Shown here: piece after piece, positions 1-64,000 of the stretch
How the letters are laid out: each line of letters starts with the position of its first letter
Position numbering within the stretch: the first letter of the stretch is position 1
DNA from: Chlamydiota bacterium
GTDB taxonomy: Bacteria > Auribacterota > JACPWU01
Reading direction: 5' to 3'
Length of the DNA: 64,000 bases
Assembly: GCA_016196885.1 (NCBI GenBank)
Contig: JACPWU010000021.1
Location: forward strand, 3,618 to 67,617
Notes under the pieces: generated by a model
What the model saw: only the letters and a program-made list of their open reading frames with translations
What the model was told of the DNA's origin: nothing
The model's database searches: none
Translations under genes and position numbers: made by a program

Positions 1-474
1 GACTGGGAGAATGGGACAATGGCTTGCCGAGGCCAAGGCCACCACGCCCATTTGGACGTAACCTTTCGGGCCGCGCGGGCCATCCGGCGTCACGGCCAAA
101 TCAAAACCCTGATCTATGTAACGCTTCAAACGTAACAGCGCTGGATATCCTCCCCTGGAAGAGGAACCCCGTACCACTTCAAACCCAATTTCCTCAACAA
201 AATCACTGACGATTTGACCATCCCGACTCAGGCTAGCCAAGACGCATATTTTTTTGTGCCGGGCCAAAGATAAGTAGCAAAAAGGCATGAGCATGAGTTG
301 ACAATGCCAAAATGCAAAGAGAATGGGACGCCCTCGTGATCGAGCTAAAAAATAATTTTCATCTCCCTCTATTTCCCAAGGGGTGGTGTGGCCGACCCAA
401 CCCATGTAGCCCAGACCCATGCGAATCAGAAGGGTCCGTAGAGGAGGTGATTTAAGAAGCAAATTGAACTTCAT
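1..474 (-). CDS. DUF374 lysophospholipid-acyltransferase-like protein, partial (C-terminus beyond window start); start uncertain (ATG 474 overlapping msbA end, or ATG 420)
   Basis: Minus-strand translation reads MKFNLLLKSPPLRTLLIRMGLGYMGWVGHTTPWEIEGDENYFLARSRGRPILFAFWHCQLMLMPFCYLSLARHKKICVLASLSRDGQIVSDFVEEIGFEVVRGSSSRGG...LAVTPDGPRGPKGY. FAFWH, SRDG, VRGSSSRGG and TPDGPRGP motifs are typical of DUF374. ORF runs off the window edge, so it is absent from the ORF track. Confidence 0.5.
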   Translation of the reverse strand, partial: MKFNLLLKSPPLRTLLIRMGLGYMGWVGHTTPWEIEGDENYFLARSRGRPILFAFWHCQLMLMPFCYLSLARHKKICVLASLSRDGQIVSDFVEEIGFEVVRGSSSRGGYPALLRLKRYIDQGFDLAVTPDGPRGPKGYVQMGVVALASASHCPILPV

Positions 475-2155
475 ACAATTTCCGATACAAGCCTTCTTTT
501 TGAATCAGCTCATCATGCGTCCCCGTTTGAATCATCCGGCCCTGATTCAAAACCAATATTTGATGCGCGTTTCGAACCGTGGACAAACGATGCGCAATCA
601 CGAGCACCGTGCGGCCCTCCATAAGCCTTGTTAAGGCCTCCTGAACGGACCTTTCCGACTGAGAATCTAAAGATGAAGTAGCCTCGTCCAAAATAAGAAG
701 CCTGGGATTTTTCAAAATGGCCCGGGCAATTGCAAGCCGTTGTCTTTCTCCCCCCGAAAGCTTCACACCTCTTTCCCCCACCAAGGTGTCATACCTTTCA
801 GGAAGCGCCATGATAAAATCGTGGGCATTGGCCGCTTGAGCTGCTTCTATGAGTTCACTAGAATTCATTTCGACACGACCATAAGCGATGTTGGCACGAA
901 CGGTGTCATTGAATAAAATGACCTCTTGAGTGACCAGGCCCATTAAACCTCTTAAAGATTTAAGCGCGATCGAACGAATGTCTTTTCCATCTATTTTAAT
1001 TTCTCCCTGCTGGGGATCGTAGAAACGGGCAATCAAATTGGCCATGGTGGATTTTCCAGAACCACTGGGCCCGACCAGCGCCGTGATTTCTCCCGCCTTC
1101 ATCTCAAAATGAATGTCTCTGAGAACCCAATCTTCTTCATATCGAAAAGCCAAATTTGAAAAGCGAATCCCTTCACGAATATCACTCAGTTCAAAAGCAC
1201 CCTTCTTGTCTCTAACCGCAGGGACTTCATCCAGAATTTCAAAAACTCTGACGCCCGCTGCATTGGCTTGTTGAACAAGGCTATTGACCTTTCCTATTTT
1301 TTTGAAAGGTTCATAAATCAAATAAAGCGCTGTCATGAAAGAAAGAAATGTATCTAGACTCAAATGCCTGGCTCCATACCAAAAGCAAAAAGCTGCTCCG
1401 CAAGAAGCCACCACTTCAATGACGGGTCGGGTAAGCTCTGCCGCACGCACGGCATCCATCATGGATTTAAAGAAACGACGATTCTCTTGAGAAAACCGAT
1501 TGATTTCATACTCTTCCATTGAAAAAGCCTTCACCACACGAATCCCACTGATCGTCTCATGTAAAATAGATGTTAAATCTCCGACCTGCGTTTGGGCTTG
1601 GCGAGTTGCCTTTCGAACCCTTTTCCCGAATTTAACAATTGGATAAACGGCCAGGGGAAAAATAAACAAAGACATGCTCGCCAAAAAAGGGTCGAAATAA
1701 AAAAGGGTCCCCAAGAGTCCTAAAAGGCTTAAGGGTTCTTTCACCATATCTGTAATAGCGTTTGAAATCCCATACTGAATCACAGACACATCATTGGTAA
1801 CACGAGAAATGAGATGACCTGTTTTTCGATGCGAAAAAAAATCAAGCGACAAATCATGAAGATGACGGTACAAACGATCTCGAATATCCGAAACAGCCTT
1901 TAGCCCCACCCAATTCATGTAATAGGCCTGCCCAAAATCTGAAAGTCCTCTCATCAAGAAAACAAGCAAGATCAAGCCTGGAACCATAAAAAACATCGAG
2001 GGGCTCTTGCTTACAAAAGCCACTCTCAAAACAAATTTCAAAACCCACACAACCGCTGTATTAAAAATAGAAAAAAGGATCATGCACAAAAAGGCCGTCG
2101 CTAAGCGAGGCCAATAGGGTTTTACAAATTGCAAAAGTCGTCTATACGTTGTCAC
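452..2155 (-). CDS. msbA: Lipid A export ABC transporter permease/ATPase MsbA
   Basis: 567 aa; six-TM N-terminal domain followed by an ABC ATPase with Walker A GPSGSGKST, signature LSGGERQR and Walker B LILDEATSSLD. Confidence 0.85.
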   Translation of the reverse strand: MTTYRRLLQFVKPYWPRLATAFLCMILFSIFNTAVVWVLKFVLRVAFVSKSPSMFFMVPGLILLVFLMRGLSDFGQAYYMNWVGLKAVSDIRDRLYRHLHDLSLDFFSHRKTGHLISRVTNDVSVIQYGISNAITDMVKEPLSLLGLLGTLFYFDPFLASMSLFIFPLAVYPIVKFGKRVRKATRQAQTQVGDLTSILHETISGIRVVKAFSMEEYEINRFSQENRRFFKSMMDAVRAAELTRPVIEVVASCGAAFCFWYGARHLSLDTFLSFMTALYLIYEPFKKIGKVNSLVQQANAAGVRVFEILDEVPAVRDKKGAFELSDIREGIRFSNLAFRYEEDWVLRDIHFEMKAGEITALVGPSGSGKSTMANLIARFYDPQQGEIKIDGKDIRSIALKSLRGLMGLVTQEVILFNDTVRANIAYGRVEMNSSELIEAAQAANAHDFIMALPERYDTLVGERGVKLSGGERQRLAIARAILKNPRLLILDEATSSLDSQSERSVQEALTRLMEGRTVLVIAHRLSTVRNAHQILVLNQGRMIQTGTHDELIQKEGLYRKLYEVQFAS

Positions 2156-3282
2156 TCATTCACCCTTTTTAAAATAATCTCTGCAGCCCTCGCACTTGCC
2201 CCAGGCTCACCCAATTTCTGAAGAACTTCTCGCAAGGCTTGCCGAGTTTCATTCAAAACCTTTTCATTCGAAAGAAAATCCTTTGTCATTTGAGCCAAAT
2301 GTTCGGATTTAAAATCCTCCTGCAAAAGCTCTGGAACAATTTTTTGGGCGGCCACCAGATTCACGAGTCCCACAAAAGGGACTTGAATCAAACGACGAAT
2401 TAAAAAAGCCGTTATCCGCGAAACCCGGTAAAACACAATCATGGGAACACCGCAGTAGGCCGTTTCCAAGGTTGCAGTCCCAGAACAGACCCACGCAAAT
2501 TGAGAAGCGAGAAGACATTCTCTCATACGGCCTCGATAAAGATGCATAAAATCCTCACCCTTCGTGCTTCGACGAATTTCCTCATAAAGGTAATCCGTCG
2601 CACAAGGAACAAGAAAACATATTTTGGGAAACTCGCGCCTCATTTGGCGGGCCGCCTCTAGGAGCACGTCCCAATGACGATGAACTTCGTTCACGCGGCT
2701 GCCGGGCAAAATAGAAATTCTAGGATAAAATTTTTCTAGCTCCTTTGACATCCCTGAGGATGTTTGTTTTTCCCCTTCATCCACCAGCGGATGACCGACA
2801 AAATCAACCGCCATGTTGTTTCGCTCATAAAAATCTTTTTCAAAAGGTAAAATCACCAACATGCGGTCTATGATTTTCTTCATGAGCCCTAAACGCCTCT
2901 TTCCCCAAGCCCAAACTTGAGGACTCACATAATAAATGACTCGCACCTTTTTCCGGTGTGCCCTTTTCGCAAATCTCAAATTAAATCCTGGAAAATCAAT
3001 CAACACAACTGCATTGGGTTTCCACTCATCGAGCGTCCTTGAAAGTTCTCTAAAAACACGTCTGAACTCGCGATAATGTTTCACCACCTCCAAAAGTCCG
3101 ATCACGGCCCACCGGGTCATGTCCTCCAAAATCTGAACCCCATTCTGACGCATCAAGGACCCACCCACACCCAAGAGTTCGACGGAAGGATCTTTTTGAA
3201 TGAGCGCCTGGGCAAGCTGTGCACCCATTTTATCTCCCGAGGGCTCTCCTGCTAAAATCATGATTCTAGGATTTGAGTTCAT
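2152..3282 (-). CDS. lpxB: Lipid-A-disaccharide synthase
   Basis: 376 aa with an LpxB-like N-terminus (MILAGEPSGD) and GT-B fold features; stop overlaps msbA start; sits in an lpx cluster. Confidence 0.85.
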   Translation of the reverse strand: MNSNPRIMILAGEPSGDKMGAQLAQALIQKDPSVELLGVGGSLMRQNGVQILEDMTRWAVIGLLEVVKHYREFRRVFRELSRTLDEWKPNAVVLIDFPGFNLRFAKRAHRKKVRVIYYVSPQVWAWGKRRLGLMKKIIDRMLVILPFEKDFYERNNMAVDFVGHPLVDEGEKQTSSGMSKELEKFYPRISILPGSRVNEVHRHWDVLLEAARQMRREFPKICFLVPCATDYLYEEIRRSTKGEDFMHLYRGRMRECLLASQFAWVCSGTATLETAYCGVPMIVFYRVSRITAFLIRRLIQVPFVGLVNLVAAQKIVPELLQEDFKSEHLAQMTKDFLSNEKVLNETRQALREVLQKLGEPGASARAAEIILKRVNE

Positions 3283-3296
3283 GATAAAACCAGTGC

Positions 3297-3386
3297 AAAA
3301 TGAAAAGTGTAAAATTAAAAATAAAGAAAAAAAGGTTTACTGAAATCGTTCTCAATTTTTCATTCTTAATTTTTCATTCTTAATTT
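3297..3386. repeat. Element J1 (aaaatgaaaagtg ... (aatttttcattctt)x2), lpxB-oxidoreductase junction
   Basis: Shares both ends with J2; encodes the C-terminus of the oxidoreductase. Confidence 0.5.
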
Positions 3387-4287
3387 CTTTCAACACTTCC
3401 ATCGCCACCTCTAAAGCCATTTTTCCATGCTCCCCCGACACCAGAGGGTTTTTCGCATGACGCACGCAATCCATAAAAGAAGCGATCTCCAACTTTAAGG
3501 GTTCGGCCTTTTCAAATTTAATATTTTTCCAAGAAATTTTCCCATTTTCCTTGTGATAAATCTTCCCCTCCTGCCTTAAATAATCCAAAGAAATGTAGGC
3601 GTCCTCTTGAAAAACCCGCACCTTTCTCATGCGCTCCACAGAAACCCGGCTCGTGGTCAAATTGGCAATACAGCCATTTTCAAATTCCAATCGGGCATTG
3701 GCAATGTCTTCAAAGGCGCTGAGGACGGGAACTCCCACGGCACGAATTTCTCTTAAAGGGGAAGGGGTCAACTGCAAAATCACATCAATGTCATGAATCA
3801 TCAAATCCAAAACAACCCCCACATCCGTTCCCCGCTCAGGAAAAGGGCTCAGGCGGTGACACTCGATAAAGCGCGGCGAGGTCAGAATTTTCTGGAGCGC
3901 CTGAAAGGCGGGATTGTAACGCTCAATATGCCCTACTTGGAGAATCAGTCCCTTTTGCTGAGCCTTTTGGATCAGTGCCGCTGCCTGTTCTACCCTTTGG
4001 GCAATCGGTTTTTCCACAAGGACATGAATCCCCCGGTCCAAAAGAAATTCTGCCACTTTGAAATGATCCACCGTCGGAACTGCCACACTCGCCAAATCAA
4101 TTCCCGAAGGCAACCCTTCCAAACTTTGTAAAGGCTGCGCATGATAGCGATGGCCCCACTTAGAAACCTTCTCCCAATCAAGGTCCACAAGCGCGACCAA
4201 TTCAACATCTGAAAGCTCAGAATAAATTCGGGCATGTTCTTTACCCAAATAACCAACCCCTACGACCACCGCTTTAAGTTTTTGCAT
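3352..4287 (-). CDS. Gfo/Idh/MocA family NAD(P)-dependent oxidoreductase
   Basis: N-terminal Rossmann motif VGVGYLGKEHARIY plus the family's C-terminal domain; C-terminal codons are encoded by a J-family repeat. Confidence 0.75.
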   Translation of the reverse strand: MQKLKAVVVGVGYLGKEHARIYSELSDVELVALVDLDWEKVSKWGHRYHAQPLQSLEGLPSGIDLASVAVPTVDHFKVAEFLLDRGIHVLVEKPIAQRVEQAAALIQKAQQKGLILQVGHIERYNPAFQALQKILTSPRFIECHRLSPFPERGTDVGVVLDLMIHDIDVILQLTPSPLREIRAVGVPVLSAFEDIANARLEFENGCIANLTTSRVSVERMRKVRVFQEDAYISLDYLRQEGKIYHKENGKISWKNIKFEKAEPLKLEIASFMDCVRHAKNPLVSGEHGKMALEVAMEVLKEIKNEKLRMKN

Positions 4288-5113
4288 TTTCTCGCCCCAA
4301 TCCCACCATGCTCAATCCCCACCGATTCGCTTTTTCAAAAAAAAATTTTCGATCTAAAATTAATGTTTTTCCTGCCTCTACCCCTAAAAGAGATGCCTTG
4401 GCTTTTCGAAGCACCCGCAATGTCTTGAGCCCAATCACCGGAACATCATAGCGCATGTCTTGATGGGACCGTGCCATTTTCACCACCACCGCCCCTTTTC
4501 CTGCCAATTTTCCGCCTCTTAAAATGGTAGCATCAGTCCCTTCCATACCTTCCAAAGCAACCAGAACTCCCTTTTTCACCACCACCGTCTGCCCCACCTC
4601 TAAATCCGCTAGGACCTTTGCCACTCTCAAACCATATTTCAAATCTTGCCAGTCTTCATCTGATGGCGCATGATTTGTTAAAACACCCTCCTCGGCCAAT
4701 TCACTTTTTAAAAACAACGTGGACTCAAGAAAATGGACTCCCTCTTTCTCCCATTTTTGAATCAATCCCCCCAAAAGACTTTTGGCATCTTTCTGGGGAG
4801 AACCCTTAAAAAATTTCAACCCCTCCACATCAAATTTCAAAGCCCTCAAAGCGAACTTATGTGGAATTTGACCCGCCATCACCCAGTCATGGACCTGACT
4901 CTCTTTTAAAATTTTCAACAACTTTCCAATTTCTCCGATGCCGATCCAGAACATCTGATCCACAAATTTTCCAAATGAGCGATCGGTAATCCCCAGAAAT
5001 CCAATTCCGATTATTTTCTTCACCCCTTGCTGACGGGCCGACTCAGCCACTGAAAGAGGGAAATCTCGATTTCCAGCAATAATACCTAGGGAGTCTATGT
5101 TATGCATTTTCAT
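4274..5113 (-). CDS. lpxI: UDP-2,3-diacylglucosamine hydrolase LpxI (DUF1009 family)
   Basis: GIIAGNRDFPL motif and DUF1009-like C-terminal domain; track ORF trimmed to the internal Met MKMHNIDSLGIIAGN. Confidence 0.7.
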   Translation of the reverse strand: MKMHNIDSLGIIAGNRDFPLSVAESARQQGVKKIIGIGFLGITDRSFGKFVDQMFWIGIGEIGKLLKILKESQVHDWVMAGQIPHKFALRALKFDVEGLKFFKGSPQKDAKSLLGGLIQKWEKEGVHFLESTLFLKSELAEEGVLTNHAPSDEDWQDLKYGLRVAKVLADLEVGQTVVVKKGVLVALEGMEGTDATILRGGKLAGKGAVVVKMARSHQDMRYDVPVIGLKTLRVLRKAKASLLGVEAGKTLILDRKFFFEKANRWGLSMVGLGRENAKT

Positions 5114-5164
5114 CTTAATTTTTTGTGACAATCCTTGAGGAGGTTTCGGTAAGCCGTATGAATA

Positions 5165-5237
5165 GGGGCAAGGGTCAAGAGTCAAGAAAAAACACTAAAT
5201 TGATTATTCTTGACCCATGACCCATGACCCTTGCCCC
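5165..5237. repeat. Long hairpin in the lpxI-lpxA intergenic region (ggggcaagggtca...tcaagaa arms)
   Basis: About 24-bp arms ggggcaagggtcaagagtcaagaa / ttcttgacccatgacccatgacccttgcccc. Confidence 0.45.
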
Positions 5238-5275
5238 TCGCAAGAGAAATACAAACAACACTTCACCCTACAACA

Positions 5276-6046
5276 TCATCTTCCAATCCCTCTTTCCGAA
5301 GCTCGAACAAATTCAAGAAGATGCTCCATTTCAGGGGAAGTTGGAATTTCTGCTTCGACTTTCGAAACGGCATGGGCCACGGTGAGTTTGGACCGAAAAA
5401 GAATCTTAAAAGCCTTTTTAATGTTTTTTTGCAATTCTTGATTCATGCCGCTGCGTGTGAGTCCCACACCATTGATGGTACGCACCACCGCGGGATGACC
5501 ATCCACCATCGCATAGGGAGGAACATCCTGAACGACTTTCGAACATCCACCCACAATGGCCAGGGTTCCAATCTTACAAAACTGATGAACAGCAGAGAGT
5601 CCCCCAATGACGGCCCCATCTTCAATATCCACATGTCCAGCCAATGTCCCCACATTGGCAATAATCACGCGACTTCCCACCCGGCAATTGTGTGCCACGT
5701 GGGCATACGCCATGATCCAGCAATCTTCTCCCACAAGGGTTGCTGTGTCTTCACCCGTCCCCCGATTGATGGTCACAAATTCACGAATGACGGTCCGGGC
5801 ACCTATCCGAGCGTAAACCTTTTCACCTTTAAATTTTTTATCCTGCGAGTCGCTTCCCACAGAGGCCCAAGGGTAAATACGCACATCCGTCCCGATGAAG
5901 GTATCGCGCCCAATCACCACATGGGAATCAATGAAAGACCCCTTCCCAATCTCTGAGCCTTCCCCTACAATCGAATAAGGACCTATCTGGACATCAGAAT
6001 CAATGCGTGCAGTGGGATGAATAATCGCGGTTGGATGAACGGACAT
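5276..6046 (-). CDS. lpxA: Acyl-ACP--UDP-N-acetylglucosamine O-acyltransferase
   Basis: Left-handed beta-helix hexapeptide repeats beginning MSVHPTAIIHPTARIDSDVQIGPYSIVG, with an LpxA-type C-terminal helical domain. Confidence 0.85.
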   Translation of the reverse strand: MSVHPTAIIHPTARIDSDVQIGPYSIVGEGSEIGKGSFIDSHVVIGRDTFIGTDVRIYPWASVGSDSQDKKFKGEKVYARIGARTVIREFVTINRGTGEDTATLVGEDCWIMAYAHVAHNCRVGSRVIIANVGTLAGHVDIEDGAVIGGLSAVHQFCKIGTLAIVGGCSKVVQDVPPYAMVDGHPAVVRTINGVGLTRSGMNQELQKNIKKAFKILFRSKLTVAHAVSKVEAEIPTSPEMEHLLEFVRASERGIGR

Positions 6047-6071
6047 GATTTAAACCCTTTAAGAAAAGCCC

Positions 6072-6144
6072 ACAGTCCACGGTCCATAGTCGATAGAAAA
6101 ATAAAAAATCCCTTCGAACTATTGACCATGGACTATGGACTGTT
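6072..6144. repeat. Element N1 (acagtccacggtccatagtcgatag ... ctattgaccatggactatggactgtt), lpxA-fabZ junction
   Basis: Palindromic; related to N2. Confidence 0.45.
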
Positions 6145-6588
6145 ATGTTCCAGCTCCACCAAACCAAACATCAAATCTGCCTCGGCCACCAATTGATCTT
6201 GGACAAAGGCACTTCCTTTAACCATCCCTGTCTTACTGCGAGCCCGAAGCAGTTCAACTTCAAAACGCAATTGATCGCCTGGGATCACCGTCTTTCGAAA
6301 TCTTGCATTGTCAATCGCCGTAAAATAAGCAAGTTTGCCTTTCGCCTCAGCCCTGCTTAAAAGCATGACCCCCGCCACTTGGGCCATGGCTTCCAAAATC
6401 AATACACCCGGCATCACGGGATGCCCAGGGAAGTGACCTACAAAGAAACTTTCAGTGATCGTCACATTTTTCAAACCCACGGCCTTTGTGTCTGTCATTT
6501 CAAGCATCCGATCTACCAAGAGAAAAGGATAGCGATGAGGCAAAACTTTCTGAATGGCCACCGTATCTAAAATACCATCCGCCATCAT
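6133..6588 (-). CDS. fabZ: 3-hydroxyacyl-ACP dehydratase
   Basis: 151 aa hotdog fold with [12 protein letters not shown] and [13 protein letters not shown] motifs; canonical lpxD-fabZ-lpxA arrangement. Confidence 0.85.
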
Positions 6589-6597
6589 AAATCCTCC

Positions 6598-7464
6598 TTA
6601 AGACCTCGCAAATTCGTGAATGGAACCTTCTTCAACCAACGCACTTGCCAATCGCTTGGCAAATTCAAAATTCATCGCATGACCTGATTTGATGGCCATC
6701 ACATGGGCCTTGAAAGGTTTTCCCAAAAGATAAAGATCCCCCATCAAATCCAAAACCTTATGCCGGACGCATTCATCCGGAAACCTCAAACTTTCCTTGC
6801 TGAAAATGGCATCCTTTCCCACCACCACGGCATTGTCCAAACTCCCGCCCTTGATCAAACCTTGCTTCATCAAATATTCCACTTCATGATAAAAACAAAA
6901 GGTCCGACAAGGAGCGATTTGAGAAATAAAATTTTCTTCGTTCACTTCCACCGTATAAAATTGGTCCTTGATCTTGCTGTCCTTGTAAGACAGGGTAAAT
7001 GAAATGCGGCAGCTCTCGGAGGGAATGGCCACCAAAGACGCATCACCCTCCTCGTAATAAACGGGTCTGGACAATCTCAAACACGTTTTGAGAGACGCCT
7101 GCTCTTCGATCCCACTGGAGCGAATCATTTCGACAAAAGCCAGAGAACTTCCATCTCCCACGGGAGGTTCATTCGCCTCCATTTCAATCAGCAAATTGTC
7201 AATCCCACACCCCATCAAGGCCGCCAAAACATGTTCCACCGTATGAACCTTCACACCCTTTTCCTCAATGGTGGTCCCGCGTGTAACTCCTGTCACATTC
7301 GAGAGCCTCGCCTTCACCACCGGGCGCTCAGGAAGATCCATGCGAACAAATTCGATGCCCGTATTGGGAGGGGCAGGCAAAAAAGTAATGCGTGTTTTAT
7401 TGCCCGTATGAAGGGCAATGCCTGAATAACTCACTTTTTTAGAAATCGTTTTTTGAAATGGCAT
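6598..7464 (-). CDS. lpxC: UDP-3-O-acyl-N-acetylglucosamine deacetylase
   Basis: 288 aa with the LpxC motif HTVEHVLAALMGCGIDN and the zinc-site region. Confidence 0.85.
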   Translation of the reverse strand: MPFQKTISKKVSYSGIALHTGNKTRITFLPAPPNTGIEFVRMDLPERPVVKARLSNVTGVTRGTTIEEKGVKVHTVEHVLAALMGCGIDNLLIEMEANEPPVGDGSSLAFVEMIRSSGIEEQASLKTCLRLSRPVYYEEGDASLVAIPSESCRISFTLSYKDSKIKDQFYTVEVNEENFISQIAPCRTFCFYHEVEYLMKQGLIKGGSLDNAVVVGKDAIFSKESLRFPDECVRHKVLDLMGDLYLLGKPFKAHVMAIKSGHAMNFEFAKRLASALVEEGSIHEFARS

Positions 7465-7471
7465 CTGAAAC

Positions 7472-8503
7472 CTACTGAGAATCTTTCAATTTCTCCACTT
7501 TTTTTTCCAACTCTTTCACCCGGTCGAAAAATGGACCCAGGCGGCGAACATTTGCAATATTTCTTTTTTCTTCTTGAATGGGAAGGGCGGGAGAGCCCCA
7601 CAAAACCATACCTTTTGGCACATCCTTTGAAATTCCAGATTTTGCGGCAATAATAACCTCATCCCCCACTTCAATATGTCCGACCAAACCCGCCTGTCCT
7701 CCAATAATCACATGATGACCAATCTGGGTCGTCCCGGAAATCCCCACTTGGGCTACAATCAGGCAATGTTCACCGATTTCAACGTTATGGGCCACCTGAA
7801 CCAAATTATCAATCTTGGTCCCTTTTTTAATCACCGTCTTCCCAAAGCGAGCGCGGTCCACCGTGACATTGGCCCCCATTTCTACATCATCTCCTATCAC
7901 CACATGTCCAACCTGGGGAATTTTATGATGAACCCCATCCACCGTCTCAAAACCAAAGCCGTCGCTACCAATCACTGTCCCACTGTGAATGATGACACGA
8001 TCCCCCATCACCGTCTCTTCTCGAATCGTGACATGGGGATAAATCAAAGTGTCTCGACCGACTTGACTGTGATGACCGATAAACGAACCCGCCCCGATCG
8101 AGCTTCCTTTCCCAATCTGAACGCCCTCTTCAACCACGGCATAAGGGCCAATGTTTACCGATGGCCCTAAGGAAACGTCCTTCCCTAGAACGGCTGTAGG
8201 ATGAATTCCCTTTGGAAATCCATTGGATGAAGGTTTAAACTGTTCAACAACCTTGTTAAAAGCCAGAGAAGGATTCTTACAGCGAATGACGGTTTTACCA
8301 GGAGGAGGAGAAATTTCCTCTCCTACCAAAACCGCACTGGCTCTCGTCTCATCCAAAAAAGGAAGATATTTAGGATTCGAAAGAAAAGTAATATCCCCTT
8401 CCCGGGCCTCCTTCATTCCGGCCACACCTCCAATCTTGATCTCTGGGCGACCCAAGAGTGTTCCTCCTACCAGTGTTGCAATGTCTTTTAAAGAAAGTTC
8501 CAT
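7472..8503 (-). CDS. lpxD: UDP-3-O-acylglucosamine N-acyltransferase
   Basis: 343 aa; LpxD-type N-terminal domain followed by long hexapeptide repeats. Confidence 0.85.
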   Translation of the reverse strand: MELSLKDIATLVGGTLLGRPEIKIGGVAGMKEAREGDITFLSNPKYLPFLDETRASAVLVGEEISPPPGKTVIRCKNPSLAFNKVVEQFKPSSNGFPKGIHPTAVLGKDVSLGPSVNIGPYAVVEEGVQIGKGSSIGAGSFIGHHSQVGRDTLIYPHVTIREETVMGDRVIIHSGTVIGSDGFGFETVDGVHHKIPQVGHVVIGDDVEMGANVTVDRARFGKTVIKKGTKIDNLVQVAHNVEIGEHCLIVAQVGISGTTQIGHHVIIGGQAGLVGHIEVGDEVIIAAKSGISKDVPKGMVLWGSPALPIQEEKRNIANVRRLGPFFDRVKELEKKVEKLKDSQ

Positions 8504-8588
8504 GAAATACCGTTTCTCGTTTATCGTTGATCGTTTATCGTTAATGGAAATTCTATATTAACGTTTAACGTTCAACGTCTAACAGCTT

Positions 8589-9131
8589 TTACTTTGCCTC
8601 CGCCGGCTTATCCTTCGCCCCTTGGGCTTTCGCCTTCGCCTTTTCATTCATTCTCTTGGTCACCTGTGCTGAAATATCATAGGTAGGGGTTTTATAAAGA
8701 AGGGCACGATCGTTGAAAATCAGATTGTACTTTCCTTCTTTTCCAATCTCCTCAATGGTGGCCTTGATATCATCAAAAATCCCCTTCAAGAGAAAATCCC
8801 TTTTGTTTCGAAGCTCGCTTTTTGTCTTTTCATCAAAATCCTTCAGTGCATTGATCTTCTCATTAATGACAGATTCCTTCTCTTTGCGAGCCTCTTCATT
8901 TAAAAGTTCTGATTCTTCCTTCAACTTCTTAATTTCATCCACCATCTTGGCCCTCTCAGCCGTTTTCCCCTTACCCTCTTCCTTCAACTTCGCATCATTC
9001 TGCTTCGTGAGGTCATATTCGTTAAAAACCTTTTCGACATCCACATAACCTATTTTTAAATCCTCTGCCCAAGCCTTGTTGAACAAACTCAAAAAAAACA
9101 AACCCGCTACCACCATCGCCAACTTTTTCAT
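8589..9131 (-). CDS. skp: OmpH/Skp periplasmic chaperone
   Basis: 180 aa with signal peptide and a Lys/Glu-rich coiled-coil; sits between lpxD and bamA as in many Gram-negatives. Confidence 0.75.
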   Translation of the reverse strand: MKKLAMVVAGLFFLSLFNKAWAEDLKIGYVDVEKVFNEYDLTKQNDAKLKEEGKGKTAERAKMVDEIKKLKEESELLNEEARKEKESVINEKINALKDFDEKTKSELRNKRDFLLKGIFDDIKATIEEIGKEGKYNLIFNDRALLYKTPTYDISAQVTKRMNEKAKAKAQGAKDKPAEAK

Positions 9132-9156
9132 CTCAATCTCCCCTGTTTAATTTTTA

Positions 9157-11445
9157 TTAAAATGAATAACCGATATTAAAATCAAATCTCCCCTTGCTGT
9201 CCTGAAACCTGTCCCGATCAATGGGCCAACCATAATCCAAACGGATCGGGCCAATGGGCAACTCCAATCGAAGGCCAATTCCCGCGCCTGCCCTCAAATC
9301 CCCCAAATCAAATTCTCCATAATCCTCATACACATTCCCCGTGTCATAAAAAACAGCTCCGCGAACCTTTTCAATAATGGGAAACGTCAGCTCAGTACTT
9401 CCCATAATCATGGAACTTCCTCCGATGGGTTCACCGTTTTCGTCCTTCGGGCCCACATCTCTAAACTTAAAACCGCGAATGGTATTGGCCCCCCCTAAGA
9501 AAAATCTTTCGAAAAGGGGAACTCGATCCGTATCTCCGAAACTGTCCACCAAGCCCGCTTGACCACTCAAACGTAAAACGAGGGACAAGGGCAGGGGAAA
9601 ATAAATGCTGTGCTTGGTCACATATTTCGTAAAATCGCGGTCAAGGCCCAGCGGTCCCCCTGCCAGCTCTCCACTGATCGCATTTCGCATGCCCCGAGTG
9701 GGAGAAAGGGCGCTGTCGCGGGTATCCCGCGTCAGGGCCAATTCGATGCTGCTCACATCGGCTGTCCCTTCCTCTTGCTTAATGGCATCCGAGGCCTTAT
9801 CCGAAACATTTCGAATTTCATCCTCCTCCAAGGTGTAGGTCAAATCCGCTCTCACAAACTCCATCAATCTCTTCCCCAATCGAAGATCTCCTCCGGTTCT
9901 TCTTTCATCATAAACATCGCTCAAGAAACGGCTGTCCCTTCGGTAAAGATCCATACCGAAAGAGATCGGACGGTCAAAAAGCCACGGCTCTGTCCAGCTC
10001 AACGTATAATCCTGGCGCTTGGTTCCCACCTGGGCTCGAATCCGAAGCTTCTGGCCATCGCCCGTAAAGGTGGGGAAACTCTTCCAATCAAAATTCTTTT
10101 GAGTGAGTTCCACAAAACCAATCAAATTATCAATCGAGCTGAAACCCGCCCCAAATCCGATCTCTCCCGTCTTCGTTTCCTCCACATCAACTAAAAGATC
10201 CTTGTGATCCTCTTTATCCGTGGACTCAATGTCCATGTAGACGGTTTTGAAATATCCCAAATTCATCAAGCGCTCTTGGCTGCGGCGCACCTTGACCCCA
10301 TTAAAAACCTCGCCCGGCTTCACGGCCAATTCCCGCCGAATTACAATGTCTTTGGTCTTCGTATTGCCCCGAATCTTAATCTCGTTTAAATAAGACATCT
10401 GGTTTTCCGTAATGGAATACGTGACATCAATACACTTGGTTTTGTCATTGTAAACAGTCTGGGGGCCAATCACCGCATCCACGTAGCCCTTGGCCAAATA
10501 ATAATCCCGGATCTGATTCACATCATTCCTCAATTTATCCGGCGTAAAAATCTGCCCAGGGGTCATTTTAAAAGGCTGGGTGATCTCTTGAGTCGGGAAT
10601 GTCTCATTGCCCTCCATGACCACCTGTCCTACATAATAGAAGGAGCCCTCCTCTACCGTGATGAGAAGGGTCATCCTTCGACCCGTCTTGTCATAAGAAA
10701 ATTTCACATCTTTAATTTCGGCATCAATGTAACCTTGAGAGCGATAAAACTCCAGTAAGCGTTCTTTATCCTCTTCAAAAACATCCTCGTTGAAATTGCC
10801 CCCGAAAAAGATGAAAGGCCTTCGGGTTTTCATTACCTTGCGAAGACGCTTGGTGGGGATGGCTTTATTTCCTGAAAAATCCACCCGCCGAATCTTGATA
10901 TGAGCTCCCTCATGCACGTGGATGATGATGGCCGCATGTCCGATCTCCTTATCAATGGAGAGAGAATAATCCACTTGAGTATTGGGATAACCCTTGTCCC
11001 GGTAGAAATCCTTAATCGCCTGAACATCCTCTTTGAGCTGAGTTTCATTGAGGCGGTCCCCAATGGCCAATTTCATTTTTTTCTTCAAGGCCTTCTCATT
11101 AAATTTTTTATTTCCCTCAAAAACGATTTCCTTCACAATGGGTTTTTCAACCACGATAAAAGTCACCACCCACCCATCAAAATCCTCGTATACATCCACC
11201 TGGACATCAGAGAAATAGCCCATCGCGTAGAGGCGCTTCAAATCATCGTCCACATCGGACTGCTGGAAGGAAGAGCCCTCATGTGTCTTTGCCCGGGACA
11301 GAATAAGATCCCGATTGATCGAGCGATTGCCCTGGACCTCCACCTTCTTCACAAGCTTCTCACCGGACGCTGCCCAAAGGAATGTTCCCTGGCTCGTAAA
11401 GGCAATCCAAAAAACAAACAGACTTAAAATCATCTTCCGTATCAT
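9157..11445 (-). CDS. bamA: Outer membrane protein assembly factor BamA
   Basis: POTRA repeats followed by a C-terminal 16-strand barrel ending in aromatic residues (NIGYSF); start trimmed to the Met of MIRKMILSLFVFWIAF (signal peptide). Confidence 0.8.
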   Translation of the reverse strand: MIRKMILSLFVFWIAFTSQGTFLWAASGEKLVKKVEVQGNRSINRDLILSRAKTHEGSSFQQSDVDDDLKRLYAMGYFSDVQVDVYEDFDGWVVTFIVVEKPIVKEIVFEGNKKFNEKALKKKMKLAIGDRLNETQLKEDVQAIKDFYRDKGYPNTQVDYSLSIDKEIGHAAIIIHVHEGAHIKIRRVDFSGNKAIPTKRLRKVMKTRRPFIFFGGNFNEDVFEEDKERLLEFYRSQGYIDAEIKDVKFSYDKTGRRMTLLITVEEGSFYYVGQVVMEGNETFPTQEITQPFKMTPGQIFTPDKLRNDVNQIRDYYLAKGYVDAVIGPQTVYNDKTKCIDVTYSITENQMSYLNEIKIRGNTKTKDIVIRRELAVKPGEVFNGVKVRRSQERLMNLGYFKTVYMDIESTDKEDHKDLLVDVEETKTGEIGFGAGFSSIDNLIGFVELTQKNFDWKSFPTFTGDGQKLRIRAQVGTKRQDYTLSWTEPWLFDRPISFGMDLYRRDSRFLSDVYDERRTGGDLRLGKRLMEFVRADLTYTLEEDEIRNVSDKASDAIKQEEGTADVSSIELALTRDTRDSALSPTRGMRNAISGELAGGPLGLDRDFTKYVTKHSIYFPLPLSLVLRLSGQAGLVDSFGDTDRVPLFERFFLGGANTIRGFKFRDVGPKDENGEPIGGSSMIMGSTELTFPIIEKVRGAVFYDTGNVYEDYGEFDLGDLRAGAGIGLRLELPIGPIRLDYGWPIDRDRFQDSKGRFDFNIGYSF

Positions 11446-11467
11446 GACTCCGCCCCCTCTTTTGAAT

Positions 11468-11626
11468 CCAAGGACAGAGATAGAAAATGAGAATCGAGAC
11501 GCGACAGGTTGGCCCAGATGGACTTGAAGAAAACGTAGGCATACCTGCAAGGTACGTCGAGGCTTTCTGAAAGTCCAGATGGGCCAAGATGTCGCGTCGA
11601 ATTCCATTTTCTATCTCTCTCCTTGG
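11468..11626. repeat. Large hairpin element L (two ~55-bp arms, ~50-bp loop) between dnaB and bamA; possible 5-bp TSD ttgaa
   Basis: Left arm ccaaggacagagatagaaaatgagaatcgagacgcgacaggttggcccagatggac pairs with right arm gtccagatgggccaagatgtcgcgtcgaattccattttctatctctctccttgg. Confidence 0.55.
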
Positions 11627-12993
11627 GTTGAACTATGATTTTCAAAACGTGTGTACTCACTGATGAAGGTTAATTTTAAATCTCCCGTCGGCCCATTCCT
11701 CTGTTTGGCAATCATGATGTCGGCCTCGCCGGGAGAATCTTCTGGATTATAATACTCTCTTCTTAAAAGAAGCACCACTGTATCAGCATCCTGTTCAATG
11801 GCCCCCGATTCTCGCAAATCCGAAAGCCGAGGTTTATTCTCAGGACGATTCTCAGCCGCCCGATTCAACTGAGAGAGAACGAGCACTGGAACATTCAACT
11901 CTCGGGCCAGGGCCTTTAAAGAACGGCTGATCTCTGAAATTTCCTGCTGCCGATTTTCAGATTTATTGCTGGAAGTCTGCATCAATTGAAGATAATCAAT
12001 CACCAAAAGACGAATGTCATAGGCCGCCTTAAACCGCCGGGCCTTGGCCCTCAGCTCCGTTACGGAAAGACCCGGCGTATCATCAATGTAAAGCGGGGCC
12101 TCGGAAAGCATGCTGGCCGAAGTCACCAATTGCGACCAATCTTTATTCGCAAGAAATCCCCTTCGAACATGATGAAGATTCACCCGGGCATGAGAACATA
12201 AAAACCGCTGCACCAATTGCTCCTTGGACATTTCAAGGCTGAAAATCCCAACCGGCATTTTCTCCACCACGGCCACATGCTCCGCAATGTTCAGCGCAAA
12301 AGCCGTTTTCCCCATCGAGGGCCTGGCCGCAATGACAATCATGTCCGAAGCCTGAAGCCCCGAGGTCCGCTCGTCAAAATCTGCAAAACCGGTTGAAAGC
12401 CCGAGAAGCGCCCCCTTTTTCTGAAAGGCCCGGTCAATCGCCTCCATGCTCTGACGCACCAAATCCTTGAAGGGGAGATTGGAAGTGATTTGAGATCGCT
12501 TCTCGACAATGTCAAAAATCTTTTGCTCGGCCACATCCAAAAGCTTATCTACGGATTCTGGACCCTCATAACATTTGGAAATAATCTCGCTCGCGGTATG
12601 AATTAAATTTCTCAAAACCGCTTTTTCGCGAACAATGCTCACATATTCTTCAACATGCGACGAGGAAGGCACCGCTTGTGGCAAGAGGGCAAGCGTACTT
12701 GCACCTCCCACCATCTCAATTTCATTCGCCTTTGAGAGAAATTCCGTCAAGGTAATCAGATCCAAAGGCCGATTGTGATCGTAAAGTTGAATCAGGGCAT
12801 TAAAAACTTTCCGATGAGATTCCAGATAAAAACTATCAGGTTTCAACTGAGAAATCACCGTCGGAATGACCTCTTGATCAATCAAAATCGAGCCGAGAAC
12901 GCCCATTTCGGCTTCGAGATTTTGAGGAGGTAATTTCTCGATGGGAACACCTGCAACTGACTTCATTCTGATAAAACCTCTAGGCCTTGACAA
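11611..12993 (-). CDS. dnaB: Replicative DNA helicase DnaB
   Basis: 460 aa; N-terminal PPQNLEAEMGVLGS, Walker A ARPSMGKTAFALN, RecA-like C-terminal domain. Confidence 0.85.
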   Translation of the reverse strand: MSRPRGFIRMKSVAGVPIEKLPPQNLEAEMGVLGSILIDQEVIPTVISQLKPDSFYLESHRKVFNALIQLYDHNRPLDLITLTEFLSKANEIEMVGGASTLALLPQAVPSSSHVEEYVSIVREKAVLRNLIHTASEIISKCYEGPESVDKLLDVAEQKIFDIVEKRSQITSNLPFKDLVRQSMEAIDRAFQKKGALLGLSTGFADFDERTSGLQASDMIVIAARPSMGKTAFALNIAEHVAVVEKMPVGIFSLEMSKEQLVQRFLCSHARVNLHHVRRGFLANKDWSQLVTSASMLSEAPLYIDDTPGLSVTELRAKARRFKAAYDIRLLVIDYLQLMQTSSNKSENRQQEISEISRSLKALARELNVPVLVLSQLNRAAENRPENKPRLSDLRESGAIEQDADTVVLLLRREYYNPEDSPGEADIMIAKQRNGPTGDLKLTFISEYTRFENHSSTQGER

Positions 12994-13420
12994 CCACCAC
13001 TTTTAATGAAGCTTCTACTTGGCTGTGTAATTTCACCGTGGCCTTAAAATCTCCAAGCGACTTAATCGCTTCTAAATGAATCTTCCTGCGATCTAACAAA
13101 ATATCCTGTTTTTTTAAAGCTTGGGCCACATCTAAATGGGTCACAGAACCATACAATTTATTTTCTTTTCCCACACGTACGGGGATTTGACACTCCAAAG
13201 ATTCCAGACGCGACTTTAAGGCTTGAGACTCTTCCAAAATCTTCTTCTCGGACGCCTCACGATTCTTAGCCACATCCTTCGCCATGCGAATCACACCCTG
13301 ATTCGCCAAGAGAGCCAAATGACGAGGAATCAAAAAATTACGGGCATACCCATCCGCCACTTTGACCACGGCACCTGCGTCACCCAATTTTTCTATTTTC
13401 TCTAATAATAAAACTTCCAT
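12980..13420 (-). CDS. rplI: 50S ribosomal protein L9
   Basis: 146 aa; MEVLLLEKIEKLGDAGAVVKVADGYARNFLIP is a typical L9 N-terminus. Confidence 0.85.
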   Translation of the reverse strand: MEVLLLEKIEKLGDAGAVVKVADGYARNFLIPRHLALLANQGVIRMAKDVAKNREASEKKILEESQALKSRLESLECQIPVRVGKENKLYGSVTHLDVAQALKKQDILLDRRKIHLEAIKSLGDFKATVKLHSQVEASLKVVVVKA

Positions 13421-13438
13421 AATTGCTTATCTCCTTAA

Positions 13439-13507
13439 AACAGCGGTCAGCATTCAGTGTTCAGCAAAAAAATAAACTCCCTATAAAACTGAACGCTAAA
13501 CGCTGTC
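13439..13507. repeat. Repeat F1 (rpsR-rplI intergenic)
   Basis: aacagcggtcagc...aaaaaaataaactccctataaaactgaacgctaaacgctgtc; terminal acagcg/cgctgt inverted repeat. Confidence 0.5.
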
Positions 13508-13509
13508 TT

Positions 13510-13812
13510 TTATTGATCAATCACATGCGGGATCAGAGCAATATACCTCGCCCTTTTCACGGCCTCTGCCAATTGCCGTTCATGAGAAGAGCAATTCCCT
13601 GTGATTCTTCGAGGAATGATTTTCCCACGCTCCGTCAAATTTTTTCTCAAGCGATTCGTGTCTTTGTAATCAATGGCCTCGACATTATCCAAGCAAAACT
13701 TACACTTCTTCTTGCGAATCACCTTCTCTTCGCGTTCGGCTTTACGATCCTCACGCTTCTTATCATCTCTTCTGCGATCATCTCTGTCTCTAAAAAACAT
13801 GTTTCTTTCCAT
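13510..13812 (-). CDS. rpsR: 30S ribosomal protein S18
   Basis: S18 core [38 protein letters not shown]. Confidence 0.85.
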
Positions 13813-13829
13813 AACTTCCCCTTTATTAT

Positions 13830-13913
13830 GTACCGATGTGCCGATGTGTCAATGCGCCGATGTGCCGATGAAATCAATCATTTTTTGACATCGGTACATT
13901 GGCACATCGGCAC
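13830..13913. repeat. ssb-rpsR intergenic hairpin built from tandem CCGATGTG units and their inverted complements
   Basis: gtaccgatgtgccgatgtgtcaatgcgccgatgtgccgatg-loop-catcggtacattggcacatcggcac. Confidence 0.55.
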
Positions 13914-13920
13914 AATTTAC

Positions 13921-14346
13921 TCAAAAAGGAATATCATCCTCGGACGGATGCTCTTCTTCAGCTTCCACCCCTGCCTCTCTGGCAGGAACCGTTGCCTCTT
14001 GTGGAGAGGATCCCTTGGGACGACCTAAAAATTGAATCCGATTGGCACTGACCTTCAAACGGCTCCTCTTCTCCCCTTCTTTCGTCTCCCAAGAATCCAG
14101 CTGGAGGCGCCCCTCGACTAAAATCGGAGAACCCTTTGTCAAATACTGACCCGCCGTTTCCGCCTGACGGCCCCAGACCACAATATCCACAAAACAAACT
14201 TCTTCTTTCTTTTCTCCTGTCTTTGAAAGGTAAACACGGCTCGTGGCCAAACCCAGATCTGCGACCGCTTGTCCCCCAGACGTGTATCTCACTTCAGGAT
14301 CCCTTGTGAGCCGACCCACCAAAAAAACACGATTTAGATCTGCCAT
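13921..14346 (-). CDS. ssb: Single-stranded DNA-binding protein
   Basis: MADLNRVFLVGRLTRDPEVRYT OB fold with acidic C-terminal tail DDIPF. Confidence 0.85.
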   Translation of the reverse strand: MADLNRVFLVGRLTRDPEVRYTSGGQAVADLGLATSRVYLSKTGEKKEEVCFVDIVVWGRQAETAGQYLTKGSPILVEGRLQLDSWETKEGEKRSRLKVSANRIQFLGRPKGSSPQEATVPAREAGVEAEEEHPSEDDIPF

Positions 14347-14410
14347 ACACACCTCCTTTTCCGAGCCGGCGGCTTTTAATATTTAACAGTTATACGCCCT
14401 CGATGGCCCT

Positions 14411-14515
14411 GGTAGTCGCCCGATTCATCGGGCAATCCCTTGTAGTCACCCGATTCATCGGGCAAGATCCATGCAAGGGGCAAGGGACACGGCCCCATCC
14501 ATGGGGCGACTGCAA
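14411..14515. repeat. Degenerate A-family fragment in the ssb-rpsF intergenic region
   Basis: Two tandem cgcccgattcatcgggcaa hairpin modules plus ccatggggcgactgc. Confidence 0.5.
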
Positions 14516-14534
14516 ATTCTTCAAAAGCGCTTGA

Positions 14535-14816
14535 TTAATTCTTAATCAGGAGATATCTCAACACCTGAGCAGAAGTCCTAAGTTTGCTCTCCATCTTGCG
14601 CACGCCTTCAGAGGAAGATTGAAAGACCAAAAGGACATAAGTCCCTTCCCGAAATCCTTTCACTTTATAAGAAAGCATTTTCTTTCCTTGAATCTCACGA
14701 GTTTGAACACTTCCCCCCGCACTTGCCAATTCAGTCTCGAATCCTTTAACCCATTTCTCTGCCTCAGCATCCTGCAAAGCTGGATCTAAAATCATCATGG
14801 TTTCGTAGTTCTTCAA
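14535..14816 (-). CDS. rpsF: 30S ribosomal protein S6 (TTG start with strong SD AAGGAGG)
   Basis: MKNYETMMILDP aligns to S6 N-termini; canonical rpsF-ssb-rpsR-rplI order. Confidence 0.8.
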   Translation of the reverse strand: MKNYETMMILDPALQDAEAEKWVKGFETELASAGGSVQTREIQGKKMLSYKVKGFREGTYVLLVFQSSSEGVRKMESKLRTSAQVLRYLLIKN

Positions 14817-14834
14817 AACAAACCTCCTTTAAAT

Positions 14835-14920
14835 GAGCGTACAGCGTTGAGCGGACAGCGTACAGAAAAACAAATCCGCTCCCTGTAAACTAAACGCTAA
14901 ACGCTGTCCGCTGAACGCTT
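14835..14920. repeat. Repeat F2 (rpsF 5' leader; encodes last codons of pth)
   Basis: gagcgtacagcgttgagcggacagcgtacag...ctccctgtaaactaaacgctaaacgctgtccgctgaacgctt. Confidence 0.5.
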
Positions 14921-15505
14921 ATTTTTCTCTTTCGACTGAGCGTCACTCAAACATTTCTCAGCGGTATCAAGACCTTCCCCCACAAAGGCCATGACAAATT
15001 TGCAGGCCTTCTGAACCATTTTCTCAGTGCTGTCTAATTCGGACAAAGAAAAGGGACTCAACACATGCTTGGCATAATCTTCCTCTTTGTCCTCGGGAAG
15101 ACCTACCCCCATGCGAAGCCTTGGAATTTCAAGGGTTGCACATGATTCCAAAATCGAAAGAAGACCCTTATGCCCGCCGGAACTCCCTCGGGGCCGAAAA
15201 CGCAAATGGCCCAGCTTCAAAAAAACATCGTCTAGTATAACCAAACTCTCTTGGCCAGACAATTTAAAATATTCCAGAATCTTTCGAAACGCCCGGCCGC
15301 TGTGGTTCATGTAAGTGGCGGGTTTGACCAAAAGAAAATCCTGACCCGCTCTCTTTCCCTCAGCAACCAGGCTTTCCCATCTAGATTCACGACGGAAACG
15401 GATGTCACATGCCCTTGCCAATTCATCCATCACCCAAAATCCGACATTGTGCCGTGTCGCGTGATATTTTTCGTCAGGATTGCCCAGGCCCACCAACATC
15501 CTCAT
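14897..15505 (-). CDS. pth: Peptidyl-tRNA hydrolase
   Basis: MRMLVGLGNPDEKYHATRHNVGF is a typical Pth N-terminus; 3' end is encoded by an F-family repeat. Confidence 0.8.
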   Translation of the reverse strand: MRMLVGLGNPDEKYHATRHNVGFWVMDELARACDIRFRRESRWESLVAEGKRAGQDFLLVKPATYMNHSGRAFRKILEYFKLSGQESLVILDDVFLKLGHLRFRPRGSSGGHKGLLSILESCATLEIPRLRMGVGLPEDKEEDYAKHVLSPFSLSELDSTEKMVQKACKFVMAFVGEGLDTAEKCLSDAQSKEKNKRSADSV

Positions 15506-15635
15506 AATGACCAATCTCCCATTTCCAATGACAAATAAATGACCAACACCCCATTTCCAACGATTCAAGATGTGGGAAATGAGTCATTGGAGAATTGGAA
15601 ATTAATTTGACATTTGTTATTGGTCATTGATCGAT

Positions 15636-16376
15636 TTATTTCTTCTTCTCAGCTTCTTTTCCTTCCCCTTCCTTCTTCTGGGCCGCGGGTTCTTTCTTCT
15701 CACCCTTTTCAAGAGGAGCCGCCGCACCTTCAGCTCCCTCAGCAGGCTCCTTCGCCTTACCGATGACCTCAGGCTCCGTAATCTCGGCTTCCTTCGGTGT
15801 CTCTTCTTCCATCTTCGGCAATGCCACGGAGAAAACGCTGATCTCCTTGGCGGTCAAAATGTCCACACCCTCGGGAGGAACAATATCCCGAACGGAAATC
15901 GAGGCGCCTAAATTTAAATTTGAAACATCCACCACCAGGACTTGTGGAATGTTCATGGGCAAACACTCAATTTCTACTTCGCGCAAGGTACATTCCAAAA
16001 CACCGCCCTCTTGTGTCACCCCCATGGGATCGCCTTTGCCCTCGACACGAACCTTCGTTCGCAATTTCTTTTCCATGGAAACTTCCTGAAAATCCACATG
16101 AATCACACAATCCTTCAAGGGATCCATCTGGACATCGCGAATCAAGGCCATTCTTCCCTTTTTCGTTTCTTGATTTTCCAAATCCAGCCGTACAATCAAA
16201 TTTTCAAAGGCATGCCCCTTCACCACTTTTCCAAAATCCTTGGCGTCCATTTTAATCGCCGTTGCGGGCTTCCCATCCCCATAAATGACCGCGGGAATAA
16301 ACCCCGCGCGGCGCAGCCGCTCAACAGATTTTCCTTTTTCCTGCCTCTCTTCAGCCTTCAACAAAAGATCCGCCAT
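15636..16376 (-). CDS. rplY: 50S ribosomal protein L25 / general stress protein Ctc
   Basis: L25/Ctc beta-barrel domain with a Lys/Glu/Ala-rich C-terminal tail. Confidence 0.8.
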   Translation of the reverse strand: MADLLLKAEERQEKGKSVERLRRAGFIPAVIYGDGKPATAIKMDAKDFGKVVKGHAFENLIVRLDLENQETKKGRMALIRDVQMDPLKDCVIHVDFQEVSMEKKLRTKVRVEGKGDPMGVTQEGGVLECTLREVEIECLPMNIPQVLVVDVSNLNLGASISVRDIVPPEGVDILTAKEISVFSVALPKMEEETPKEAEITEPEVIGKAKEPAEGAEGAAAPLEKGEKKEPAAQKKEGEGKEAEKKK

Positions 16377-16385
16377 AACCCCTCC

Positions 16386-17321
16386 TTATAAAAACAGCGA
16401 ACTCACAGATTCATTCTCATGAATGCGTCGAATCGCCTCTCCTAAAAGTTCAGAAACGGTTAACACCTTAATTTTTCCATCCAACTTTTTATCCTTCAAA
16501 GGGATGCTATCTGTCACCAGCAATTCCTTGATATGGGCCTTTTGAATTCTCTCTACTGCAGGGCCTGAAAGAATCGCATGGGCTGCTGTAGCGTAAATTT
16601 CGCTCGCCCCATTTTCATGCACAATTTTAGCGGCCTCGGCCAAGGATCCCGCCGTCGCAATCATGTCATCCACAATAATCGCGGCCTTTCCCCTGACATC
16701 CCCAATCAAATGAAGCACCTCCGCATCCGTTGCATTTACACGCCTCTTATCTACAATCGCCAAATCAGCTCCCAGCCTTGTTGCAAAGGCCCGGGCCCGC
16801 TTAATCCCTCCCACATCGGGAGTCACAATGACCCTGTTCTTTAAATTCAAGTCCTTTAAATAACGAATAAAAACCGGTGCCGAAAAAAGATGATCCAAGG
16901 GAATATCGAAAAATCCCTGAATCTGATCCGCATGTAAATCCATCGTCAAAACACGATCCGCACCGGCCGCCGTAATTAAATTGGCCACGAGCTTCGCCGT
17001 GATGGGAACCCGGGGCCTGTCCTTGCGATCCTGCCGTGCATACCCATAAAAAGGAAGCACCACGGTAAGCCTCGCCCCTGAGGCCCGGACAATGGCATCC
17101 ATGATAATCAAAAGCTCCATCATGTTTTCATTGGCCGGGGGACACGTGGACTGCACCACGAAAACATCCCGCCCCCGAATGTCTTGATTGATGCGAACAA
17201 AAATCTCCCCCTCGCTGAACCTGGAAATCTCAATTTCGCCCAAGGGGATTTTTAAATAATCCGCGATTCTTTTCGCCAACTCAGGATTCGACGTACCTGA
17301 GAAAATGACCATTTCTTTCAT
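16386..17321 (-). CDS. prs: Ribose-phosphate pyrophosphokinase
   Basis: 311 aa; PRPP-binding motif region DLHADQIQGFFDIP and VDDMIATAGS. Confidence 0.85.
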   Translation of the reverse strand: MKEMVIFSGTSNPELAKRIADYLKIPLGEIEISRFSEGEIFVRINQDIRGRDVFVVQSTCPPANENMMELLIIMDAIVRASGARLTVVLPFYGYARQDRKDRPRVPITAKLVANLITAAGADRVLTMDLHADQIQGFFDIPLDHLFSAPVFIRYLKDLNLKNRVIVTPDVGGIKRARAFATRLGADLAIVDKRRVNATDAEVLHLIGDVRGKAAIIVDDMIATAGSLAEAAKIVHENGASEIYATAAHAILSGPAVERIQKAHIKELLVTDSIPLKDKKLDGKIKVLTVSELLGEAIRRIHENESVSSLFL

Positions 17322-17338
17322 ATCACACCTTTTAAAAT

Positions 17339-17429
17339 AGAAGTCAGAATTCAGAAGTCAGAATAATAAGGAGGTTATTTTATTCTGAATTCTGTCTTCT
17401 TACTTCTGTTTTCTGACTTCTGAATTCTG
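17339..17429. repeat. Palindromic element I1 (CAGAA/TTCTG-rich) spanning the prs-glmU junction
   Basis: agaagtcagaattcagaagtcagaataataagg...ttattctgaattctgtcttcttacttctgttttctgacttctgaattctg; right arm encodes the glmU C-terminus. Confidence 0.5.
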
Positions 17430-18680
17430 TTGTAATATCTTCGCCGGCACTCCCACCACCACAGCTCCATCTGGAATATTTTTCCCGCGTGTCACCACAG
17501 CACCCGCTCCCGTCACCGCCCTTTTCCCCATCTGCACAGGTGCCACAAAAATGGTCCCGCTTCCGACAAAAGCCCCTTCATCAATCTGAGTTGTGTGTTT
17601 GGCCTCCCCATCATAATTGGCCGTGATCGTTCCTGCGCCTACATTCACATGAGGACCCACTTGGGCATTCCCCAAATAGGTCAAATGCTTTGCCTTCGTC
17701 CCCTCTCCTATTTGAGAAGCCTTTACCTCCACAAAATTTCCAATCTCCACGCGGTCGGATAAATTTGTCCCCCCGCGAATATGGGTAAAGGGTCCAATCT
17801 CGCATGAGCGACCGATCTTCACCTCTCCTTCAATGACCGTAAAAGGATGAATCACCGAATCTTGTCCAATCTCTACCGTTTCATCAATGAAGGTAGAGGC
17901 AGGATCTATCAGCGTCACTCCCTGATACATCAAGTTTTCCAGCACTCTTTGACGCAAGACTTTTTCGGCTTGCGCCAACTGAGCCCTGGAATTGATGCCC
18001 ATGATCTCATGGGCATCATCCACACAATACGCGGATATGGGCTTATTTTGAAGAGCTAAAATCTGAATCGCATCGGTCAAATAAAGCTCATTTTTCTCCG
18101 GATGAATTTGAATTTCATTCAGCGCATCCTGAAGGGCCGGCCAATCAAAACAATAGGTTCCGGAGTTAATTTCCTCAATGGCCTTTTCGTAAACCGTTGC
18201 GTGAGCCTCTTCTACAACACTAATCACTTCATCGTTACCACCGCGGACAATACGGCCATAACCGGTTGGATTAGGAAGCCTCCCTGTCAAAATCGCTCCA
18301 TAGTATTGATCTTGCTCATGTTTTTCAACAAATTTTTTCAAAGTTTCTAAACGAAGGAGTGGGGCATCCGCACATAAAATTAAAACATCCCCCTGCCATT
18401 TTTTTAAAAAGGACCGAGCTGCCAGCACGGCATGCGCTGTCCCGAGGGGTTTTTCTTGAACTGCAAATTCAAAACCGGCGGGTAACTCTTTCTCAAGGGC
18501 CTCCCCTTGAGGACTCACAACCACAATTTTTTTCTCCAGAGGTAAACCCCCACACAGCTCTGCACTACGGCGAATCAAAGACTTTCCACATACTTGATGA
18601 AGCACCTTGGGAATAGAAGATTTCATCCTCTTGCCCTCTCCCGCCGCTAAAATAATGGCGATCATGCCTTTTTTCTCCAT
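17400..18680 (-). CDS. glmU: Bifunctional GlcNAc-1-phosphate uridyltransferase / glucosamine-1-phosphate acetyltransferase
   Basis: N-terminal nucleotidyltransferase motif LAAGEGKRMKS plus C-terminal hexapeptide-repeat acetyltransferase domain; last codons overlap a palindromic I-family repeat. Confidence 0.8.
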   Translation of the reverse strand: MEKKGMIAIILAAGEGKRMKSSIPKVLHQVCGKSLIRRSAELCGGLPLEKKIVVVSPQGEALEKELPAGFEFAVQEKPLGTAHAVLAARSFLKKWQGDVLILCADAPLLRLETLKKFVEKHEQDQYYGAILTGRLPNPTGYGRIVRGGNDEVISVVEEAHATVYEKAIEEINSGTYCFDWPALQDALNEIQIHPEKNELYLTDAIQILALQNKPISAYCVDDAHEIMGINSRAQLAQAEKVLRQRVLENLMYQGVTLIDPASTFIDETVEIGQDSVIHPFTVIEGEVKIGRSCEIGPFTHIRGGTNLSDRVEIGNFVEVKASQIGEGTKAKHLTYLGNAQVGPHVNVGAGTITANYDGEAKHTTQIDEGAFVGSGTIFVAPVQMGKRAVTGAGAVVTRGKNIPDGAVVVGVPAKILQQNSEVRKQK

Positions 18681-18810
18681 GAATCACTCCGAAAGTTGGC
18701 TAAAATTAGGATTTCGAATTTCGTGTTTATTCCTAAATGGCATACCTCAAATATTTTTCACACTTTATGCTTCTCTCAACCCCTACTTCTCCTTTATACT
18801 CTCTTTCCAC

Positions 18811-18881
18811 TGCCCGGTGGTGTAATGGTAACACAGCAGTTTTTGGAGCTGCTTTTCTAGGTTCGAATCCTAGCCGGGCAG
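18811..18881 (+). tRNA. tRNA-Gln (anticodon UUG)
   Basis: Hand-folded cloverleaf: acceptor tgcccgg/ccgggca with U1-A72 typical of tRNA-Gln, D-stem gtgt/acac, anticodon stem gcagt/gctgc with loop ttTTGga, T-arm ctagg-ttcgaat-cctag. Confidence 0.8.
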
Positions 18882-19033
18882 CTTAAATACCGTTGATCGT
18901 GCAACGTTGTTCGTTCTTCGTTAAAAGCATGACCCTTCCTCGAAATACAAAATTAGGCCTTAGAATATATCTTAAAATAGAAAGATCGTCGAATTGAAAA
19001 AATCAGAGAAAAGCTCTTTGGGAGGGAAATTTT

Positions 19034-19420
19034 TTAACCCTTCTTTCTTTCCGCTTCGTAGGCCTCTAACACCTTTGTTTGAATGTAATCTCTGGCTTCG
19101 ACGGTGATGGGATGTGCAATGTCTCTATGATCTTCCTTGCGATCCTCGTCTTCTGAATGACCTTTCTCTGAAAGAGAGTGCTCGGGCAATTTCGCCCCGC
19201 ACTGCGAACAAAACTTGCTCCGAACGGGCACTTTTTTATGACATTTCAGGCAGGGTTCCTTCATTTTCACACTGGGCATCGCAACAAATAAACCCTTTTT
19301 TCCCTCAATGATTTTTAAATCCCTGACCACAAACATGTCATCAAAGGTGAGGGTGACAAAAGCTTTCAATTTATTGTCTTCGGACTGCGTGAGATGAACT
19401 TTGACCTGTGTGATTTGCAT
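19034..19420 (-). CDS. spoVG: SpoVG-family protein with an inserted CxxC-X11-CxxC zinc-ribbon segment
   Basis: MQITQVKVHL...DMFVVRDLKIIEGKKGLFVAMPS...RDIAHPIT matches SpoVG; about 40 extra residues (EPCLKCHKKVPVRSKFCSQCGAKLPEH...) sit between the AMPS and RDIAHPI blocks. Confidence 0.7.
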   Translation of the reverse strand: MQITQVKVHLTQSEDNKLKAFVTLTFDDMFVVRDLKIIEGKKGLFVAMPSVKMKEPCLKCHKKVPVRSKFCSQCGAKLPEHSLSEKGHSEDEDRKEDHRDIAHPITVEARDYIQTKVLEAYEAERKKG

Positions 19421-19430
19421 CGTCCTCACC

Positions 19431-20300
19431 TCATCTTCCAACTCGCGTCTCGCACACACATGTCCAACACTCAGGAAACTCGCTCTGAATGATCTTTCGA
19501 ATCTCGCAAGCGCTAGTTTGAGAAGGGGCCAGGCCAAAAAGGGTGGGACCACTACCTGAAAGAAGCGACCCCACAGCCCCTGCTCTTCTCAACATCTCTT
19601 TCATCGAAACGAGTGGAGGAAATTTCTTTAAAACCACATCCTCTAAACGATTCAAAAGGTTGCTTGCAAGGTCCCCAAGACGCCCTTCCTTGAGCGCTCC
19701 AAGTACTATTTTAAGATCACCGGCGCCTTGAGTCAAGGTCAAATTCAATTTCCCATAAACCTCAGGCGTGGGAACTTTAAATCGGGGATTGACCAACACC
19801 AGAGAAAAAGGTTTTACCCCTTTTACTTCTTCCAAAATATCCCCGATGCCTCTTCCCAAGGCGGTACCCCCCGTGAGAAAAAAAGGGACATCGGCACCCA
19901 AGGATTGTGCGATTTGAAAACTTTTCTCGGGCGGTAAGCGCATTTGAAAAAGCCGCTCAAGACCCTGGAGCGTCCAAGCCGCATTGCTCGAGCCCCCGCC
20001 CAGTCCTGCGGCCACGGGAATATTTTTTTGGATTCGGATGCGTACCCCCTTTTTGATTTTGGACGCTTCAAAAAAGGCCTGGGCCGCTGAAAAGGCCAAA
20101 TTGCTAGGGCCCCTCGGAATGTCTGGATTCTCAGAAACAATCTCAATACCGGAAGAGATTTTTTCTAAAAAAATTTCATCCGCAAGCGTGATTTCTTGAA
20201 ACACCGTTTCAATATCGTGATAGCCATCTTCCCTTTTGCGAAGCACCTCTAAATAGAGATTCACCTTGGCGGGAGAAAGAATAGCAATGGAATCACTCAT
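19431..20300 (-). CDS. ispE: 4-diphosphocytidyl-2-C-methyl-D-erythritol kinase
   Basis: GHMP kinase motif PVAAGLGGGSSNAAW; 289 aa. Confidence 0.8.
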   Translation of the reverse strand: MSDSIAILSPAKVNLYLEVLRKREDGYHDIETVFQEITLADEIFLEKISSGIEIVSENPDIPRGPSNLAFSAAQAFFEASKIKKGVRIRIQKNIPVAAGLGGGSSNAAWTLQGLERLFQMRLPPEKSFQIAQSLGADVPFFLTGGTALGRGIGDILEEVKGVKPFSLVLVNPRFKVPTPEVYGKLNLTLTQGAGDLKIVLGALKEGRLGDLASNLLNRLEDVVLKKFPPLVSMKEMLRRAGAVGSLLSGSGPTLFGLAPSQTSACEIRKIIQSEFPECWTCVCETRVGR

Positions 20301-20418
20301 GATGCGTCGCCCTTCATTTTATTTTTTCAATCTCTTTGACCTTGTTTCTCAATTTTTCATTCGCCTTACAATTGTTTCCGGGCTGCTCACCCCCTGGAGG
20401 AGGTGAACAGCCTGTCCG

Positions 20419-20455
20419 AAAAAAAGCCCCTGCTCATTTTAAGATAAGCAGGGGC
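20419..20455 (-). terminator. Rho-independent terminator (stem gcccctgct/agcaggggc plus U-run) after the small basic-protein gene
   Basis: 9-bp GC-rich stem with 12-nt loop, followed on the minus strand by 7 U. Confidence 0.6.
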
Positions 20456-20478
20456 TCAAAAAAACGAAGAAAGACCCA

Positions 20479-20565
20479 TTACTTCTTATGACGATCCCTT
20501 CGACTTCTTTTCTTTCTTTTGTGCTTATTCATCTTTGCTTTTCTTTTCTTGCGACCGCAAGGCAT
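20479..20565 (-). CDS. 28-aa highly basic protein, bS22/DUF1713-like (MPCGRKKRKAKMNKHKRKKRSRRDRHKK); not in the ORF track
   Basis: AAGGAG SD 6 nt upstream of ATG; intrinsic terminator 25 nt downstream; KRKxKMxKHKRKKR pattern resembles bacterial bS22 / mitochondrial mS38 C-terminal domains. Confidence 0.45.
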   Translation of the reverse strand: MPCGRKKRKAKMNKHKRKKRSRRDRHKK

Positions 20566-20586
20566 GATTTTCTCCTTTTTAAGCTT

Positions 20587-20662
20587 TTGAACTTTGTATT
20601 GAATAAGATCCTTCGCTCTCACTCAGGATGACACCCCGTGTCCCCCTTGAACCTTCCTTTGG
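20587..20662. repeat. Leader repeat D1 (5' of the bS22-like small gene, 3' of hisG)
   Basis: ttgaac(t)tt(g)tattgaat(a/g)agatccttcgct(c)tcac(t/c)caggatgacacc(c/t)cgtgtc...ctttcc; contains GACAC-N3-GTGTC palindrome. Confidence 0.55.
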
Positions 20663-21532
20663 TTAATATATCACCTTGTTCAGCGGATATTCAATAATTC
20701 CTTCAGCCCCTTGAGACTTTAACTTTGGAATCAGTTCGCGAACGATCTTTTCATCCACAATGGTTTCAACGGCTACCCATCCCTCTTGATTCAATTTGGA
20801 AATCGTCGGTTGACGAAGAGCGGGTAAAAGCGCCACCACCGCCTGCAGTTGATGATCGGGAACATTCATTTTCACACCGACTTTTTCCTCCGCCATCAAA
20901 GCCCCTTTTAAAAGAAGGGCCAGATTTTCAATTTTCTTCTTTTTCCAAGAATCTTCCCAAGCCTTTTTATTGGCGATCACGCGAGTCGTGGATTCCAAAA
21001 CCGTTTCAATGATGCGCAGATGATTGGCCCTGAGGCTCGATCCTGTTTCTGTGATTTCACAAATGGCATCCACCAATTCTGGGACCTTAATTTCTGTGGC
21101 CCCCCATGAAAATTCCACCTCTGCCTTGACACCCCGTTTCTTGAGAAAGGCCTTTGTAAGATTGACACCTTCTGTGGCTATTCTTTTCCCCTCCAAATCT
21201 TCCACCTTCTGAAATTTAGAATCATTGTGAACCGCGATCACCCACCTGACAGGGCGCAAACCTTGTTTGGCATAAATCAAATCGCAAACCTCATGCACAT
21301 CCGAACCATTCTCGACAATCCAGTCCTTGCCCGTGAGTCCCAAATCTAAAACGCCGGACTCTACGTAGCGAGACATCTCCTGAGCCCGAATTAAAATGGC
21401 CTCTATTTCATTGTCATTCACGGAAGGCTTGTAAGACCGCTCCCCCACACGAATGTCGTAGCCCGCCTTTTTAAAAAGGGTGAACGTGGATTCTTGGAGG
21501 CTTCCCTTGGGTAAACCTAACCTCAGCTTCAT
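20663..21532 (-). CDS. hisG: ATP phosphoribosyltransferase (long form with C-terminal regulatory domain)
   Basis: 289 aa; [13 protein letters not shown]-terminus and HisG catalytic plus C-terminal domains. Confidence 0.8.
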
Positions 21533-21547
21533 TCCCGTCTCCCTCTT

Positions 21548-21618
21548 TTGAACCTTTATTGAATGAGATCCTTCGCTTCACCCAGGATGACACCTCGTGT
21601 CACCTTTAAACTTTCTTT
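21548..21618. repeat. Leader repeat D2 (immediately 5' of hisG); A1 inserted at its distal end
   Basis: About 80 percent identical to D1; TGACAC-ctc-GTGTCA inverted repeat about 60 nt upstream of the hisG ATG. Confidence 0.55.
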
Positions 21619-21751
21619 TAGGCATATGCACTTGATTCCCCTCAGATAGAAAGAATTTGTAGTCGCCCCATTTATGGGGCAGCCTTGTGCCCCTTGCATG
21701 GATTGCCCGATGAATCGGGCGACTACTAGGGGAATCAAGTGCATATGCCTA
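21619..21751. mobile_element. MITE family A, copy A1 (133 bp; TIR TAGGCATATGCACTTGATTCCCCT; 8-bp TSD ctttcttt)
   Basis: Imperfect palindrome with terminal inverted repeats and two internal hairpin modules (cgcccgattcatcgggcg and gccccatttatggggc); flanked by identical 8-bp direct repeats. Confidence 0.75.
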
Positions 21752-22445
21752 CTTTCTTTTTATAAAAATCACAACAGGCGCGAATCACACACCTGGGGCA
21801 TCTGGGGTTTTTAACCTTGCAGGTGACTCGGCCATGTTTCATCAATTGAGAATGCAAACTCAATACCAAATATCGTGGCGCAACACAATGAATAACTTCT
21901 TGAACCGCTTCCAAAGGGGCATGATTCCACACCCATCCCAACCTTTTTGAAACCCGCTCTACATGAGTATCTATGGGCATGACAGGCCGATTCAGGGAAT
22001 ACAAAAGAACATGGCTGGCCGTTTTCACCCCAATCCCTTTTAGAGAAAGAAGATATTTTAAAGCCTGGGCTTCCTCCATTTCTCTCAAGAAATCCAGTGA
22101 CAACTCTTTTCGGTCCCGATAAATACGTCCTAAAATTCTTCTGATTCTTAAAGCCTTGGTGTGATTCAAACCGCCTTTTTGAATGGCCGAAGAAATTTCT
22201 CCCACGGGAGCTGCCATCAAACCTTCCCAATTCCTGAATTTCTTTTTCAGCCTTTCAAAAGCCTCTTGGGAGTGAAGAGGTGTGGTGTTCTGCGCAAGAA
22301 TGGTGAACACCAGTTCGTCAAGAGGACCTTTTTTTCCGTCCCGAACCAGACGTCCATGCTTTTCTTGCAGCAAATCATGGACTTTCATCACATTCATTCG
22401 AATGCGCTTTTGATCCTCTGGGGTCAGTTCTAAATTCATAAGCAC
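21735..22445 (-). CDS. nth: HhH-GPD endonuclease III-like DNA glycosylase with 4Fe-4S cluster loop
   Basis: HhH motif LKGIGVKTASHVL and cluster motif CKVKNPRCPRC; last four codons plus stop are supplied by the A1 MITE terminus. Confidence 0.7.
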   Translation of the reverse strand: MLMNLELTPEDQKRIRMNVMKVHDLLQEKHGRLVRDGKKGPLDELVFTILAQNTTPLHSQEAFERLKKKFRNWEGLMAAPVGEISSAIQKGGLNHTKALRIRRILGRIYRDRKELSLDFLREMEEAQALKYLLSLKGIGVKTASHVLLYSLNRPVMPIDTHVERVSKRLGWVWNHAPLEAVQEVIHCVAPRYLVLSLHSQLMKHGRVTCKVKNPRCPRCVIRACCDFYKKKVGICT

Positions 22446-22453
22446 CTGAAAAT

Positions 22454-22496
22454 ACAGTCGACAGTCGATAGACCGTGGACTATGGACTGTTTTTTA
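22454..22496. repeat. Element N2 (acagtcgacagtcgatagaccgtggactatggactgt plus T6), nth-purN junction
   Basis: Hairpin plus T-run on the plus strand; shares the ccatagtc/gactatgg core with N1. Confidence 0.45.
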
Positions 22497-23094
22497 TAAC
22501 CACCCTTCTCCCCTTAACCAAAATCCTTCCCTCTGCAATCAATTTCAGGGCCTCTGGATATAGACGATGTTCCGCCTTTTGAAGGCGCGCATGCAACGTC
22601 TCTGGCGTGTCTTCATCCAACACCTTCACGGCCTCCTGAAGGACAATAGGCCCCGTGTCCAATCCCTCATCCACAAAATGAACCGTGCAGCCTGTGATCT
22701 TCGCTCCTGCCTCCAAGGCCTGCCGCCAAGCGTCAAGGCCCCGAAAAGCTGGGAGGAGCGATGGATGAATGTTGAGAATTTTACCTTTATAGGCCCTGAA
22801 GAAATCACCTTTTAAAACCCGCATGTAACCTGCCAGCACCACCCATTCGACCCCATGATTTTGAAGGGCGTGAATGTAATCAGCCTCTATAGAAGGCTCT
22901 AAATAAGTTTTAAATTTTCCGGGAGGAAGATAAAGATAAGGAATTTTATGAATTCTCGCCTTCTCTAAAATGGGGGCTTTTTCAACATCGGAAATGACAA
23001 GTACGATTTGGGCCTGGAGTTCTCCCTTTTGAATGGCCTCAAAAAGAGCCTCGAAATTCGTCCCTCGTCCCGAACCTAAAATGCCAATCTTCAA
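22480..23094 (-). CDS. purN: Phosphoribosylglycinamide formyltransferase
   Basis: 204 aa; MKIGILGSGRGTNFEAL and the formyltransferase motif region. Confidence 0.8.
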   Translation of the reverse strand: MKIGILGSGRGTNFEALFEAIQKGELQAQIVLVISDVEKAPILEKARIHKIPYLYLPPGKFKTYLEPSIEADYIHALQNHGVEWVVLAGYMRVLKGDFFRAYKGKILNIHPSLLPAFRGLDAWRQALEAGAKITGCTVHFVDEGLDTGPIVLQEAVKVLDEDTPETLHARLQKAEHRLYPEALKLIAEGRILVKGRRVVIKNSP

Positions 23095-23177
23095 GAAGAC
23101 CCACCTTTTCTGCTTGTTTTCTCATCAAAACACCTGTAAGAATTTAAAGAAATGCCCGTTTGAAGTCAAGGGAGGAG

Positions 23178-23279
23178 AAATCTCAAATCCAAATATCAAA
23201 AATCAAAGATCAAAATTAAGGAAGAATTCAATTTAATGGACTCCTTAATTTTGGATTTTGAATTTTGGACTTTGATTTT
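23178..23279. promoter_or_regulatory. Palindromic array of ATCAAA(A) heptamers in the divergent purN / sigma-54-regulator promoter region
   Basis: Left arm tcaaatccaaatatcaaaaatcaaagatcaaaatt, right arm aattttggattttgaattttggactttgatttt, around an aagga...tcctt centre. Confidence 0.4.
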
Positions 23280-23288
23280 AAGGTAACC

Positions 23289-24719
23289 ATGGCCTATAAA
23301 ATTTTAATCGTAGATGATGACGAAGCCATTCGCTATTCGGTTTCCCGCATGCTTTCAGAAGAAGGCTATGAAATCCTTTCTGCCTCCTCCACAAAAGAAG
23401 CGATGGATGTCACCTCTAGGGAATCACCCGACACCGTTCTCATGGACATTCGCATGGGAACGAGCTCGGGCCTTGAAACCCTTCGCGAACTTAAAAAAAT
23501 AGATGAGAAACTGCCTGTGATTCTGATGACCGCCTTTGGAACCACACAAACAGCCATCGAGGCCATGAAGCGCGGGGCCTTTGATTATGTTCTTAAACCT
23601 TTCGAACCTTCGGAATTAAAAGAACTCATTCAAAAAGCCGTCCATGCCCGTATTTCCATGCATCAAAAAGTGAATTTTGAACCCGGGACAGCCATCAACC
23701 TCGAGCAGGACCTCATTGTAGGATCCTCTAAAAAGATGCAAGAGGTTTATAAAATGATCGGGCAAGTAGCCCCCAAAGATGTTTCTCTCTTGATTCGGGG
23801 TGAAAGTGGGACGGGTAAAGAATTAGTAGCCCGAGCCGTTTACCATCATAGCGCACGACGAGATAAACCCTTTTTACCTGTAAACTGCGCCGCTATTCCG
23901 GAAGCCCTTTTGGAAAGCGAACTTTTCGGACATGAGAAAGGGGCCTTCACGGGAGCTTCTTCCCAACGCATTGGGAAATTCGAACAATGTCATGAGGGAA
24001 CGATTTTCTTGGATGAAATTGGGGACATGGCTCCGTCTACACAAGCAAAATTTTTACGTGTTCTTCAAGAAAAAGAATTTCAAAGAATCGGAGGAACCCA
24101 AACGCTGCGTGTGAACGTTCGTGTCATCGCTGCAACCAATAAAAATCTTGAAGAGGAAATGAAAAAAGGTCATTTTAGAGAAGACCTGTTTTACCGCCTG
24201 AACACGATCACGATTTGGCTTCCCCCCTTGCGCGAGAAAAAAGAAGACATCCCAGAATTATGTCTCTACTTTCTAAAAAGATTTTCCCTGGAATTCAACA
24301 AGAATATTCTCGGATTTCATCCCGCGGGTCTTAAGGCCCTGACCCATTATTCCTGGCCGGGGAATATTCGAGAATTGGAGAACACGATCAAAAGGATGGT
24401 GATCACCACCAAGGGCAATTTAATATTGCCAGAAGACATTCAAATGCCTGAAGGGGAAAAAGAAAAGGGTCCAGGGTCCAGGATCCAAGGGAACATTCCC
24501 CAGATTGCTCAAACCATCTTTGATCTGATTCTAGAAGCCCAGGGACGCAATGAACAAGGTGAGATCATGGACCATGTCGAAAAAGAGCTGATCAAATTAG
24601 CTTTGGAAGAAACGCAAGGCAACCAACTTAAGGCTGCTCAAATCTTGGGGATGAATCGCTCAACTTTGCGAAAAAAAATTGAAACCTACAAAATCGTCAA
24701 AGGAGTGGTGGTGGAATAA
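23289..24719 (+). CDS. Sigma-54-dependent two-component response regulator (NtrC family)
   Basis: REC domain, AAA+ sigma-54 interaction domain with GESGTGKE and GAFTGA motifs, C-terminal Fis-type HTH; ATG at 23289 preferred over the track's TTG at 23265. Confidence 0.8.
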   Translation: MAYKILIVDDDEAIRYSVSRMLSEEGYEILSASSTKEAMDVTSRESPDTVLMDIRMGTSSGLETLRELKKIDEKLPVILMTAFGTTQTAIEAMKRGAFDYVLKPFEPSELKELIQKAVHARISMHQKVNFEPGTAINLEQDLIVGSSKKMQEVYKMIGQVAPKDVSLLIRGESGTGKELVARAVYHHSARRDKPFLPVNCAAIPEALLESELFGHEKGAFTGASSQRIGKFEQCHEGTIFLDEIGDMAPSTQAKFLRVLQEKEFQRIGGTQTLRVNVRVIAATNKNLEEEMKKGHFREDLFYRLNTITIWLPPLREKKEDIPELCLYFLKRFSLEFNKNILGFHPAGLKALTHYSWPGNIRELENTIKRMVITTKGNLILPEDIQMPEGEKEKGPGSRIQGNIPQIAQTIFDLILEAQGRNEQGEIMDHVEKELIKLALEETQGNQLKAAQILGMNRSTLRKKIETYKIVKGVVVE

Positions 24720-24737
24720 AATCGACAGAATTTTATT

Positions 24738-27419
24738 ATGAAAATCAATCTCGAAAAAATCCTGAGTCATGCCCAAGCTGAACTCCGCGTCCTTCCTCAG
24801 GGAGGAGATCAAGATTGGACTCGCCTCTTCAAAAAATTTCTTCACGTTGAGAACCATCGCCTTCTCATGGCCCATCGGTATGGAGCAGAAGGCCTCACCC
24901 TCATTCAAAACCGAAGCCATCTCATGGATATTTTGGTGAGGCATATTTTTGAATTGGCGCAAAGAGAGTACGCGATTCAACACGAGAGACCCCCCGTCAA
25001 AATGGCCCTGATTGCCCTGGGAGGCTACGGACGCCAAACCCTCAATCCCTGCTCGGACATTGACATTCTTTTTTTGGCGAAACAATCCTTGCAAACGCCC
25101 GAGGATCAAATTCTAAAACGCATTCTTTATCTTCTCTGGGACATTGGGCTCAAAGTGGGACAAGCGGTGAGAACCATTCCTCAAACAATCGAAGAGGGAA
25201 ATCGCGATTTTAAATCTCGGACCGCGATGATGGAGGCCCGTTTCATCACGGGAGATGAATCCCTTTTTGAAGAATTTCAAAAGCTCTTTTCCAAAAAATG
25301 TTCATCCCTTCGCATCGCAGATTATGTAGCCTTTAAACTTGAAGAGATCAAGACGCGCCATCAGAAATATCAGGGAACCGTTTATTTGCAAGAACCCCAC
25401 GTGAAAGAAGGCGTGGGGGGCTTAAGAGACATCGCCTCGATTCTTTGGCTTTATCAAGCCCTGAAGGGGTACCGAAGCTTTGAAGAACTTTTGGAACATC
25501 GCCTTATTTCAGAAAAAGAATTCAAGATCATCCAGAAATCCCTCAACTTTCTTCACCGCGTTCGAAATGAACTTCATTTTCTTTCTGGAAAATGTTTCGA
25601 CATTCTTTCCGTTCCCCTGCAGCCTAAGGTCGCGAGAAATCTAGGCTACCGTGACACACCGATTCTCAAAATGTCTGAATCCTTCATGAAGGATTATTAC
25701 CTTCATGTTCGAAACATCCATCAAATCACGCAAATGTTCCTTTCCCGAGACGAGATTCAAACCCAGCTCAAAATCCCTTTCCCCCAAAAATTCGTTCAGC
25801 GCCATGGGTTCTCATTCACCGCGGAAGAAATTTTTCCGGGAGAAAATCCAAATCTTTTCAGAGAAAATCCAGCCAAACTCTTCGAAGTCTTTCTCTACTG
25901 TGCCCAAGGCAATGACTCCCTCAGTCAAAGCTTAATTCAGCAAATTCGAGAGCATCTCTTTTTGGTGAATAAAAAAATACAAAGCTCTTCAGAAATATTG
26001 AATCACTTTGTTTCCCTCATGAGCTATGAAAGCCCCATTTCCAAAGCCCTTCGGGCCATGCATGATACAGGATTGCTTGGAAAGTATATTCCAGAATTCG
26101 GGAAGGCCACTTGTTTTGTTCAGCATGATTTCTATCATAAATACACCCTCGACGAACACACCTTGAAAGTGATCGAGTTTCTGGACGAACTTAAAACCAC
26201 ACAAGATCCCCGACAGCAAGGATTCTCGAAATTATTTAAGGAAATTCAAGAGCGGGACGTGCTTTTCCTCTCGGCCCTTTTTCATGACATTGCCAAAACC
26301 CAAGGTCATAACCATGCTGTGAATGGGGCTAAAATGGTGCAAGTGATTTTCGAGAGAATGCCTTACGACCCTATGAAGGCCGAGCGCGTGCGGCTCCTGG
26401 TCGAGCAACATCTGGTCATGTCTCATCTGTCGCAAAGAAGAGATCTCTCGGAAGAAAAAGTGATCATTGATTTTTCACAAAAGGTGGTGGATGTAGAAAA
26501 TCTAAAAATGCTTCAGCTCTTGACTTTTGCGGACTGGCGGGCGACCAGCGAAGACGTTTGGACTGAATGGCGAGAGGCCCTTTTATGGGAGCTTTTTTAT
26601 AAAACCAAGCGCTACCTGGAAGAAAAGGTGATTTTGCTCCCCTCAGAGATAGATGCCATGAAGGAATCGCACCTCGAGATTCTCACCCAAAAGGGCTTCT
26701 CTCGAGAGACCCTTATAAACCATCTGGAAACGCTGCCCGTCCATTATCTTCAGGCGTATCGTTCTGAAACCATCGCCGAACATATCAAGATGATTGAAGC
26801 ACTTCAAAATCAAGACCCCCAAATCCATTGGGACTATCATGAAAAAACCAATGTCACGGACCTGACCATCTGCACGCGAGATCATCTGGGACTTTTTTCG
26901 GAAATGGCGGGGGTGATTGCAAGCCAAGAAGTGAACATTTTGAGCGCTCATATCTTCACGCGAAAAGATGGTTTCATTCTGGATAAATTCTCCCTGGAAA
27001 ACCGTTACGAAAAGGGCATGCTCGACGAGCGGACACGTCAGAAAGTGGAAGAAGGAATGAGGAAGGTTTTGAAACGCACGGTGACGGTGGAAAGCTTTTT
27101 AAGGGCCCACACATCTCAAAAAATGACTGCCAAGAAGGCACAAGCCTTGATTAAATTTGACAACGAAACCAGCCTTGCCACCACTGTCGTGGAAATTCAA
27201 ACGGATGATGAAGTGGGATTTCTCTATAAGGTCACGCGAACGTTTTCAAAGCTGGGACTCAACATTCACCTGGCCAAAATTGCGACGGAAAAAGCTCAAA
27301 TATTGGATGTCTTTTACATCACCGATTTTGACGGAAAGAAAATTGACCACCCCAAGGTTCAAAAAGCGATTCAAGAAGAGCTTCAAAAAGCCATCCAAAG
27401 CCCGTTGGAAGAGATTTAA
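24738..27419 (+). CDS. glnD: Bifunctional [protein-PII] uridylyltransferase/uridylyl-removing enzyme
   Basis: 893 aa; NTase motif GGYGRQTLNPCSDIDILF, HD domain (FHDIAKT), two C-terminal ACT domains. Confidence 0.8.
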   Translation: MKINLEKILSHAQAELRVLPQGGDQDWTRLFKKFLHVENHRLLMAHRYGAEGLTLIQNRSHLMDILVRHIFELAQREYAIQHERPPVKMALIALGGYGRQTLNPCSDIDILFLAKQSLQTPEDQILKRILYLLWDIGLKVGQAVRTIPQTIEEGNRDFKSRTAMMEARFITGDESLFEEFQKLFSKKCSSLRIADYVAFKLEEIKTRHQKYQGTVYLQEPHVKEGVGGLRDIASILWLYQALKGYRSFEELLEHRLISEKEFKIIQKSLNFLHRVRNELHFLSGKCFDILSVPLQPKVARNLGYRDTPILKMSESFMKDYYLHVRNIHQITQMFLSRDEIQTQLKIPFPQKFVQRHGFSFTAEEIFPGENPNLFRENPAKLFEVFLYCAQGNDSLSQSLIQQIREHLFLVNKKIQSSSEILNHFVSLMSYESPISKALRAMHDTGLLGKYIPEFGKATCFVQHDFYHKYTLDEHTLKVIEFLDELKTTQDPRQQGFSKLFKEIQERDVLFLSALFHDIAKTQGHNHAVNGAKMVQVIFERMPYDPMKAERVRLLVEQHLVMSHLSQRRDLSEEKVIIDFSQKVVDVENLKMLQLLTFADWRATSEDVWTEWREALLWELFYKTKRYLEEKVILLPSEIDAMKESHLEILTQKGFSRETLINHLETLPVHYLQAYRSETIAEHIKMIEALQNQDPQIHWDYHEKTNVTDLTICTRDHLGLFSEMAGVIASQEVNILSAHIFTRKDGFILDKFSLENRYEKGMLDERTRQKVEEGMRKVLKRTVTVESFLRAHTSQKMTAKKAQALIKFDNETSLATTVVEIQTDDEVGFLYKVTRTFSKLGLNIHLAKIATEKAQILDVFYITDFDGKKIDHPKVQKAIQEELQKAIQSPLEEI

Positions 27420-27446
27420 CCCAGATTTTGCAATAGACGCGAGAAC
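27417..27446. repeat. Half-copy G2 (taacccagattttgcaatagacgcgagaac) overlapping the glnD stop codon
   Basis: Exact reverse complement of the right 30 bp of G1. Confidence 0.6.
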
Positions 27447-27575
27447 CGCTTATTTTTCATTCCCCTCGTTCACAACATTTTCCTAAAAAACCATGGCCCA
27501 AATAGAGATCAATTGTTATCATTTTCCAAAGCCTAAAGTCTTTTTAGGGATTCTTGAAAAAATTCATGAGACAAC

Positions 27576-28349
27576 ATGAATCAGAAAAAACCTACTCAAA
27601 CCCATTGGGATGCCGTCTCCAAATGGTACGACCAGAAAGTCGGGAAAGAGGGCTCTGAGTATCACATGGAGGTTTTGATCCCCGGTCTTCTTCAAATGCT
27701 TCAGCCCCGAAAAGGGGAAAAAATCCTGGATCTGGGTTGCGGACAGGGAGTTCTTTGTCGGACCTTGGCCAAAGAAGGTGTGCACATGACCGGCATTGAC
27801 GCCAGTCCCCTCCTCATTGAAAGTGCCAAACGCTATCCTGAAGGAAAAAATTTGATTCATTATCAAGCGCACGAAGCCCAAAGTTTGAAAGGGATTCCAG
27901 ACACCTGTTTTGATGCCGTGGTTTCTCTCTTGGCCATTCAGAATATGAATCCGTTAGAATCCGTCATGAAAGAAGTCACACGTGTGGTTAAAAAAAGGGG
28001 GCATTTGCTCTGGGTTCTCAACCATCCTTGTTTTCGCATCCCGAAGGCATCTCACTGGGGTTTCGATGAAGAGGAAAAAATTCAGTATCGAAGAGTCGAC
28101 CGCTATTTAAGCCTGATGAAAGTTCCCATTCAAATGCATCCAGGGGAAAAACCGGATGTCGTGACCTGGTCTTTTCATCGCCCGCTTTCTTTTTATTTTG
28201 AATTGTTTGCCTCATTTGGCTGGGCGGTGACAGGACTTGAAGAATGGACTTCTCATAAGAAGAGTGAGCCGGGACCCCGCGCTAAAGCTGAAGATCGTGC
28301 CCGGTTAGAAATTCCGCTTTTTCTGGCAATCGGGGCAGAGAAAAGTTAA
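27576..28349 (+). CDS. Class I SAM-dependent methyltransferase
   Basis: Motif I ILDLGCGQGVL; 257 aa. Confidence 0.6.
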   Translation: MNQKKPTQTHWDAVSKWYDQKVGKEGSEYHMEVLIPGLLQMLQPRKGEKILDLGCGQGVLCRTLAKEGVHMTGIDASPLLIESAKRYPEGKNLIHYQAHEAQSLKGIPDTCFDAVVSLLAIQNMNPLESVMKEVTRVVKKRGHLLWVLNHPCFRIPKASHWGFDEEEKIQYRRVDRYLSLMKVPIQMHPGEKPDVVTWSFHRPLSFYFELFASFGWAVTGLEEWTSHKKSEPGPRAKAEDRARLEIPLFLAIGAEKS

Positions 28350-28433
28350 GAGAACCCGTGTATTTTTGAACAACCCCCCAAACGCTGTCATTTCGAACGA
28401 GCCAAGGCGAGTGAGAAATCTTGTTTTTAACGC

Positions 28434-28790
28434 TAGCCCACGTTTCATCTGAAAATAGTCTTTAGTTATTCTTATACAATAAGTTATGATGACTTGTAGT
28501 CGCCCGATTCATCGGGCAGCCCCATAAATGGGGCGACTACAAGGGTGATTTTCATCCCCCTTTGTGACGGACAGTCATGGCCGCGCGAGGAACGCCTGAG
28601 TCCGCCTTGGATGCGAGGAAGACGCTCCGTGCCATGTGAGGCGTATTTTACAGTACGTCGAGCACGGCCGACCTCTCTTGCGACGCCAGACGAGGCGGAC
28701 TTGGCGCTCGCAGCAGAAATGTGATGAGAAATGTGGGCCAGAAGAAAGATTTCTCAGTCGGGCATCCCGATGTAGCATCGGGATGCTCTT
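28434..28790. repeat. Composite repeat C1 (~355 bp: arm containing an A-core hairpin pair plus ~160-bp palindromic core)
   Basis: Arm tagccc(a/g)cgtttcatctgaaaatagtcttta...gtagtcgcccgattcatcgggcagccccataaatggggcgactacaagggtgattttcatccccctttgtgac...agtcatggcc is shared with C2 in inverted orientation; the core is shared in direct orientation. Confidence 0.65.
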
Positions 28791-28820
28791 CTTCGAAATG
28801 ACATGAGAGGGAGTTTTTTA

Positions 28821-29603
28821 CTATTTCACGACATTTTGTCGGAGAATATATTCATCCACTTCTCTTCGCGTGAGCTGCCGCGTTTCTCCTACTTTCAAAT
28901 CTCCAATTTCCAAATTTCCAATCGCCACTCGCCGAAGTTTCGAAACCTCTGATCCTACCGCTTCCAGCATCTTACGTATTTGGCGATTTTTCCCTTCCTT
29001 CAGAGTCATTTCAAGCCACGTACTGGCCTCATTTGTTTTTAGAATGTGACACTGACAGGGTTGAGTAAAAGCACCTTTATCCAATTTAACGCCTGAACGA
29101 AGCCTTTTGATTTGATCCTCACTCAATTTTCCCCGAGCCTTGACTTCGTAAGTTTTGGGAATCCCATATTCATGATTCGTCAAAACTTCCCCTAGCTCTG
29201 TGTCGTTTGTGAAAAATAAAAGGCCGGTGGTATTGGCATCCAAGCGCCCCACCGGAAAAACTCGAACGCTTAATTTAGGAAGAAATTGATAGACCGTTGT
29301 TCGGCCTTCAGGATCTTGAGCGGTCGTGATTACATCCAAAGGTTTATTGAGAACGAGGTAAATTTTAACTTGAGACCGGGCAATCTTGCCATCCCATTCA
29401 ATCACATCCTCTTCCACCCACGTTCGATGCTCCGGATCTCTCACCACCCGGTGATTCACCTTCACGCGACCGGCACGAATCCACTGACCTGCCTCACTGC
29501 GAGAAACAATTCCCAATTTCGAAAGGACCCTGGCCAAGCCGTGTCCACCCCTTCTTTCAGGCGTTCTAGATTTTTCTTTGGAATAAAATTTTTTATGCCT
29601 CAT
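28821..29603 (-). CDS. rluB: Pseudouridine synthase, RsuA/RluB family (S4 domain plus catalytic domain)
   Basis: S4-like N-terminus and catalytic-Asp motif RLDANTTGLLFFTND. Confidence 0.75.
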   Translation of the reverse strand: MRHKKFYSKEKSRTPERRGGHGLARVLSKLGIVSRSEAGQWIRAGRVKVNHRVVRDPEHRTWVEEDVIEWDGKIARSQVKIYLVLNKPLDVITTAQDPEGRTTVYQFLPKLSVRVFPVGRLDANTTGLLFFTNDTELGEVLTNHEYGIPKTYEVKARGKLSEDQIKRLRSGVKLDKGAFTQPCQCHILKTNEASTWLEMTLKEGKNRQIRKMLEAVGSEVSKLRRVAIGNLEIGDLKVGETRQLTRREVDEYILRQNVVK

Positions 29604-30573
29604 TTTTTTGACCCGCCGCCTTTCGAAGACGATTCATGATGGCTCGTCCCAATCCTTCTTCTGGGACCCTTTCTGCATCAATTTCCTGAAGTCCTGCATC
29701 ATCCAAATGGTGGAGCGCGGAAAATAAATTTGCAGCTGCCTCTTTAAAATCCCCACTCACAGACAAAATTTCAATATGCCCGTAATGAAGAGAACGTGAA
29801 GGAGCTCGAAAACACAGAAGCCCTATTTTCTCTGAAGCATTTTCTCTATATTGACCTCTTGAAATAAGGTTTACACGGGTTCTGGGCGAATAATGTCGCG
29901 CCATTTGACCTGGGGCTAAAATAGACGAAGGATTTTCAATACCCTCTCTTACAGGGCCAATCACTTTTTCAATTTTTTCAAGCACCCATCCCCCCGGTCT
30001 CAAAAGACAAGGCACCTTTTGGCTGAAATCTATAATCGTGGACTCTACACCGATTGAACAAGGACCGCCATCCAAAATGAGATCAACCTTTTCTCCAATT
30101 TGATCCATCACATGCTGCGCGGTTGTCGGGCTTAAATATTCAAAAGGATTTGCGCTGGGCGCCGCAATCGGACACTTGCTCTGGCGAATCAAATCCAGTG
30201 CGATCGGGTGGTTCGGTATCCGCAGCGCCACAGAAGGAAGTCCGGCCGTCACAATGTCTGGAACGATTTTTTTCTTTGGGAGAATCACCGTCAAAGGGCC
30301 CGGCCAAAACTTCTCCATTAATTTTTTAGCCTTTTCAGGAATAGAAGCAGCCAATGAATCTATTTGAGAGAAATCTGCTACATGAACAATAATGGGGTCC
30401 AATCGAGGCCGATTCTTTACTTCAAAAATTTTCGCCACCGCCATGGGATCCAACGCATTGGCCCCCAAACCATACACGGTTTCCGTTGGAAAAGCGACCA
30501 ATCCACCTTGCTGAATCAAAAGGGCCGCTTGATGAAGAATTTTGGGGGAAGAATTAACCAAATGAACTGTCAT
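29593..30573 (-). CDS. tsaC: L-threonylcarbamoyladenylate synthase (Sua5/YrdC with C-terminal Sua5 domain)
   Basis: YrdC motif AFPTETVYGLGANA; track ORF trimmed to MTVHLVNSS because the 28-aa N-terminal extension is translation of repeat B1. Confidence 0.75.
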   Translation of the reverse strand: MTVHLVNSSPKILHQAALLIQQGGLVAFPTETVYGLGANALDPMAVAKIFEVKNRPRLDPIIVHVADFSQIDSLAASIPEKAKKLMEKFWPGPLTVILPKKKIVPDIVTAGLPSVALRIPNHPIALDLIRQSKCPIAAPSANPFEYLSPTTAQHVMDQIGEKVDLILDGGPCSIGVESTIIDFSQKVPCLLRPGGWVLEKIEKVIGPVREGIENPSSILAPGQMARHYSPRTRVNLISRGQYRENASEKIGLLCFRAPSRSLHYGHIEILSVSGDFKEAAANLFSALHHLDDAGLQEIDAERVPEEGLGRAIMNRLRKAAGQKNEA

Positions 30574-30593
30574 AATAAAATTTTCCTTGAGAA

Positions 30594-30746
30594 GTGGGTG
30601 GTCCGACTGGGGGTCCCCCGACAAGCGCCAGCAGGTGGAGTCAACGGCTTCTAACAATAACCTATCAAGAACTGACCCGACACCGACCCCACAGGGGGGC
30701 TATAACCTCTGTGCCGTTGTCGGGGGTGAGGAGGAACAGGACCCAC
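30594..30746. repeat. Structured element family B, copy B1 (tsaC-sufT intergenic)
   Basis: Shares ccgactgggggtccccc...cgccagcaggtggag...cgaccccacagggg(g)ctataacctctgtgccg...gggggtgaggagg with B2 and B3; helix segments differ between copies but stay complementary. Confidence 0.7.
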
Positions 30747-30755
30747 TTCTCATCT

Positions 30756-31304
30756 TTAAAACCCCAACTGCAACTTCGCCGCCTCTGACATCATGCTCAT
30801 ATTCCAAGGGGGATCCCACACCCATTGCACATCGGCGTCTCTCACCCCTGGAATGCTTAAAATCTTGGTCTTTGCATCGGTCGCAAGGATAGACCCCATT
30901 CCGCAACCTGGCGCCGTCAAAGTCATTTTAACTTCAACCTTATTTCCACCTTCAGCCAAAGGCATGACACGGCAATCATAAACCAAACCCAACTCTACAA
31001 TATTAATGGGAATCTCGGGATCAAAACAGGTTCTTAATTGATCCCAAACCATTTTTTCAATATCCGCCCCCTCTGAAGCTTGAGGAGCTCTTGCCTCTGG
31101 TGGAATTTCTTTTCCAAGCGCGTCTGCATCCTTTCCCTCAATTCTCACCATGTAAAGCTCAGGCGTAATCACCGTGTAAGAACCGCCCAAAGTTTGAGTG
31201 AGGGTGACCACCGAGCCACAACGCAGCATCATGGGCGTCCCATCCGGTATCTGAATAGCCGGGCAGTCCCGCGTTAAACTAACTCGTTCTTGTGTTTTCA
31301 TCAT
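30756..31304 (-). CDS. sufT: SufT-like Fe-S assembly protein (DUF59/MIP18) with about 75-aa N-terminal extension of unknown family
   Basis: C-terminal DUF59 region MVWDQLRTCFDPEIPINIVELGLVYD...APGCGMG; sits inside the suf cluster; flanked on both sides by B-family structured elements. Confidence 0.6.
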   Translation of the reverse strand: MMKTQERVSLTRDCPAIQIPDGTPMMLRCGSVVTLTQTLGGSYTVITPELYMVRIEGKDADALGKEIPPEARAPQASEGADIEKMVWDQLRTCFDPEIPINIVELGLVYDCRVMPLAEGGNKVEVKMTLTAPGCGMGSILATDAKTKILSIPGVRDADVQWVWDPPWNMSMMSEAAKLQLGF

Positions 31305-31323
31305 TCACTCTACCTCCAACAAA

Positions 31324-31472
31324 GCGGGTGTCCCGACTGGGGGTCCCCCACTGTGCGCCAGCAGGTGGAGTCCTACATCTCCTTACTTCCATATGTGACT
31401 TTCCCGACACCGACCCCACAGGGGCTATAACCTCTGTGCCGACAGTGGGGGTGAGGAGGGACAGGCCCCGCT
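31324..31472. repeat. Structured element family B, copy B2 (sufT-sufU intergenic)
   Basis: As B1; terminal helix gcggg/cccgc and internal helix actgtg/cacagt. Confidence 0.7.
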
Positions 31473-31479
31473 ACCTTAA

Positions 31480-31941
31480 TTACACATTATCCTCTGTCGT
31501 CACGGCCTGACCCCTTTTTCCCAGGGCTGCCTTCAAGGTATGCCAAGCCAGCGTGGCACATTTTACCCGTGTGGGATATTCCGAGACACCGGAAAAAACA
31601 GCCAATTTACCCAGTAATTTTAAATCGAAACCAGCGTTTGTCGGACCCGAAAGCATTTTGTGAAAATTTTGGAACAATAGAAGAGCCTCCTGCTTCGTCT
31701 TGCCTTTTACCCCTGTCGTCATCATCGATGCCGAGGATTTCGAAATTGCGCAACCCGATCCTTGAAAACCGATGTCCTGGATTTGATCCCCTTTCATTTG
31801 CAAATAAAGATTCAGACGATCCCCACACAAAGGGTTATAGCCTTCCGCCACATGATCCGCATTTTCAATCGCATGAAAGTTGCGGGGATTTTTGTTATGA
31901 TCCAAAATCATTTCTTGATAGAGTTCATTTAATTCGCTCAT
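31480..31941 (-). CDS. sufU: SufU/IscU-like Fe-S scaffold (NifU N-terminal domain)
   Basis: NPLCGD...GSGCAISKSSASMM...EYPTRVKCATLAWH contains the three conserved Cys. Confidence 0.7.
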   Translation of the reverse strand: MSELNELYQEMILDHNKNPRNFHAIENADHVAEGYNPLCGDRLNLYLQMKGDQIQDIGFQGSGCAISKSSASMMTTGVKGKTKQEALLLFQNFHKMLSGPTNAGFDLKLLGKLAVFSGVSEYPTRVKCATLAWHTLKAALGKRGQAVTTEDNV

Positions 31942-33233
31942 CCAAAAATCTCCGTCACATGCCCAAGCGCCTCAACCATCACGTCAATTTCAGAGCGAGT
32001 ATTGTAAAGCGCAAAAGAGGCCCTCACCGTAGCAGGAACCCCCAGAAAATCCATGAGCGGCATGGTACAGTGATGCCCCGCTCGCAGTGCCACCCCGGCT
32101 CGATCCAACACGGTTCCTACATCATGGGCATGAACAAGGTCAAAGACAAAGGAAACAATGCCAGCGCGATCAGAGGGTTCTCCCACCAAACGCAAAGTCG
32201 GCACCGATAAAAGCAATTTCACACCATAAGTTACAAGATCTTTTTCATGCACCGCGATCGCCTCCAAACCCACACTTCGAATGTAATCCAAGTAAAGCGT
32301 CTTCTCAAATGTGACACGGCTGATCATGTCACCGCCTCCCTGATAGGGCGGCATTTTTTCAAGCCGTTCTTTCTTTCCATAAAGAACGCCAATGCCCGTG
32401 GGACCATAAATTTTATGCCCCGAAAAAACATAAAAATCTGCGTCCAGCACCTGCACATCCACTTTTAAATGGGCCACTGCTTGGGCCCCATCTACCAAAA
32501 CAGGAATACCTTTGGCATGGGCCATTTGAATCATTTTTTGGACAGGATTCACCGTCCCTAGTGCATTGGAAACATGAACGATCGAAACTAATTTTGTCCG
32601 AGCATTCAAAAGTCGCTCATATTCCTCTAATAAAAGTTCACCCTTCTTATTGATAGGAATGACGCGCAGCTTCGCACCCATTTGCTCACACAACATTTGC
32701 CAAGGAACAATGTTGGAATGGTGTTCCATTGCAGAAATCAAAATTTCGTCACCCGCTTTTAAAAAAGTGCGCCCGAAACTTTGTGCAACCAAGTTAATGG
32801 CCTCCGTTGTTCCACGTACGAAAACAATCTCACACACCTCTTTTGCATGGATGAAGCGTTGAACTTTCCCCCGAGCCGCTTCATAATCCTGCGTGGCCCT
32901 TTCGCTCAAAAAATGAATGCCGCGATGAATATTCGCATTCTCATCTGAATAATATTGATTCAGAACGTCAATGACCCACAGAGGTTTTTGCGTCGTCGCT
33001 GCATTGTCCAAATAAACGAGCGGCTTCCCATAAATTTTCTGCCTCAAAATGGGAAAATCCTGCCGCAGCCTCTTGACATCGAGAGAGGATGGACATAACG
33101 CACTACCTGATACATCGTTAACCCCTCCAACTCCCCTTGGATAACGGGAGAACTCCCCTCTTATTCTAAGAGGGGCTGGGGGAGTTAATTCATTTTCACC
33201 CTTTGAATGGGCCATTTTTCCCCTTGCCTTCAT
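31938..33233 (-). CDS. sufS: Cysteine desulfurase SufS (start uncertain; about 50-aa N-terminal extension overlaps repeat E1)
   Basis: Class V aminotransferase with DFPIL entry motif, SGHK PLP lysine and RAGHHC active-site Cys. Confidence 0.75.
   Translation of the reverse strand: MKARGKMAHSKGENELTPPAPLRIRGEFSRYPRGVGGVNDVSGSALCPSSLDVKRLRQDFPILRQKIYGKPLVYLDNAATTQKPLWVIDVLNQYYSDENANIHRGIHFLSERATQDYEAARGKVQRFIHAKEVCEIVFVRGTTEAINLVAQSFGRTFLKAGDEILISAMEHHSNIVPWQMLCEQMGAKLRVIPINKKGELLLEEYERLLNARTKLVSIVHVSNALGTVNPVQKMIQMAHAKGIPVLVDGAQAVAHLKVDVQVLDADFYVFSGHKIYGPTGIGVLYGKKERLEKMPPYQGGGDMISRVTFEKTLYLDYIRSVGLEAIAVHEKDLVTYGVKLLLSVPTLRLVGEPSDRAGIVSFVFDLVHAHDVGTVLDRAGVALRAGHHCTMPLMDFLGVPATVRASFALYNTRSEIDVMVEALGHVTEIFG
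33147..33188. repeat. Repeat E1 (gggagaactcccctcttattctaagaggggctgggggagttaa) inside the 5' extension of the sufS ORF
   Basis: Shares (a)agagggctgggggagtta with E2; contains hairpin cccctctta-ttc-taagagggg. Confidence 0.5.
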
Positions 33234-34510
33234 AGCAACCTTCCCAACAACACCTCCTCCACCCTCTGCCGCACCGGCTCCAGCCGAATCTGATCCGTCA
33301 CTTCATGCATAAACCCATAGGTTAAAAGCCTTCGAGCGGCTGCCTCCCCCAACCCTCGGGTCTTCAAATAAAAAAGGGGCTCTTCTTCCAATTGACCCAC
33401 AGCAGCTCCATGCGTACACTTCACATCATCCGCCAAAATTTCCAATTGGGGTCTTGTGTCCACTTTGGCATCCTTTGAAAGCAAAAGATTTTGATTGGTC
33501 TGCTGTGCATCCGTTTTTTGAGCGCCGTGCCTCACCAAAATCTTTCCATAAAAAACGGCCGTGGACCGCCCCGACAAGACGCCTTTATAAAGCTGACGGC
33601 TGGTTCCCTGAGGAAAGGCATGATCCACAAAAGTGGTGTTATCCACATGCTGGCCTTCTTCTGTCCAATAAAGCCCATTTGAAACACACTCACTGCCTTC
33701 CCCGCGAAGGGTCATATTTAAATCATTGCGAACCAACTTTCCAGAAAGGGTGGCAACGGCATGAGAAAAAAAACTGTTCCGTTCTTGGTTCACATAAGAA
33801 GACCCGATGTGAAATGCTTTTCCCCCTTGTTTCTGGATTTGAATCAACTCTAGCCTGGCCCCTTCTTTCAAAACCATTTCTGTTAAAGGACTCGAGAAAT
33901 AAACTTCTCCATCCAACCCCACATGACTTTCCACCACGGTCGCTTCACTGTGCTCATTCAACACGAAAAGATTTCTTGGGAAAATGGCCTCAGGCCTCTG
34001 GCAAGAATAAATAAAAAGAAAATGAATCGGATGCTGGATTTTAGCCCCTTTCGGAATTTCCAAAAAAAGCCCCTCTTGAAAAAGAGCCGTGTTTAAAGCA
34101 TCCAACGGCTTTTCTTTTCTCTCTTGGTCGAAATATTTTTGAAAACTTTTTTCATGGACAGCTTCTCTTAAAGATTTTATCTGGAGCCCTTGAGATTTTC
34201 GGGAAAGAGACTCCGTATAAAACCCATTCACAAAAACCAAACGGTCTGCGGGTAAATCTTCTAAGAAGAGAGGCCCTGGGGAGAGAGGCAAAGAAGGAGG
34301 GTGAAAAGAAATTTCGTAAGGGGTATTCACCACCTGTGAAACATCCGTATATTTCCACTCTTCCCTCTCTTGAGTCGGGAAGCCCAGAGGGGAAAATTGG
34401 TCAAAGGCTTTTTGACGAAGGGCTCGAAGGAAAGAGCCCTCCTTTTGCCTTTGAAGAAATTCAAAGGCTGAAACAAAAGAATCCATTTTAGAAACGAACC
34501 CAGCGCTCAC
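33230..34510 (-). CDS. sufD: Fe-S cluster assembly protein SufD
   Basis: 426 aa right-handed beta-helix SufBD family member between sufC and sufS. Confidence 0.75.
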   Translation of the reverse strand: MSAGFVSKMDSFVSAFEFLQRQKEGSFLRALRQKAFDQFSPLGFPTQEREEWKYTDVSQVVNTPYEISFHPPSLPLSPGPLFLEDLPADRLVFVNGFYTESLSRKSQGLQIKSLREAVHEKSFQKYFDQERKEKPLDALNTALFQEGLFLEIPKGAKIQHPIHFLFIYSCQRPEAIFPRNLFVLNEHSEATVVESHVGLDGEVYFSSPLTEMVLKEGARLELIQIQKQGGKAFHIGSSYVNQERNSFFSHAVATLSGKLVRNDLNMTLRGEGSECVSNGLYWTEEGQHVDNTTFVDHAFPQGTSRQLYKGVLSGRSTAVFYGKILVRHGAQKTDAQQTNQNLLLSKDAKVDTRPQLEILADDVKCTHGAAVGQLEEEPLFYLKTRGLGEAAARRLLTYGFMHEVTDQIRLEPVRQRVEEVLLGRLL

Positions 34511-34519
34511 AACGCCTCC

Positions 34520-35281
34520 TCACGATTTGGCCGAGGCTAAAGAATCCTTCACCCCATCATAGCCTTCCCTCTCCAGTTGAAGGGCAAGGTCTTTGCTCCC
34601 GGACTTCACAATGCGACCTTCTAAAAGCACATGCACAAAATCTGGCACAATGTAATTCAAGAGCCTCTGATAATGGGTCACCACCATCATCGAACGATCT
34701 GGCGATCTCAACTGATTAACCCCTGCGGCCACGATTTTCAAGGCATCAATGTCCAGCCCTGAATCCGTTTCATCCAAAATAGCAAGTCGCGGTTCTAACA
34801 CCGTCATCTGTAAAATCTCGTTTCGCTTCTTTTCTCCACCCGAAAAACTTTCATTCACAGAGCGATGGGCCAAGGTTTGATCCATTTCGACCTGTTTCAA
34901 TTTTTTATTAAACAATTCTAAAAACTCCATCGCGTCCAATTCCGGGAGACCTTTGGCCACCCGAACTTCATTCAACGCCGCCTTCAAAAAATAGGTATTG
35001 CTCACACCCGGAATTTCAACCGGATATTGAAACGCGAGAAAAATTCCTTCTCGGGCCCTCATTTCAGGTTCCATCTTCAGAAGATTGTTTCCCTCAAAAA
35101 GAACTTCACCCTTTGTCACTGTATAAGCAGGATCTCCCGCTAAAACCTTAGCCAAAGTGCTTTTTCCAGAGCCATTCGGCCCCATCACCGCATGCACCTC
35201 ACCCTTGTTAATTTTGAGTGAAATTCCTTTAAGGATTTGAACACCTTCTATACTCACATGCAAATTCTTGATCTCTAACAT
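34520..35281 (-). CDS. sufC: Fe-S cluster assembly ATPase SufC
   Basis: Walker [10 protein letters not shown], signature FSGGEKKR, Walker [12 protein letters not shown]; ATG at 35281 preferred over the track's TTG at 35293. Confidence 0.85.
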
Positions 35282-35290
35282 GCCCGCCTC

Positions 35291-35329
35291 CAACCTTTGA
35301 ACTTTTGAACCCTTAAACTTTTGAACCTT
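35291..35329. repeat. Tandem-repeat element H1 (GGTTCAAAAGTT units) in the sufB-sufC intergenic region
   Basis: caacctttgaacttttgaacccttaaacttttgaacc. Confidence 0.45.
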
Positions 35330-35332
35330 TTT

Positions 35333-36766
35333 TTACCCCACACTTCCTTCCAAACTCACACCCAAAAGTTTCGAGGCTTCCACCGCAAACTCCATCGGTA
35401 AATTGCGAAACACCTCTTTACAAAATCCATTCACAATCATGTTCACCGCATTCTCACTGGAAATCCCCCGCTGCTTACAATAAAAAAGCTGCTCATCACT
35501 GATTTTTGAGGTGGATGCCTCATGCCCTACCTTGGAAGAGTTATTCTGGACCTCGATATAAGGAAAGGTGTTGGCCGCACAGTCGCTTCCCAAAAGCAAT
35601 GAATCGCATTGCGTGTAATTGCGTGCATTTTGGGCTTTTGGAAGCACCTTCACCAATCCCCGATAGGTGTTATTGCCATGCCGTGCTGAAATCCCTTTTG
35701 AAATAATGGTGCTTCGCGTATTTTTCCCCACATGAATCATTTTGGTTCCCGTATCGGCCTGCTGATAATTGTTGCAGAGCGCCACCGAATAAAATTCGCC
35801 CACCGAATCATCTCCTATCAAAATCACACTCGGATATTTCCACGTAATGGCCGAACCTGTTTCCACCTGAGTCCAGGTGATTTTAGAATTTCGTCCCACA
35901 CACTTTCCTCGCTTCGTCACAAAATTATAAATACCACCTTTGCCTTCTTTATCACCCGAATACCAATTCTGCACCGTCGAATATTTGATAGAGGCCTTTT
36001 CCTGAGCCACCAACTCCACCACCGCCGCGTGAAGCTGATTTGTATCTCTGAGGGGTGCAGAGCAACCTTCAAGATAACTTACATAGCTTCCCTCTTCAGC
36101 CACAATCAACGTCCGTTCAAATTGCCCCGTCTCGGCGGCATTGATTCTGAAATAAGTAGATAGCTCCATCGGACAGCGCACCCCTTTGGGGATATAACAA
36201 AAAGAACCATCACTAAACACCGCGGCATTTAAGGCCGCATAAAAATTATCCGTATAAGGAACCACGGAACCCAAATATTTTTGAATGAGATCTGGATGAT
36301 TTTGAACCGCCTCTGAAAAAGAACAAAAAATAACCCCTGCCTTGGACAATTGCTCTTTGAAAGTCGTGGCAACCGAAACGCTGTCAAACACCGCATCCAC
36401 GGCCACACCCGCCAGTCGCTTTTGCTCTTCAAGCGGAATGCCCAATTTCTCAAATGTGGTGAGCAACTCTTTATCCACTTCCTCAAGGCTGTTTAATTTT
36501 GGTTTTTTCTTGGGCGCGGAATAATAAATGATGTCCTGATAATCAATTTTGGGGTAATGCACATGCGACCAGCTAGGTTCTTTCATCGTCAACCAATGCC
36601 GATAGGCCTTCAAACGCCACTCCAACATAAAAGAAGGCTCGTTCTTCTTCTGGGAAATGAGACGAATCACATCCTCACTCAACCCTTTCGGAAGAGTATC
36701 CACCTCCATGGGTGTCACAAAACCATATTTGTATTCTTGTTGAATGAATGAATCTGGCTTATTCAT
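35333..36766 (-). CDS. sufB: Fe-S cluster assembly protein SufB
   Basis: 477 aa; highly conserved SufB C-terminal region. Confidence 0.85.
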
Positions 36767-36921
36767 AACATCTGCTCCTGACTACCTTTCTAAACTACAA
36801 CACACGCCGCTTCACTTGTCATCTCGAGGAGCGCTTTTTGCGACGAGAGATCTTTCTCTTGAAAATGACAATATAACGCAACAAACTAGACTAAATCACT
36901 CTGATTAAACAACAAAAAAAA

Positions 36922-37368
36922 TTAACCCGCCTGCGGCATTAGATGTTCGATCTTTCTTGCGTCCTTTGCCATCATTTCAAGCGTCATCGAGCCAAAAAAA
37001 TCATCCAAAACCTTTTTCGTCTTTTTCCAAATCGGTGTAATCCCACACAAGCAAAAATGCGTGCACACAATATGCTCTCTCACCTGGGGCTCGCAAAATA
37101 CCTCAAACGTGCTGCCTTCCAAAGCCTCAATGACGTCTTTCAATGTAATTTCGCATGCCGCTCTGGCCAAGGAATACCCACCTTCTTTCCCCTGATGCGA
37201 CACGACAATATGTGCGGCCCTCAAATGCTGCATGATCTTTTCAATATAGGTCGCCGAAAAATGCTCTCGCTGGGCAATTTCCTTCACGGTCACGAGGTCA
37301 CCCGAAGCCTTCCGCGCCATATAAACAAGACACACAAAGCCATATTCCGTCTTTGTCGTAAACCGCAT
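36922..37368 (-). CDS. iscR: Rrf2-family transcriptional regulator with Cys cluster (IscR-like)
   Basis: wHTH N-terminus MRFTTKTEYGFVCLVYMA plus Cys-rich ligand region CEPQVREHIVCTHFCLCG; immediately upstream of sufBCDS. Confidence 0.75.
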   Translation of the reverse strand: MRFTTKTEYGFVCLVYMARKASGDLVTVKEIAQREHFSATYIEKIMQHLRAAHIVVSHQGKEGGYSLARAACEITLKDVIEALEGSTFEVFCEPQVREHIVCTHFCLCGITPIWKKTKKVLDDFFGSMTLEMMAKDARKIEHLMPQAG

Positions 37369-37468
37369 GTTATGATCCTCTTAGCTCATCTTACTAAATC
37401 AGACTCTTTTTGTCCATATTAAAAAATATCAGACATTCAGATATTTTTGTTAACGGATACTGAATAAA
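37369..37468. promoter_or_regulatory. Rrf2-regulator upstream region with three (A/T)ATCAG(A/G) repeats (candidate autoregulatory operator)
   Basis: taaatcagactc, atatcagacattc, aataaatcaggtaaa within 100 bp upstream of the Rrf2 gene start. Confidence 0.3.
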
Positions 37469-38410
37469 TCAGGTAAAGGCTTGCTCTAAAACGGGGGAGG
37501 GTCTTGAAGCAGAGCGGCTCTCTTTGCGAGCGAGGGATTTCTCGGCGTGGAGCCTTGCCCGTAGAATTCTTTCTGGAGGAATGCGTGTTAAATCCTTTGC
37601 CATTTTAAAAAAGCCCATCAGAGAGATCAGCCACTTGCTGGGATCCCAGTGATACCAACGAATTCCATTGCGATAATCGCCTGGGAAACGGTGATGAAAA
37701 CTGTGATACCCTTCTCCCAGCGTGACCAATGCAACCAACCCATGGTCCTTTGCATTTACCTCTGGATCATAGGTGGCCTTTCCAATCCAATGGCAAAGAG
37801 AATTGATGCAAAAGGTGGCTTGTTGAACGAAAAAGATCCGAAAACAAACCGCTGTGAAAAAAGTGCTCCATCCATGGCCGGCCATGATTCCAAGGGTCCA
37901 TGGAACGAGAATCCCAGACACCAACGCCCAGACCCCATAATATTGATGCTGATTCATGATGATTTTATTTTTTTGAAGGTCTTTGACGTTTTCGTAAACC
38001 TTGGGCTGTTTCCAAAAAATAAGCCATCCGATATGGGCATGCCAAAACCCTTGTTTCATGCTATAGGGGTCTCTTTTCGTGTCGGGATAGAGATGATGAG
38101 AGCGATGCTGGGAAGCCCATTTCAGGGCAGACTGTTCAAAGGCACCCGCTCCGAAAAAAAGAAAGAGGAACTTTACAAAGGAAGGAACTTTGTAAGAGAC
38201 ATGCGCAAAGAGGCGATGATAGCCCATCGTTACACTCAACCCCGTCGCAGCCACATAAAAGAAGAAGAGTAAAAGGTCAAACCTTGAAATGCCATGGGAA
38301 AAAATATAAAGGGGCATCCCGATCACGGCAAGAGCCGCACTCACAACCATAAAAAGGAATATCCCCCACTGCATTCCCCTTTCTGGATAAATCAAAGAAT
38401 CCGACATCAC
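37469..38410 (-). CDS. Membrane fatty-acid desaturase (stearoyl-CoA/acyl-lipid delta-9 type)
   Basis: Three His boxes (HRLFAH, HRSHH, HSFHHRFP) and four TM segments. Confidence 0.75.
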   Translation of the reverse strand: MMSDSLIYPERGMQWGIFLFMVVSAALAVIGMPLYIFSHGISRFDLLLFFFYVAATGLSVTMGYHRLFAHVSYKVPSFVKFLFLFFGAGAFEQSALKWASQHRSHHLYPDTKRDPYSMKQGFWHAHIGWLIFWKQPKVYENVKDLQKNKIIMNQHQYYGVWALVSGILVPWTLGIMAGHGWSTFFTAVCFRIFFVQQATFCINSLCHWIGKATYDPEVNAKDHGLVALVTLGEGYHSFHHRFPGDYRNGIRWYHWDPSKWLISLMGFFKMAKDLTRIPPERILRARLHAEKSLARKESRSASRPSPVLEQAFT

Positions 38411-38498
38411 CCCTCCCTCTGAAAAGAATTCATATGAAAAGAACTCACAAATGATACTATCTTTAAAAAGAGGAGCAAGTCCTTTTTTAAATTTTTAA

Positions 38499-38631
38499 TA
38501 GGCATATGCACTTGATTCCCCTAGTAGTCGCCCGATTCATCGGGCAATCCATGCAAGGGGCACAAGGCTGCCCCATCAATGGGGCGACTACAAATTCTTG
38601 CTATCTGAGGGGAATCAAGTGCATATGCCTA
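38499..38631. mobile_element. MITE family A, copy A2 (133 bp, inverted relative to A1; 8-bp TSD atttttaa), inserted at the left terminus of element B4
   Basis: Near-identical to the reverse complement of A1; flanked by atttttaa on both sides. Confidence 0.75.
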
Positions 38632-38803
38632 ATTTTTAAAAGTGTGTCCTTTATTCATGCGGGTGACACCCAACAGGGTCCCCATCAAGTGCCAGAAGAA
38701 AGAGTCATTTGCATCAGCCATACATCTGGCATCCCTCATCGAGACCGATGCCGTTGATGGGGTGGTTGGGCGGCAGGACCCGCCCCCTTTCCAAAGGACA
38801 CAC
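38632..38803. mobile_element. MITE-like element B4: same outer TIRs as B3 but a different ~110-bp structured core
   Basis: TIR aaaagtgtgtccttt...aaaggacacacttttaaatac; subterminal gcgggtg...cccgcc; internal long-range complement cccaacagggtccccatcaa / ttgatggggtggttggg. Confidence 0.6.
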
Positions 38804-38940
38804 TTTTAAATACATCATCATCAAAAATAGGTAGACACTTCTAGGAAAAATTATGAGATAATTCGAACAAAGAAGGAGTCTCGACCCTGAAACGAATTTT
38901 CATATTCTTAAGCATTTTTCTTCTTTCAGCCTCTCTGGCC

Positions 38941-39462
38941 TTGGCCATGCATTGCCCTCGATGTCAGTATGACAATAGGCAGCGAGCAACCTATTGTGAA
39001 AACTGCGGCTATCAACTCCCACAAGTTATTTATTGCTCACAATGCGGCTTTGAAAATCCTTATGGGGCCACTTACTGTTCACGCTGCCAAGCTCCCTTGG
39101 GAGAGGCAGCTCCACCGGCTCCCACAGGGGTAGAGGAAATTTTTGTTCATCATCACCATCACCACGATGAACCCCACTCGGATTGGCGGCTCGTGGCCAC
39201 CCTTTCAGCAAGTGGGGATGATAAGGGAGTTGAGCTTCCAGGAGGGGGATTGATTCATCAGGTCAAATTAAGAGGGGTCAGCGGTTCTCTGATTATTAAT
39301 ACCGTCACCGTCAGAGAAGGAGGGGAAGCCACTCATTTTCCAATCACCACGAGATTCGCCCCTGGTCAAGAAGTGGTGAAGGACTTGGGAAGAGAATACA
39401 ATTCCACAGGTTTTCGTGTGAGCCGCAAGGGCACGGGATCTGTTGAGTTATATGTTCAATAA
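38941..39462 (+). CDS. Double zinc-ribbon protein with His6 tract and C-terminal beta domain of unknown function
   Basis: Four CxxC pairs in the first 55 aa, then HHHHHH, then a 90-aa domain with no family recognised. Confidence 0.5.
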   Translation: MAMHCPRCQYDNRQRATYCENCGYQLPQVIYCSQCGFENPYGATYCSRCQAPLGEAAPPAPTGVEEIFVHHHHHHDEPHSDWRLVATLSASGDDKGVELPGGGLIHQVKLRGVSGSLIINTVTVREGGEATHFPITTRFAPGQEVVKDLGREYNSTGFRVSRKGTGSVELYVQ

Positions 39463-39601
39463 ATACGGTTAAAAGTTGGAAGTTTTTAGAGGAGTTTATT
39501 TTTAACAATTTTGTACATCGTTCTTCTAAATTTTTTTGTGAGCCCTGTTTGTTAATCTGGAAGAACTTACACAAACCCACAAAAAATGTAAGGGCAAATC
39601 A

Positions 39602-39629
39602 TTGACTTTCTTTAGGAGTGTTGTATATT
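39602..39629 (+). promoter_or_regulatory. Sigma-70-type promoter TTGACT-16 bp-TATATT
   Basis: Near-consensus -35/-10 hexamers with 16-bp spacer; predicted TSS about 39636. Confidence 0.55.
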
Positions 39630-39639
39630 GAGGGGTAGA

Positions 39640-39762
39640 AGGTGATATAGATATTCTCTGATAAGGGCAAACTATCCGTAAGGATAGGACGCAAAGCCAT
39701 GGGCCCCTGGGTAGCTAGGGAGGGGGGTCGCCAGGTTGCCGGAGCATAGGCTGAAGAGTCAA
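39640..39762 (+). promoter_or_regulatory. Candidate c-di-GMP-I (GEMM) riboswitch aptamer
   Basis: GGGCAAAC, then 5-bp stem with GUAA (GNRA) tetraloop, then GGACGCAAAGCC, then a second GC-rich hairpin. The junction strings and stem length match the Vibrio cholerae Vc2 aptamer as recalled from memory. Confidence 0.6.
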
Positions 39763-39814
39763 GAAAAGCGTCTATTCTTTTACGGAAGTGAAAGAATAGA
39801 CGCTTTTCTTTTTT
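39763..39814 (+). terminator. Intrinsic terminator / expression platform (18-bp stem gaaaagcgtctattcttt and its complement, loop tacggaagtg, then TTTTTT)
   Basis: Perfect 18-bp stem followed by a T-run, 50 nt upstream of the I9-like gene start. Confidence 0.75.
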
Positions 39815-39864
39815 ACGTGTTTTAACGTCTTGTGTGTGCATCCGCGTTCAGAATAGGGAGAAGA

Positions 39865-40188
39865 ATGAAAAGGGTCCTGATCTGCCTATTGGGGATGGGT
39901 ATGATGATCGAGGCAATGAGTGGAGCGAACGCCCGAGGGGAGGAAGGAAAAAGGGGGAGGGAAATTTTTGTTCGTTTTAAGGCTGAAGTCTCTCAAGACA
40001 GGATACAGGATCTCTTCAAGGAATACCAATTAGAGGTGATTGAGAAATACCCCGCCATTGAGAATCTTTATTTGTGCAAGGTTCCATTGGATTTGAAAAC
40101 GCAAGCGGTCATTCGAAAATTAGAAAAGGAGGGCGATGTTGCCTATGTAGAGGCAAATCAGAAAGTGGAAGCACTCGAAGTCCGATAG
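39865..40188 (+). CDS. Secreted standalone subtilisin-propeptide (peptidase inhibitor I9)-like protein
   Basis: SD GGGAGAAG; signal peptide MKRVLICLLGMGMMIEAMSGA; EIFVRFKAEV...LYLCKVPLDL...VAYVEANQKV aligns with the two propeptides of the downstream protease. Confidence 0.65.
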   Translation: MKRVLICLLGMGMMIEAMSGANARGEEGKRGREIFVRFKAEVSQDRIQDLFKEYQLEVIEKYPAIENLYLCKVPLDLKTQAVIRKLEKEGDVAYVEANQKVEALEVR

Positions 40189-40229
40189 GGTCGAAGTCGT
40201 AGAGTCATTACCAGAGAGGCCGGGGTTCT

Positions 40230-43200
40230 ATGATGAAGTCCAACTGGATGAAGAGGGGGATTGTGTCATGCATCTTGGGAGTGGGGTTGTGGGGAAGCGC
40301 CAGTCTCTTTTCATTTTCTGATGAAGAAAAGAAATACGCCCCCGATGAATTGCTCGTCCGCTATAAACCAGGGGTTTCGAGTGCCCAAATCCGGCAGTTG
40401 AGAAAGGCCATCCATGCCGAACGTCTCGAGAAGTTTTCCATCAATGATGTGCAGCATTATAAACTCGAGGCCGGTCAGTCTCTTCAAGAAGCTCTTTCAG
40501 AGTTAAAGGGTTCCTCCAAAGTTCTTTACGCAGAACCCAATTATGTTGTGGAGTTAAATCAAACCCCCAACGATCCCGACTTTTCCAAACTCTACGGAAT
40601 GAATAACACCGGCCAGACCGGCGGTACAGCTGACGCCGACATTGATGCCCCCGAGGCTTGGAATACACAGACTGGAAATCAGAACCTCGTGATCGCGATT
40701 ATTGATACGGGCGTGGACTACAACCATCCGGATCTGGCAGCAAATATCTGGACCAATCCCAAGGAAATTGCAGGCAACGGCATAGACGATGACGGCAACG
40801 GTTACGTGGACGATATTCATGGTTGGGATTTTTATAACAAGGACGCCGATCCCATGGATGATCATTACCATGGCACTCACGTAGCGGGCACCATTGCAGG
40901 AGTGGGCAATAACGGCATCGGTGTGACAGGCGTGGTCTGGAAAGCCAAGATCATGGCACTTAAATTCTTGAGCTCGGGTGGATCGGGATACACTTCAGGT
41001 GCGATTTCGGCGATCAATTATGCCACTCAAATGGGCGCAAAAATTTCCAATAACAGCTGGGGGGGCGGGGGCTATTCGCAGGCCTTGAAAGATGCCATCA
41101 CGGCCAATCAGAATGCAGGGGCTTTGTTTGTAGCCGCTGCAGGAAATAGCGGCGTCAATGCAGACACTTCTCCCATGTATCCCGCGGCTTATGACGTGGC
41201 CAATATTATTTCTGTGGCTGCGACGGACGCTAAAGATCAATTGGCCTCTTTTTCAAATTATGGAAAAACCAGCGTGGATTTAGGGGCCCCGGGGGTGAGT
41301 ATTTACAGCACTGCTCCCAACAACACGTATAAAACCTTAAGTGGGACTTCCATGGCAACCCCTCATGTCGCGGGAGCGGTCGCCTTAATCTGGTCTCAAT
41401 TTCCGAGCCTGACGAATCTTCAGGTGAAAGATAAATTGCTCGTCTCCACAGATCCGATTTCAGCCCTGTCTGGAAAAACGGTGAGCGGGGGAAGGCTCAA
41501 CATCAATAATTTTATGGAGAATGACACGACGGCCCCGGCCCCTGTCACTAATTTAGCCACTTCCAGCGTTTCCTATTTTACCACCACACTCACGTGGACA
41601 GCGACGGGAGACGATGGTTTCACAGGACAGGCAAGCACCTATGATTTGCGCTATTCTACGAGTGCCATCACAGAGTCTAATTTTTCCTCGGCCCTTCAGG
41701 CGTCCGGGCTCCCCTCACCTAAGACTTCAGGACAGACAGAGACTTTTAAGGTGACAGGACTTTCTTCCAACACGGCTTATTATTTTGCACTCAAGGTGAA
41801 GGACAACGTGGGAAATACTTCTTCCCTTTCGAATGTGATTTCAGCCACCACCTCTCAGGGAACCACTTTCTACCAGGATAATTTTGAGAATGGCCAGGGA
41901 AGTTGGGTCACAGGAGGAACAAACGGCACGGGTGGAGGGACCTTGTGGCATCTTTCAACCCGTAAATCCAACAGTGCGACCCATTCCTTCTATTATGGCA
42001 GTGAGTCCAAGGGTAATTACAACACAGGACAAGCCAATTATGGTTGGATCACTTCTCCCAAAATTTATTTAACCTCGGCTACCAATTCCACTTTGATTTT
42101 TAACCACTATCTGACGACGGAGAATCTGGCCCCCTATGATGAAGGAAGTGTCAGAATTTCAACAGACGGCGGATCCACTTTTACAACGCTCAACAAATTC
42201 TATTCAACCAGCTCAAAATGGCAACAGGTTTCCGTAGATCTTTCGAAATATGATGGGAAAACCGTCTACATTCAATTTTATTTTACGACGCTGGACGCGC
42301 TCTACAACAGTTATGAAGGTTGGTATGTGGACGATGTGCAGGTGATGGCAGATGGGCAAGGTGACACCACACCTCCTGCCGCGATCAGTAATTTGGCAAT
42401 TTCTTCTCTGGGTCAATATTCCCTGACATTGAACTGGACGGCGACAGGAGACGATGGGAATACGGGAACAGCCTCTTTCTACGATTTACGCTACTCCACG
42501 AGCACCATCACAGATTCCAACTTTTCTTCGGCCGTTCAAGTCTCAGGCCTCTCTTCCCCGAAGGCGGCCGGAAATTCCGAATCCTTTGAAGTGAAGAATC
42601 TTTCCAGTGGAGTCACTTATTATTTTGCGATCAAGGCCACGGACGATCTTTCCAATACCTCCGCTATTTCAAACGGGGTGAATGGAAAAACAAAAACGGG
42701 ACCCAAAATCAGCGTGTCTCCCAGCACCCTTGCGAAAGTCAGTTTGGATGTTGGGAAATCAACCACACAGTCCCTGACGATCCAAAACACAGGCGATGAA
42801 AATTTGACATTTGACATCACAGAAATTCCGACAACCACCGCCAGCAGTGCTGAATCTTCCTCCTCTTTGGAAACGGGATCGAGCGCGTCAGCTGCCTATG
42901 CACCTTCCCAAATTTTGGTGAAATTTAAAGAGGGCCTGTCTGAGGCAGCCATTCATGGACTCGGAGATTCAGTGGACGCAAGAACCGTTAAAATTTATTC
43001 CGACATTGATGTCCATTTGATTGAAACCGCTTCAGGATTGGATGCCCAGGAAATGGCCAGAATGTACCTGGCGAGCGGCTTGGTAGAATATGCAGAACCC
43101 AATTATGTTGTTCAAGCCTTAAGTACCTTCCCCAACGATTCTTCTTTCTCTCAACTCTACGGCCTTCACAACACAGGACAAACGGGGGGAACCGCAGATG

Positions 43201-46200
43201 CGGACATTGACGCCCCTGAGGCCTGGGACACTACAAAGGGGGCAAGCTCGGTCGTGGTGGCAGTGATTGACACGGGTGTAGATTACACACATCCTGACTT
43301 ATCAGCCAACATGTGGACAAACTCAGGAGAAATCCCAAACAATGGATTGGACGATGACGGAGATGGTTATGTGGACGACTATCGAGGATGGGATTTTGTG
43401 AACGAAGACAATGATCCTATGGATGACAATAAGCATGGCACACACGTTTCCGGAACCATTGGTGGAGTTGGAAACAACGGTACAGGCGTCGCCGGTGTTT
43501 GTTGGAACGTCAAAATCATGCCTCTTAAATTCTTAAGTGGGAGTGGGTCTGGATACACCTCGGATGCAGTCGAGGCCGTTCTTTACGCCAATAAAAAAGG
43601 TGCGAATGTGATGAGCAACAGCTGGGGCGGCGGCGGATATTCTCAGGCCCTGTATGACGCTATTAAAGCGGCCGAGGTGAAAGGCATTCTCTTCGTAGCC
43701 GCCGCGGGAAATAGCTCGAGCAACAATGATCAAGTGGCCAATTATCCCTCGAATTACAACATCTCGAACGTCATTGCCGTCGCAGCCACAGATGCGAACG
43801 ATGCCCTGGCCTGGTTTTCAAATTATGGAGCGAACACGGTTCATTTGGGCGCCCCGGGGGTCAGCATCTATAGTACCCTGCCGGGAAACACCTATGGCTC
43901 TTTGAGTGGAACTTCCATGGCGACCCCCCATGTAGCTGGGGCTTGTGCCCTCGTGTGGTCCGCGAATCCTTCCTGGAATTATGCGAAAGTGAAAAATCAG
44001 ATCATGGTGGGCACAGATAAAATTTCGAGCATGAGTGGTAAAACAGTTTCAGGCGGTCGGCTGAATGTTTACAAAGCCCTTCAAGCGGCAGAAACCACGC
44101 CTCCCTCAGCCGTCACCGATTTGTCCAGCTCCATGGTTTCTTTTTCCACCCTTAAACTTAAATGGACGGCAACGGGGGATGATGGCAATACCGGAACAGC
44201 CACCTCTTACGAGATTCGTTATTCTACAAGTTCTATCACGAGTTCTAACTTTAGTTCCGCTACGTTGATCAGCAATACCCCCACACCCAAATCTGCTGGA
44301 GGGGCTGAAGAATTCAACGTCACAGGCCTTTCCCAAAAGACAACTTATTACTTTGCCATGAAAGTGACCGATGATGCCAGCAACACCTCTGGCCTTTCGA
44401 ATGTGACCTCTGCCACCACAGACGAAGCGGTGGTAACCTACTTGGATAGCATGGAAACAGGAGCCGGATGGACGGTGACAGGCTTGTGGCATCTTTCCAC
44501 ACGAAAATCTAACAGCCCCACGCATTCTTTCTATTATGGAGACGAGACCAAAGGAAATTACGATACAGGTTCTACCACCCAAGGGACGCTGACATCCTCT
44601 ACCATCGACCTTTCATCGGGGGTCACGCCTCAACTCTCTTTTCAATATTGGAGAAAAGTGGAGTCGGGAGGGATCTATGACAAAACCTATTTAGAAATTT
44701 CAAAAGACAATGGCTCCAATTGGACCCAGCTTTGGTACAAGAACTCCAGCAACACCTCTGAACAAGCCTGGACCAGTTCTGGACCCTTGGATTTAAGCTC
44801 TTACAAAGGCGCTAAAGTCCTTTTGAGATTTACCTTTGATTCTGTGGATGCCTACTTGAATTTTTATGAAGGATTCTACGTGGATGATGTTCAAATCTTG
44901 GATTCAAAAACAGATTTTAACTGGCTCTCCGTGCAACCAGCAACAGGAACCTTAACAGCCAATCAATCTAGCACCGTGACCTTAACCTACACAGCCGTTT
45001 CTAGCGGAACTTACAAAGGAGCCATTCTGATTAAGAGCAATGACCCTGCCAAACCCTCTACCACCCTTTCTCTAGAGTTGACAGCCACTCAAGACACAAC
45101 AGCCCCCTCCGCCATCAGCAATTTAAAAGTTGCCTCCATTGCCAGCAGCAACACCTCTCTAACCCTGACATGGACAGCGCCAGGCGATGACGACAACGTG
45201 GGAACGGCCAGCTCTTATGAAATTCGCTACTCTACAAGCCTCATAACAGATGCTAATTTCAGCGCGGCCACTTTGGCTCCAAATCCACCCACGCCCCAAG
45301 TCGCGGGAAGCACTGAAACCTTCAGCCTGACAGGGCTCGCCCTTTCACAAAATTATTATTATGTTGCGATCAAGACCCAGGACGATGTGGGGCAAGTTTC
45401 TAGCCTCTCCAATGTGGTCAAGACGAGTGACTTGGATTCCGATGGGGACGGGTTGTGCGACCAAGATGAGTACAGCATGGGCACAGATCCTCTCAAGTCA
45501 GATACAGATTCCGATGGGTTCAGCGATGGCCAGGAAAAATCGATTGGGACGGATCCTGTGAAGAGCACAGATTTCCCAGCCACGATTATTCTGACATGCG
45601 ACAATGCCTATGAAATTTACATCAATGGTGTCTTCAAAGGGAATGACTCTAATTGGACAAACAAAGAAACATATTATGCAAAGTTAGGAGACACCATCGC
45701 CATTAAAGGCATAGATCTCGGCGGCATTGCAAGTCTCCTTTGCCAAATCAGCCATGGAAATAAAATCATGCCTTCCAATTTTCTCTGGAAGGCTTCACCT
45801 CAAGCCGCCTCGGGCTGGACAAATCCAAACTTTGACGACTCTTCTTGGCCAGGTGCAGTAGAACATTTTGCATACGGACATGGGCCCTGGGAACAATGGG
45901 TGAACGGATTTGACGCCAGCAACAATTGGATCTGGACGAATCGGCCGGAGGAACATGATACTGTCTATTTTCGGCGGAAGGTGGACTTTTCACAAAATGC
46001 CCTCTTACGGGTTACGGCAGATAATGCCTTTGAAGCTTGGCTGGATGGTCAATACCTGGGATCCAGCAATGTGTGGCATCTGCCCAAATTTTTTATTGGG
46101 ACTGTCAGTGAAGGCAGCCTCATCGCCCTTCACGGGATAGACCTGGGAGGGATAGGAGGACTGCTTGCCTCTCTTACCTACGTGGACTCGAATGGAAAAA

Positions 46201-47336
46201 GGCAAATGGTAGGAACCAACTCCTCATGGAAAATAAGTACCACATCCTCCTCGGGCTGGCAAAACACAGGCTTTGACGAAAACAGCTGGTCCTCAGCGAC
46301 AGAGTGGGCTGCCTTCGGAAGTGGGGTGTGGGGTTCTTTTGACATGGGTGCCCATTTTTCGAATGCAAGCCAAGCCAAGTGGATTTGGGCCTCGGACCCC
46401 TATTCTATCGATGACATCTATGCGAGAAAAACGATCCTCACCCCCAACGCAACACTCAGCATGACGGCGGACAACAAGTTCAAAGTTTATCACAATGGGA
46501 ACCTCGTTGCCTCCAGCTCCCAATGGTGGTCCCCCGCCGTCGTCGGTCTTAATAATCTCCAAAATGGAGACGTCATTGCTGTGAGGGCCGATGATGAAGG
46601 AGGCATTGCAGCGTTTCTTGCAAAGCTGGACTTTAATGGAACTCAAATCTTCTCAAATACAACATGGAAGGCCTCCACAGGACCTTTCTGGGAAGCAGAC
46701 CTCTCTTGGACGTCAAAAAGCTATGACGACTCGAACTGGACAAGCGCCTTCCCAGTCGGAGGCAACGGAATATCCCCGTGGGGATATTTGTCTGACTGTG
46801 GGAGTGCGCAATGGATTTGGGCCTCATCAGACACGGACGGTGTCAACACCTCTTTTTTTAGGTGGACGGTGGGAACCAACAATACAGAAGTAGGTGTAAC
46901 CTCTTTTCTGGTCAGCGCAGACAATGAATACAAGTTCTACAAGAATGGTGTGCTCATCACATCAGGAAGTCGGTGGTATATGCCGGAGAGCTTCACATGT
47001 TTATTATCCCCTGGGGATGTCATTGCGATCGAGGCAAGAGATTATGGTTATAAAGCGGGACTTTTGCTCTACGCCTCCGGGGCTTATAACCTCGTCTCGG
47101 ACAGCTCTTGGAAAATGAGTACCACCGAACAGTCGGGAGGATGGGCGAGTAAAACATTTGACGACTCTGGCTGGGCTTCAGCCAGTGATCACGGGGCCTA
47201 CGGCATTGCACCTTGGGGAAGCAATGCTTCAGGATTCCCAACCAGTTCTTCAGCTCGTTGGATTTGGGGCCCCAACAATCAGACTGGGGCAACAAACATT
47301 GATTCCCACGTCTTCTTCAGAAAGAAAATTGCTTAA
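40230..47336 (+). CDS. 2368-aa secreted multidomain protein with two complete propeptide(I9)-subtilisin(S8) units, Fn3-like and MAM/lectin-like jelly-roll domains, thrombospondin-type-3-like Ca-binding repeats and four C-terminal ~150-aa beta-sandwich repeats
   Basis: Signal peptide; catalytic triads present twice (IDTGVDY(N/T)HPDL, HGTHV(A/S)GTI, GTSMATPHVAG); repeated LxWTAxGDDGxxGxAxxYxxRYSTSxITxxNFSSA modules; DSDGDG motifs; repeats containing WIW and FDDSxW. Confidence 0.8.
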   Translation: MMKSNWMKRGIVSCILGVGLWGSASLFSFSDEEKKYAPDELLVRYKPGVSSAQIRQLRKAIHAERLEKFSINDVQHYKLEAGQSLQEALSELKGSSKVLYAEPNYVVELNQTPNDPDFSKLYGMNNTGQTGGTADADIDAPEAWNTQTGNQNLVIAIIDTGVDYNHPDLAANIWTNPKEIAGNGIDDDGNGYVDDIHGWDFYNKDADPMDDHYHGTHVAGTIAGVGNNGIGVTGVVWKAKIMALKFLSSGGSGYTSGAISAINYATQMGAKISNNSWGGGGYSQALKDAITANQNAGALFVAAAGNSGVNADTSPMYPAAYDVANIISVAATDAKDQLASFSNYGKTSVDLGAPGVSIYSTAPNNTYKTLSGTSMATPHVAGAVALIWSQFPSLTNLQVKDKLLVSTDPISALSGKTVSGGRLNINNFMENDTTAPAPVTNLATSSVSYFTTTLTWTATGDDGFTGQASTYDLRYSTSAITESNFSSALQASGLPSPKTSGQTETFKVTGLSSNTAYYFALKVKDNVGNTSSLSNVISATTSQGTTFYQDNFENGQGSWVTGGTNGTGGGTLWHLSTRKSNSATHSFYYGSESKGNYNTGQANYGWITSPKIYLTSATNSTLIFNHYLTTENLAPYDEGSVRISTDGGSTFTTLNKFYSTSSKWQQVSVDLSKYDGKTVYIQFYFTTLDALYNSYEGWYVDDVQVMADGQGDTTPPAAISNLAISSLGQYSLTLNWTATGDDGNTGTASFYDLRYSTSTITDSNFSSAVQVSGLSSPKAAGNSESFEVKNLSSGVTYYFAIKATDDLSNTSAISNGVNGKTKTGPKISVSPSTLAKVSLDVGKSTTQSLTIQNTGDENLTFDITEIPTTTASSAESSSSLETGSSASAAYAPSQILVKFKEGLSEAAIHGLGDSVDARTVKIYSDIDVHLIETASGLDAQEMARMYLASGLVEYAEPNYVVQALSTFPNDSSFSQLYGLHNTGQTGGTADADIDAPEAWDTTKGASSVVVAVIDTGVDYTHPDLSANMWTNSGEIPNNGLDDDGDGYVDDYRGWDFVNEDNDPMDDNKHGTHVSGTIGGVGNNGTGVAGVCWNVKIMPLKFLSGSGSGYTSDAVEAVLYANKKGANVMSNSWGGGGYSQALYDAIKAAEVKGILFVAAAGNSSSNNDQVANYPSNYNISNVIAVAATDANDALAWFSNYGANTVHLGAPGVSIYSTLPGNTYGSLSGTSMATPHVAGACALVWSANPSWNYAKVKNQIMVGTDKISSMSGKTVSGGRLNVYKALQAAETTPPSAVTDLSSSMVSFSTLKLKWTATGDDGNTGTATSYEIRYSTSSITSSNFSSATLISNTPTPKSAGGAEEFNVTGLSQKTTYYFAMKVTDDASNTSGLSNVTSATTDEAVVTYLDSMETGAGWTVTGLWHLSTRKSNSPTHSFYYGDETKGNYDTGSTTQGTLTSSTIDLSSGVTPQLSFQYWRKVESGGIYDKTYLEISKDNGSNWTQLWYKNSSNTSEQAWTSSGPLDLSSYKGAKVLLRFTFDSVDAYLNFYEGFYVDDVQILDSKTDFNWLSVQPATGTLTANQSSTVTLTYTAVSSGTYKGAILIKSNDPAKPSTTLSLELTATQDTTAPSAISNLKVASIASSNTSLTLTWTAPGDDDNVGTASSYEIRYSTSLITDANFSAATLAPNPPTPQVAGSTETFSLTGLALSQNYYYVAIKTQDDVGQVSSLSNVVKTSDLDSDGDGLCDQDEYSMGTDPLKSDTDSDGFSDGQEKSIGTDPVKSTDFPATIILTCDNAYEIYINGVFKGNDSNWTNKETYYAKLGDTIAIKGIDLGGIASLLCQISHGNKIMPSNFLWKASPQAASGWTNPNFDDSSWPGAVEHFAYGHGPWEQWVNGFDASNNWIWTNRPEEHDTVYFRRKVDFSQNALLRVTADNAFEAWLDGQYLGSSNVWHLPKFFIGTVSEGSLIALHGIDLGGIGGLLASLTYVDSNGKRQMVGTNSSWKISTTSSSGWQNTGFDENSWSSATEWAAFGSGVWGSFDMGAHFSNASQAKWIWASDPYSIDDIYARKTILTPNATLSMTADNKFKVYHNGNLVASSSQWWSPAVVGLNNLQNGDVIAVRADDEGGIAAFLAKLDFNGTQIFSNTTWKASTGPFWEADLSWTSKSYDDSNWTSAFPVGGNGISPWGYLSDCGSAQWIWASSDTDGVNTSFFRWTVGTNNTEVGVTSFLVSADNEYKFYKNGVLITSGSRWYMPESFTCLLSPGDVIAIEARDYGYKAGLLLYASGAYNLVSDSSWKMSTTEQSGGWASKTFDDSGWASASDHGAYGIAPWGSNASGFPTSSSARWIWGPNNQTGATNIDSHVFFRKKIA

Positions 47337-48196
47337 GCCGCATCACCTTGTTTAGAATGCGTCAGACGATAAACATATTTTCGCGAAAGACCTTTCATTT
47401 CGGCCACCCATTTCACGGCCTCTTTCTTCGATAGATTGTGGTTCTTCATCGTTTCTTCCACTTCTTGAACGAGCGTTGACTCATCCAAAGAAGAAACATG
47501 GATCTCTTCCTCTTTAAAACCCTGAACAACCAATACAAATTCTCCTTTGAGATTTTTTAAATCCAACCGGGAAAGAATCTCTTTCAGAAAACCCCTTTCG
47601 AAAGTTTCAAACTTTTTGGTCAATTCTCTGGCAACCGTGACCTTTCTATTTCCAAAAATTTCGAAAAGATCTTTAAGACTTTCTTTGATCCGGCGTACAG
47701 ATTCATAAAAAATCAAAGTCCTTGGCTCTGCTTTCAAATCCATGAGAAATTTTCTTCTGGCCATTTTTCTCTCTGGCAAAAATCCCTCGAAGGCAAAGCG
47801 ATGAAGCGGCAATCCTGAAATCGTCAAAGCCGTCAAAAAAGCGGCAGGCCCCGGAATAGCAAAAACGGGAATCTGATGCTCAATGGCAAGAGCGATCACT
47901 TTAAAACCCGGATCCGAAATCCCGGGTGTTCCGGCATCGCTCACCAAGGCAATGTCTTGTCCTTGCCGAAGACGCTCGATCAAATCAAGGGAACGAGACT
48001 TTTCATTAAAATCGTGACAACTGACGAGGGGCTTGTGAATATCATATCTTTGGAGGAGCTTACTCGTTTGGCGTGTGTCTTCACAAGCAATCAGGGTGAC
48101 CTCTTTCAAAATCCTCAGCGCCCGCAAAGTAATATCCTCTAAGTTTCCAATGGGAGTTGAAACAACATAAAGCGTTCCGGACATAGATCGCCTCAA
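47333..48196 (-). CDS. rsmI: 16S rRNA (cytidine1402-2'-O)-methyltransferase
   Basis: YVVSTPIGNLEDITLRALRILKEV...ACEDTR N-terminus typical of RsmI. Confidence 0.8.
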   Translation of the reverse strand: MRRSMSGTLYVVSTPIGNLEDITLRALRILKEVTLIACEDTRQTSKLLQRYDIHKPLVSCHDFNEKSRSLDLIERLRQGQDIALVSDAGTPGISDPGFKVIALAIEHQIPVFAIPGPAAFLTALTISGLPLHRFAFEGFLPERKMARRKFLMDLKAEPRTLIFYESVRRIKESLKDLFEIFGNRKVTVARELTKKFETFERGFLKEILSRLDLKNLKGEFVLVVQGFKEEEIHVSSLDESTLVQEVEETMKNHNLSKKEAVKWVAEMKGLSRKYVYRLTHSKQGDAA

Positions 48197-49305
48197 GCCT
48201 TCTTGAAATACCCTTGTGCAAACTGAATTCTTCTGTGAATACTCGGATGATCATAAAGAAAAATTTCCACCCAGCGGGGTGGATTCATTTCGGAGAGATT
48301 TTGCTCGGCCAATTTCTTCATGGCCCGAGTAAAGGCATCTACATTTCGGGTCTGGTCTAAAGCAAATTGGTCCGCCTGCTTTTCTAATTTCCGAGAATAC
48401 CCATTTTGAAAAGGCATCAACAAAAGTGAAAAAAGAAAAAGGATTAAAAGAAGGATCGGCAGCCCTGCAACGTCGGCAATTCCATTCAGATGAAGGGTTA
48501 GAATCAACCGCCCTAAAAATTGAGAAGCACAAAAAAATCCCGAAAGACTTGCAAAAAGTCCCAACGTCATCAGCCGCCAAAGATGACGATGGTAATCATG
48601 TCCCAATTCATGCGCCAAAACCACTTCAATTTCATCTGGCGAAAAATGTGTAATCAAAGTATCCCCCAAAATAATTCTCTTAGAACTTCCGAGCCCCGTA
48701 CACATGGCATTCGCCTTTTTAGTCTTTCGACTCATGTCCATTTGAAAAACGCCCAGCACCTTCACGCCCGCGCGATGGGCCAAAGCCTTCAGTTTTTCCA
48801 CCAAAGAAGAATCCTTGAGTGGCTCCACCTTATAAAAAAGCGGCAAAATCAAGGTCGGGGTAATCCGCCCTAAAATCACCGTGAAAAGAAAATAGAAAAA
48901 AGAGGCAAAAAGCCACCATCCATGAGGAAACGCCCTCAACAAAATGTAAATGACCTCAACAGAGATAAGAGAAAAAATCAAATTTAAGAAAAAACCCTTC
49001 ACTCCATCCCACAACCACTGGAGAAAACTCTGTTTAGACAGCTTAAAATAATGCTCCACACGAAACGCAGCATACCCTAAAGGAAAGGCAATCATCGTCA
49101 TTAAAATTATAAATACACCCATATATAATGCGTTTTTTACATAAAAATTGGGAAAGTAACTATAAATAATACTTAATAAATTAAAAGAACATCCACTTAT
49201 TTGGAAAAAAAGCAAAAATAGAAGAAAAATAAAGAGGTTAGCCATAAAAAATAACCTCTTTATTTTTGCATAACTTTTTGACTTAGAATGAGTTTCTTTT
49301 TCCAT
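48193..49305 (-). CDS. M48-family zinc metallopeptidase (HtpX-like) with N-terminal TM region
   Basis: HELGHDYHRH zinc motif and multiple TM helices. Confidence 0.65.
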   Translation of the reverse strand: MEKETHSKSKSYAKIKRLFFMANLFIFLLFLLFFQISGCSFNLLSIIYSYFPNFYVKNALYMGVFIILMTMIAFPLGYAAFRVEHYFKLSKQSFLQWLWDGVKGFFLNLIFSLISVEVIYILLRAFPHGWWLFASFFYFLFTVILGRITPTLILPLFYKVEPLKDSSLVEKLKALAHRAGVKVLGVFQMDMSRKTKKANAMCTGLGSSKRIILGDTLITHFSPDEIEVVLAHELGHDYHRHLWRLMTLGLFASLSGFFCASQFLGRLILTLHLNGIADVAGLPILLLILFLFSLLLMPFQNGYSRKLEKQADQFALDQTRNVDAFTRAMKKLAEQNLSEMNPPRWVEIFLYDHPSIHRRIQFAQGYFKKA

Positions 49306-49346
49306 AGTGAATTCTTCAATAAAAAAATATACGGTGGGAAATAATT

Positions 49347-50183
49347 TTATGAGGAGACAGCTTCTACAATTCTCTCCAAATCTTCCACAGAATAATATTC
49401 AATCTCGATTTTGCCCTTTTTCTGACCGTGTTTGATATAAACCTTGGTATGAAGTGCCTCTTCTAACTTTTCTTCCATGGCCTTGAGCTCAGGATTTTTC
49501 TTCAAAATCTTTCGATGAAAAGGTTTTTTCTGAACTTGCACCCTCTCTTCAATTTCGCGAACGGAAAGGCCCCTTTTCACAACCTCTTGCGCCCATTTGA
49601 TCTGGTCTTGCGAGTTGGAAAGCCCCAAAATAGCCTTGGCATGCCCAAAGGTTAAATCCCCTTTTTCCATCATTTCTTGAATTTCTTTGGGGAGACTCAA
49701 AAGGCGAAGAAAGTTGGCTACCGTCGCTCTGTTTTTTCCAACCTTCTCTGCTACAGAGTCTTGAGTCAATTCATAATCCCGCATCAGCCGCATGTAGGCC
49801 CGGGCTTCCTCCATCAGACCTAAATTCTGCCTCTGAATATTCTCAATCAACGCCATTTGCAAAGAGGCTTCATCTGTTGCCTCTTTCACAAGCGCTGGAA
49901 TCCGTGTCCAGCCCAAGGCCTTGGCAGCCCTGAGTCGCCTTTCTCCAGCGATTAATTCATATCGGGATTGATGTCTGCGAACCAAAATAGGTTGAAGAAG
50001 CCCGCTTGTTTTCAATGACTCTTTGAGTTCTATCAAAGAAGCCTCATCAAAATCTTTTCGAGGCTGCTGGGGATTGAGATCTATCCATTGAATATCCACC
50101 GATTCTACTTTCCCATCAGGTCCTGCAATGGGTGTGTTTTGAATTAATGCACCTAACCCCTTGCCTAAAGCTTGCTTAGCCAT
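49347..50183 (-). CDS. parB: Chromosome partitioning protein ParB
   Basis: ParB box GERRLRAAK, HTH, C-terminal dimerisation domain. Confidence 0.85.
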   Translation of the reverse strand: MAKQALGKGLGALIQNTPIAGPDGKVESVDIQWIDLNPQQPRKDFDEASLIELKESLKTSGLLQPILVRRHQSRYELIAGERRLRAAKALGWTRIPALVKEATDEASLQMALIENIQRQNLGLMEEARAYMRLMRDYELTQDSVAEKVGKNRATVANFLRLLSLPKEIQEMMEKGDLTFGHAKAILGLSNSQDQIKWAQEVVKRGLSVREIEERVQVQKKPFHRKILKKNPELKAMEEKLEEALHTKVYIKHGQKKGKIEIEYYSVEDLERIVEAVSS

Positions 50184-50289
50184 AGTTATGCCTCCTCGTT
50201 ATTTTGATTTATCCCCTTCCTCGTCCACACCTGCAAACACTTACCCTGACTCGGTCATGTGGAGAGGGCTCCCCCCTTATTTCAAGTTT

Positions 50290-51162
50290 TTACAAGATTT
50301 TATAGTCCCCGCGGGATAGTTCCCTGTGGAAAAGAGGGCTGGGGGAGTTATGAGTTTTCGTAGTGTCGCCAACCTTTAAGGATTCAAAAGATTGAACCCC
50401 TAAGTTACGTTCCATAAACTCCTTAGCAAACTGTAAATAGCTTTCAGCTCCTATCGAAGCCTCATCATAATAAAGAATCGGTTTCCCGAAGCTGGGGGCT
50501 TCGCTCAGTCGGACACTGCGAGGAATGACTGTTTTGAATATGAACTCTGGGAAATACTTGCGCACCTCTTCCATCACTTGCCGCGTTAAATTGGTTCTCA
50601 AATCAGCCATGGTGAAAAGAATGCCTGCGACTCCCAAATGCGAATTGATATTGGCCCGGACCAGATCCACCGTTTTTAGAAGCTGTGTTAATCCCTCCAA
50701 GGCATAATACTCGCATTGAATCGGCATGAGAACCCCATCAGCCGCTGAAAGGGCATTGATGGTCAGCACATTTAAAGAAGGCGGACAATCAATGATAATG
50801 CATCCATAATTTTCCTTAGCTTTTGCTAAGAGCTTTCTTAAAATATTATTTCTATCCTCGATTTCTAAAAGCTCAATCTCAGCTCCCGTTAAATCCGCAA
50901 CTGAGGGAATCACCTCCATTCCATCCCAAGAAGTGGACACGATTGCTTCGGCTAGAGGCAATTGCTTCACCAAAACACTGTAAATACTCTTTTCAATTTT
51001 ATTTCGATCCAAACCGACGCCACTGGTCGCATTGGCTTGGGGATCCATGTCAATGAGAAGAGTTTTAACTTTTAACCGGGAGAGAGAAGCAGCCAAATTA
51101 ACAGCCGTGGTCGTTTTTCCAACGCCCCCTTTTTGGTTGGTAACCGCAATGATTTTACCCAT
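50290..51162 (-). CDS. parA: Chromosome partitioning ATPase ParA/Soj (C-terminal about 30-aa extension partly encoded by repeat E2)
   Basis: Deviant Walker A KGGVGKTTT; 290 aa versus about 255 typical. Confidence 0.85.
   Translation of the reverse strand: MGKIIAVTNQKGGVGKTTTAVNLAASLSRLKVKTLLIDMDPQANATSGVGLDRNKIEKSIYSVLVKQLPLAEAIVSTSWDGMEVIPSVADLTGAEIELLEIEDRNNILRKLLAKAKENYGCIIIDCPPSLNVLTINALSAADGVLMPIQCEYYALEGLTQLLKTVDLVRANINSHLGVAGILFTMADLRTNLTRQVMEEVRKYFPEFIFKTVIPRSVRLSEAPSFGKPILYYDEASIGAESYLQFAKEFMERNLGVQSFESLKVGDTTKTHNSPSPLFHRELSRGDYKIL
50313..50350. repeat. Repeat E2 inside the 3' extension of parA
   Basis: gggatagttccctgtggaaaagagggctgggggagtta. Confidence 0.5.
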
Positions 51163-51177
51163 AAGGGAATCTCCAGA

Positions 51178-51250
51178 GGACAGAACTCAGAATACAGAAT
51201 AAATACAACTCCTTAATCATTCTGACTTCTGAGTTCTGTCTTCTGTCTTC
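51178..51250. repeat. Palindromic element I2 upstream of parA
   Basis: ggacagaactcagaatacagaata...tcattctgacttctgagttctgtcttctgtc. Confidence 0.5.
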
Positions 51251-51260
51251 CGATCTATTA

Positions 51261-51274
51261 GTTCCACGTGGAAC
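51261..51274. promoter_or_regulatory. Second GTTCCACGTGGAAC palindrome, about 100 bp upstream of parA
   Basis: Perfect 14-bp palindrome identical to the core of the 52536..52567 site. Confidence 0.5.
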
Positions 51275-51396
51275 AAAATAATGATACATGGCTTATACAA
51301 AAGAAAGCAAGATTTTTGATGAGCAAAATTAAGAAATCCGCCTTTTTTATTGTGGGTGACTCTGAAAGGGTCCCTCCAAGTTATTCTGGAAATTGA

Positions 51397-51844
51397 TTGT
51401 AGTCGCCCCATTTATGGGGCCATGCATGGATTGCCCGATAAATCGGGCGACTACGCTTGACGGATCAAGAATACTTGAGCCAAGTCCATATGCCAAAATT
51501 TATTTCTCCGACAGGCTCCTAGCCCGCATTTCTCATCAGATTTCGTCGCGAGTCCGCCTAAGGTGGATTGGAGGGGAGGTTGCACGACTGAGGCCATGCG
51601 AGGCATACCTTACAGTATGTTGAGCGTGGCCGACCGAGTCTGCACGGAGGGACGAAGCGGAATCGGAGAAGAGCGGCAGAAATCTGACGAGAAACGGCCA
51701 TGACTTTCAGTCACAAAGGGGGATGAAAATCACCCTTGTAGTCGCCCCATTTATGGGGCTGCCCGATGAATCGGGCGACTACAAGTAATCATAACTTATT
51801 GTATAAAAATAAGTAAAGACTATTTTCAGATGAAACGCGGGCTA
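51397..51844. repeat. Composite repeat C2 (inverted-arm copy of C1, with an extra A-core hairpin at its left end)
   Basis: Core gcatttctcatcagatttcg...ttacagtatgttgagcgtggccgacc...gcagaaatctgacgagaaac followed by the reverse-complemented C1 arm; overlaps the stop of the hypothetical secreted-protein gene. Confidence 0.65.
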
Positions 51845-52498
51845 AAACCCTGCCTGAGATTCTAACTGCTTCTGCCAGGCTAGGCGAATCATTTCTAATT
51901 TTCTCAAAATATCTTGGAAAGAAGACCCTTGGTCTATCATCATAACCAGTTCATCAATATCTTTCGTCGTCAATCCCAGATTGACACTTCTCGTCTCTTG
52001 TTGGACCCAGGTCACATTTCTGCGAATCAAATCTAAGCTGCCCGGTTTCTCCTCTCTGGAGAAGGACTGGACATAAGAGGCCACACATTCTGCACCTTCT
52101 AAATGCACTCCCAATATAAAAAGGCTTGAAATCTGTGTGCTTAAACTCGCCCACGTGTTTTGTTCAAACTCAATGCTGCCAAGCAAACTCTGTCGAATTT
52201 CTGGAAAAGTGAGCTGATCTAACTGAGATTGAAGCTGAACCAGAGAATTGGCTGGATTTCCCATTCTTCGAGAAGTATCAATGCTCCAGGAAAGATTTCG
52301 CTTGATTAAATCGAGGGACCCTGGTCTTTCAGCTGTTGAAAAAGCCTCATTCAAAGAAGCGGTGCACTCGGCCCCTCCCAATTGTATCCCCAAAATAAAC
52401 ACGTCCCTCTTCATTTCATCAGCCAAGGATTTTCCAGGATGAAAAACAGCAAGGGTTAGAACCAAAAATAAAGCCTCAACAAAGGATTTAAGTTTCAA
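51842..52498 (-). CDS. Secreted hypothetical protein with internal ~95-aa tandem duplication (TTG start with AAAGGAGG SD)
   Basis: Signal peptide MKLKSFVEALFLVLTLAVF; duplicated block ILG(I/V)(Q/H)L(G/E)GAEC(T/V)AS...PGSLDLI(K/R)RN. Confidence 0.45.
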   Translation of the reverse strand: MKLKSFVEALFLVLTLAVFHPGKSLADEMKRDVFILGIQLGGAECTASLNEAFSTAERPGSLDLIKRNLSWSIDTSRRMGNPANSLVQLQSQLDQLTFPEIRQSLLGSIEFEQNTWASLSTQISSLFILGVHLEGAECVASYVQSFSREEKPGSLDLIRRNVTWVQQETRSVNLGLTTKDIDELVMMIDQGSSFQDILRKLEMIRLAWQKQLESQAGF

Positions 52499-52535
52499 GA
52501 AAACCTCCTTTCATTAAGAGCAGTGAATAGCACTT

Positions 52536-52567
52536 AAATGTTTTGTTCCACGTGGAACAAAACATTT
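52536..52567. promoter_or_regulatory. Perfect 32-bp palindrome aaatgttttgttccacgtggaacaaaacattt (CACGTG-centred), 38 bp upstream of the secreted-protein gene start and 2 bp after the ATPase stop
   Basis: Sequence equals its reverse complement over 32 bp. Confidence 0.6.
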
Positions 52568-52569
52568 AA

Positions 52570-54036
52570 TTAACTTCCAAAAAAATCATCCAGGGTTAAA
52601 ATGGTATCAAAATAAGCCCCTGTCTTCACTGCTTTTTGAACGCCGTGGGAGGCAATGAGGACTCTGCGAAAACTTTTTTTCTTGAGTTGGAGATGCGTTT
52701 CAAAAAGTTTTATCTTATCCTCAAAAGCATGAACTACTTCCATCCCGACAGGCCTTCTCTGATATTTGATTTCGCAAAGCGTTATCACGTGATCATCCCG
52801 GTCAAAGACAAGATCCATTTGAAAACCAGGATTCTTGTCTTGAGTCTTCCGGTTAAAAAAGACCCCGTGGCGATATCGGACAGATGCAAATCCCAAAAGA
52901 TCGGCAAGGTCTGTATGATGGCTTCTACAAAACCTCTCGAAGGCCAAACCCAACCATTTTTGATAACTTGAAACATCGAGTCCCATCCCGGGATTTTCGT
53001 CAAAGTCACCCAGGGTAATACGATTCAGTTGGGGTCGGATAAATTTATTGTAGAATTGAATGTAGTAGTCTCTGATACCGTATCTGACCAGTAGACTTTT
53101 GAAATCAGCGAAATAAGGGGTGTTTCTCTCGATAAAGGTACATCTTTCAAGGTCCTCAAGCACTTTTGTGATCTCGCCGCCAGAACTGATTCCCAGATGA
53201 TGGGCAATTTCATCACGGGTTGAAAATTTTTTGCGGGACAAGAAGTCTAGGATTTTTTGATAATGTTTGTTCGAAGATAAACTGCTCGTAAAAATGCGAT
53301 CGTATTCTCTTACAAAAAGGCCGGTGGAAGAAAATGCGTTTTGGCAAATTCCTAAAAAGACAGAATCCGCTTCTTTAAGATATTTCAAATACTCTGGAAT
53401 TCCGCCCACCGTCAAATAGGCCTCCATGACTTCTTCATGAGATCGGCTTCCAAGAAATGTTTTAACCTCTTTCACGGAAAGTTCTTTCAGGTGAAATTCA
53501 TGCATGGAACGATTGTATAACGCCTTGGAATGCAATACCTTATTAACCAAAAAGGAAGGGGAAGACCCACACAGAATGAGCAAGAGCTTTGGATGATGTC
53601 TAAAATGATTGTCCCAAGCCCACTTCAAATCAGAAATAAATTCATCTTTTTGATCTGCTAGCCACTGAACCTCTTCAAAGTAAAGGGTCCAGATCCCTTT
53701 TCGAAGGGCATCTGCCAGAATTTTGAAAAACTCCATCCAGGTCTCATGTCCGGAAAAAGGGCGTTTCTTTTTTTTAAGGTAATAGCCCAATTGGATATAA
53801 CAACGTTTCAGTTGTTCAGAGCCCTTAAGTCCTTCAACCCCCTCAAATTTCAGGATATTCCGGTCCCGAAAGGTTTGTTCCAAAAGCTCGGTTTTCCCAA
53901 CCCGGCGACGGCCGTACATCACGATGATTTGGGCCTTGGGGGAATGGGCAATCTGGAGGAGCTTTTCTTGTTCCTGCCTTCGTCCAATGAAATTGGAATG
54001 AATGGGTATTTGTTTGGATTTCATAAAAATCGCCAA
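52570..54036 (-). CDS. AAA+ ATPase (archaeal-ATPase-like, PF01637) with C-terminal DUF234 domain
   Basis: Walker A GRRRVGKTEL, DExx-like LLILCGS, C-terminal about 100-aa DUF234-like region. Confidence 0.6.
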   Translation of the reverse strand: MAIFMKSKQIPIHSNFIGRRQEQEKLLQIAHSPKAQIIVMYGRRRVGKTELLEQTFRDRNILKFEGVEGLKGSEQLKRCYIQLGYYLKKKKRPFSGHETWMEFFKILADALRKGIWTLYFEEVQWLADQKDEFISDLKWAWDNHFRHHPKLLLILCGSSPSFLVNKVLHSKALYNRSMHEFHLKELSVKEVKTFLGSRSHEEVMEAYLTVGGIPEYLKYLKEADSVFLGICQNAFSSTGLFVREYDRIFTSSLSSNKHYQKILDFLSRKKFSTRDEIAHHLGISSGGEITKVLEDLERCTFIERNTPYFADFKSLLVRYGIRDYYIQFYNKFIRPQLNRITLGDFDENPGMGLDVSSYQKWLGLAFERFCRSHHTDLADLLGFASVRYRHGVFFNRKTQDKNPGFQMDLVFDRDDHVITLCEIKYQRRPVGMEVVHAFEDKIKLFETHLQLKKKSFRRVLIASHGVQKAVKTGAYFDTILTLDDFFGS

Positions 54037-54123
54037 TTACTGTTGTAAAATCTCATAATTGGCGATTTTTGTCAATATTTTATCCAAATAGTATCATTTT
54101 TATAGCTATTTGGATAATGGGTC

Positions 54124-55947
54124 TCATCTCCCGACCCCGCTTTGCTTACGAAGATAAATGAGAAGGGTCGTAATATCCGCGGGTGAAACCCCTGAGATTC
54201 TCGCGGCTTGACCGAGGGAACGGGGCTGAATGGAAGCGAGTTTTTCCTGGGCCTCTCTTCTAAGGCCTTGAATGGAGGCAAAGTCCATCGCAAGGGGTAT
54301 GATTTTATCTTCTAATCTTTGCATTTTCTCTATCGTCTGCTTTTCTCTTTGAATATAACCCTCGTACTTGGCCTCGATTTCGACCTGGCGAATCACATCT
54401 TGAGGGAGGGAACTTGCTTTTCCTTCGAGTCCCAGCAAAGTGGTATAAGAGGACGCGGGCCTTTTTAAAATCTGATAAAGGGTTTCTTGTCCATGTCGTG
54501 TTTTCTTTAAACGATTGAGCTCTTCCTGTATTTTTTCATTTTTTTCTTCCAGGGCTTCAAGGGCCGTTTTAGGAATAAGCCCCATTTTATAGCCGTAATG
54601 CATCAAGCGGGTATCTGCATTGTCTTGCCTTAAGAGAAGCCGATATTCGGCCCGGGAGGTAAACATGCGGTAAGGTTCCTTTGTTCCCTTGGTCACCAAA
54701 TCATCTATCAAAACCCCGATATAGGCCTCCGAGCGTTTTAAAATCAAGGGTTCTTTGCCCAGAAGCTTCAGCCCCGCATTGATCCCAGCCATCAGGCCTT
54801 GAGCCCCTGCTTCCTCATAGCCACTCGTCCCATTGATTTGACCCGCCAAGAAAAGGTTCGAGAGGGTCTTGGTCTCTAAAGTTGCATGAAGCTGCGTGGG
54901 AGGAGCAAAGTCATATTCCACCGCATAACCATAGCGAATGATTTCGGCATGCTCGAGCCCTGTAATCGAATGAACAATCTCTTCCTGAACATCTTCAGGT
55001 AAGCTCGTGGAAGAACCATTGATGTAAATTTCATCCGTGTCCAATCCTTCGGGCTCTAAAAAGATCTGATGCTTTAATTTATCTGGAAATCGCATGATTT
55101 TGTCTTCAATCGAAGGACAGTAACGCGGCCCAATTCCTACAATCCTCCCTGAATAGAGCGGAGAGCGATGAATGTTTTTCCGAATCACTTCGGCCGTTCG
55201 ATCGGTCGTATAAGTGATATAGCAAGGAACCTGTAGGAGTCTCTTTTCCACGGGGAAATGAGAAAAGGAATAGGGCTCGGGATCGCCATGCTGAACTTGA
55301 ACTTTCGAGTAATCAATAGACCGCTCACTGATTCGAGGCGGCGTTCCTGTCTTCAAACGCAAGAGTTCAATGCCTGCTTTTTGAAGGCAGTCCGAGAGCC
55401 CGTAAGAAGGAAATTCTCCCGCTCGACCCGCGGCAAAAGAAGATTCTCCCACGTGACATAATCCCTTTAAGAAAGTGCCTGTCGTAATAATGACAATTTT
55501 GCCTTTATAAATCGTTCCTGAATTTGTCTTAACTCCTTCTACTACATTATCTTTTAAAATTAACTCCTCGACAATCACTTGCCTTAAATCCAAATGAGGC
55601 TGCCTCTCAACCACGTGACGCATTTCGATGGAGTATTGCTTTTTATCCGCTTGGGCCCGGGGAGCCCAGACAGCCGGGCCCTTGCTCATGTTGAGCATTC
55701 TAAACTGAATGCTGGTTTTATCCGTGATTTTGGCCATTTCTCCACCCAGGGCATCCATTTCCCTCACCAAATGGCCCTTGGCGATTCCCCCAATCGCCGG
55801 ATTGCAGGGCATTTTGGCCACGGTGTCCAAATTGAGCGTGAAAAGGGCGGTCTCCAGGTTCATCCGGGCCGTGGCCAGAGCCGCCTCACAACCCGCATGG
55901 CCCGCACCAACCACAATAACGTCATAGGTTTTTGGATAGATATACAT
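54124..55947 (-). CDS. mnmG: tRNA uridine-5-carboxymethylaminomethyl modification enzyme MnmG/GidA
   Basis: FAD motif YDVIVVGAGHAGCEAA; track ORF trimmed to MYIYPKTYDV. Confidence 0.85.
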   Translation of the reverse strand: MYIYPKTYDVIVVGAGHAGCEAALATARMNLETALFTLNLDTVAKMPCNPAIGGIAKGHLVREMDALGGEMAKITDKTSIQFRMLNMSKGPAVWAPRAQADKKQYSIEMRHVVERQPHLDLRQVIVEELILKDNVVEGVKTNSGTIYKGKIVIITTGTFLKGLCHVGESSFAAGRAGEFPSYGLSDCLQKAGIELLRLKTGTPPRISERSIDYSKVQVQHGDPEPYSFSHFPVEKRLLQVPCYITYTTDRTAEVIRKNIHRSPLYSGRIVGIGPRYCPSIEDKIMRFPDKLKHQIFLEPEGLDTDEIYINGSSTSLPEDVQEEIVHSITGLEHAEIIRYGYAVEYDFAPPTQLHATLETKTLSNLFLAGQINGTSGYEEAGAQGLMAGINAGLKLLGKEPLILKRSEAYIGVLIDDLVTKGTKEPYRMFTSRAEYRLLLRQDNADTRLMHYGYKMGLIPKTALEALEEKNEKIQEELNRLKKTRHGQETLYQILKRPASSYTTLLGLEGKASSLPQDVIRQVEIEAKYEGYIQREKQTIEKMQRLEDKIIPLAMDFASIQGLRREAQEKLASIQPRSLGQAARISGVSPADITTLLIYLRKQSGVGR

Positions 55948-56029
55948 GTTTTCACCCACACCCATCATCCGTTTGAGTCTGAAAAATAGCAAAAAAAAAC
56001 CGTTTTGAATATGAGGATTTTTTGCTTTT

Positions 56030-56698
56030 TTATTTTGAGGCAATACTAACATCCTTGATTACTTGGGGCAGGTATAAATTCATCCAAGAGGTTTGTTTCT
56101 GAGAAAGAACCTCTTTTGTCCCAATACCCTTTGTCATTTCAAAACAGCCATTCATTTGAATTAAGAGTTCACGGACCTCTAAGCTTTCTGAAAGATTCTC
56201 CAAGGCCTTTCTAAATTCACTCGGGTAACTCGCATGAAGAAGGCATAGGTCATAAATATCTGTAGGTTCAATTCGATCCACAACACAATAGAGTTTCTCC
56301 AGGATCATGTCTTTTTCAGATAAAATCGGGCACCGAAGTTCGGGCTCATAAAGCAATGTGACCGGACGCCAAATTTTTCCAATATCGACTTTTGTTTCAA
56401 GTTTGGGATATCTGATATACAGTTGACAGAAGTGTTCTCCACGACGCGTAATTCTATATTTAACCTTCTCAAGATTACACTGCTTCACAAGCTCAAGCAT
56501 CGCCTTGTAACTAGAGATTTCTTCTTTCGGGGAGAGAATATCTACGTCCTTACTGTTGCGCGCATGTTGTGGAAGTCTTAAGGTTAGCCACGTTCCTCCC
56601 GAGAGGGCATAATTTTTACGGATGAGCGGACATTTTAAAATCCATTTGGCAAGTGATAAAATATCTTGCCTTGAAGGCTCTTCAGGCATTTTTTTCAT
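56030..56698 (-). CDS. AbiEii/DUF1814-family nucleotidyltransferase (type IV TA toxin-like)
   Basis: N-terminal motif LSGGTWLTLRL...RNSKDVDIL matches the GGTxL...RxSxDhD signature of AbiEii-type NTases; overlaps the stop of the upstream HTH gene. Confidence 0.55.
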   Translation of the reverse strand: MKKMPEEPSRQDILSLAKWILKCPLIRKNYALSGGTWLTLRLPQHARNSKDVDILSPKEEISSYKAMLELVKQCNLEKVKYRITRRGEHFCQLYIRYPKLETKVDIGKIWRPVTLLYEPELRCPILSEKDMILEKLYCVVDRIEPTDIYDLCLLHASYPSEFRKALENLSESLEVRELLIQMNGCFEMTKGIGTKEVLSQKQTSWMNLYLPQVIKDVSIASK

Positions 56699-57086
56699 AA
56701 AGACCTCGAATCAGACTTTTGCGAAAAATTCTTTCAAGAAGGGTTCTTCCTTTGCGCACATATTTTTCCGCCACAGACCTTTGAATCATTTTAGGAATGA
56801 GTTGTGGGGCACGCCTAAAAAGAATGGGAATCATTTCTTCTTTCGATGGGATTGATTGTTCTCTCCAGAAGATTGAATAGGGAGCTATTTTTTGAGGTCT
56901 TCCAGAGGAATAGTGTCCTTGAATTTTTTTAAAACGATCGAAAGAAGCTAATGGAATAAACCAGGTATGTCCCTTTTTCAAACATTGCTTCAAGCGCTTT
57001 TCCCGGCAATATCGAGCCATCAAGGACTTCGTAATTCCTAATCTTGCCGCTGCCTCAGTGGCTGTTAAGAAAACATTCTTCATCAT
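56682..57086 (-). CDS. HTH (excisionase/HTH_17-like) DNA-binding protein, putative antitoxin/regulator partner of the NTase
   Basis: MMKNVFLTATEAAARLGITKSLMARYCREKRL helix-turn-helix; track ORF (TTG start inside repeat H2) trimmed to the internal Met pair. Confidence 0.45.
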   Translation of the reverse strand: MMKNVFLTATEAAARLGITKSLMARYCREKRLKQCLKKGHTWFIPLASFDRFKKIQGHYSSGRPQKIAPYSIFWREQSIPSKEEMIPILFRRAPQLIPKMIQRSVAEKYVRKGRTLLERIFRKSLIRGLYEKNA

Positions 57087-57201
57087 GATTTTATTATACA
57101 CTATTTTGAACAATTTTTGAAAAATTTTGGGATGGTAGACTTTGGTCAAATGGACTGGATTTGATTCGGGAATTTTAAAGGTTAAAGATTTTAAGTATTT
57201 T

Positions 57202-57242
57202 AACCCTTGGACGTTTGAACTTTTCAACCCTTAAACTTTTTT
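57202..57242. repeat. Element H2 between the HTH gene and mnmE
   Basis: aacccttggacgtttgaacttttcaacccttaaacttttttt, similar to H1. Confidence 0.45.
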
Positions 57243-58652
57243 TCACTTCCCAATGCAAAACCTCGAGAAAAGGGTCTGGATCATTTCTTCATTGACAGAG
57301 GTGCCCAATAATTCATCCCATTTCAGAAGGGCGCTGTGAAGATCGCTGGAGATCAAGTCATCTCCTAAATTGTTTTCTAAGGCGTTCTGGGCACTCCTCA
57401 AGTCTTTCTCCACCGCCTGCAAGATTTCTTGATGCCGGGCGTTGACGAGGTATTGGCATTCTAAAATGTCATTTTTGGATTTCACCCATTTTAGAAGAGC
57501 CTCTTCCAGCGTTTTCAAACCCTGTCCCAAAAGGAGAGAAGTTTCAAAAAAAGGATGGCGAGGAAAGGTTTTTAAAATTTCACTTTTCGAAAAATTTTTG
57601 TTCAAATCCACTTTGTTAAAAATCAACATCGCATCTTTTCCATTGCCCAACCAGGGTTGGACCTTGGTAAGATCAAAAGGGGAGCCAGAGACATCAAAAA
57701 TCCACAAAATTAAATCCGCTTCTTCATATTGATGATGCGTGACTTCAATTCCCTTTTTCTCGACAATGTTTTCGGGTTCTCTCAGGCCCGCCGTGTCTAC
57801 CAAACGCAAGGGAACGCCATTAAAATTCATTTCGTATTCGATAGCATCTCTCGTTGTGCCCGGTAGTTCAGTCACAATGGCCAATTCTTTTTTGGCCAAT
57901 GAATTGAGAAGACTGGATTTTCCAACATTGGGCTCTCCCATGAGAACCCCTTTAAAACCCTCTTTCAAGATGCGTCGCGTTTTGGCCCCTTTTAAAAGAT
58001 TCTGAATTTCGTCCCTGATTTCTTTTAGAAGTTGAGCGTAATCTCGCGGGGAAACGCCTTGCGGAACATATTCTGGAAAATCAATGTTGGCCTCGGTCTC
58101 GACCATCACGTCAAAAATTTTTTGACGGAGGTTGAGTAATTTTCCAGAGAATTCTCCTTTCAGTTGCTGGAGGGCATATTTTCTTTGCAGTTCGGATTTT
58201 GCCTGAATCAAATCTATAACGGCCTCTGCCTGAGAAAGGTCTAAGCGGCCATTTAAAAAGGCCCTTTGGGTGAATTCTCCTGGCCGGGCTAGGCGGGCCC
58301 CTTTTTCCAAGATGAGCGACAGAATTCTTTGAGCCAGATAGGGGCTTCCGTGGAGATAAATTTCAAAAGAGTCTTCGCAGGTGTAACTTTTGGGAGCTTT
58401 AAATACACACCCCATTCCTTCATCCAAAGCCTCTTTCTCATCCGAAACGGATCCCAAATACAAGCGCTGAATCTCAAAGGAAGAAGGGGATTTGCCTGAG
58501 GACGTCCTGAAAATTTGATCGGCGATCATGAGAGAAGCGCTCCCGCTCAAGCGAAGCACGGCCAAAGCGCCTTCTCCAAGAGGCGTGGCAAGGGCCACAA
58601 TGGTGTCTTCAGCAATATTGGAGACATCTTTATTTTTCATGCCCATTTCCAT
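57243..58652 (-). CDS. mnmE: tRNA modification GTPase MnmE/TrmE
   Basis: G1 GEPNVGKSSL, G3 DTAG, G4 NKVD, C-terminal CIGK. Confidence 0.85.
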   Translation of the reverse strand: MEMGMKNKDVSNIAEDTIVALATPLGEGALAVLRLSGSASLMIADQIFRTSSGKSPSSFEIQRLYLGSVSDEKEALDEGMGCVFKAPKSYTCEDSFEIYLHGSPYLAQRILSLILEKGARLARPGEFTQRAFLNGRLDLSQAEAVIDLIQAKSELQRKYALQQLKGEFSGKLLNLRQKIFDVMVETEANIDFPEYVPQGVSPRDYAQLLKEIRDEIQNLLKGAKTRRILKEGFKGVLMGEPNVGKSSLLNSLAKKELAIVTELPGTTRDAIEYEMNFNGVPLRLVDTAGLREPENIVEKKGIEVTHHQYEEADLILWIFDVSGSPFDLTKVQPWLGNGKDAMLIFNKVDLNKNFSKSEILKTFPRHPFFETSLLLGQGLKTLEEALLKWVKSKNDILECQYLVNARHQEILQAVEKDLRSAQNALENNLGDDLISSDLHSALLKWDELLGTSVNEEMIQTLFSRFCIGK

Positions 58653-58674
58653 AACCTTATGGGTTCCAGAAACT

Positions 58675-59082
58675 TCATCGTGTCAGCCATTCCTTTAGAA
58701 AGTCTGCGGGAGATCGGACATGGACTCCCAACTTTTTCGCGGCATGAAAATGTCTTGCATTGCCCGTGACCAGGACCTCCACATGGCCCGTGACAGCCAC
58801 CTCGATGAAGGCACGGTCCGTCTCATCCAAAAACCGATCAGGGATGACTTGTGGCAAAACCAGCAGTGCCTGGTCTAACAAGGCATCCAAAAAGTCGTCA
58901 ACACTTTGATTAGAAAGGGAAAACTTTCCACGGGTGAGAACTTCACGATACTCATTGCAAATGCGATCGTCCACGCAAAGTTCCACATCACCTCGTAAGA
59001 GGAGTTGAACAACTCGATGGCAAGTCCCACCTGGTGTGAGAATGGACGACACCAAAACATTTGTATCTAGAACAATCCTCAT
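58675..59082 (-). CDS. PIN-domain ribonuclease-type toxin
   Basis: MRIVLDTNVLVSS with conserved acidic residues; ATGA overlap with the upstream antitoxin stop. Confidence 0.6.
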   Translation of the reverse strand: MRIVLDTNVLVSSILTPGGTCHRVVQLLLRGDVELCVDDRICNEYREVLTRGKFSLSNQSVDDFLDALLDQALLVLPQVIPDRFLDETDRAFIEVAVTGHVEVLVTGNARHFHAAKKLGVHVRSPADFLKEWLTR

Positions 59083-59375
59083 GGTGAAGGATGCCGTCTT
59101 CCTCTTCGAACTTGCTGAATCCACCCTTCGATCTGTGTCTTGCTCAGCCGATTCAACCCCTTTCGTCTGGCCTCTTCCTGTAGTTTAATCAAAGCGGCCA
59201 TACCCCGAGCTTGACGCCAAACACGCAAGGTTTGTTCGAAGGATCTCTCATTCAGAGGCGCGAGCAATCCCATGGGTTTACCTCTGGATGTCAATACCAG
59301 CTCTCTTTCTTCCTTTAGCATTCGCCACACAGAGCCAGGGTGGAGACGAAATTCTCTGACCGGTACGAATTTCAT
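59079..59375 (-). CDS. Phd/YefM-like antitoxin
   Basis: MKFVPVREFRLHPGSVWRMLKEERELVLTSRGKPMGLL is a typical Phd N-terminus; trimmed from the track ORF. Confidence 0.55.
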   Translation of the reverse strand: MKFVPVREFRLHPGSVWRMLKEERELVLTSRGKPMGLLAPLNERSFEQTLRVWRQARGMAALIKLQEEARRKGLNRLSKTQIEGWIQQVRRGRRHPSP

Positions 59376-59458
59376 AGGCCCTCCATTTCCTACGTAAAGT
59401 CTACATGATGTTATCCTCAAGGTCAACCTCTAAAGATTCACCTACTTGCTAAGATCGT

Positions 59459-59663
59459 GTATTTAAAAGTGTGTCCTTTTATGGATGCGGGTGGCCCGAC
59501 TGGGGGTCCCCCGCTGATCGCCAGCAGATGGAGAACATGGACCTCTCGTTACATTCAAAACCCAACCGACATCGACCCCACGGGGGCTATAACCTCTGTG
59601 CCGTCAGCGGGGGTGAGGAGGGACAGGACCCGCCTCCTCTTAAAAGGACACACTTTTAAATAC
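59459..59663. mobile_element. Family B copy B3 with outer 22-bp TIRs GTATTTAAAAGTGTGTCCTTTT / AAAAGGACACACTTTTAAATAC (MITE-like), upstream of the Phd-PIN module
   Basis: B core at 59487..59634 flanked by perfect terminal inverted repeats. Confidence 0.65.
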
Positions 59664-59741
59664 AGCATCCTTGCTAACGTCCCCTTAAAATTCTATCATT
59701 CATGAACAAAAGTCGTTGCTAAAGAGGGAGAAAGAACTTTA

Positions 59742-59822
59742 AACCCAGAATTTGCAATAGGCCGCGGAATTCGACGCAAGATCTTGCTCTTGAGTTCTCG
59801 CGTCTATTGCAAAATCTGGGTT
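59742..59822. repeat. Palindromic element G1 (aacccagaatttgcaatag ... ctattgcaaaatctgggtt)
   Basis: 81-bp element with 19-bp terminal inverted repeats and internal gcaagatcttgc palindrome, between yidC stop and element B3. Confidence 0.6.
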
Positions 59823-59901
59823 AAAAAGTAACCCTCCCATTCCCCCCTTACAAGCGAGTCCGGGTGCTCTGAAGAAACGTATCTCGAGAAAAAAAGGGGG
59901 T

Positions 59902-61569
59902 TCAAGCCCTCTTCTGAATCCGATACTGCTGTAAGATGGTAATCACGGTGTTGGTAATCCAGTAAAGGACGAGGCCTGAGGCAAAGCCGTAGAAGAGGAA
60001 CGTGAGCATCACGGGCATGAAAACCTTCATCATTTTCTGGCTGGGGTCTGAGGGCGTCATTCTCTGTTGCCAAAACATCGCAGCACCATTCAACATGGGA
60101 AGGAAATTGACCGGAAATGTCCCCAGATGAAAAAGGGTATCGGGCCTGGCCAAATCCTTGATCCAAAGGAAATCGGCCCCTCTCAATTCCAGAGAAACCA
60201 TGAGAATTTGATAAAAGGCAATGAAAATGGGCATCTGAACCAGCATGGGCAGACAACCCGCCAGGGGCTTGATGTTGTGCTCTTTGTAGAGGGCCATGGT
60301 CTCTTGCTGGATTTTTTTAGGATTCGAGCCGTGTTTCTTTTTGATTTGATCTAATTTGGGTTTCAAGGCCTGCATTTCCTTCATGGAATGAAAGCTGATG
60401 GCACTGAGCGGATAAAAGAGAAATTTAACAATCAGGGTTAAAACAATAATGGAAATTCCATAATTATGGAAAATGCGGTTGAGGCCATGAAGACTCATCA
60501 CGAAGCCACGACATAAATGTCCCCATAAGCCGTCAAACCCTAAAAGGCTTTCAAAATGATGATTAAAGGATTTAAGGAGATCATAATCCTTGGGGCCCTC
60601 GTACAATAAAAAATGCATTTTCTTCGTCTCATTCGGAGCCAATACGAAAGAGGTCGTGCGAAGTGCACAGGCGTAATAGATTTGGGAATTTTCCTCCACG
60701 CTTTCGGTGATTAAAGAGAAGGCATCCACGTCCAGAGGCTTTGCCAACAGGGTAAAATATTTGCTTTTCATGGCGGCCCAGGAAAGCTCAAAATCCTCGA
60801 CCTTGCGCTCTTTAATGGATCGAATGGATTTTCTCATATAAGATCCGCTGCCCCCAGCCAAGTAAAAGTCGACTTCAAGGGGCTGCAATTCGTCCGTTCC
60901 CGCAACAGCATTTTTGTTGAAGGAAGAGGTACGGTGACTGATTTGCTTCATAAATCCGAGAGAAAGGTCATAGCCTTTGTAGAAGCTGTAGGGCTTCTTG
61001 CGATGGTTGGTGAGAGTGATTTCTAAATCAATGGTATAATTTTCTTTTAAGGTGAATTTCTTTTGGAGCGTGATTTGGTGATCTCGAACTTCAAAGAGCA
61101 CAAAATCCGAACCCCGGTCTGCCACTCGATAGGCTCGAAAAGCATCGTGGGAAAAATCGCTCACCCTCGGCAAAGCACCGGGTTGAACGTCTGGATTTTG
61201 AAAGTCCACCAAGGGGACTTCGCGATCGTGAATGAGTCCTGTTTCTTTCAACGTGAGGGACTTCACGGCCGCCCTCCAACTGGAAAAGGTGACCTTCACC
61301 AAAGAATTTTCAAGGACAATTTCTTGCTCCTCAGGCATGGGAGTTTCATCTACCTTGGGCCCTTGAAGCAGCTCTTCAGAGGGTTTTTCACCCAAAGCCT
61401 TTTCTGAGGAGGGAGTCACTCCTTGAGAGACATTCGAAGTGGGCTGTGGAATGTGCTTGCGATAAAAATAAGACCAGCCGATGGAGATAGCAAAGCAAAG
61501 GGCAAAGGCTAAAATGATGCGCCATCCCATAGAGGGATCATTATCTTGCATCTGTGAATTTTTAGGCAT
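59902..61569 (-). CDS. yidC: Membrane protein insertase YidC
   Basis: Large periplasmic domain plus five C-terminal TM helices; track GTG start at 61650 lies inside repeat J2, so the Met at 61569 is preferred. Confidence 0.8.
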   Translation of the reverse strand: MPKNSQMQDNDPSMGWRIILAFALCFAISIGWSYFYRKHIPQPTSNVSQGVTPSSEKALGEKPSEELLQGPKVDETPMPEEQEIVLENSLVKVTFSSWRAAVKSLTLKETGLIHDREVPLVDFQNPDVQPGALPRVSDFSHDAFRAYRVADRGSDFVLFEVRDHQITLQKKFTLKENYTIDLEITLTNHRKKPYSFYKGYDLSLGFMKQISHRTSSFNKNAVAGTDELQPLEVDFYLAGGSGSYMRKSIRSIKERKVEDFELSWAAMKSKYFTLLAKPLDVDAFSLITESVEENSQIYYACALRTTSFVLAPNETKKMHFLLYEGPKDYDLLKSFNHHFESLLGFDGLWGHLCRGFVMSLHGLNRIFHNYGISIIVLTLIVKFLFYPLSAISFHSMKEMQALKPKLDQIKKKHGSNPKKIQQETMALYKEHNIKPLAGCLPMLVQMPIFIAFYQILMVSLELRGADFLWIKDLARPDTLFHLGTFPVNFLPMLNGAAMFWQQRMTPSDPSQKMMKVFMPVMLTFLFYGFASGLVLYWITNTVITILQQYRIQKRA

Positions 61570-61597
61570 TGGAGTTACCTTGTTTTCTAAAATAAGT

Positions 61598-61682
61598 GAA
61601 AAATGAAAAGTGAACAATGAAAATTTGCCAAGAACTTTAACGAAATTCACTTCTTATTCTTAATTTTTCATTCTTAATTTTT
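61598..61682. repeat. Element J2, yidD-yidC junction
   Basis: gaaaaatgaaaagtgaac...attcttaatttttcattcttaattttt; overlaps the yidD stop and creates the N-terminal GTG extension of the yidC ORF. Confidence 0.5.
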
Positions 61683-61896
61683 AACTGTCCTTTATTGGAT
61701 CATATCCGCCCGAGTGAAAGGGATGACATTTTAAAATTCTTTTTAAACCCAAAAATAAACCTCGCCAGCCCCCTTTTTTCTCGACCGCAAGGCGACAATA
61801 CTCCGAGCAATTGGGCTGGAAACGACAGGCGGGCCCGAGAAAAGGTGAAACGAGCGTTTGATACATCCGAATCAAAAGAGAAACAAGCATTTTCAT
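61681..61896 (-). CDS. yidD: Membrane protein insertion efficiency factor YidD
   Basis: YQTLVSPFLGPACRFQPNCSEYCRLAVEKKG is the YidD signature. Confidence 0.8.
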   Translation of the reverse strand: MKMLVSLLIRMYQTLVSPFLGPACRFQPNCSEYCRLAVEKKGGWRGLFLGLKRILKCHPFHSGGYDPIKDS

Positions 61897-61903
61897 GAAA
61901 TTT

Positions 61904-62251
61904 TTAAGTGACCCGCATGGACGCTAATTTTCCCATTTCATCTAAAATCACTTCGTATTTCCAAACCTTCTGATCTGTCTTTGCCAAAAACACCCACCAC
62001 CTGGCCTTTTGAAAAAGATGTTTTTGTTGCCTAAAAGATTCGCGCATCCAGCGCTTGATTTGATGACGCTGGACGGCAGAACCGATTCTCTTCGCAACCA
62101 CAAAGCCCCCCTTCAAATCGCCGACGGGGGACTCTCTAACGTAGGCTACCAGGGAGGAAGTGACATGCTTTTTCCCCTTTTCAAGAACCCAGCGAATGTC
62201 CTGGGAGGCTGTCAAACGTTCACTTTTGGGAAAGGACAAGTCCAAAGGCAT
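61904..62251 (-). CDS. rnpA: RNase P protein component
   Basis: RNR-like motif VAKRIGSAVQRHQIKRWMRESFR; trimmed to MPLDLSFPKSERL. Confidence 0.75.
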   Translation of the reverse strand: MPLDLSFPKSERLTASQDIRWVLEKGKKHVTSSLVAYVRESPVGDLKGGFVVAKRIGSAVQRHQIKRWMRESFRQQKHLFQKARWWVFLAKTDQKVWKYEVILDEMGKLASMRVT

Positions 62252-62262
62252 GGAAGTCTGGG

Positions 62263-62400
62263 TCAAGAAACGACGAGACGACGGCGCCCTTTCCTTCTGC
62301 GGCTTTTCAAAACCGCACGCCCCCCGTGCGTCGAAGATCTCTTGCGAAATCCATGGGTGCGGCGCCTTCTCAAACGAGATGGACGAAAAGTTCTTTTCAC
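62263..62400 (-). CDS. rpmH: 50S ribosomal protein L34 (GTG start); not in the ORF track
   Basis: Translation [45 protein letters not shown] aligns with E. coli L34 [44 protein letters not shown]; stop abuts rnpA start. Confidence 0.75.
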
Positions 62401-62592
62401 GTGAAAACCCTCTTTTCAAAAATAAACCTCCCCTGACCCTCTTTGAAAAAAGGGGCAAGGGGGAATTTTTATTCTATTTTGTTCCGGTTTAACGACATTT
62501 TATAATAACACCGCTTTTAAATTTAAGGGCACCATTCTATAGAGGGAAGCGCTCGGTGTCAAGAGCCGTCATTAGATCGGGATAAACAGCCT

Positions 62593-63849
62593 TTAGGCAA
62601 GTCCTTGCATTAGCTTAATGAGAGGCAGGAACATGGCAATGACAATGAATCCAACAATAAAGGCCAGGCAGATGATGAGCAAAGGCTCCAAAATAGAGGT
62701 GAGCCCCTGGACGGTGACGTCCACTTCTTCGTCATAGGTGTCTGCAATTTTGACCAGCATTTCTGCCAAGTTTCCAGTTTGTTCTCCGACATCAATCATG
62801 CCGATCACCATGGGCGGAAACACCTCACTCTGCTTCAAGGGATCGACAATGGATTCTCCTTCACGAATGCTGTCATGCACAGAGGTGACGGCCCTGGATA
62901 CGACTTCATTGCCAATGGTGTCGCGGACAATCATGAGTGCCTTCAAGATGGGAACACCACTCGTCATCAATGTGCCCAGCGTTCTTGAAAAACGGGCGAT
63001 GGAGATTTTTCGAATGATGTCGCCAAAAATCGGCATTTTTAATTTGAGTTGATCCAACTTTAATTTGCCCTTGGGCCTGCGGTTGGTGATTCTTAACGCT
63101 GTGATGAGAAGGGATACAATCAACACAAAAACATACCATCTTCTTTTTGAAAAGTCGCTGATGTTGATCATGACGGTGGTTAAGGTCGGTAAATCAATGT
63201 CCAATTCCAGAAAAATATCTGCAAATTTTGGGATGATAACCGTGATTAAAAAAGTGACAATGCCAAACGCAAAAACCATCACCAAAATCGGATAGATCAT
63301 GGCTGATTTAATGCGGGACTTGAGGCGTTGACTCTTTTCCATGAACTCGGCCAGGCGGTTCAGCACCTCATCTAAAACGCCTCCCGCCTCACCGGCCCGA
63401 ACCATGCTAACGTAAAGTTTGGTGAAAATCTTTGGGAATCTCTCCAAGGCCTCTGAGAAAGTGCTGCCGCTTTCCACAGCATTGGCCAAGGTAAGAACCG
63501 TTTCCTTCAAGGCCTTGTTTTTTTCCTGCTCTTTCAAGAGATGAAGACATTTTAAAATGGGGAGTCCCGCATCAATTAAAACAGCGAGCTGGCGGGTGAA
63601 AACCGTGAGCGCCTTTAGGCTCAGGGTCCCTCGAAAGAATTTTTTTAAAAAGGTGAAGGATTCTCTCCTTTCCCCAGGGATCGGTATGCGTCCTGATTCA
63701 AGAGACTGGCCCCCCGAAGCCTCTGTCACATTGAGTGGGAAAAGGCCGCGGCCGCGAAGAATATTGATGGCACTGATGGTGTTATCAGCACCCACCGATC
63801 CCTTGACCTGCTTGCCTTGCGCATCGGTAGCGATGTAATCGAATTTCAT
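62593..63849 (-). CDS. gspF: Type II secretion / type IV pilus platform protein GspF/PilC
   Basis: Two T2SSF repeats and three TM segments; trimmed to MKFDYIATDAQGKQ. Confidence 0.8.
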   Translation of the reverse strand: MKFDYIATDAQGKQVKGSVGADNTISAINILRGRGLFPLNVTEASGGQSLESGRIPIPGERRESFTFLKKFFRGTLSLKALTVFTRQLAVLIDAGLPILKCLHLLKEQEKNKALKETVLTLANAVESGSTFSEALERFPKIFTKLYVSMVRAGEAGGVLDEVLNRLAEFMEKSQRLKSRIKSAMIYPILVMVFAFGIVTFLITVIIPKFADIFLELDIDLPTLTTVMINISDFSKRRWYVFVLIVSLLITALRITNRRPKGKLKLDQLKLKMPIFGDIIRKISIARFSRTLGTLMTSGVPILKALMIVRDTIGNEVVSRAVTSVHDSIREGESIVDPLKQSEVFPPMVIGMIDVGEQTGNLAEMLVKIADTYDEEVDVTVQGLTSILEPLLIICLAFIVGFIVIAMFLPLIKLMQGLA

Positions 63850-63900
63850 GAAGACCCTTTCAAAATCCAAAATTTTCTCACGCAATGATCTTGGGAACAT

Positions 63901-63952
63901 TTTAGATTTTGATCTGTCATTTTGATTTTTGCATTTTGATTTTTGATTTTAC
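63901..63952. promoter_or_regulatory. Second array of five AATCAAAA-like units immediately upstream of gspF
   Basis: Minus strand reads gtaaaatcaaaaatcaaaatgcaaaaatcaaaatgacagatcaaaatctaaaATG. Confidence 0.4.
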
Positions 63953-64000
63953 TACGTCTCCTTCACCACTTCTTCAAAGGTTGTCAGCCCATCATAAAGC
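63953..64000 (-). CDS. 3' end of GspE/PilB-family secretion ATPase (partial)
   Basis: C-terminal peptide ...LYDGLTTFEEVVKET* matches the conserved GspE C-terminus; only 16 codons are in the window. Confidence 0.35.

What the first reader, a model, noticed from the sequence alone, without database searches (positions are those of the whole stretch)
55948..57242. AbiE-like two-gene module (HTH regulator plus AbiEii/DUF1814 nucleotidyltransferase) inserted between mnmG and mnmE
mnmE and mnmG are adjacent in most bacteria. Here a 1.3-kb insert between them carries two overlapping genes. The downstream product has the GGTxL...R.S.DVDIL signature of AbiEii-type nucleotidyltransferase toxins (type IV TA / abortive infection). 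The upstream product is a small HTH_17-like DNA-binding protein rather than a canonical AbiEi. The tandem-repeat element H2 lies at one edge.
Basis: partly seen in the sequence, partly recalled or inferred. Interest (0 to 1): 0.6.

Follow-up and report, generated by a model that had tools for sequence, protein, structure and literature searches.

The report
MenT/AbiEii-type toxin cassette, new partner
The 1.3-kb stretch between the tRNA-modification genes mnmE and mnmG is a self-contained two-gene toxin–antitoxin-like cassette: a short AbiEii/MenT-family nucleotidyltransferase paired not with the usual AbiEi antitoxin but with a rare, undescribed DNA-binding partner, which makes it an unusual variant of a known kind of system rather than something new in kind.

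Summary
Window 55948-57242 is exactly the spacer between mnmG (start 55947) and mnmE (stop 57243). It carries two overlapping minus-strand genes. One encodes a 222-aa DUF1814/AbiEii nucleotidyltransferase (Pfam 46 bits against a cut-off of 22.5; best fold match MenT1). The other encodes a 134-aa HTH_17 protein.

- The partner is not AbiEi. It is a MerR/excisionase-type wHTH, then a GRP linker, then a roughly 70-aa helical C-terminal domain with no Pfam or PDB match. That domain turns up in only 11 representative clusters among 1.84 billion proteins. In every relative whose neighbourhood was read it sits beside this NTase subfamily.
- The cassette carries its own sigma-70-like promoter, whose -10 box ends 6-9 nt before the start codon. 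This points to a leaderless mRNA.
- The same cassette lies in unrelated, often TA- or defence-rich neighbourhoods in Chlamydiota, Omnitrophota, Verrucomicrobiota and Lindowbacteria. Only one other Chlamydiae MAG has it at the mnmE–mnmG site.
- All four NTase motifs are invariant, as is a Ser placed like the MenT1 T39 phospho-acceptor.
- Decayed copies have lost the catalytic half but keep the partner.

The most likely function is a tRNA-targeting NTase toxin that its partner both neutralises and autoregulates. This is a new variant of a known kind, of moderate interest.

The parts
57243..58652 (-). mnmE (tRNA modification GTPase). This is the upstream flank and not part of the cassette.
   Evidence: Pfam TrmE_N, MnmE_helical and MMR_HSR1 domains. 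58% aa identity to the L001 orthologue.
57198..57240 (.). Two short direct repeats (TTTTAACCCTTGGACGTTT / TTTCAACCCTTAAACTTTT) immediately 3' of the mnmE stop. It lies outside the conserved cassette.
   Evidence: the repeat finder family D3. The exact 15-mer AACCCTTAAACTTTT recurs at 35308-35322, also just after the stop of a minus-strand gene. It is absent from the L001 spacer.
57093..57121 (-). The cassette's own sigma-70-like promoter: -35 TTCAAA, 17 nt spacer, -10 TATAAT. The -10 box ends 6 nt before the ATG and no Shine-Dalgarno sequence is present, so a leaderless transcript is inferred.
   Evidence: Best promoter-like site in the scan, 10 of 12 matches. A TATAAT or TATATT box ending 6-9 nt before the partner start codon, with TTGAAA/TTGTAA/TTGATA 16-17 nt upstream in most of them, is conserved in 9 loci of at least 3 phyla. 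DNA similarity to L001 begins at 57128.
57103..57129 (.). An 11-nt direct repeat (minus strand ATTTTTCAAAA / ATTGTTCAAAA) overlapping the -35 box and the spacer. It is a candidate operator for the HTH_17 domain (inferred).
   Evidence: TRF period 10-11, 2.3-2.6 copies. The ATT(G/A)TTC box is conserved in the promoter spacer of the Chlamydiae and Omnitrophota-type loci. The nearest folds to the HTH domain are BldC and Xis, which from my own knowledge bind direct repeats.
56682..57086 (-). Partner gene, the putative antitoxin and autoregulator, 134 aa. Residues 6-53 are an HTH_17 winged helix (nt 56928-57071). Residues 59-68 are a disordered linker carrying a GRP motif. Residues 69-132 form the helical C-terminal domain (nt 56685-56882) with invariant W74 R75 E76, R92, P94, T115, R122, L129 and Y130.
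56030..56698 (-). DUF1814/AbiEii/MenT-family nucleotidyltransferase, the putative toxin, 222 aa. Motif I is G34 G35. The R47-x-S49-K50-D51-x-D53 stretch (nt 56540-56560) carries motif II and the candidate phospho-acceptor Ser. Motif III is K103-V-D105. Motif IV is E134 K135...R142...D147..D150. A GAGG Shine-Dalgarno-like sequence lies 5 nt before the ATG, inside the partner gene.
   Evidence: Pfam and PADLOC hits. Invariant columns in an 18-sequence alignment. AF2 pLDDT 87.8. Foldseek best hits are MenT1 8an4_B at E 7.7e-6 and JHP933 4o8s at 9.6e-6. NCBI already names it an 'AbiEii/AbiGii toxin family protein'.
55983..56031 (-). An AT-rich hairpin followed by a U-run just after the NTase stop codon. 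It is a weak terminator-like element and its status is uncertain.
   Evidence: Inverted repeat I5, 14-nt arms, 93% complementary. The fold is no more stable than shuffled sequence, z = -0.41.
54124..55947 (-). mnmG (GidA). This is the downstream flank and not part of the cassette.
   Evidence: Pfam GIDA at 8e-171. 77% aa identity to the L001 orthologue.

Best explanation
This is a self-contained, horizontally mobile two-gene toxin-antitoxin-type cassette of about 1.1 kb, consisting of its own promoter, a partner gene and an NTase gene. It sits in the mnmE-mnmG spacer of an uncultivated Chlamydiota genome.

Shown: the downstream gene encodes a short (222 aa) DUF1814 nucleotidyltransferase with all four catalytic motifs and a MenT1/JHP933-like fold. 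The upstream, overlapping gene encodes a two-domain protein, a MerR/excisionase-type winged HTH joined by a flexible GRP linker to a small helical C-terminal domain. That domain occurs only next to this NTase subfamily.

Inferred, by analogy with MenT1, MenT3 and AbiEii: the NTase adds nucleotides to the 3' CCA end of tRNAs and so blocks aminoacylation and translation. The partner's C-terminal domain binds the NTase and neutralises it, either by occluding the active site or by inducing auto-phosphorylation of S49. S49 occupies the position of the MenT1 T39, MenT3 S78 and AbiEii T65 phospho-acceptors, in the loop just before the DxD strand. The HTH domain represses the cassette's promoter through the direct repeats that overlap the -35 box and spacer. 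The operon is transcribed as a leaderless mRNA, and the NTase is translationally coupled to the partner through a 17-nt overlap and an internal GAGG.

The biological role, whether addiction or stabilisation, stress response, or abortive-infection phage defence, is not resolved.
For: - **NTase family and fold.** PF08843 scores 46 bits against a cut-off of 22.5 and 13 PADLOC AbiEii models match. The AF2 model has pLDDT 87.8, and its best PDB matches are MenT1 and JHP933.
- **Catalytic residues.** G34, G35, R47, S49, D51, D53, K103, E134, K135, R142, D147 and D150 are invariant in 18 clusters. The R-x-S-K-D-x-D spacing equals MenT1 R37-x-T39-R40-D41-x-D43 (PMC11375011). S49 lies in the loop before strand 51-56, as described for the known phospho-acceptors.
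- **Partner linkage.** A partner gene lies immediately upstream in every locus with a full-length NTase and readable upstream sequence, overlapping it by 8-17 nt in most.
- **Rarity of the C-terminal domain.** It was found in only 17 clusters at 90% identity and 11 representatives among 1.84 billion proteins. Contig matching and the loci that were read place these beside this NTase.
- **Modular N-termini.** The N-terminal part is HTH_17, a basic RRKNxHAVALGRLGG segment, or absent, on one constant C-terminal domain. This is the usual architecture of antitoxins: a variable DNA-binding module plus a toxin-specific module.
- **Selection.** dN/dS is 0.08 and 0.11 against the L001 orthologues.
- **Decayed copies.** They lose the catalytic N-terminal half of the NTase but keep the partner. 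There are two independent in-frame fusions, P0040 and P0041, plus the remnants L016 and L022. This is the pattern expected when the enzyme is toxic.
- **Neighbourhoods.** The cassette lies in different contexts rich in TA or defence genes: HicB and DUF433/DUF5615 in L002, PIN in L015, an HNH plus STAND/S8 protease set in L026, and Phd/PIN next door in the window.
- **Promoter.** It is conserved across phyla.
Against: - No experiment exists on this subfamily. Toxicity, tRNA targeting, partner-toxin binding and phosphorylation are all inferred by homology at about 20% identity or less.
- Sequence and profile searches against PDB chains found nothing, and TM-scores to MenT1 and JHP933 are only about 0.5.
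- MenT4 has the same family features yet is not phosphorylated, so an invariant Ser does not prove a type VII mechanism.
- No co-fold of the two proteins could be computed.
- The cassette is absent from the plasmids, phages and viral contigs searched. No integrase, target-site duplication or terminal repeats flank it, so how it moves is unknown.
- It has been kept at the same site in two fairly diverged Chlamydiae genomes (mnmE 58% aa identity) and is better conserved than its flanks. That is less typical of a purely selfish module.
Confidence: 0.72

Rival explanations
1. The cassette is a canonical AbiE (AbiEi/AbiEii) abortive-infection system, as a defence-finder label would suggest.
For: The NTase matches the Pfam AbiEii model and 13 PADLOC AbiEii models. 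The layout is bicistronic with the regulator upstream. Several homologous loci lie among defence-like genes.
Against: The defining AbiEi (COG5340) antitoxin is absent. The partner gives no AbiEi hit in Pfam or PADLOC, and only 1 of 17 family members gives insignificant AbiEi_3_N or AbiEi_4 scores. The NTase is the short 222-aa form and is structurally closest to MenT1, not to the longer AbiEii, MenT3 or MenT4 forms. No phage-defence data exist.
Confidence: 0.08
2. The module is a domesticated housekeeping unit functionally tied to MnmE and MnmG. The NTase would act on tRNAs or another RNA as part of normal tRNA metabolism, and the HTH protein would be its regulator. The position between the two tRNA-modification genes would then be meaningful.
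For: Known relatives of the NTase act on tRNA 3' ends (PMC10435456, PMC7450476). The module sits at the same site in two diverged Chlamydiae MAGs, under purifying selection and with higher DNA identity (80%) than mnmE (65%) or mnmG (72%).
Against: In all other lineages the same cassette lies in unrelated places with no mnm or tRNA genes nearby. It has its own promoter and lower GC than the flanks. The neighbouring spacers of the same conserved cluster are also occupied by accessory genes, Phd/PIN and ATPases, and different ones in the two genomes. Decayed copies exist. The family is very rare.
Confidence: 0.06
3. The NTase is a non-toxic small-molecule nucleotidyltransferase, for example an ANT(2'')-like aminoglycoside-modifying enzyme, and the HTH protein is only its transcriptional regulator.
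For: Foldseek also returns ANT(2'')-Ia at E 2.4e-4 to 1e-3. ANT(2'')-Ia is counted within the wider DUF1814 superfamily in the literature.
Against: MenT1 and JHP933 score better. The motif IV K...R...D..D and the R-x-S-x-D-x-D loop are of the MenT/AbiEii type. A partner-specific C-terminal domain that occurs without any DNA-binding domain (P0038, P0039, P0043) makes no sense for a pure transcription factor. The selective loss of the catalytic half with retention of the partner points to toxicity.
Confidence: 0.07
4. The region is a remnant of an integrated mobile element, and the HTH_17 protein is that element's excisionase (recombination directionality factor) rather than an antitoxin.
Against: No integrase, att-like repeats or other element genes lie within the spacer or next to it, and there is no tRNA gene nearby. 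The HTH is replaceable or dispensable while the C-terminal domain and NTase stay constant. The pair moves as a two-gene unit.
Confidence: 0.04

Closest known systems
MenA1-MenT1 (Rv0078B-Rv0078A) of Mycobacterium tuberculosis, with a COG4849-type short DUF1814 toxin
   Same: The toxin is a short NTase of about 190-220 aa with the same fold; it is the best PDB match, 8an4_B at E 7.7e-6. The R-x-(S/T)-(K/R)-D-x-D active-site loop has identical spacing, and motif IV carries a Lys. A small helical antitoxin module is encoded upstream and is unrelated to AbiEi. Stand-alone 73-82-aa versions of the partner domain exist, comparable in size to the 68-aa MenA1 (PMC10435456).
   Different: There is no detectable sequence similarity between the toxins at the profile level. 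The partner's C-terminal domain gives no match to any PDB chain, MenA1 included. It is predicted as a 4-5-helix bundle rather than a two-helix V (PMC10435456). Here the partner usually carries a DNA-binding domain, which MenA1 lacks.
AbiEi-AbiEii (Lactococcus lactis, Streptococcus agalactiae) and MenA3-MenT3 / MenA4-MenT4, the COG5340-COG2253 pairs
   Same: It is a bicistronic operon with the regulator/antitoxin first and the DUF1814 NTase second. The antitoxin has an N-terminal winged HTH and a C-terminal antitoxicity domain. Negative autoregulation through promoter repeats is expected. There is a Ser/Thr phospho-acceptor next to the DxD motif.
   Different: The partner is not COG5340/AbiEi. 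Its HTH is of the MerR/excisionase HTH_17 type, it is about half the size (134 aa against about 200), and its C-terminal domain is an orphan. The toxin is about 60-80 aa shorter than AbiEii. The promoter gives a probable leaderless mRNA.
JHP933 of Helicobacter pylori, a DUF1814 NTase from a plasticity zone
   Same: It is the second-best structural match (4o8s and 4ok0, E about 1e-5, TM about 0.53) and is of similar length. It is also carried on horizontally acquired DNA (own knowledge).
   Different: Sequence identity is 13-15%. No cognate antitoxin of the type seen here is described for it.
Classical type II TA operons with modular antitoxins (DNA-binding domain plus toxin-binding domain)
   Same: The genes overlap and the antitoxin comes first. 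DNA-binding modules are swapped on a constant toxin-specific module. The cassette sits in TA or defence islands. Toxin-inactivated remnants keep the antitoxin.
   Different: The toxin is an NTase of the family whose studied members are neutralised by induced auto-phosphorylation (type VII) rather than by simple sequestration. Which mode applies here is unknown.

Membership tests
DUF1814 / AbiEii / MenT nucleotidyltransferase superfamily (PF08843) | Match to the family HMM above the curated threshold | tested here: met
   PF08843 at E 7.7e-12, 46.1 bits against a cut-off of 22.5, covering residues 25-167. PADLOC AbiEii PDLC02298 at 4e-10. All 18 homologue clusters carry PF08843.
DUF1814 / AbiEii / MenT nucleotidyltransferase superfamily (PF08843) | Pol-beta-type NTase motifs I (hG[GS]), II ([DE]x[DE]) and III (h[DE]h), plus the family-specific motif IV (K...R...D..D) | tested here: met
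   G34 G35, D51-V-D53, V104-D105-I106 (D or E across the family), and E134 K135 ... R142 ... D147 .. D150. All are invariant or conservatively replaced in alignment A1. The motif definitions are from PMC11375011 and PMC3985639.
DUF1814 / AbiEii / MenT nucleotidyltransferase superfamily (PF08843) | Fold shared with solved members (MenT1, JHP933) | tested here: met
   The AF2 model has pLDDT 87.8. Top Foldseek PDB hits are MenT1 8an4_B (E 7.7e-6) and JHP933 4o8s/4ok0 (about 1e-5), with TM about 0.5.
DUF1814 / AbiEii / MenT nucleotidyltransferase superfamily (PF08843) | Nucleotidyl transfer to tRNA 3' ends, and toxicity on expression | not testable with these tools
   This needs expression and biochemistry. 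The only indirect support is the recurrent loss of the catalytic half with the partner retained.
AbiE system (AbiEi + AbiEii) | Cognate antitoxin of the AbiEi / COG5340 family (AbiEi_1/3/4 Pfam models; PADLOC AbiEi) | tested here: not met
   The partner hits only HTH_17 and weaker HTH models in Pfam at E<=0.1 and only 'mad1' in PADLOC at E<=1. Across 17 family members, AbiEi_3_N and AbiEi_4 each hit one member, at E 0.022 and 0.14.
AbiE system (AbiEi + AbiEii) | Bicistronic operon with the antitoxin/regulator gene upstream of the NTase gene | tested here: met
   The genes overlap by 17 nt on the same strand, and the arrangement is conserved in all the full loci read.
AbiE system (AbiEi + AbiEii) | Protection against phage by abortive infection | not testable with these tools
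   No data exist. The host is an uncultivated Chlamydiota MAG.
MenAT1-type pair (MenA1 + MenT1) | Antitoxin homologous to MenA1 | tested here: not met
MenAT1-type pair (MenA1 + MenT1) | Ser/Thr phospho-acceptor two residues before the first Asp of the DxD motif, on the loop preceding that strand | tested here: met
   S49 is invariant within R47-N-S49-K50-D51-V-D53 and lies in the loop 42-50 before strand 51-56. MenT1 has R37, T39, R40, D41 and D43. Actual phosphorylation was not tested.
Excisionase / recombination directionality factor (HTH_17, Xis-type) | Small stand-alone wHTH protein encoded next to an integrase within an element bounded by att sites | tested here: not met
   The fold matches Xis, RdfS and BldC. 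But the protein carries an extra 70-aa domain, and there is no integrase or flanking repeat in or near the spacer or in the homologous loci.

The most novel reading that the evidence does not exclude
The cassette may no longer be merely a selfish toxin-antitoxin insert in this chlamydial lineage. It may have been retained at the mnmE-mnmG site because its tRNA-directed NTase is functionally coupled to the MnmE/MnmG tRNA-modification pathway, for example by sensing or marking tRNAs when U34 modification fails. Its orphan C-terminal partner domain would then be a fourth, structurally unrelated class of MenT/AbiEii antitoxin that switches the enzyme off by inducing auto-phosphorylation of S49.
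Probability: 0.07. Interest if true: 0.7.

Novelty: new variant of a known kind. Interest (0 to 1): 0.38.

Why it matters
DUF1814 NTase toxins (AbiEii, MenT1-4) are among the most widespread TA and defence toxins. Their control mechanism is under active revision, from type IV to antitoxin-induced auto-phosphorylation, or type VII. So far three antitoxin families are recognised for them: COG5340, COG4861 and MenA1.

This cassette adds a further antitoxin type that is unrelated in sequence and apparently in fold. It comes in three architectures: HTH_17 plus the C-terminal domain, a basic N-terminal segment plus the C-terminal domain, and the C-terminal domain alone. It is paired with a compact toxin that keeps the phospho-acceptor loop. 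That makes it a convenient natural test of whether induced auto-phosphorylation is a general property of the toxin fold, independent of the antitoxin's structure.

The conserved leaderless promoter and the clean domain-level decay products are useful secondary observations.

The finding does not change the picture of what such systems are. The NTase is already labelled as an AbiEii/AbiGii-family toxin in public annotation.

Tried and rejected
- **PDB by sequence.** Single-sequence and profile searches of PDB chains with the NTase found nothing meaningful. The same was true of the partner and its C-terminal domain. Only the fold comparison linked the NTase to MenT1 and JHP933.
- **Mobile-element carriage.** There are no relatives in IMG/VR viral contigs or phage genomes. 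Plasmids gave only one distant AbiEii, at 26% identity. There is no evidence of a phage or plasmid vehicle.
- **Insertion scars.** No convincing target-site duplication or terminal inverted repeats flank the cassette. The only tRNA gene in the window is at 18811.
- **Non-coding RNAs.** Rfam hits are all far below gathering scores. The hairpins after the mnmE and NTase stops are no more stable than shuffled sequence. An RNA antitoxin is therefore rejected.
- **Empty-site comparison.** I could not retrieve a related genome with an unoccupied mnmE-mnmG spacer.
- **dS as evidence of recent transfer.** The module's dS (about 1.1-1.2) is lower than that of the flanks (1.8-2.8). All values are saturated and GC3 differs between genes, so I draw no conclusion about recent transfer.
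- **Association with AAA_14/DUF4143 ATPases.** Such ATPases are seen near 3-4 loci, but with inconsistent position and orientation. I treat them as co-residents of an accessory-gene hotspot, not as a third component.
Full report
**1. What is there**

All genes in window 51.8-61.7 kb are on the minus strand. In transcription order they are:

| Feature | Coordinates |
|---|---|
| yidC | 59902-61650 |
| Phd/YefM-like gene | 59079-59426 |
| PIN_3 gene | 58675-59124 |
| mnmE | 57243-58652 |
| HTH_17 gene (longest ORF 56682-57227) | 56682-57086 |
| AbiEii-family gene | 56030-56698 |
| mnmG | 54124-55947 |
| ATPase_2/AAA_14 gene | 52570-54036 |
| 218-aa gene | 51842-52498 |

The finding's coordinates, 55948-57242, are exactly the mnmG-start to mnmE-stop spacer.

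- The NTase matches PF08843 at 46.1 bits (cut-off 22.5) and 13 PADLOC AbiEii models.
- The partner matches PF12728 HTH_17 at 33-34 bits (cut-off 27).

The window is from a Chlamydiae MAG. NCBI already names the NTase a 'nucleotidyl transferase AbiEii/AbiGii toxin family protein' and the partner a 'helix-turn-helix domain-containing protein'.

**2. Gene boundaries and expression signals**

Homologues of the partner are 130-134 aa long and begin at the position of MMKNVF. The gene therefore starts at ATG 57086, not at the TTG of the 181-aa ORF, which is also the deposited NCBI protein.

The best promoter-like site in the region is TTCAAA-17 nt-TATAAT at 57121-57093, on the minus strand. Its -10 box ends 6 nt before that ATG. 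The same arrangement is present upstream of the partner gene in nine loci from Chlamydiota, Omnitrophota, Verrucomicrobiota and unassigned metagenome contigs. In each, a TATAAT or TATATT box ends 6-9 nt before the start codon, usually with TTGAAA, TTGTAA or TTGATA 16-17 nt upstream, and there is no Shine-Dalgarno sequence.

I infer that the cassette brings its own promoter and is transcribed as a leaderless or near-leaderless mRNA. This is an inference from conserved geometry, not a mapped transcription start.

The NTase start overlaps the partner's last codons by 17 nt and is preceded by GAGG, which suggests translational coupling.

An 11-nt direct repeat (ATTTTTCAAAA / ATTGTTCAAAA on the minus strand, 57103-57129) overlaps the -35 box and the spacer. 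It is conserved in the other Chlamydiae locus and is the obvious operator candidate.

**3. The NTase**

Eighteen clusters of homologues (51-100% identity) were found among 5.8 billion proteins. Species-representative genomes yielded six loci and JGI metagenomes six more. This is a rare subfamily.

Invariant residues include G34 G35 (motif I), R47, S49, D51, D53 (motif II and its loop), K103 with D/E105 (motif III), and E134, K135, R142, D147, D150 (motif IV). Subfamily-specific features are also invariant: an RRGEHFCQ block, three cysteines (C74, C91, C138) and G193-T-K195.

The AlphaFold model is confident, with pLDDT 87.8 and pTM 0.85. Its best matches among solved structures are MenT1 (8an4_B, E 7.7e-6, 20% identity) and H. 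pylori JHP933 (about 1e-5). ANT(2'')-Ia, FAM46 and Pol X/beta cores come lower down. Sequence and profile searches of PDB chains found nothing, so the relationship is remote.

In MenT1 the nucleotide-binding and catalytic residues are R37, T39 (the phospho-acceptor), R40, D41, D43 and K137 (PMC11375011). The window protein has R47, S49, K50, D51, D53 and K135 with the same spacing. S49 lies in the loop immediately before the DxD strand. That is where the phospho-acceptors of MenT1, MenT3 (S78) and AbiEii (T65) sit (bioRxiv 10.64898/2026.01.19.700257).

**4. The partner**

The model (pLDDT 85) shows three parts: an N-terminal beta-alpha-alpha-beta-beta-alpha winged helix (residues 6-58), a disordered linker carrying a conserved GRP(R/K) motif (59-68), and a compact helical C-terminal domain (69-132, pLDDT above 90).

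The C-terminal domain is the constant part of the family. Its signature is FWRE...RAPxLIP...GRTxLER..RK....LY, with W74, R75, E76, R92, P94, T115, R122, L129 and Y130 invariant. The N-terminal part varies:
- HTH_17 in most members;
- a basic RRKNxHAVALGRLGG...ATKG segment in the Lindowbacteria-type loci and in P0033, P0035 and P0042;
- nothing at all in P0038, P0039 and P0043, which are 73-82 aa long.

An indexed search found only 17 clusters with this domain. An exhaustive HMMER scan of 1.84 billion representatives found only 11. Wherever context was read, the gene lies directly upstream of a member of this NTase subfamily.

A variable DNA-binding head on a constant, toxin-linked tail is the standard anatomy of an antitoxin. 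The AbiEi family is excluded by Pfam and PADLOC.

**5. Mobility and history**

The same promoter-plus-two-gene unit sits in these neighbourhoods:
- between a HicB-like gene and a DUF433/DUF5615 pair (L002);
- beside arginine-biosynthesis genes (L005);
- after a large surface-protein gene and a PIN gene (L007, L014);
- next to an ABC ATPase and an AAA_14/DUF4143 ATPase (L023);
- next to an HNH plus STAND-ATPase/S8-protease set (L026).

Only one other genome, Chlamydiae MAG GCA_016178055.1 (L001), has it between mnmE and mnmG. There an unrelated AAA_14/DUF4143 ATPase gene is additionally wedged between the NTase gene and mnmG.

Identities between the two Chlamydiae loci are as follows.

| Gene | aa identity | DNA identity |
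|---|---|---|
| Partner | 83% | about 80% (whole cassette) |
| NTase | 77% | about 80% (whole cassette) |
| mnmG | 77% | 72% |
| 218-aa gene | 69% | 73% |
| mnmE | 58% | 65% |

dN/dS is 0.08 for the partner and 0.11 for the NTase, though dS is saturated in all genes. Part of the mnmE-proximal spacer is alignable between the two genomes.

The simplest reading is one insertion before the two lineages split, followed by vertical retention under purifying selection.

Three observations fit foreign origin. The cassette's GC is 0.40, against 0.45-0.48 in the flanks and 0.458 for the window. It has its own promoter. The neighbouring spacers of the same conserved yidC-mnmE-mnmG-parAB cluster are occupied by other accessory genes. 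This points to a tolerated insertion hotspot.

I found no scars or recombinase and no phage or plasmid copies, so the means of transfer is unknown. I could not obtain an empty-site relative.

**6. Indirect evidence of toxicity**

Two independent in-frame fusions join an intact partner to the C-terminal helical half of the NTase, starting at about residue 124 and so deleting motifs I-III. They are P0041 (L015/L021, Lindowbacteria, a second copy on the same contig as an intact cassette) and P0040 (L025). L016 and L022 are further NTase remnants.

Loss of the catalytic half with retention of the partner is what selection against a toxic enzyme would produce. It is suggestive, not proof.

**7. Mechanism proposed**

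*Shown:* family membership, fold, motifs, gene linkage, the modular partner, the conserved promoter, mobility and purifying selection.

*Inferred from characterised relatives* (MenT1, MenT3, MenT4 and AbiEii add pyrimidines to tRNA 3' ends and block translation; PMC7450476, PMC10435456):
- the NTase is a tRNA-acceptor-stem nucleotidyltransferase toxin;
- the partner's C-terminal domain binds it and blocks it, by occlusion and/or by triggering auto-phosphorylation of S49;
- the HTH_17 head, possibly helped by the GRP linker in the AT-rich operator, represses the promoter.

Whether the system serves phage defence, stabilisation of the locus or stress-induced growth arrest cannot be decided from sequence.

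**8. Comparison and novelty**

The cassette works like MenAT and AbiE systems, and the toxin is a member of the DUF1814 superfamily. The system is not an AbiE system by the defining criterion of an AbiEi antitoxin, and its partner is not MenA1-like either.

The literature held here recognises COG5340, COG4861 and MenA1 as partner types. A full-text search found no paper linking DUF1814 toxins with HTH_17 or excisionase-type partners.

I therefore rate it a new variant of a known kind: a known toxin family with an undescribed, very rare antitoxin family and a conserved leaderless promoter. Partner swapping among TA families is commonplace, and the toxin is already correctly labelled in public annotation, so the surprise for a specialist is moderate. 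I give it an interest of 0.38.

The position between two tRNA-modification genes is most likely incidental. The possibility of a functional link is kept as the low-probability novel case.

Noticed in passing
window 57198-57240 and 35292-35330: The exact 15-mer AACCCTTAAACTTTT occurs at 57226-57240 and at 35308-35322, the latter inside a small tandem array of period 8/16. Both copies lie immediately after the stop codon of a minus-strand gene (mnmE at 57243, and the ORF ending at 35333). Its function is unknown; on the minus strand it reads as a run of AAGG-containing units.
   Followed up: partly
window 51397-51454, 51736-51783 and 14407-14465; L001 2073-2139: A palindromic element of about 50-58 nt (GTAGTCGCCCCATTTATGGGGC...GCCCGATnAATCGGGCGACTAC) occurs in several intergenic copies. 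It is shared with the other Chlamydiae MAG and looks like a REP- or MITE-like repeat family.
   Followed up: no
window 58675-59426 (minus strand): A second TA-like pair, a Phd/YefM-like gene (59079-59426, weak Pfam hit) overlapping a PIN_3 gene (58675-59124), occupies the yidC-mnmE spacer. The neighbouring spacers of this conserved cluster are therefore also colonised by accessory modules.
   Followed up: partly
window 52570-54036; L001 6672-7937; L023 4215-5384; L022 3610-4863: Stand-alone ATPase genes lie close to the cassette in several genomes, in varying position and orientation. The window has an ATPase_2/AAA_14 type; the other three loci have AAA_14/DUF4143 types. The window and L001 ATPases are unrelated to each other. 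This is probably hotspot co-residence rather than a third component.
   Followed up: partly
L015/L021 (4575-5309) and L025 (1030-1725): There are two independent in-frame fusions of an intact partner to the C-terminal helical half of the NTase. Both begin at about NTase residue 124, and the catalytic domain is precisely deleted. They may simply be decay products, or the partner domain and the NTase helical domain may form a functional unit.
   Followed up: partly
window 57087-57227: The deposited NCBI protein for the partner (P0019, 181 aa) uses the upstream TTG. Homologue lengths and the conserved promoter inside that extension indicate the true product is 134 aa, starting at 57086.
   Followed up: yes
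NTase residues 74, 85-92, 138 and 193-195 (window 56030-56698): The subfamily has invariant features not described for MenT or AbiEii: three cysteines (C74, C91, C138), an RRGEHFCQ block, and a GTK motif in a low-confidence loop (pLDDT below 50 at 189-194). Their role is unexplained.
   Followed up: no
L007/L014, L020, P0033, P0035, P0042: In some partners the HTH_17 head is replaced by a basic segment, (R/K)RKNxHAVALGRLGG..ATKG...ARW, with no Pfam match. In L020 the promoter region then carries a perfect palindrome (ACAATACGACAGCATTGTCGTATTGT), which suggests a different operator type for this head.
   Followed up: no

Follow-up and report, generated by a model that had tools for sequence, protein, structure and literature searches.

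An intergenic hairpin repeat family, sometimes nested in an outer palindrome, in a chlamydial genome

The segment at positions 59459-59663 of the window (the whole 64-kb stretch of chlamydial DNA that was analysed) holds a structured core, here termed B, enclosed by two inverted arms. It raises the question of whether such a segment is a transposable shell that can carry different structured cargos, as a sequence-only reading of this DNA had proposed, or whether the core is itself the repeated element and the arms an addition to it. The answer favoured here, at a probability of roughly 45%, is that B represents a lineage-specific, non-autonomous intergenic hairpin repeat of ~150 nt, REPIN- or MITE-like in character, that is sometimes nested in an outer palindrome. 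B is most probably selfish, intergenic DNA rather than a new cargo-carrying transposon; as a sequence family it is new, and its general kind has already been described in bacteria.

Arms, cores and the mosaic of four related copies

A profile search of the window recovers four copies of B only (B1-B4), all on the + strand. B3 (59459-59663, +) comprises a core and both arms. Its left arm GTATTTAAAAGTGTGTCCTTTTA (59459-59481, +) forms a perfect 23-bp inverted repeat with the right arm TAAAAGGACACACTTTTAAATAC (59641-59663, +), and between them lies the core (59486-59636, +), a rod-like hairpin with helices P1-P5 that is identified by nhmmer (E = 2.9e-43), cmsearch (168.6 bits), its fold and its covariation. 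In B4, the left arm (38632-38652, +) carries two mismatches at its outer end and abuts a different repeat, the E element described below; it is followed by the core (38658-38786, +) and the right arm (38793-38813, +). B1 (about 30588-30751, with the core at 30594-30750, +) and B2 (about 31323-31474, +) are naked cores, and P1 of B1 is extended to 11 bp (GAGAAGTGGGT/ACCCACTTCTC).

The arms form the outer palindrome, termed S. The 21-mer GTATTTAAAAGTGTGTCCTTT or its reverse complement occurs exactly at 59459-59479(+), 59643-59663(-) and 38793-38813(-), and with two mismatches at 38632-38652(+); with up to three mismatches allowed, these are the only four matches in the window, arranged as two inverted pairs, where 0.01 would be expected by chance. 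The sequence-only reading had described a perfect 22-bp terminal inverted repeat (TIR), identical in B3 and B4. The B3 inverted repeat is indeed perfect, at 23 bp, though the TIR as quoted measures 21 nt. The right arm of B4 matches B3 at 21/21 positions, but the two mismatches in its left arm reduce the B4 repeat to 18 bp if perfect, or to 19/21, and the right arm ends at 38813, 10 nt farther than the end formerly given (38803).

The ends of the two S-bearing copies differ in detail. Weaker, imperfect complementarity runs 11 nt farther out from the B3 arms, the ends of which can be read as TA-TTTAAAAG...CTTTTAAA-TA, though TA also belongs to the palindrome; the left end of B4 is TAATT-TTTAAAAG, with no TA flank there. 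The spacers between arms and P1 are TATGGA/TCCTCTTA in B3 versus ATTCA/CCCTTTCC in B4, which implies that the S arms were either conserved selectively or acquired separately. B3 and B4 additionally have the end bases of P1 in common (ATGCGGGTG ... GACCCGCC), positions at which B1 and B2 read AAG[C/T]GGGTG ... CCC[G/A]C[T]. Judging from the sequence, removal of the B3 core together with one TA would fuse the arms into a perfect 44-bp palindrome, so that S may be a palindrome into which B preferentially lands, or else a further layer of nesting. Two S-bearing copies, B3 and B4, were found in ~77 kb (the window plus flank), both with a B-family core, and neither an empty S palindrome nor S around a non-B interior was seen in the window and its ~13 kb of flank. 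B1 and B2 had been said to lack the outer TIRs, and none was found at either copy even when up to five mismatches were allowed.

The B3 core had also been recognized as the same element as B1 and B2, and with this the outer modules agree, being 81-91% identical among the three copies. Those of B3 are 84-91% identical to B1/B2 versus 68-72% to B4, and the inner domains of B3 and B4 are 46% identical. The view that B3 and B4 carry unrelated interiors of ~110 bp is contradicted by models built from B1-3 alone, which match the B4 core end to end. The profile HMM aligns with it collinearly over model positions 2-148 (E = 3.5e-4), and the covariance model (R1) scores it at 37.2 bits (E ~7e-6), the next-best background match reaching 13.9 bits. 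At its outer ends, B4 is homologous to B1-3 over 37-38 nt (5') and 35 nt (3'), with 66-76% identity; these stretches adopt the same fold and carry P1-P3. The unalignable part is confined to the apical domain, which measures 53 nt in B4 versus 74-80 nt in B1-3 (45% identity). B4 is hence a diverged member of the B family.

The architecture of the family is concentric. The S arms (layer 0) are present in B3 and B4, helices P1-P3 (layer 1) in all four copies, and an inner domain with the conserved blocks GCCAGCAGRTGGAG and CCGACAYCGACCCCAC..GGGGCTATAACCTCTGTGCCG (layer 2) in B1-3, its place being taken by another domain in B4; the apex of B1-3 (layer 3; 59534-59565, +, in B3) is a variable segment of 32-36 nt that is barely alignable between copies. 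The earlier picture of a modular shell with exchangeable cargos is therefore right in part: the mosaic is real, with the S arms uniting B3 and B4, the inner domain uniting B3 with B1 and B2, and the core existing also without arms, but the supposed cargos belong to a single family whose members have diverged while keeping their outer helices. That the S arms of B3 and B4 are alike while their cores belong to different subfamilies points to separate histories of the layers, or to an exchange of cores by gene conversion.

All four copies are identical in an independent NCBI assembly (GCA_016178005.1, contig JACOUD010000001.1), to which the window DNA is 99.8-100% identical and the window proteins match exactly. 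The same organism is also present in the Logan assemblies of SRR12113387 and SRR12113416. The nearest database relatives are only ~65% identical in SufT.

Fold and covariation of the core

Every B copy folds as one long imperfect hairpin, or rod. In the four-sequence alignment, 94.4% of the pair cells are standard pairs and both sides have changed in 11/36 pairs, values that none of 500 column-shuffle controls reached; when the 3' partners are slid by 1-3 columns, 42-53% of the cells are paired and 0-4 double changes are retained. P3 contains a hypervariable 5-bp block (alignment columns 28-32 paired with 126-130), which in B3 is GCTGA at 59510-59514 (+), paired with TCAGC at 59605-59609. The block reads GACAA in B1, ACTGT in B2, GCTGA in B3 and ATCAA in B4 and is always fully compensated, with all five pairs changed on both sides, and invariant C5/G5 pairs border it. 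Invariant blocks thereby stand directly beside saturated variable ones, namely this P3 block and the apex.

Several more specific readings of the fold were tried and set aside. The apical variable segments, considered as guides, have no match beyond chance in ~150 kb of sequence. G-U pair counts and folding energies are both balanced between strands and allow no call of the folding strand. A terminator scan gave no intrinsic terminator-like sites, and the U run of S falls within the stem. Boxes resembling the R''/R' boxes of integron attC sites (ACCCAAC / GTTGGGC) occur in B4 and are missing from B1-3, and that reading was dropped. For B, no Rfam family matched in the window at gathering thresholds, and lax Rfam searches with the four copies on both strands gave nothing better than E = 0.3. 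The lack of an Rfam family, together with the lack of any copy outside this organism (see below), fits a young, lineage-restricted selfish repeat.

Genomic placement, neighbouring repeats and searches for further copies

B1 and B2 sit in one minus-strand suf operon, B2 between sufU and sufT and B1 between sufT and tsaC (Sua5). They take up 152-157 nt of spacers measuring 175 and 182 nt, beginning 5-6 nt past the upstream stop codon (5 nt past that of sufU for B2) and ending 15-19 nt ahead of the next start codon (18 nt ahead of that of sufT for B2), with the ribosome-binding site alone left. There are no direct repeats or target duplications at the ends of B1 or B2. The flanks of the B copies show a loose CTT(T)AA on one side, made up partly of stop codons and partly of the S palindrome (n=4), and no flanking motif common to all four copies was established (n=4). 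A likeness of the right flank of B2 to S is regarded as coincidence, as conserved C-terminal coding sequence of sufU lies there. The C-terminus encoded by sufU, VTTEDNV*, is conserved in a relative, indicating that B2 never had a shell or room for one. In one relative, sufU and sufT are 15 nt apart; in the sister MAG GCA_016178055.1, the spacer between them measures 268 nt and is filled with other hairpin repeats. B is thus best regarded as an insertion, at a site that is permissive.

The same operon differs between assemblies and relatives in two further respects. The window sufS (32292) is without 69 nt (23 codons, in frame) that are found in the NCBI record; the segment encodes NVLPYKFEAGTPHVAGAIGLGAA, is presumably conserved in SufS, and its absence reflects strain variation or else a difference in assembly. 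The sufB of the sister MAG (L065 2946-5453) encodes 835 aa with a LAGLIDADG domain, which is probably an intein, and the window sufB 477 aa.

B3 lies between yidC and a toxin-antitoxin pair (Phd-like/PIN) that interrupts a conserved rnpA-yidD-yidC-mnmE-mnmG cluster, and 75 nt separate it from the C element, a hairpin MITE. The genes on either side of B4 encode a fatty-acid desaturase and a zinc-ribbon protein, and B4 directly abuts the E element. The genes beside the B copies have no common function. GC skew is negative throughout the window, giving the + strand a lagging-strand composition; the location of 4/4 B copies on one strand is not significant (p = 0.125).

In the region of B3, two toxin-antitoxin modules (Phd-like + PIN toxin; HTH + AbiEii) occupy 56030-59426 and are inserted in the otherwise conserved cluster rnpA-yidD-yidC-mnmE-mnmG-parA-parB, which usually lies near the replication origin. 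The 145 nt at 59298-59442, 16 nt from B3, are absent in the NCBI record; they include the promoter predicted for the Phd-like antitoxin and encode its N-terminus; in that record the protein is reduced to a 64-aa stump, and the junction shows GTA microhomology. On the far side of B4, a c-di-GMP-I-GGC riboswitch aptamer (39657-39744, +; 67.4 bits against a gathering score of 59) stands upstream of genes for a small fervidolysin-prodomain protein (39832-40188) and a giant subtilase/fibronectin-repeat protein of 2368 aa (40230-47336).

The intergenic DNA of this organism is full of nested palindromes, of which B is one kind among several. The E element (38499-38631), MITE-like and 133 bp long, has a perfect 24-bp TIR (TAGGCATATGCACTTGATTCCCCT) bounded by TA, around a GTAG-tagged REP dimer, and its second copy at 21619-21751 is ~99% identical to it along the whole length. 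GTAG-tagged REP hairpins (GTAGTCGCCC[G/C]AT..ATCGGGC), mostly inverted dimers, occur at 14409-14489, 28493-28543, 51397-51454 and 51735-51785 and imply that a RAYT-type transposase is, or formerly was, active in this chlamydial genome. The GTAG REP dimers at 28493-28543 and 51735-51785 are naked, and those at 21619-21751 and 38499-38631 are enclosed by the E TIR; a core with or without a palindromic shell is thus seen in the same window for GTAG REP dimers too. Short AT-rich tandem or inverted oligomer repeats (e.g. TTTTCATTCTTAATTT, ACTTTTGAACC) are further present in several intergenic regions (3285-3400, 23182-23282, 35293-35330, 57203-57240 and 61588-61694).

The C element (59738-59826; TIR TTTAAACCCAGAATTTGCAATAG) has a longer copy in the sister Chlamydiae MAG (GCA_016178055.1, L065 ~9068-9260). 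Ends of ~60 nt and ~45 nt agree almost base for base between the two, and in the sister MAG a further ~125 nt of palindrome occupies the centre. Given that these ends are near-identical though SufT is only ~65% identical, the C element has probably moved between the MAGs, which suggests that MITEs may be exchanged between co-occurring chlamydiae.

Searches for a mobilizing enzyme and for further copies bear on the earlier suggestion that the shell is transposable. The 64-kb window and a further ~13 kb of flank encode no transposase and hold no full-length IS, no target-site duplication is clearly seen, and the TIR was found nowhere else in the collections scanned. Among 241 M metagenome records, the 21-nt TIR gave one unpaired match, within a coding region, which is ascribed to chance. 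Scans of viral contigs with the TIR, the 3' block of the core and a 5' pattern of the core yielded unpaired chance matches or nothing, blastn searches of plasmid and phage collections yielded nothing, and neither did comparison of six-frame-translated B with protein databases. An 82-codon ORF over B3 matches two low-complexity giant proteins, which are irrelevant. A core pattern that fits all four copies gave 49 single matches in a collection of representative genomes that does not include this MAG; these fall in unrelated high-GC genomes, none is B-like by blastn, and they are attributed to chance. Neither nhmmer nor the covariance model detected B copies in ~13 kb of same-contig flank or at the suf genes of the two closest relatives, and no empty site or polymorphic insertion of B was seen.

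Known systems and rival explanations

The hairpin-repeat reading proposes that B folds, as single-stranded DNA or as RNA, into its one long imperfect hairpin and that this structure may be what a mobilizing enzyme recognizes. As B1 and B2 illustrate, the element would enter tight intergenic spacers, making no target duplication and needing no TIR. Such entry would resemble that of REPINs or IS200/IS605-type hairpin elements, with structure-recognizing transposases, rather than that of a MITE moved by cut and paste. If structure is what is recognized, the upkeep of the helices by compensatory change and the free drift of the apex would both be explained. In B3 and B4, S forms a second, AT-rich palindrome with arms of 18-23 bp, and a B-family member occupies its centre, the core presumably being nested within S or S being added around it.

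Precedents exist among repeats of the REP type. REP dimers are regularly embedded in long palindromes in three species, and in 2/3 of these, REP-free 'targets' were not found (Di Nocera et al. 2013, PMC3733652, section 7). B within S presents the same case. Like REP dimers and REPINs, B is short and intergenic, forms one long hairpin, lacks a target duplication and shows paired changes (PMC3733652; REPINs, Bertels and Rainey, PMC3337134). Furthermore, like REP dimers, including the GTAG REP dimers of the same genome, it occurs both naked and within an outer palindrome (PMC3733652). However, B is not a classical REP: its termini, A[A/T]G[C/T]GGGTG ... CCC[G/A]C, have no conserved GTAG or CGTC tag, and it is not composed of two short REP hairpins but is longer (~150 nt), its five helices being accompanied by conserved internal loops. 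The window contains no RAYT/TIRYT gene. The motif GGGGWSAS, associated with the TIRs of TIRYT systems and present in B1-3, was considered and rejected, as its 18 occurrences in the window do not significantly exceed the 14.8 expected.

Other short repeats of bacteria are similar in part. The Correia/NEMIS elements of Neisseria measure 100-155 bp, have 26-bp TIRs and a TA duplication, and are transcribed and cut by RNase III. B resembles them in its size, in the long perfect TIRs of shell S, in the possible TA at B3, in its intergenic position within operons and in that the whole element is foldable in mRNA. In contrast to Correia copies, which are similar over their whole length, B3 and B4 share the arms and outer helices only, half of the B copies are without TIRs, and there is no sequence similarity. 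BIMEs, BOX and ERIC are, like B, intergenic mosaics of conserved modules plus inserts that vary or may be missing and that occupy set places inside the repeat, though the modules of BIMEs, BOX and ERIC are linear or tandem and those of B concentrically nested, the host taxa are others, and sequence similarity is absent. With the IS200/IS605-derived PATEs, B has in common the lack of TIRs and target duplications (in B1 and B2), a presumed dependence on a DNA hairpin and a possible bias towards one replication strand; PATEs, however, comprise two subterminal hairpins beside a fixed tetra- or pentanucleotide, whereas B is a single continuous rod.

Three further explanations have to be weighed against the hairpin-repeat reading. 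It is unlikely that S is the TIR of a classical cut-and-paste MITE, mobilized in trans by a DDE transposase, with interiors that diverge or are swapped and with B1/B2 as immobile or separately derived cores. Arms that are perfect or nearly so and identical at loci ~21 kb apart, beside spacers that have diverged, are the signature of TIR-only conservation; B3 has TA on both sides, the window holds other MITEs with TA-bounded TIRs, and a MITE family common, at high identity, to a distantly related co-occurring MAG would mean that active transposases circulate in the community. Yet MITE families comprise many copies similar over their whole length, whereas two shell copies are known in ~77 kb and the same core family is found in both. 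The left end of B4 lacks TA and the outer 3 nt, the imperfect repeat 11 nt farther out blurs the end of B3, ~77 kb contain no transposase or full-length IS, and the TIR is missing from the metagenome and viral collections. In addition, B2 never had a shell, so that some other route is needed to account for the movement or origin of the core. The resemblance of B3 and B4 might instead go back to gene conversion, in which an ancestor with S and a B4-like core was duplicated and one core was overwritten from a B1/B2-type copy to yield B3, with breakpoints in the GCGGGTG and CAGGACCCGC blocks. The arms and P1 end bases that B3 and B4 share, unlike B1/B2, and the clean switch of B3 to the B1/B2 type inside the P1-end blocks would follow from such an event. 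This chimeric origin nevertheless has only a slim chance of being correct, given that the differing arm-to-P1 spacers show the outer layer not to be a simple recent duplicate and that, with two shell copies, independent nesting predicts the same pattern.

B could also be a functional structured RNA, either a processing, stabilizing or insulating hairpin that acts in cis and is cut by RNase III or a small antisense RNA, with the S arms as a longer closing helix in two copies. The strong covariation, the conserved internal-loop and junction sequences beside saturated stems and apex, and the shared orientation of 4/4 copies are all consistent with this, as is the regular position of B1/B2 between suf cistrons, just past a stop codon and just ahead of a ribosome-binding site; the presence of a different hairpin in the homologous spacer of the sister MAG would fit if one of whatever kind were required there. 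A function as RNA is doubtful, however, considering that the neighbours (sufT, tsaC, the Phd-like antitoxin gene and the fatty-acid desaturase gene) are functionally incoherent, that no promoter or terminator signal marks a separate RNA gene, and that there is neither an Rfam family nor a homologue in other organisms in the collections scanned. Moreover, identical S arms cannot come from convergence, the genomic company of B is other selfish repeats, and neither pairs nor energies determine which strand folds. A riboswitch or other cis-regulator was dropped as the lead explanation on the grounds that the downstream genes are functionally unrelated. The juxtaposition of conserved and saturated blocks nonetheless counts against the hairpin-repeat reading, as it resembles the outcome of prolonged selection on a functional molecule more than that of recent transposition. 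It would be accommodated if B were a structured element maintained by selection, with its conserved junctions, five covarying helices, an 'address-like' 5-bp block and a free apex, forming a small multi-copy family that can lie inside, or recruit, a mobile shell of palindromic sequence. It might then belong to a new class of elements for RNA processing within operons, or serve a structure-specific recombinase as its recognition hairpin; such a role is considered rather improbable.

If the hairpin-repeat reading is correct, the mobile DNA of environmental Chlamydiae, which has been little studied, would gain in B a well-defined, structure-conserving hairpin family. B would also provide a clean case of concentric palindrome nesting, with a bearing on how REP- and MITE-like elements choose their targets, namely the centres of other hairpins. 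No new kind of transposon is revealed on present evidence. By placing strong hairpins between cistrons, such elements could affect mRNA processing in essential operons (suf, yidC-mnmE).

B-like elements also break short-read assemblies, as seen in Logan contigs of this organism whose ends fall within or next to such elements. Contigs end at 31427 (inside B2), at 38790 (at the B4 right arm) and at 59798 (inside the C element); the ends at 31427 and 59798 are the same in SRR12113387 and SRR12113416, and that at 38790 occurs in one sample. The in-window copies have fewer than 30 identical bases in common at these contig ends, so the breaks hint at more copies elsewhere, at population variants or at hairpin-related loss of coverage.
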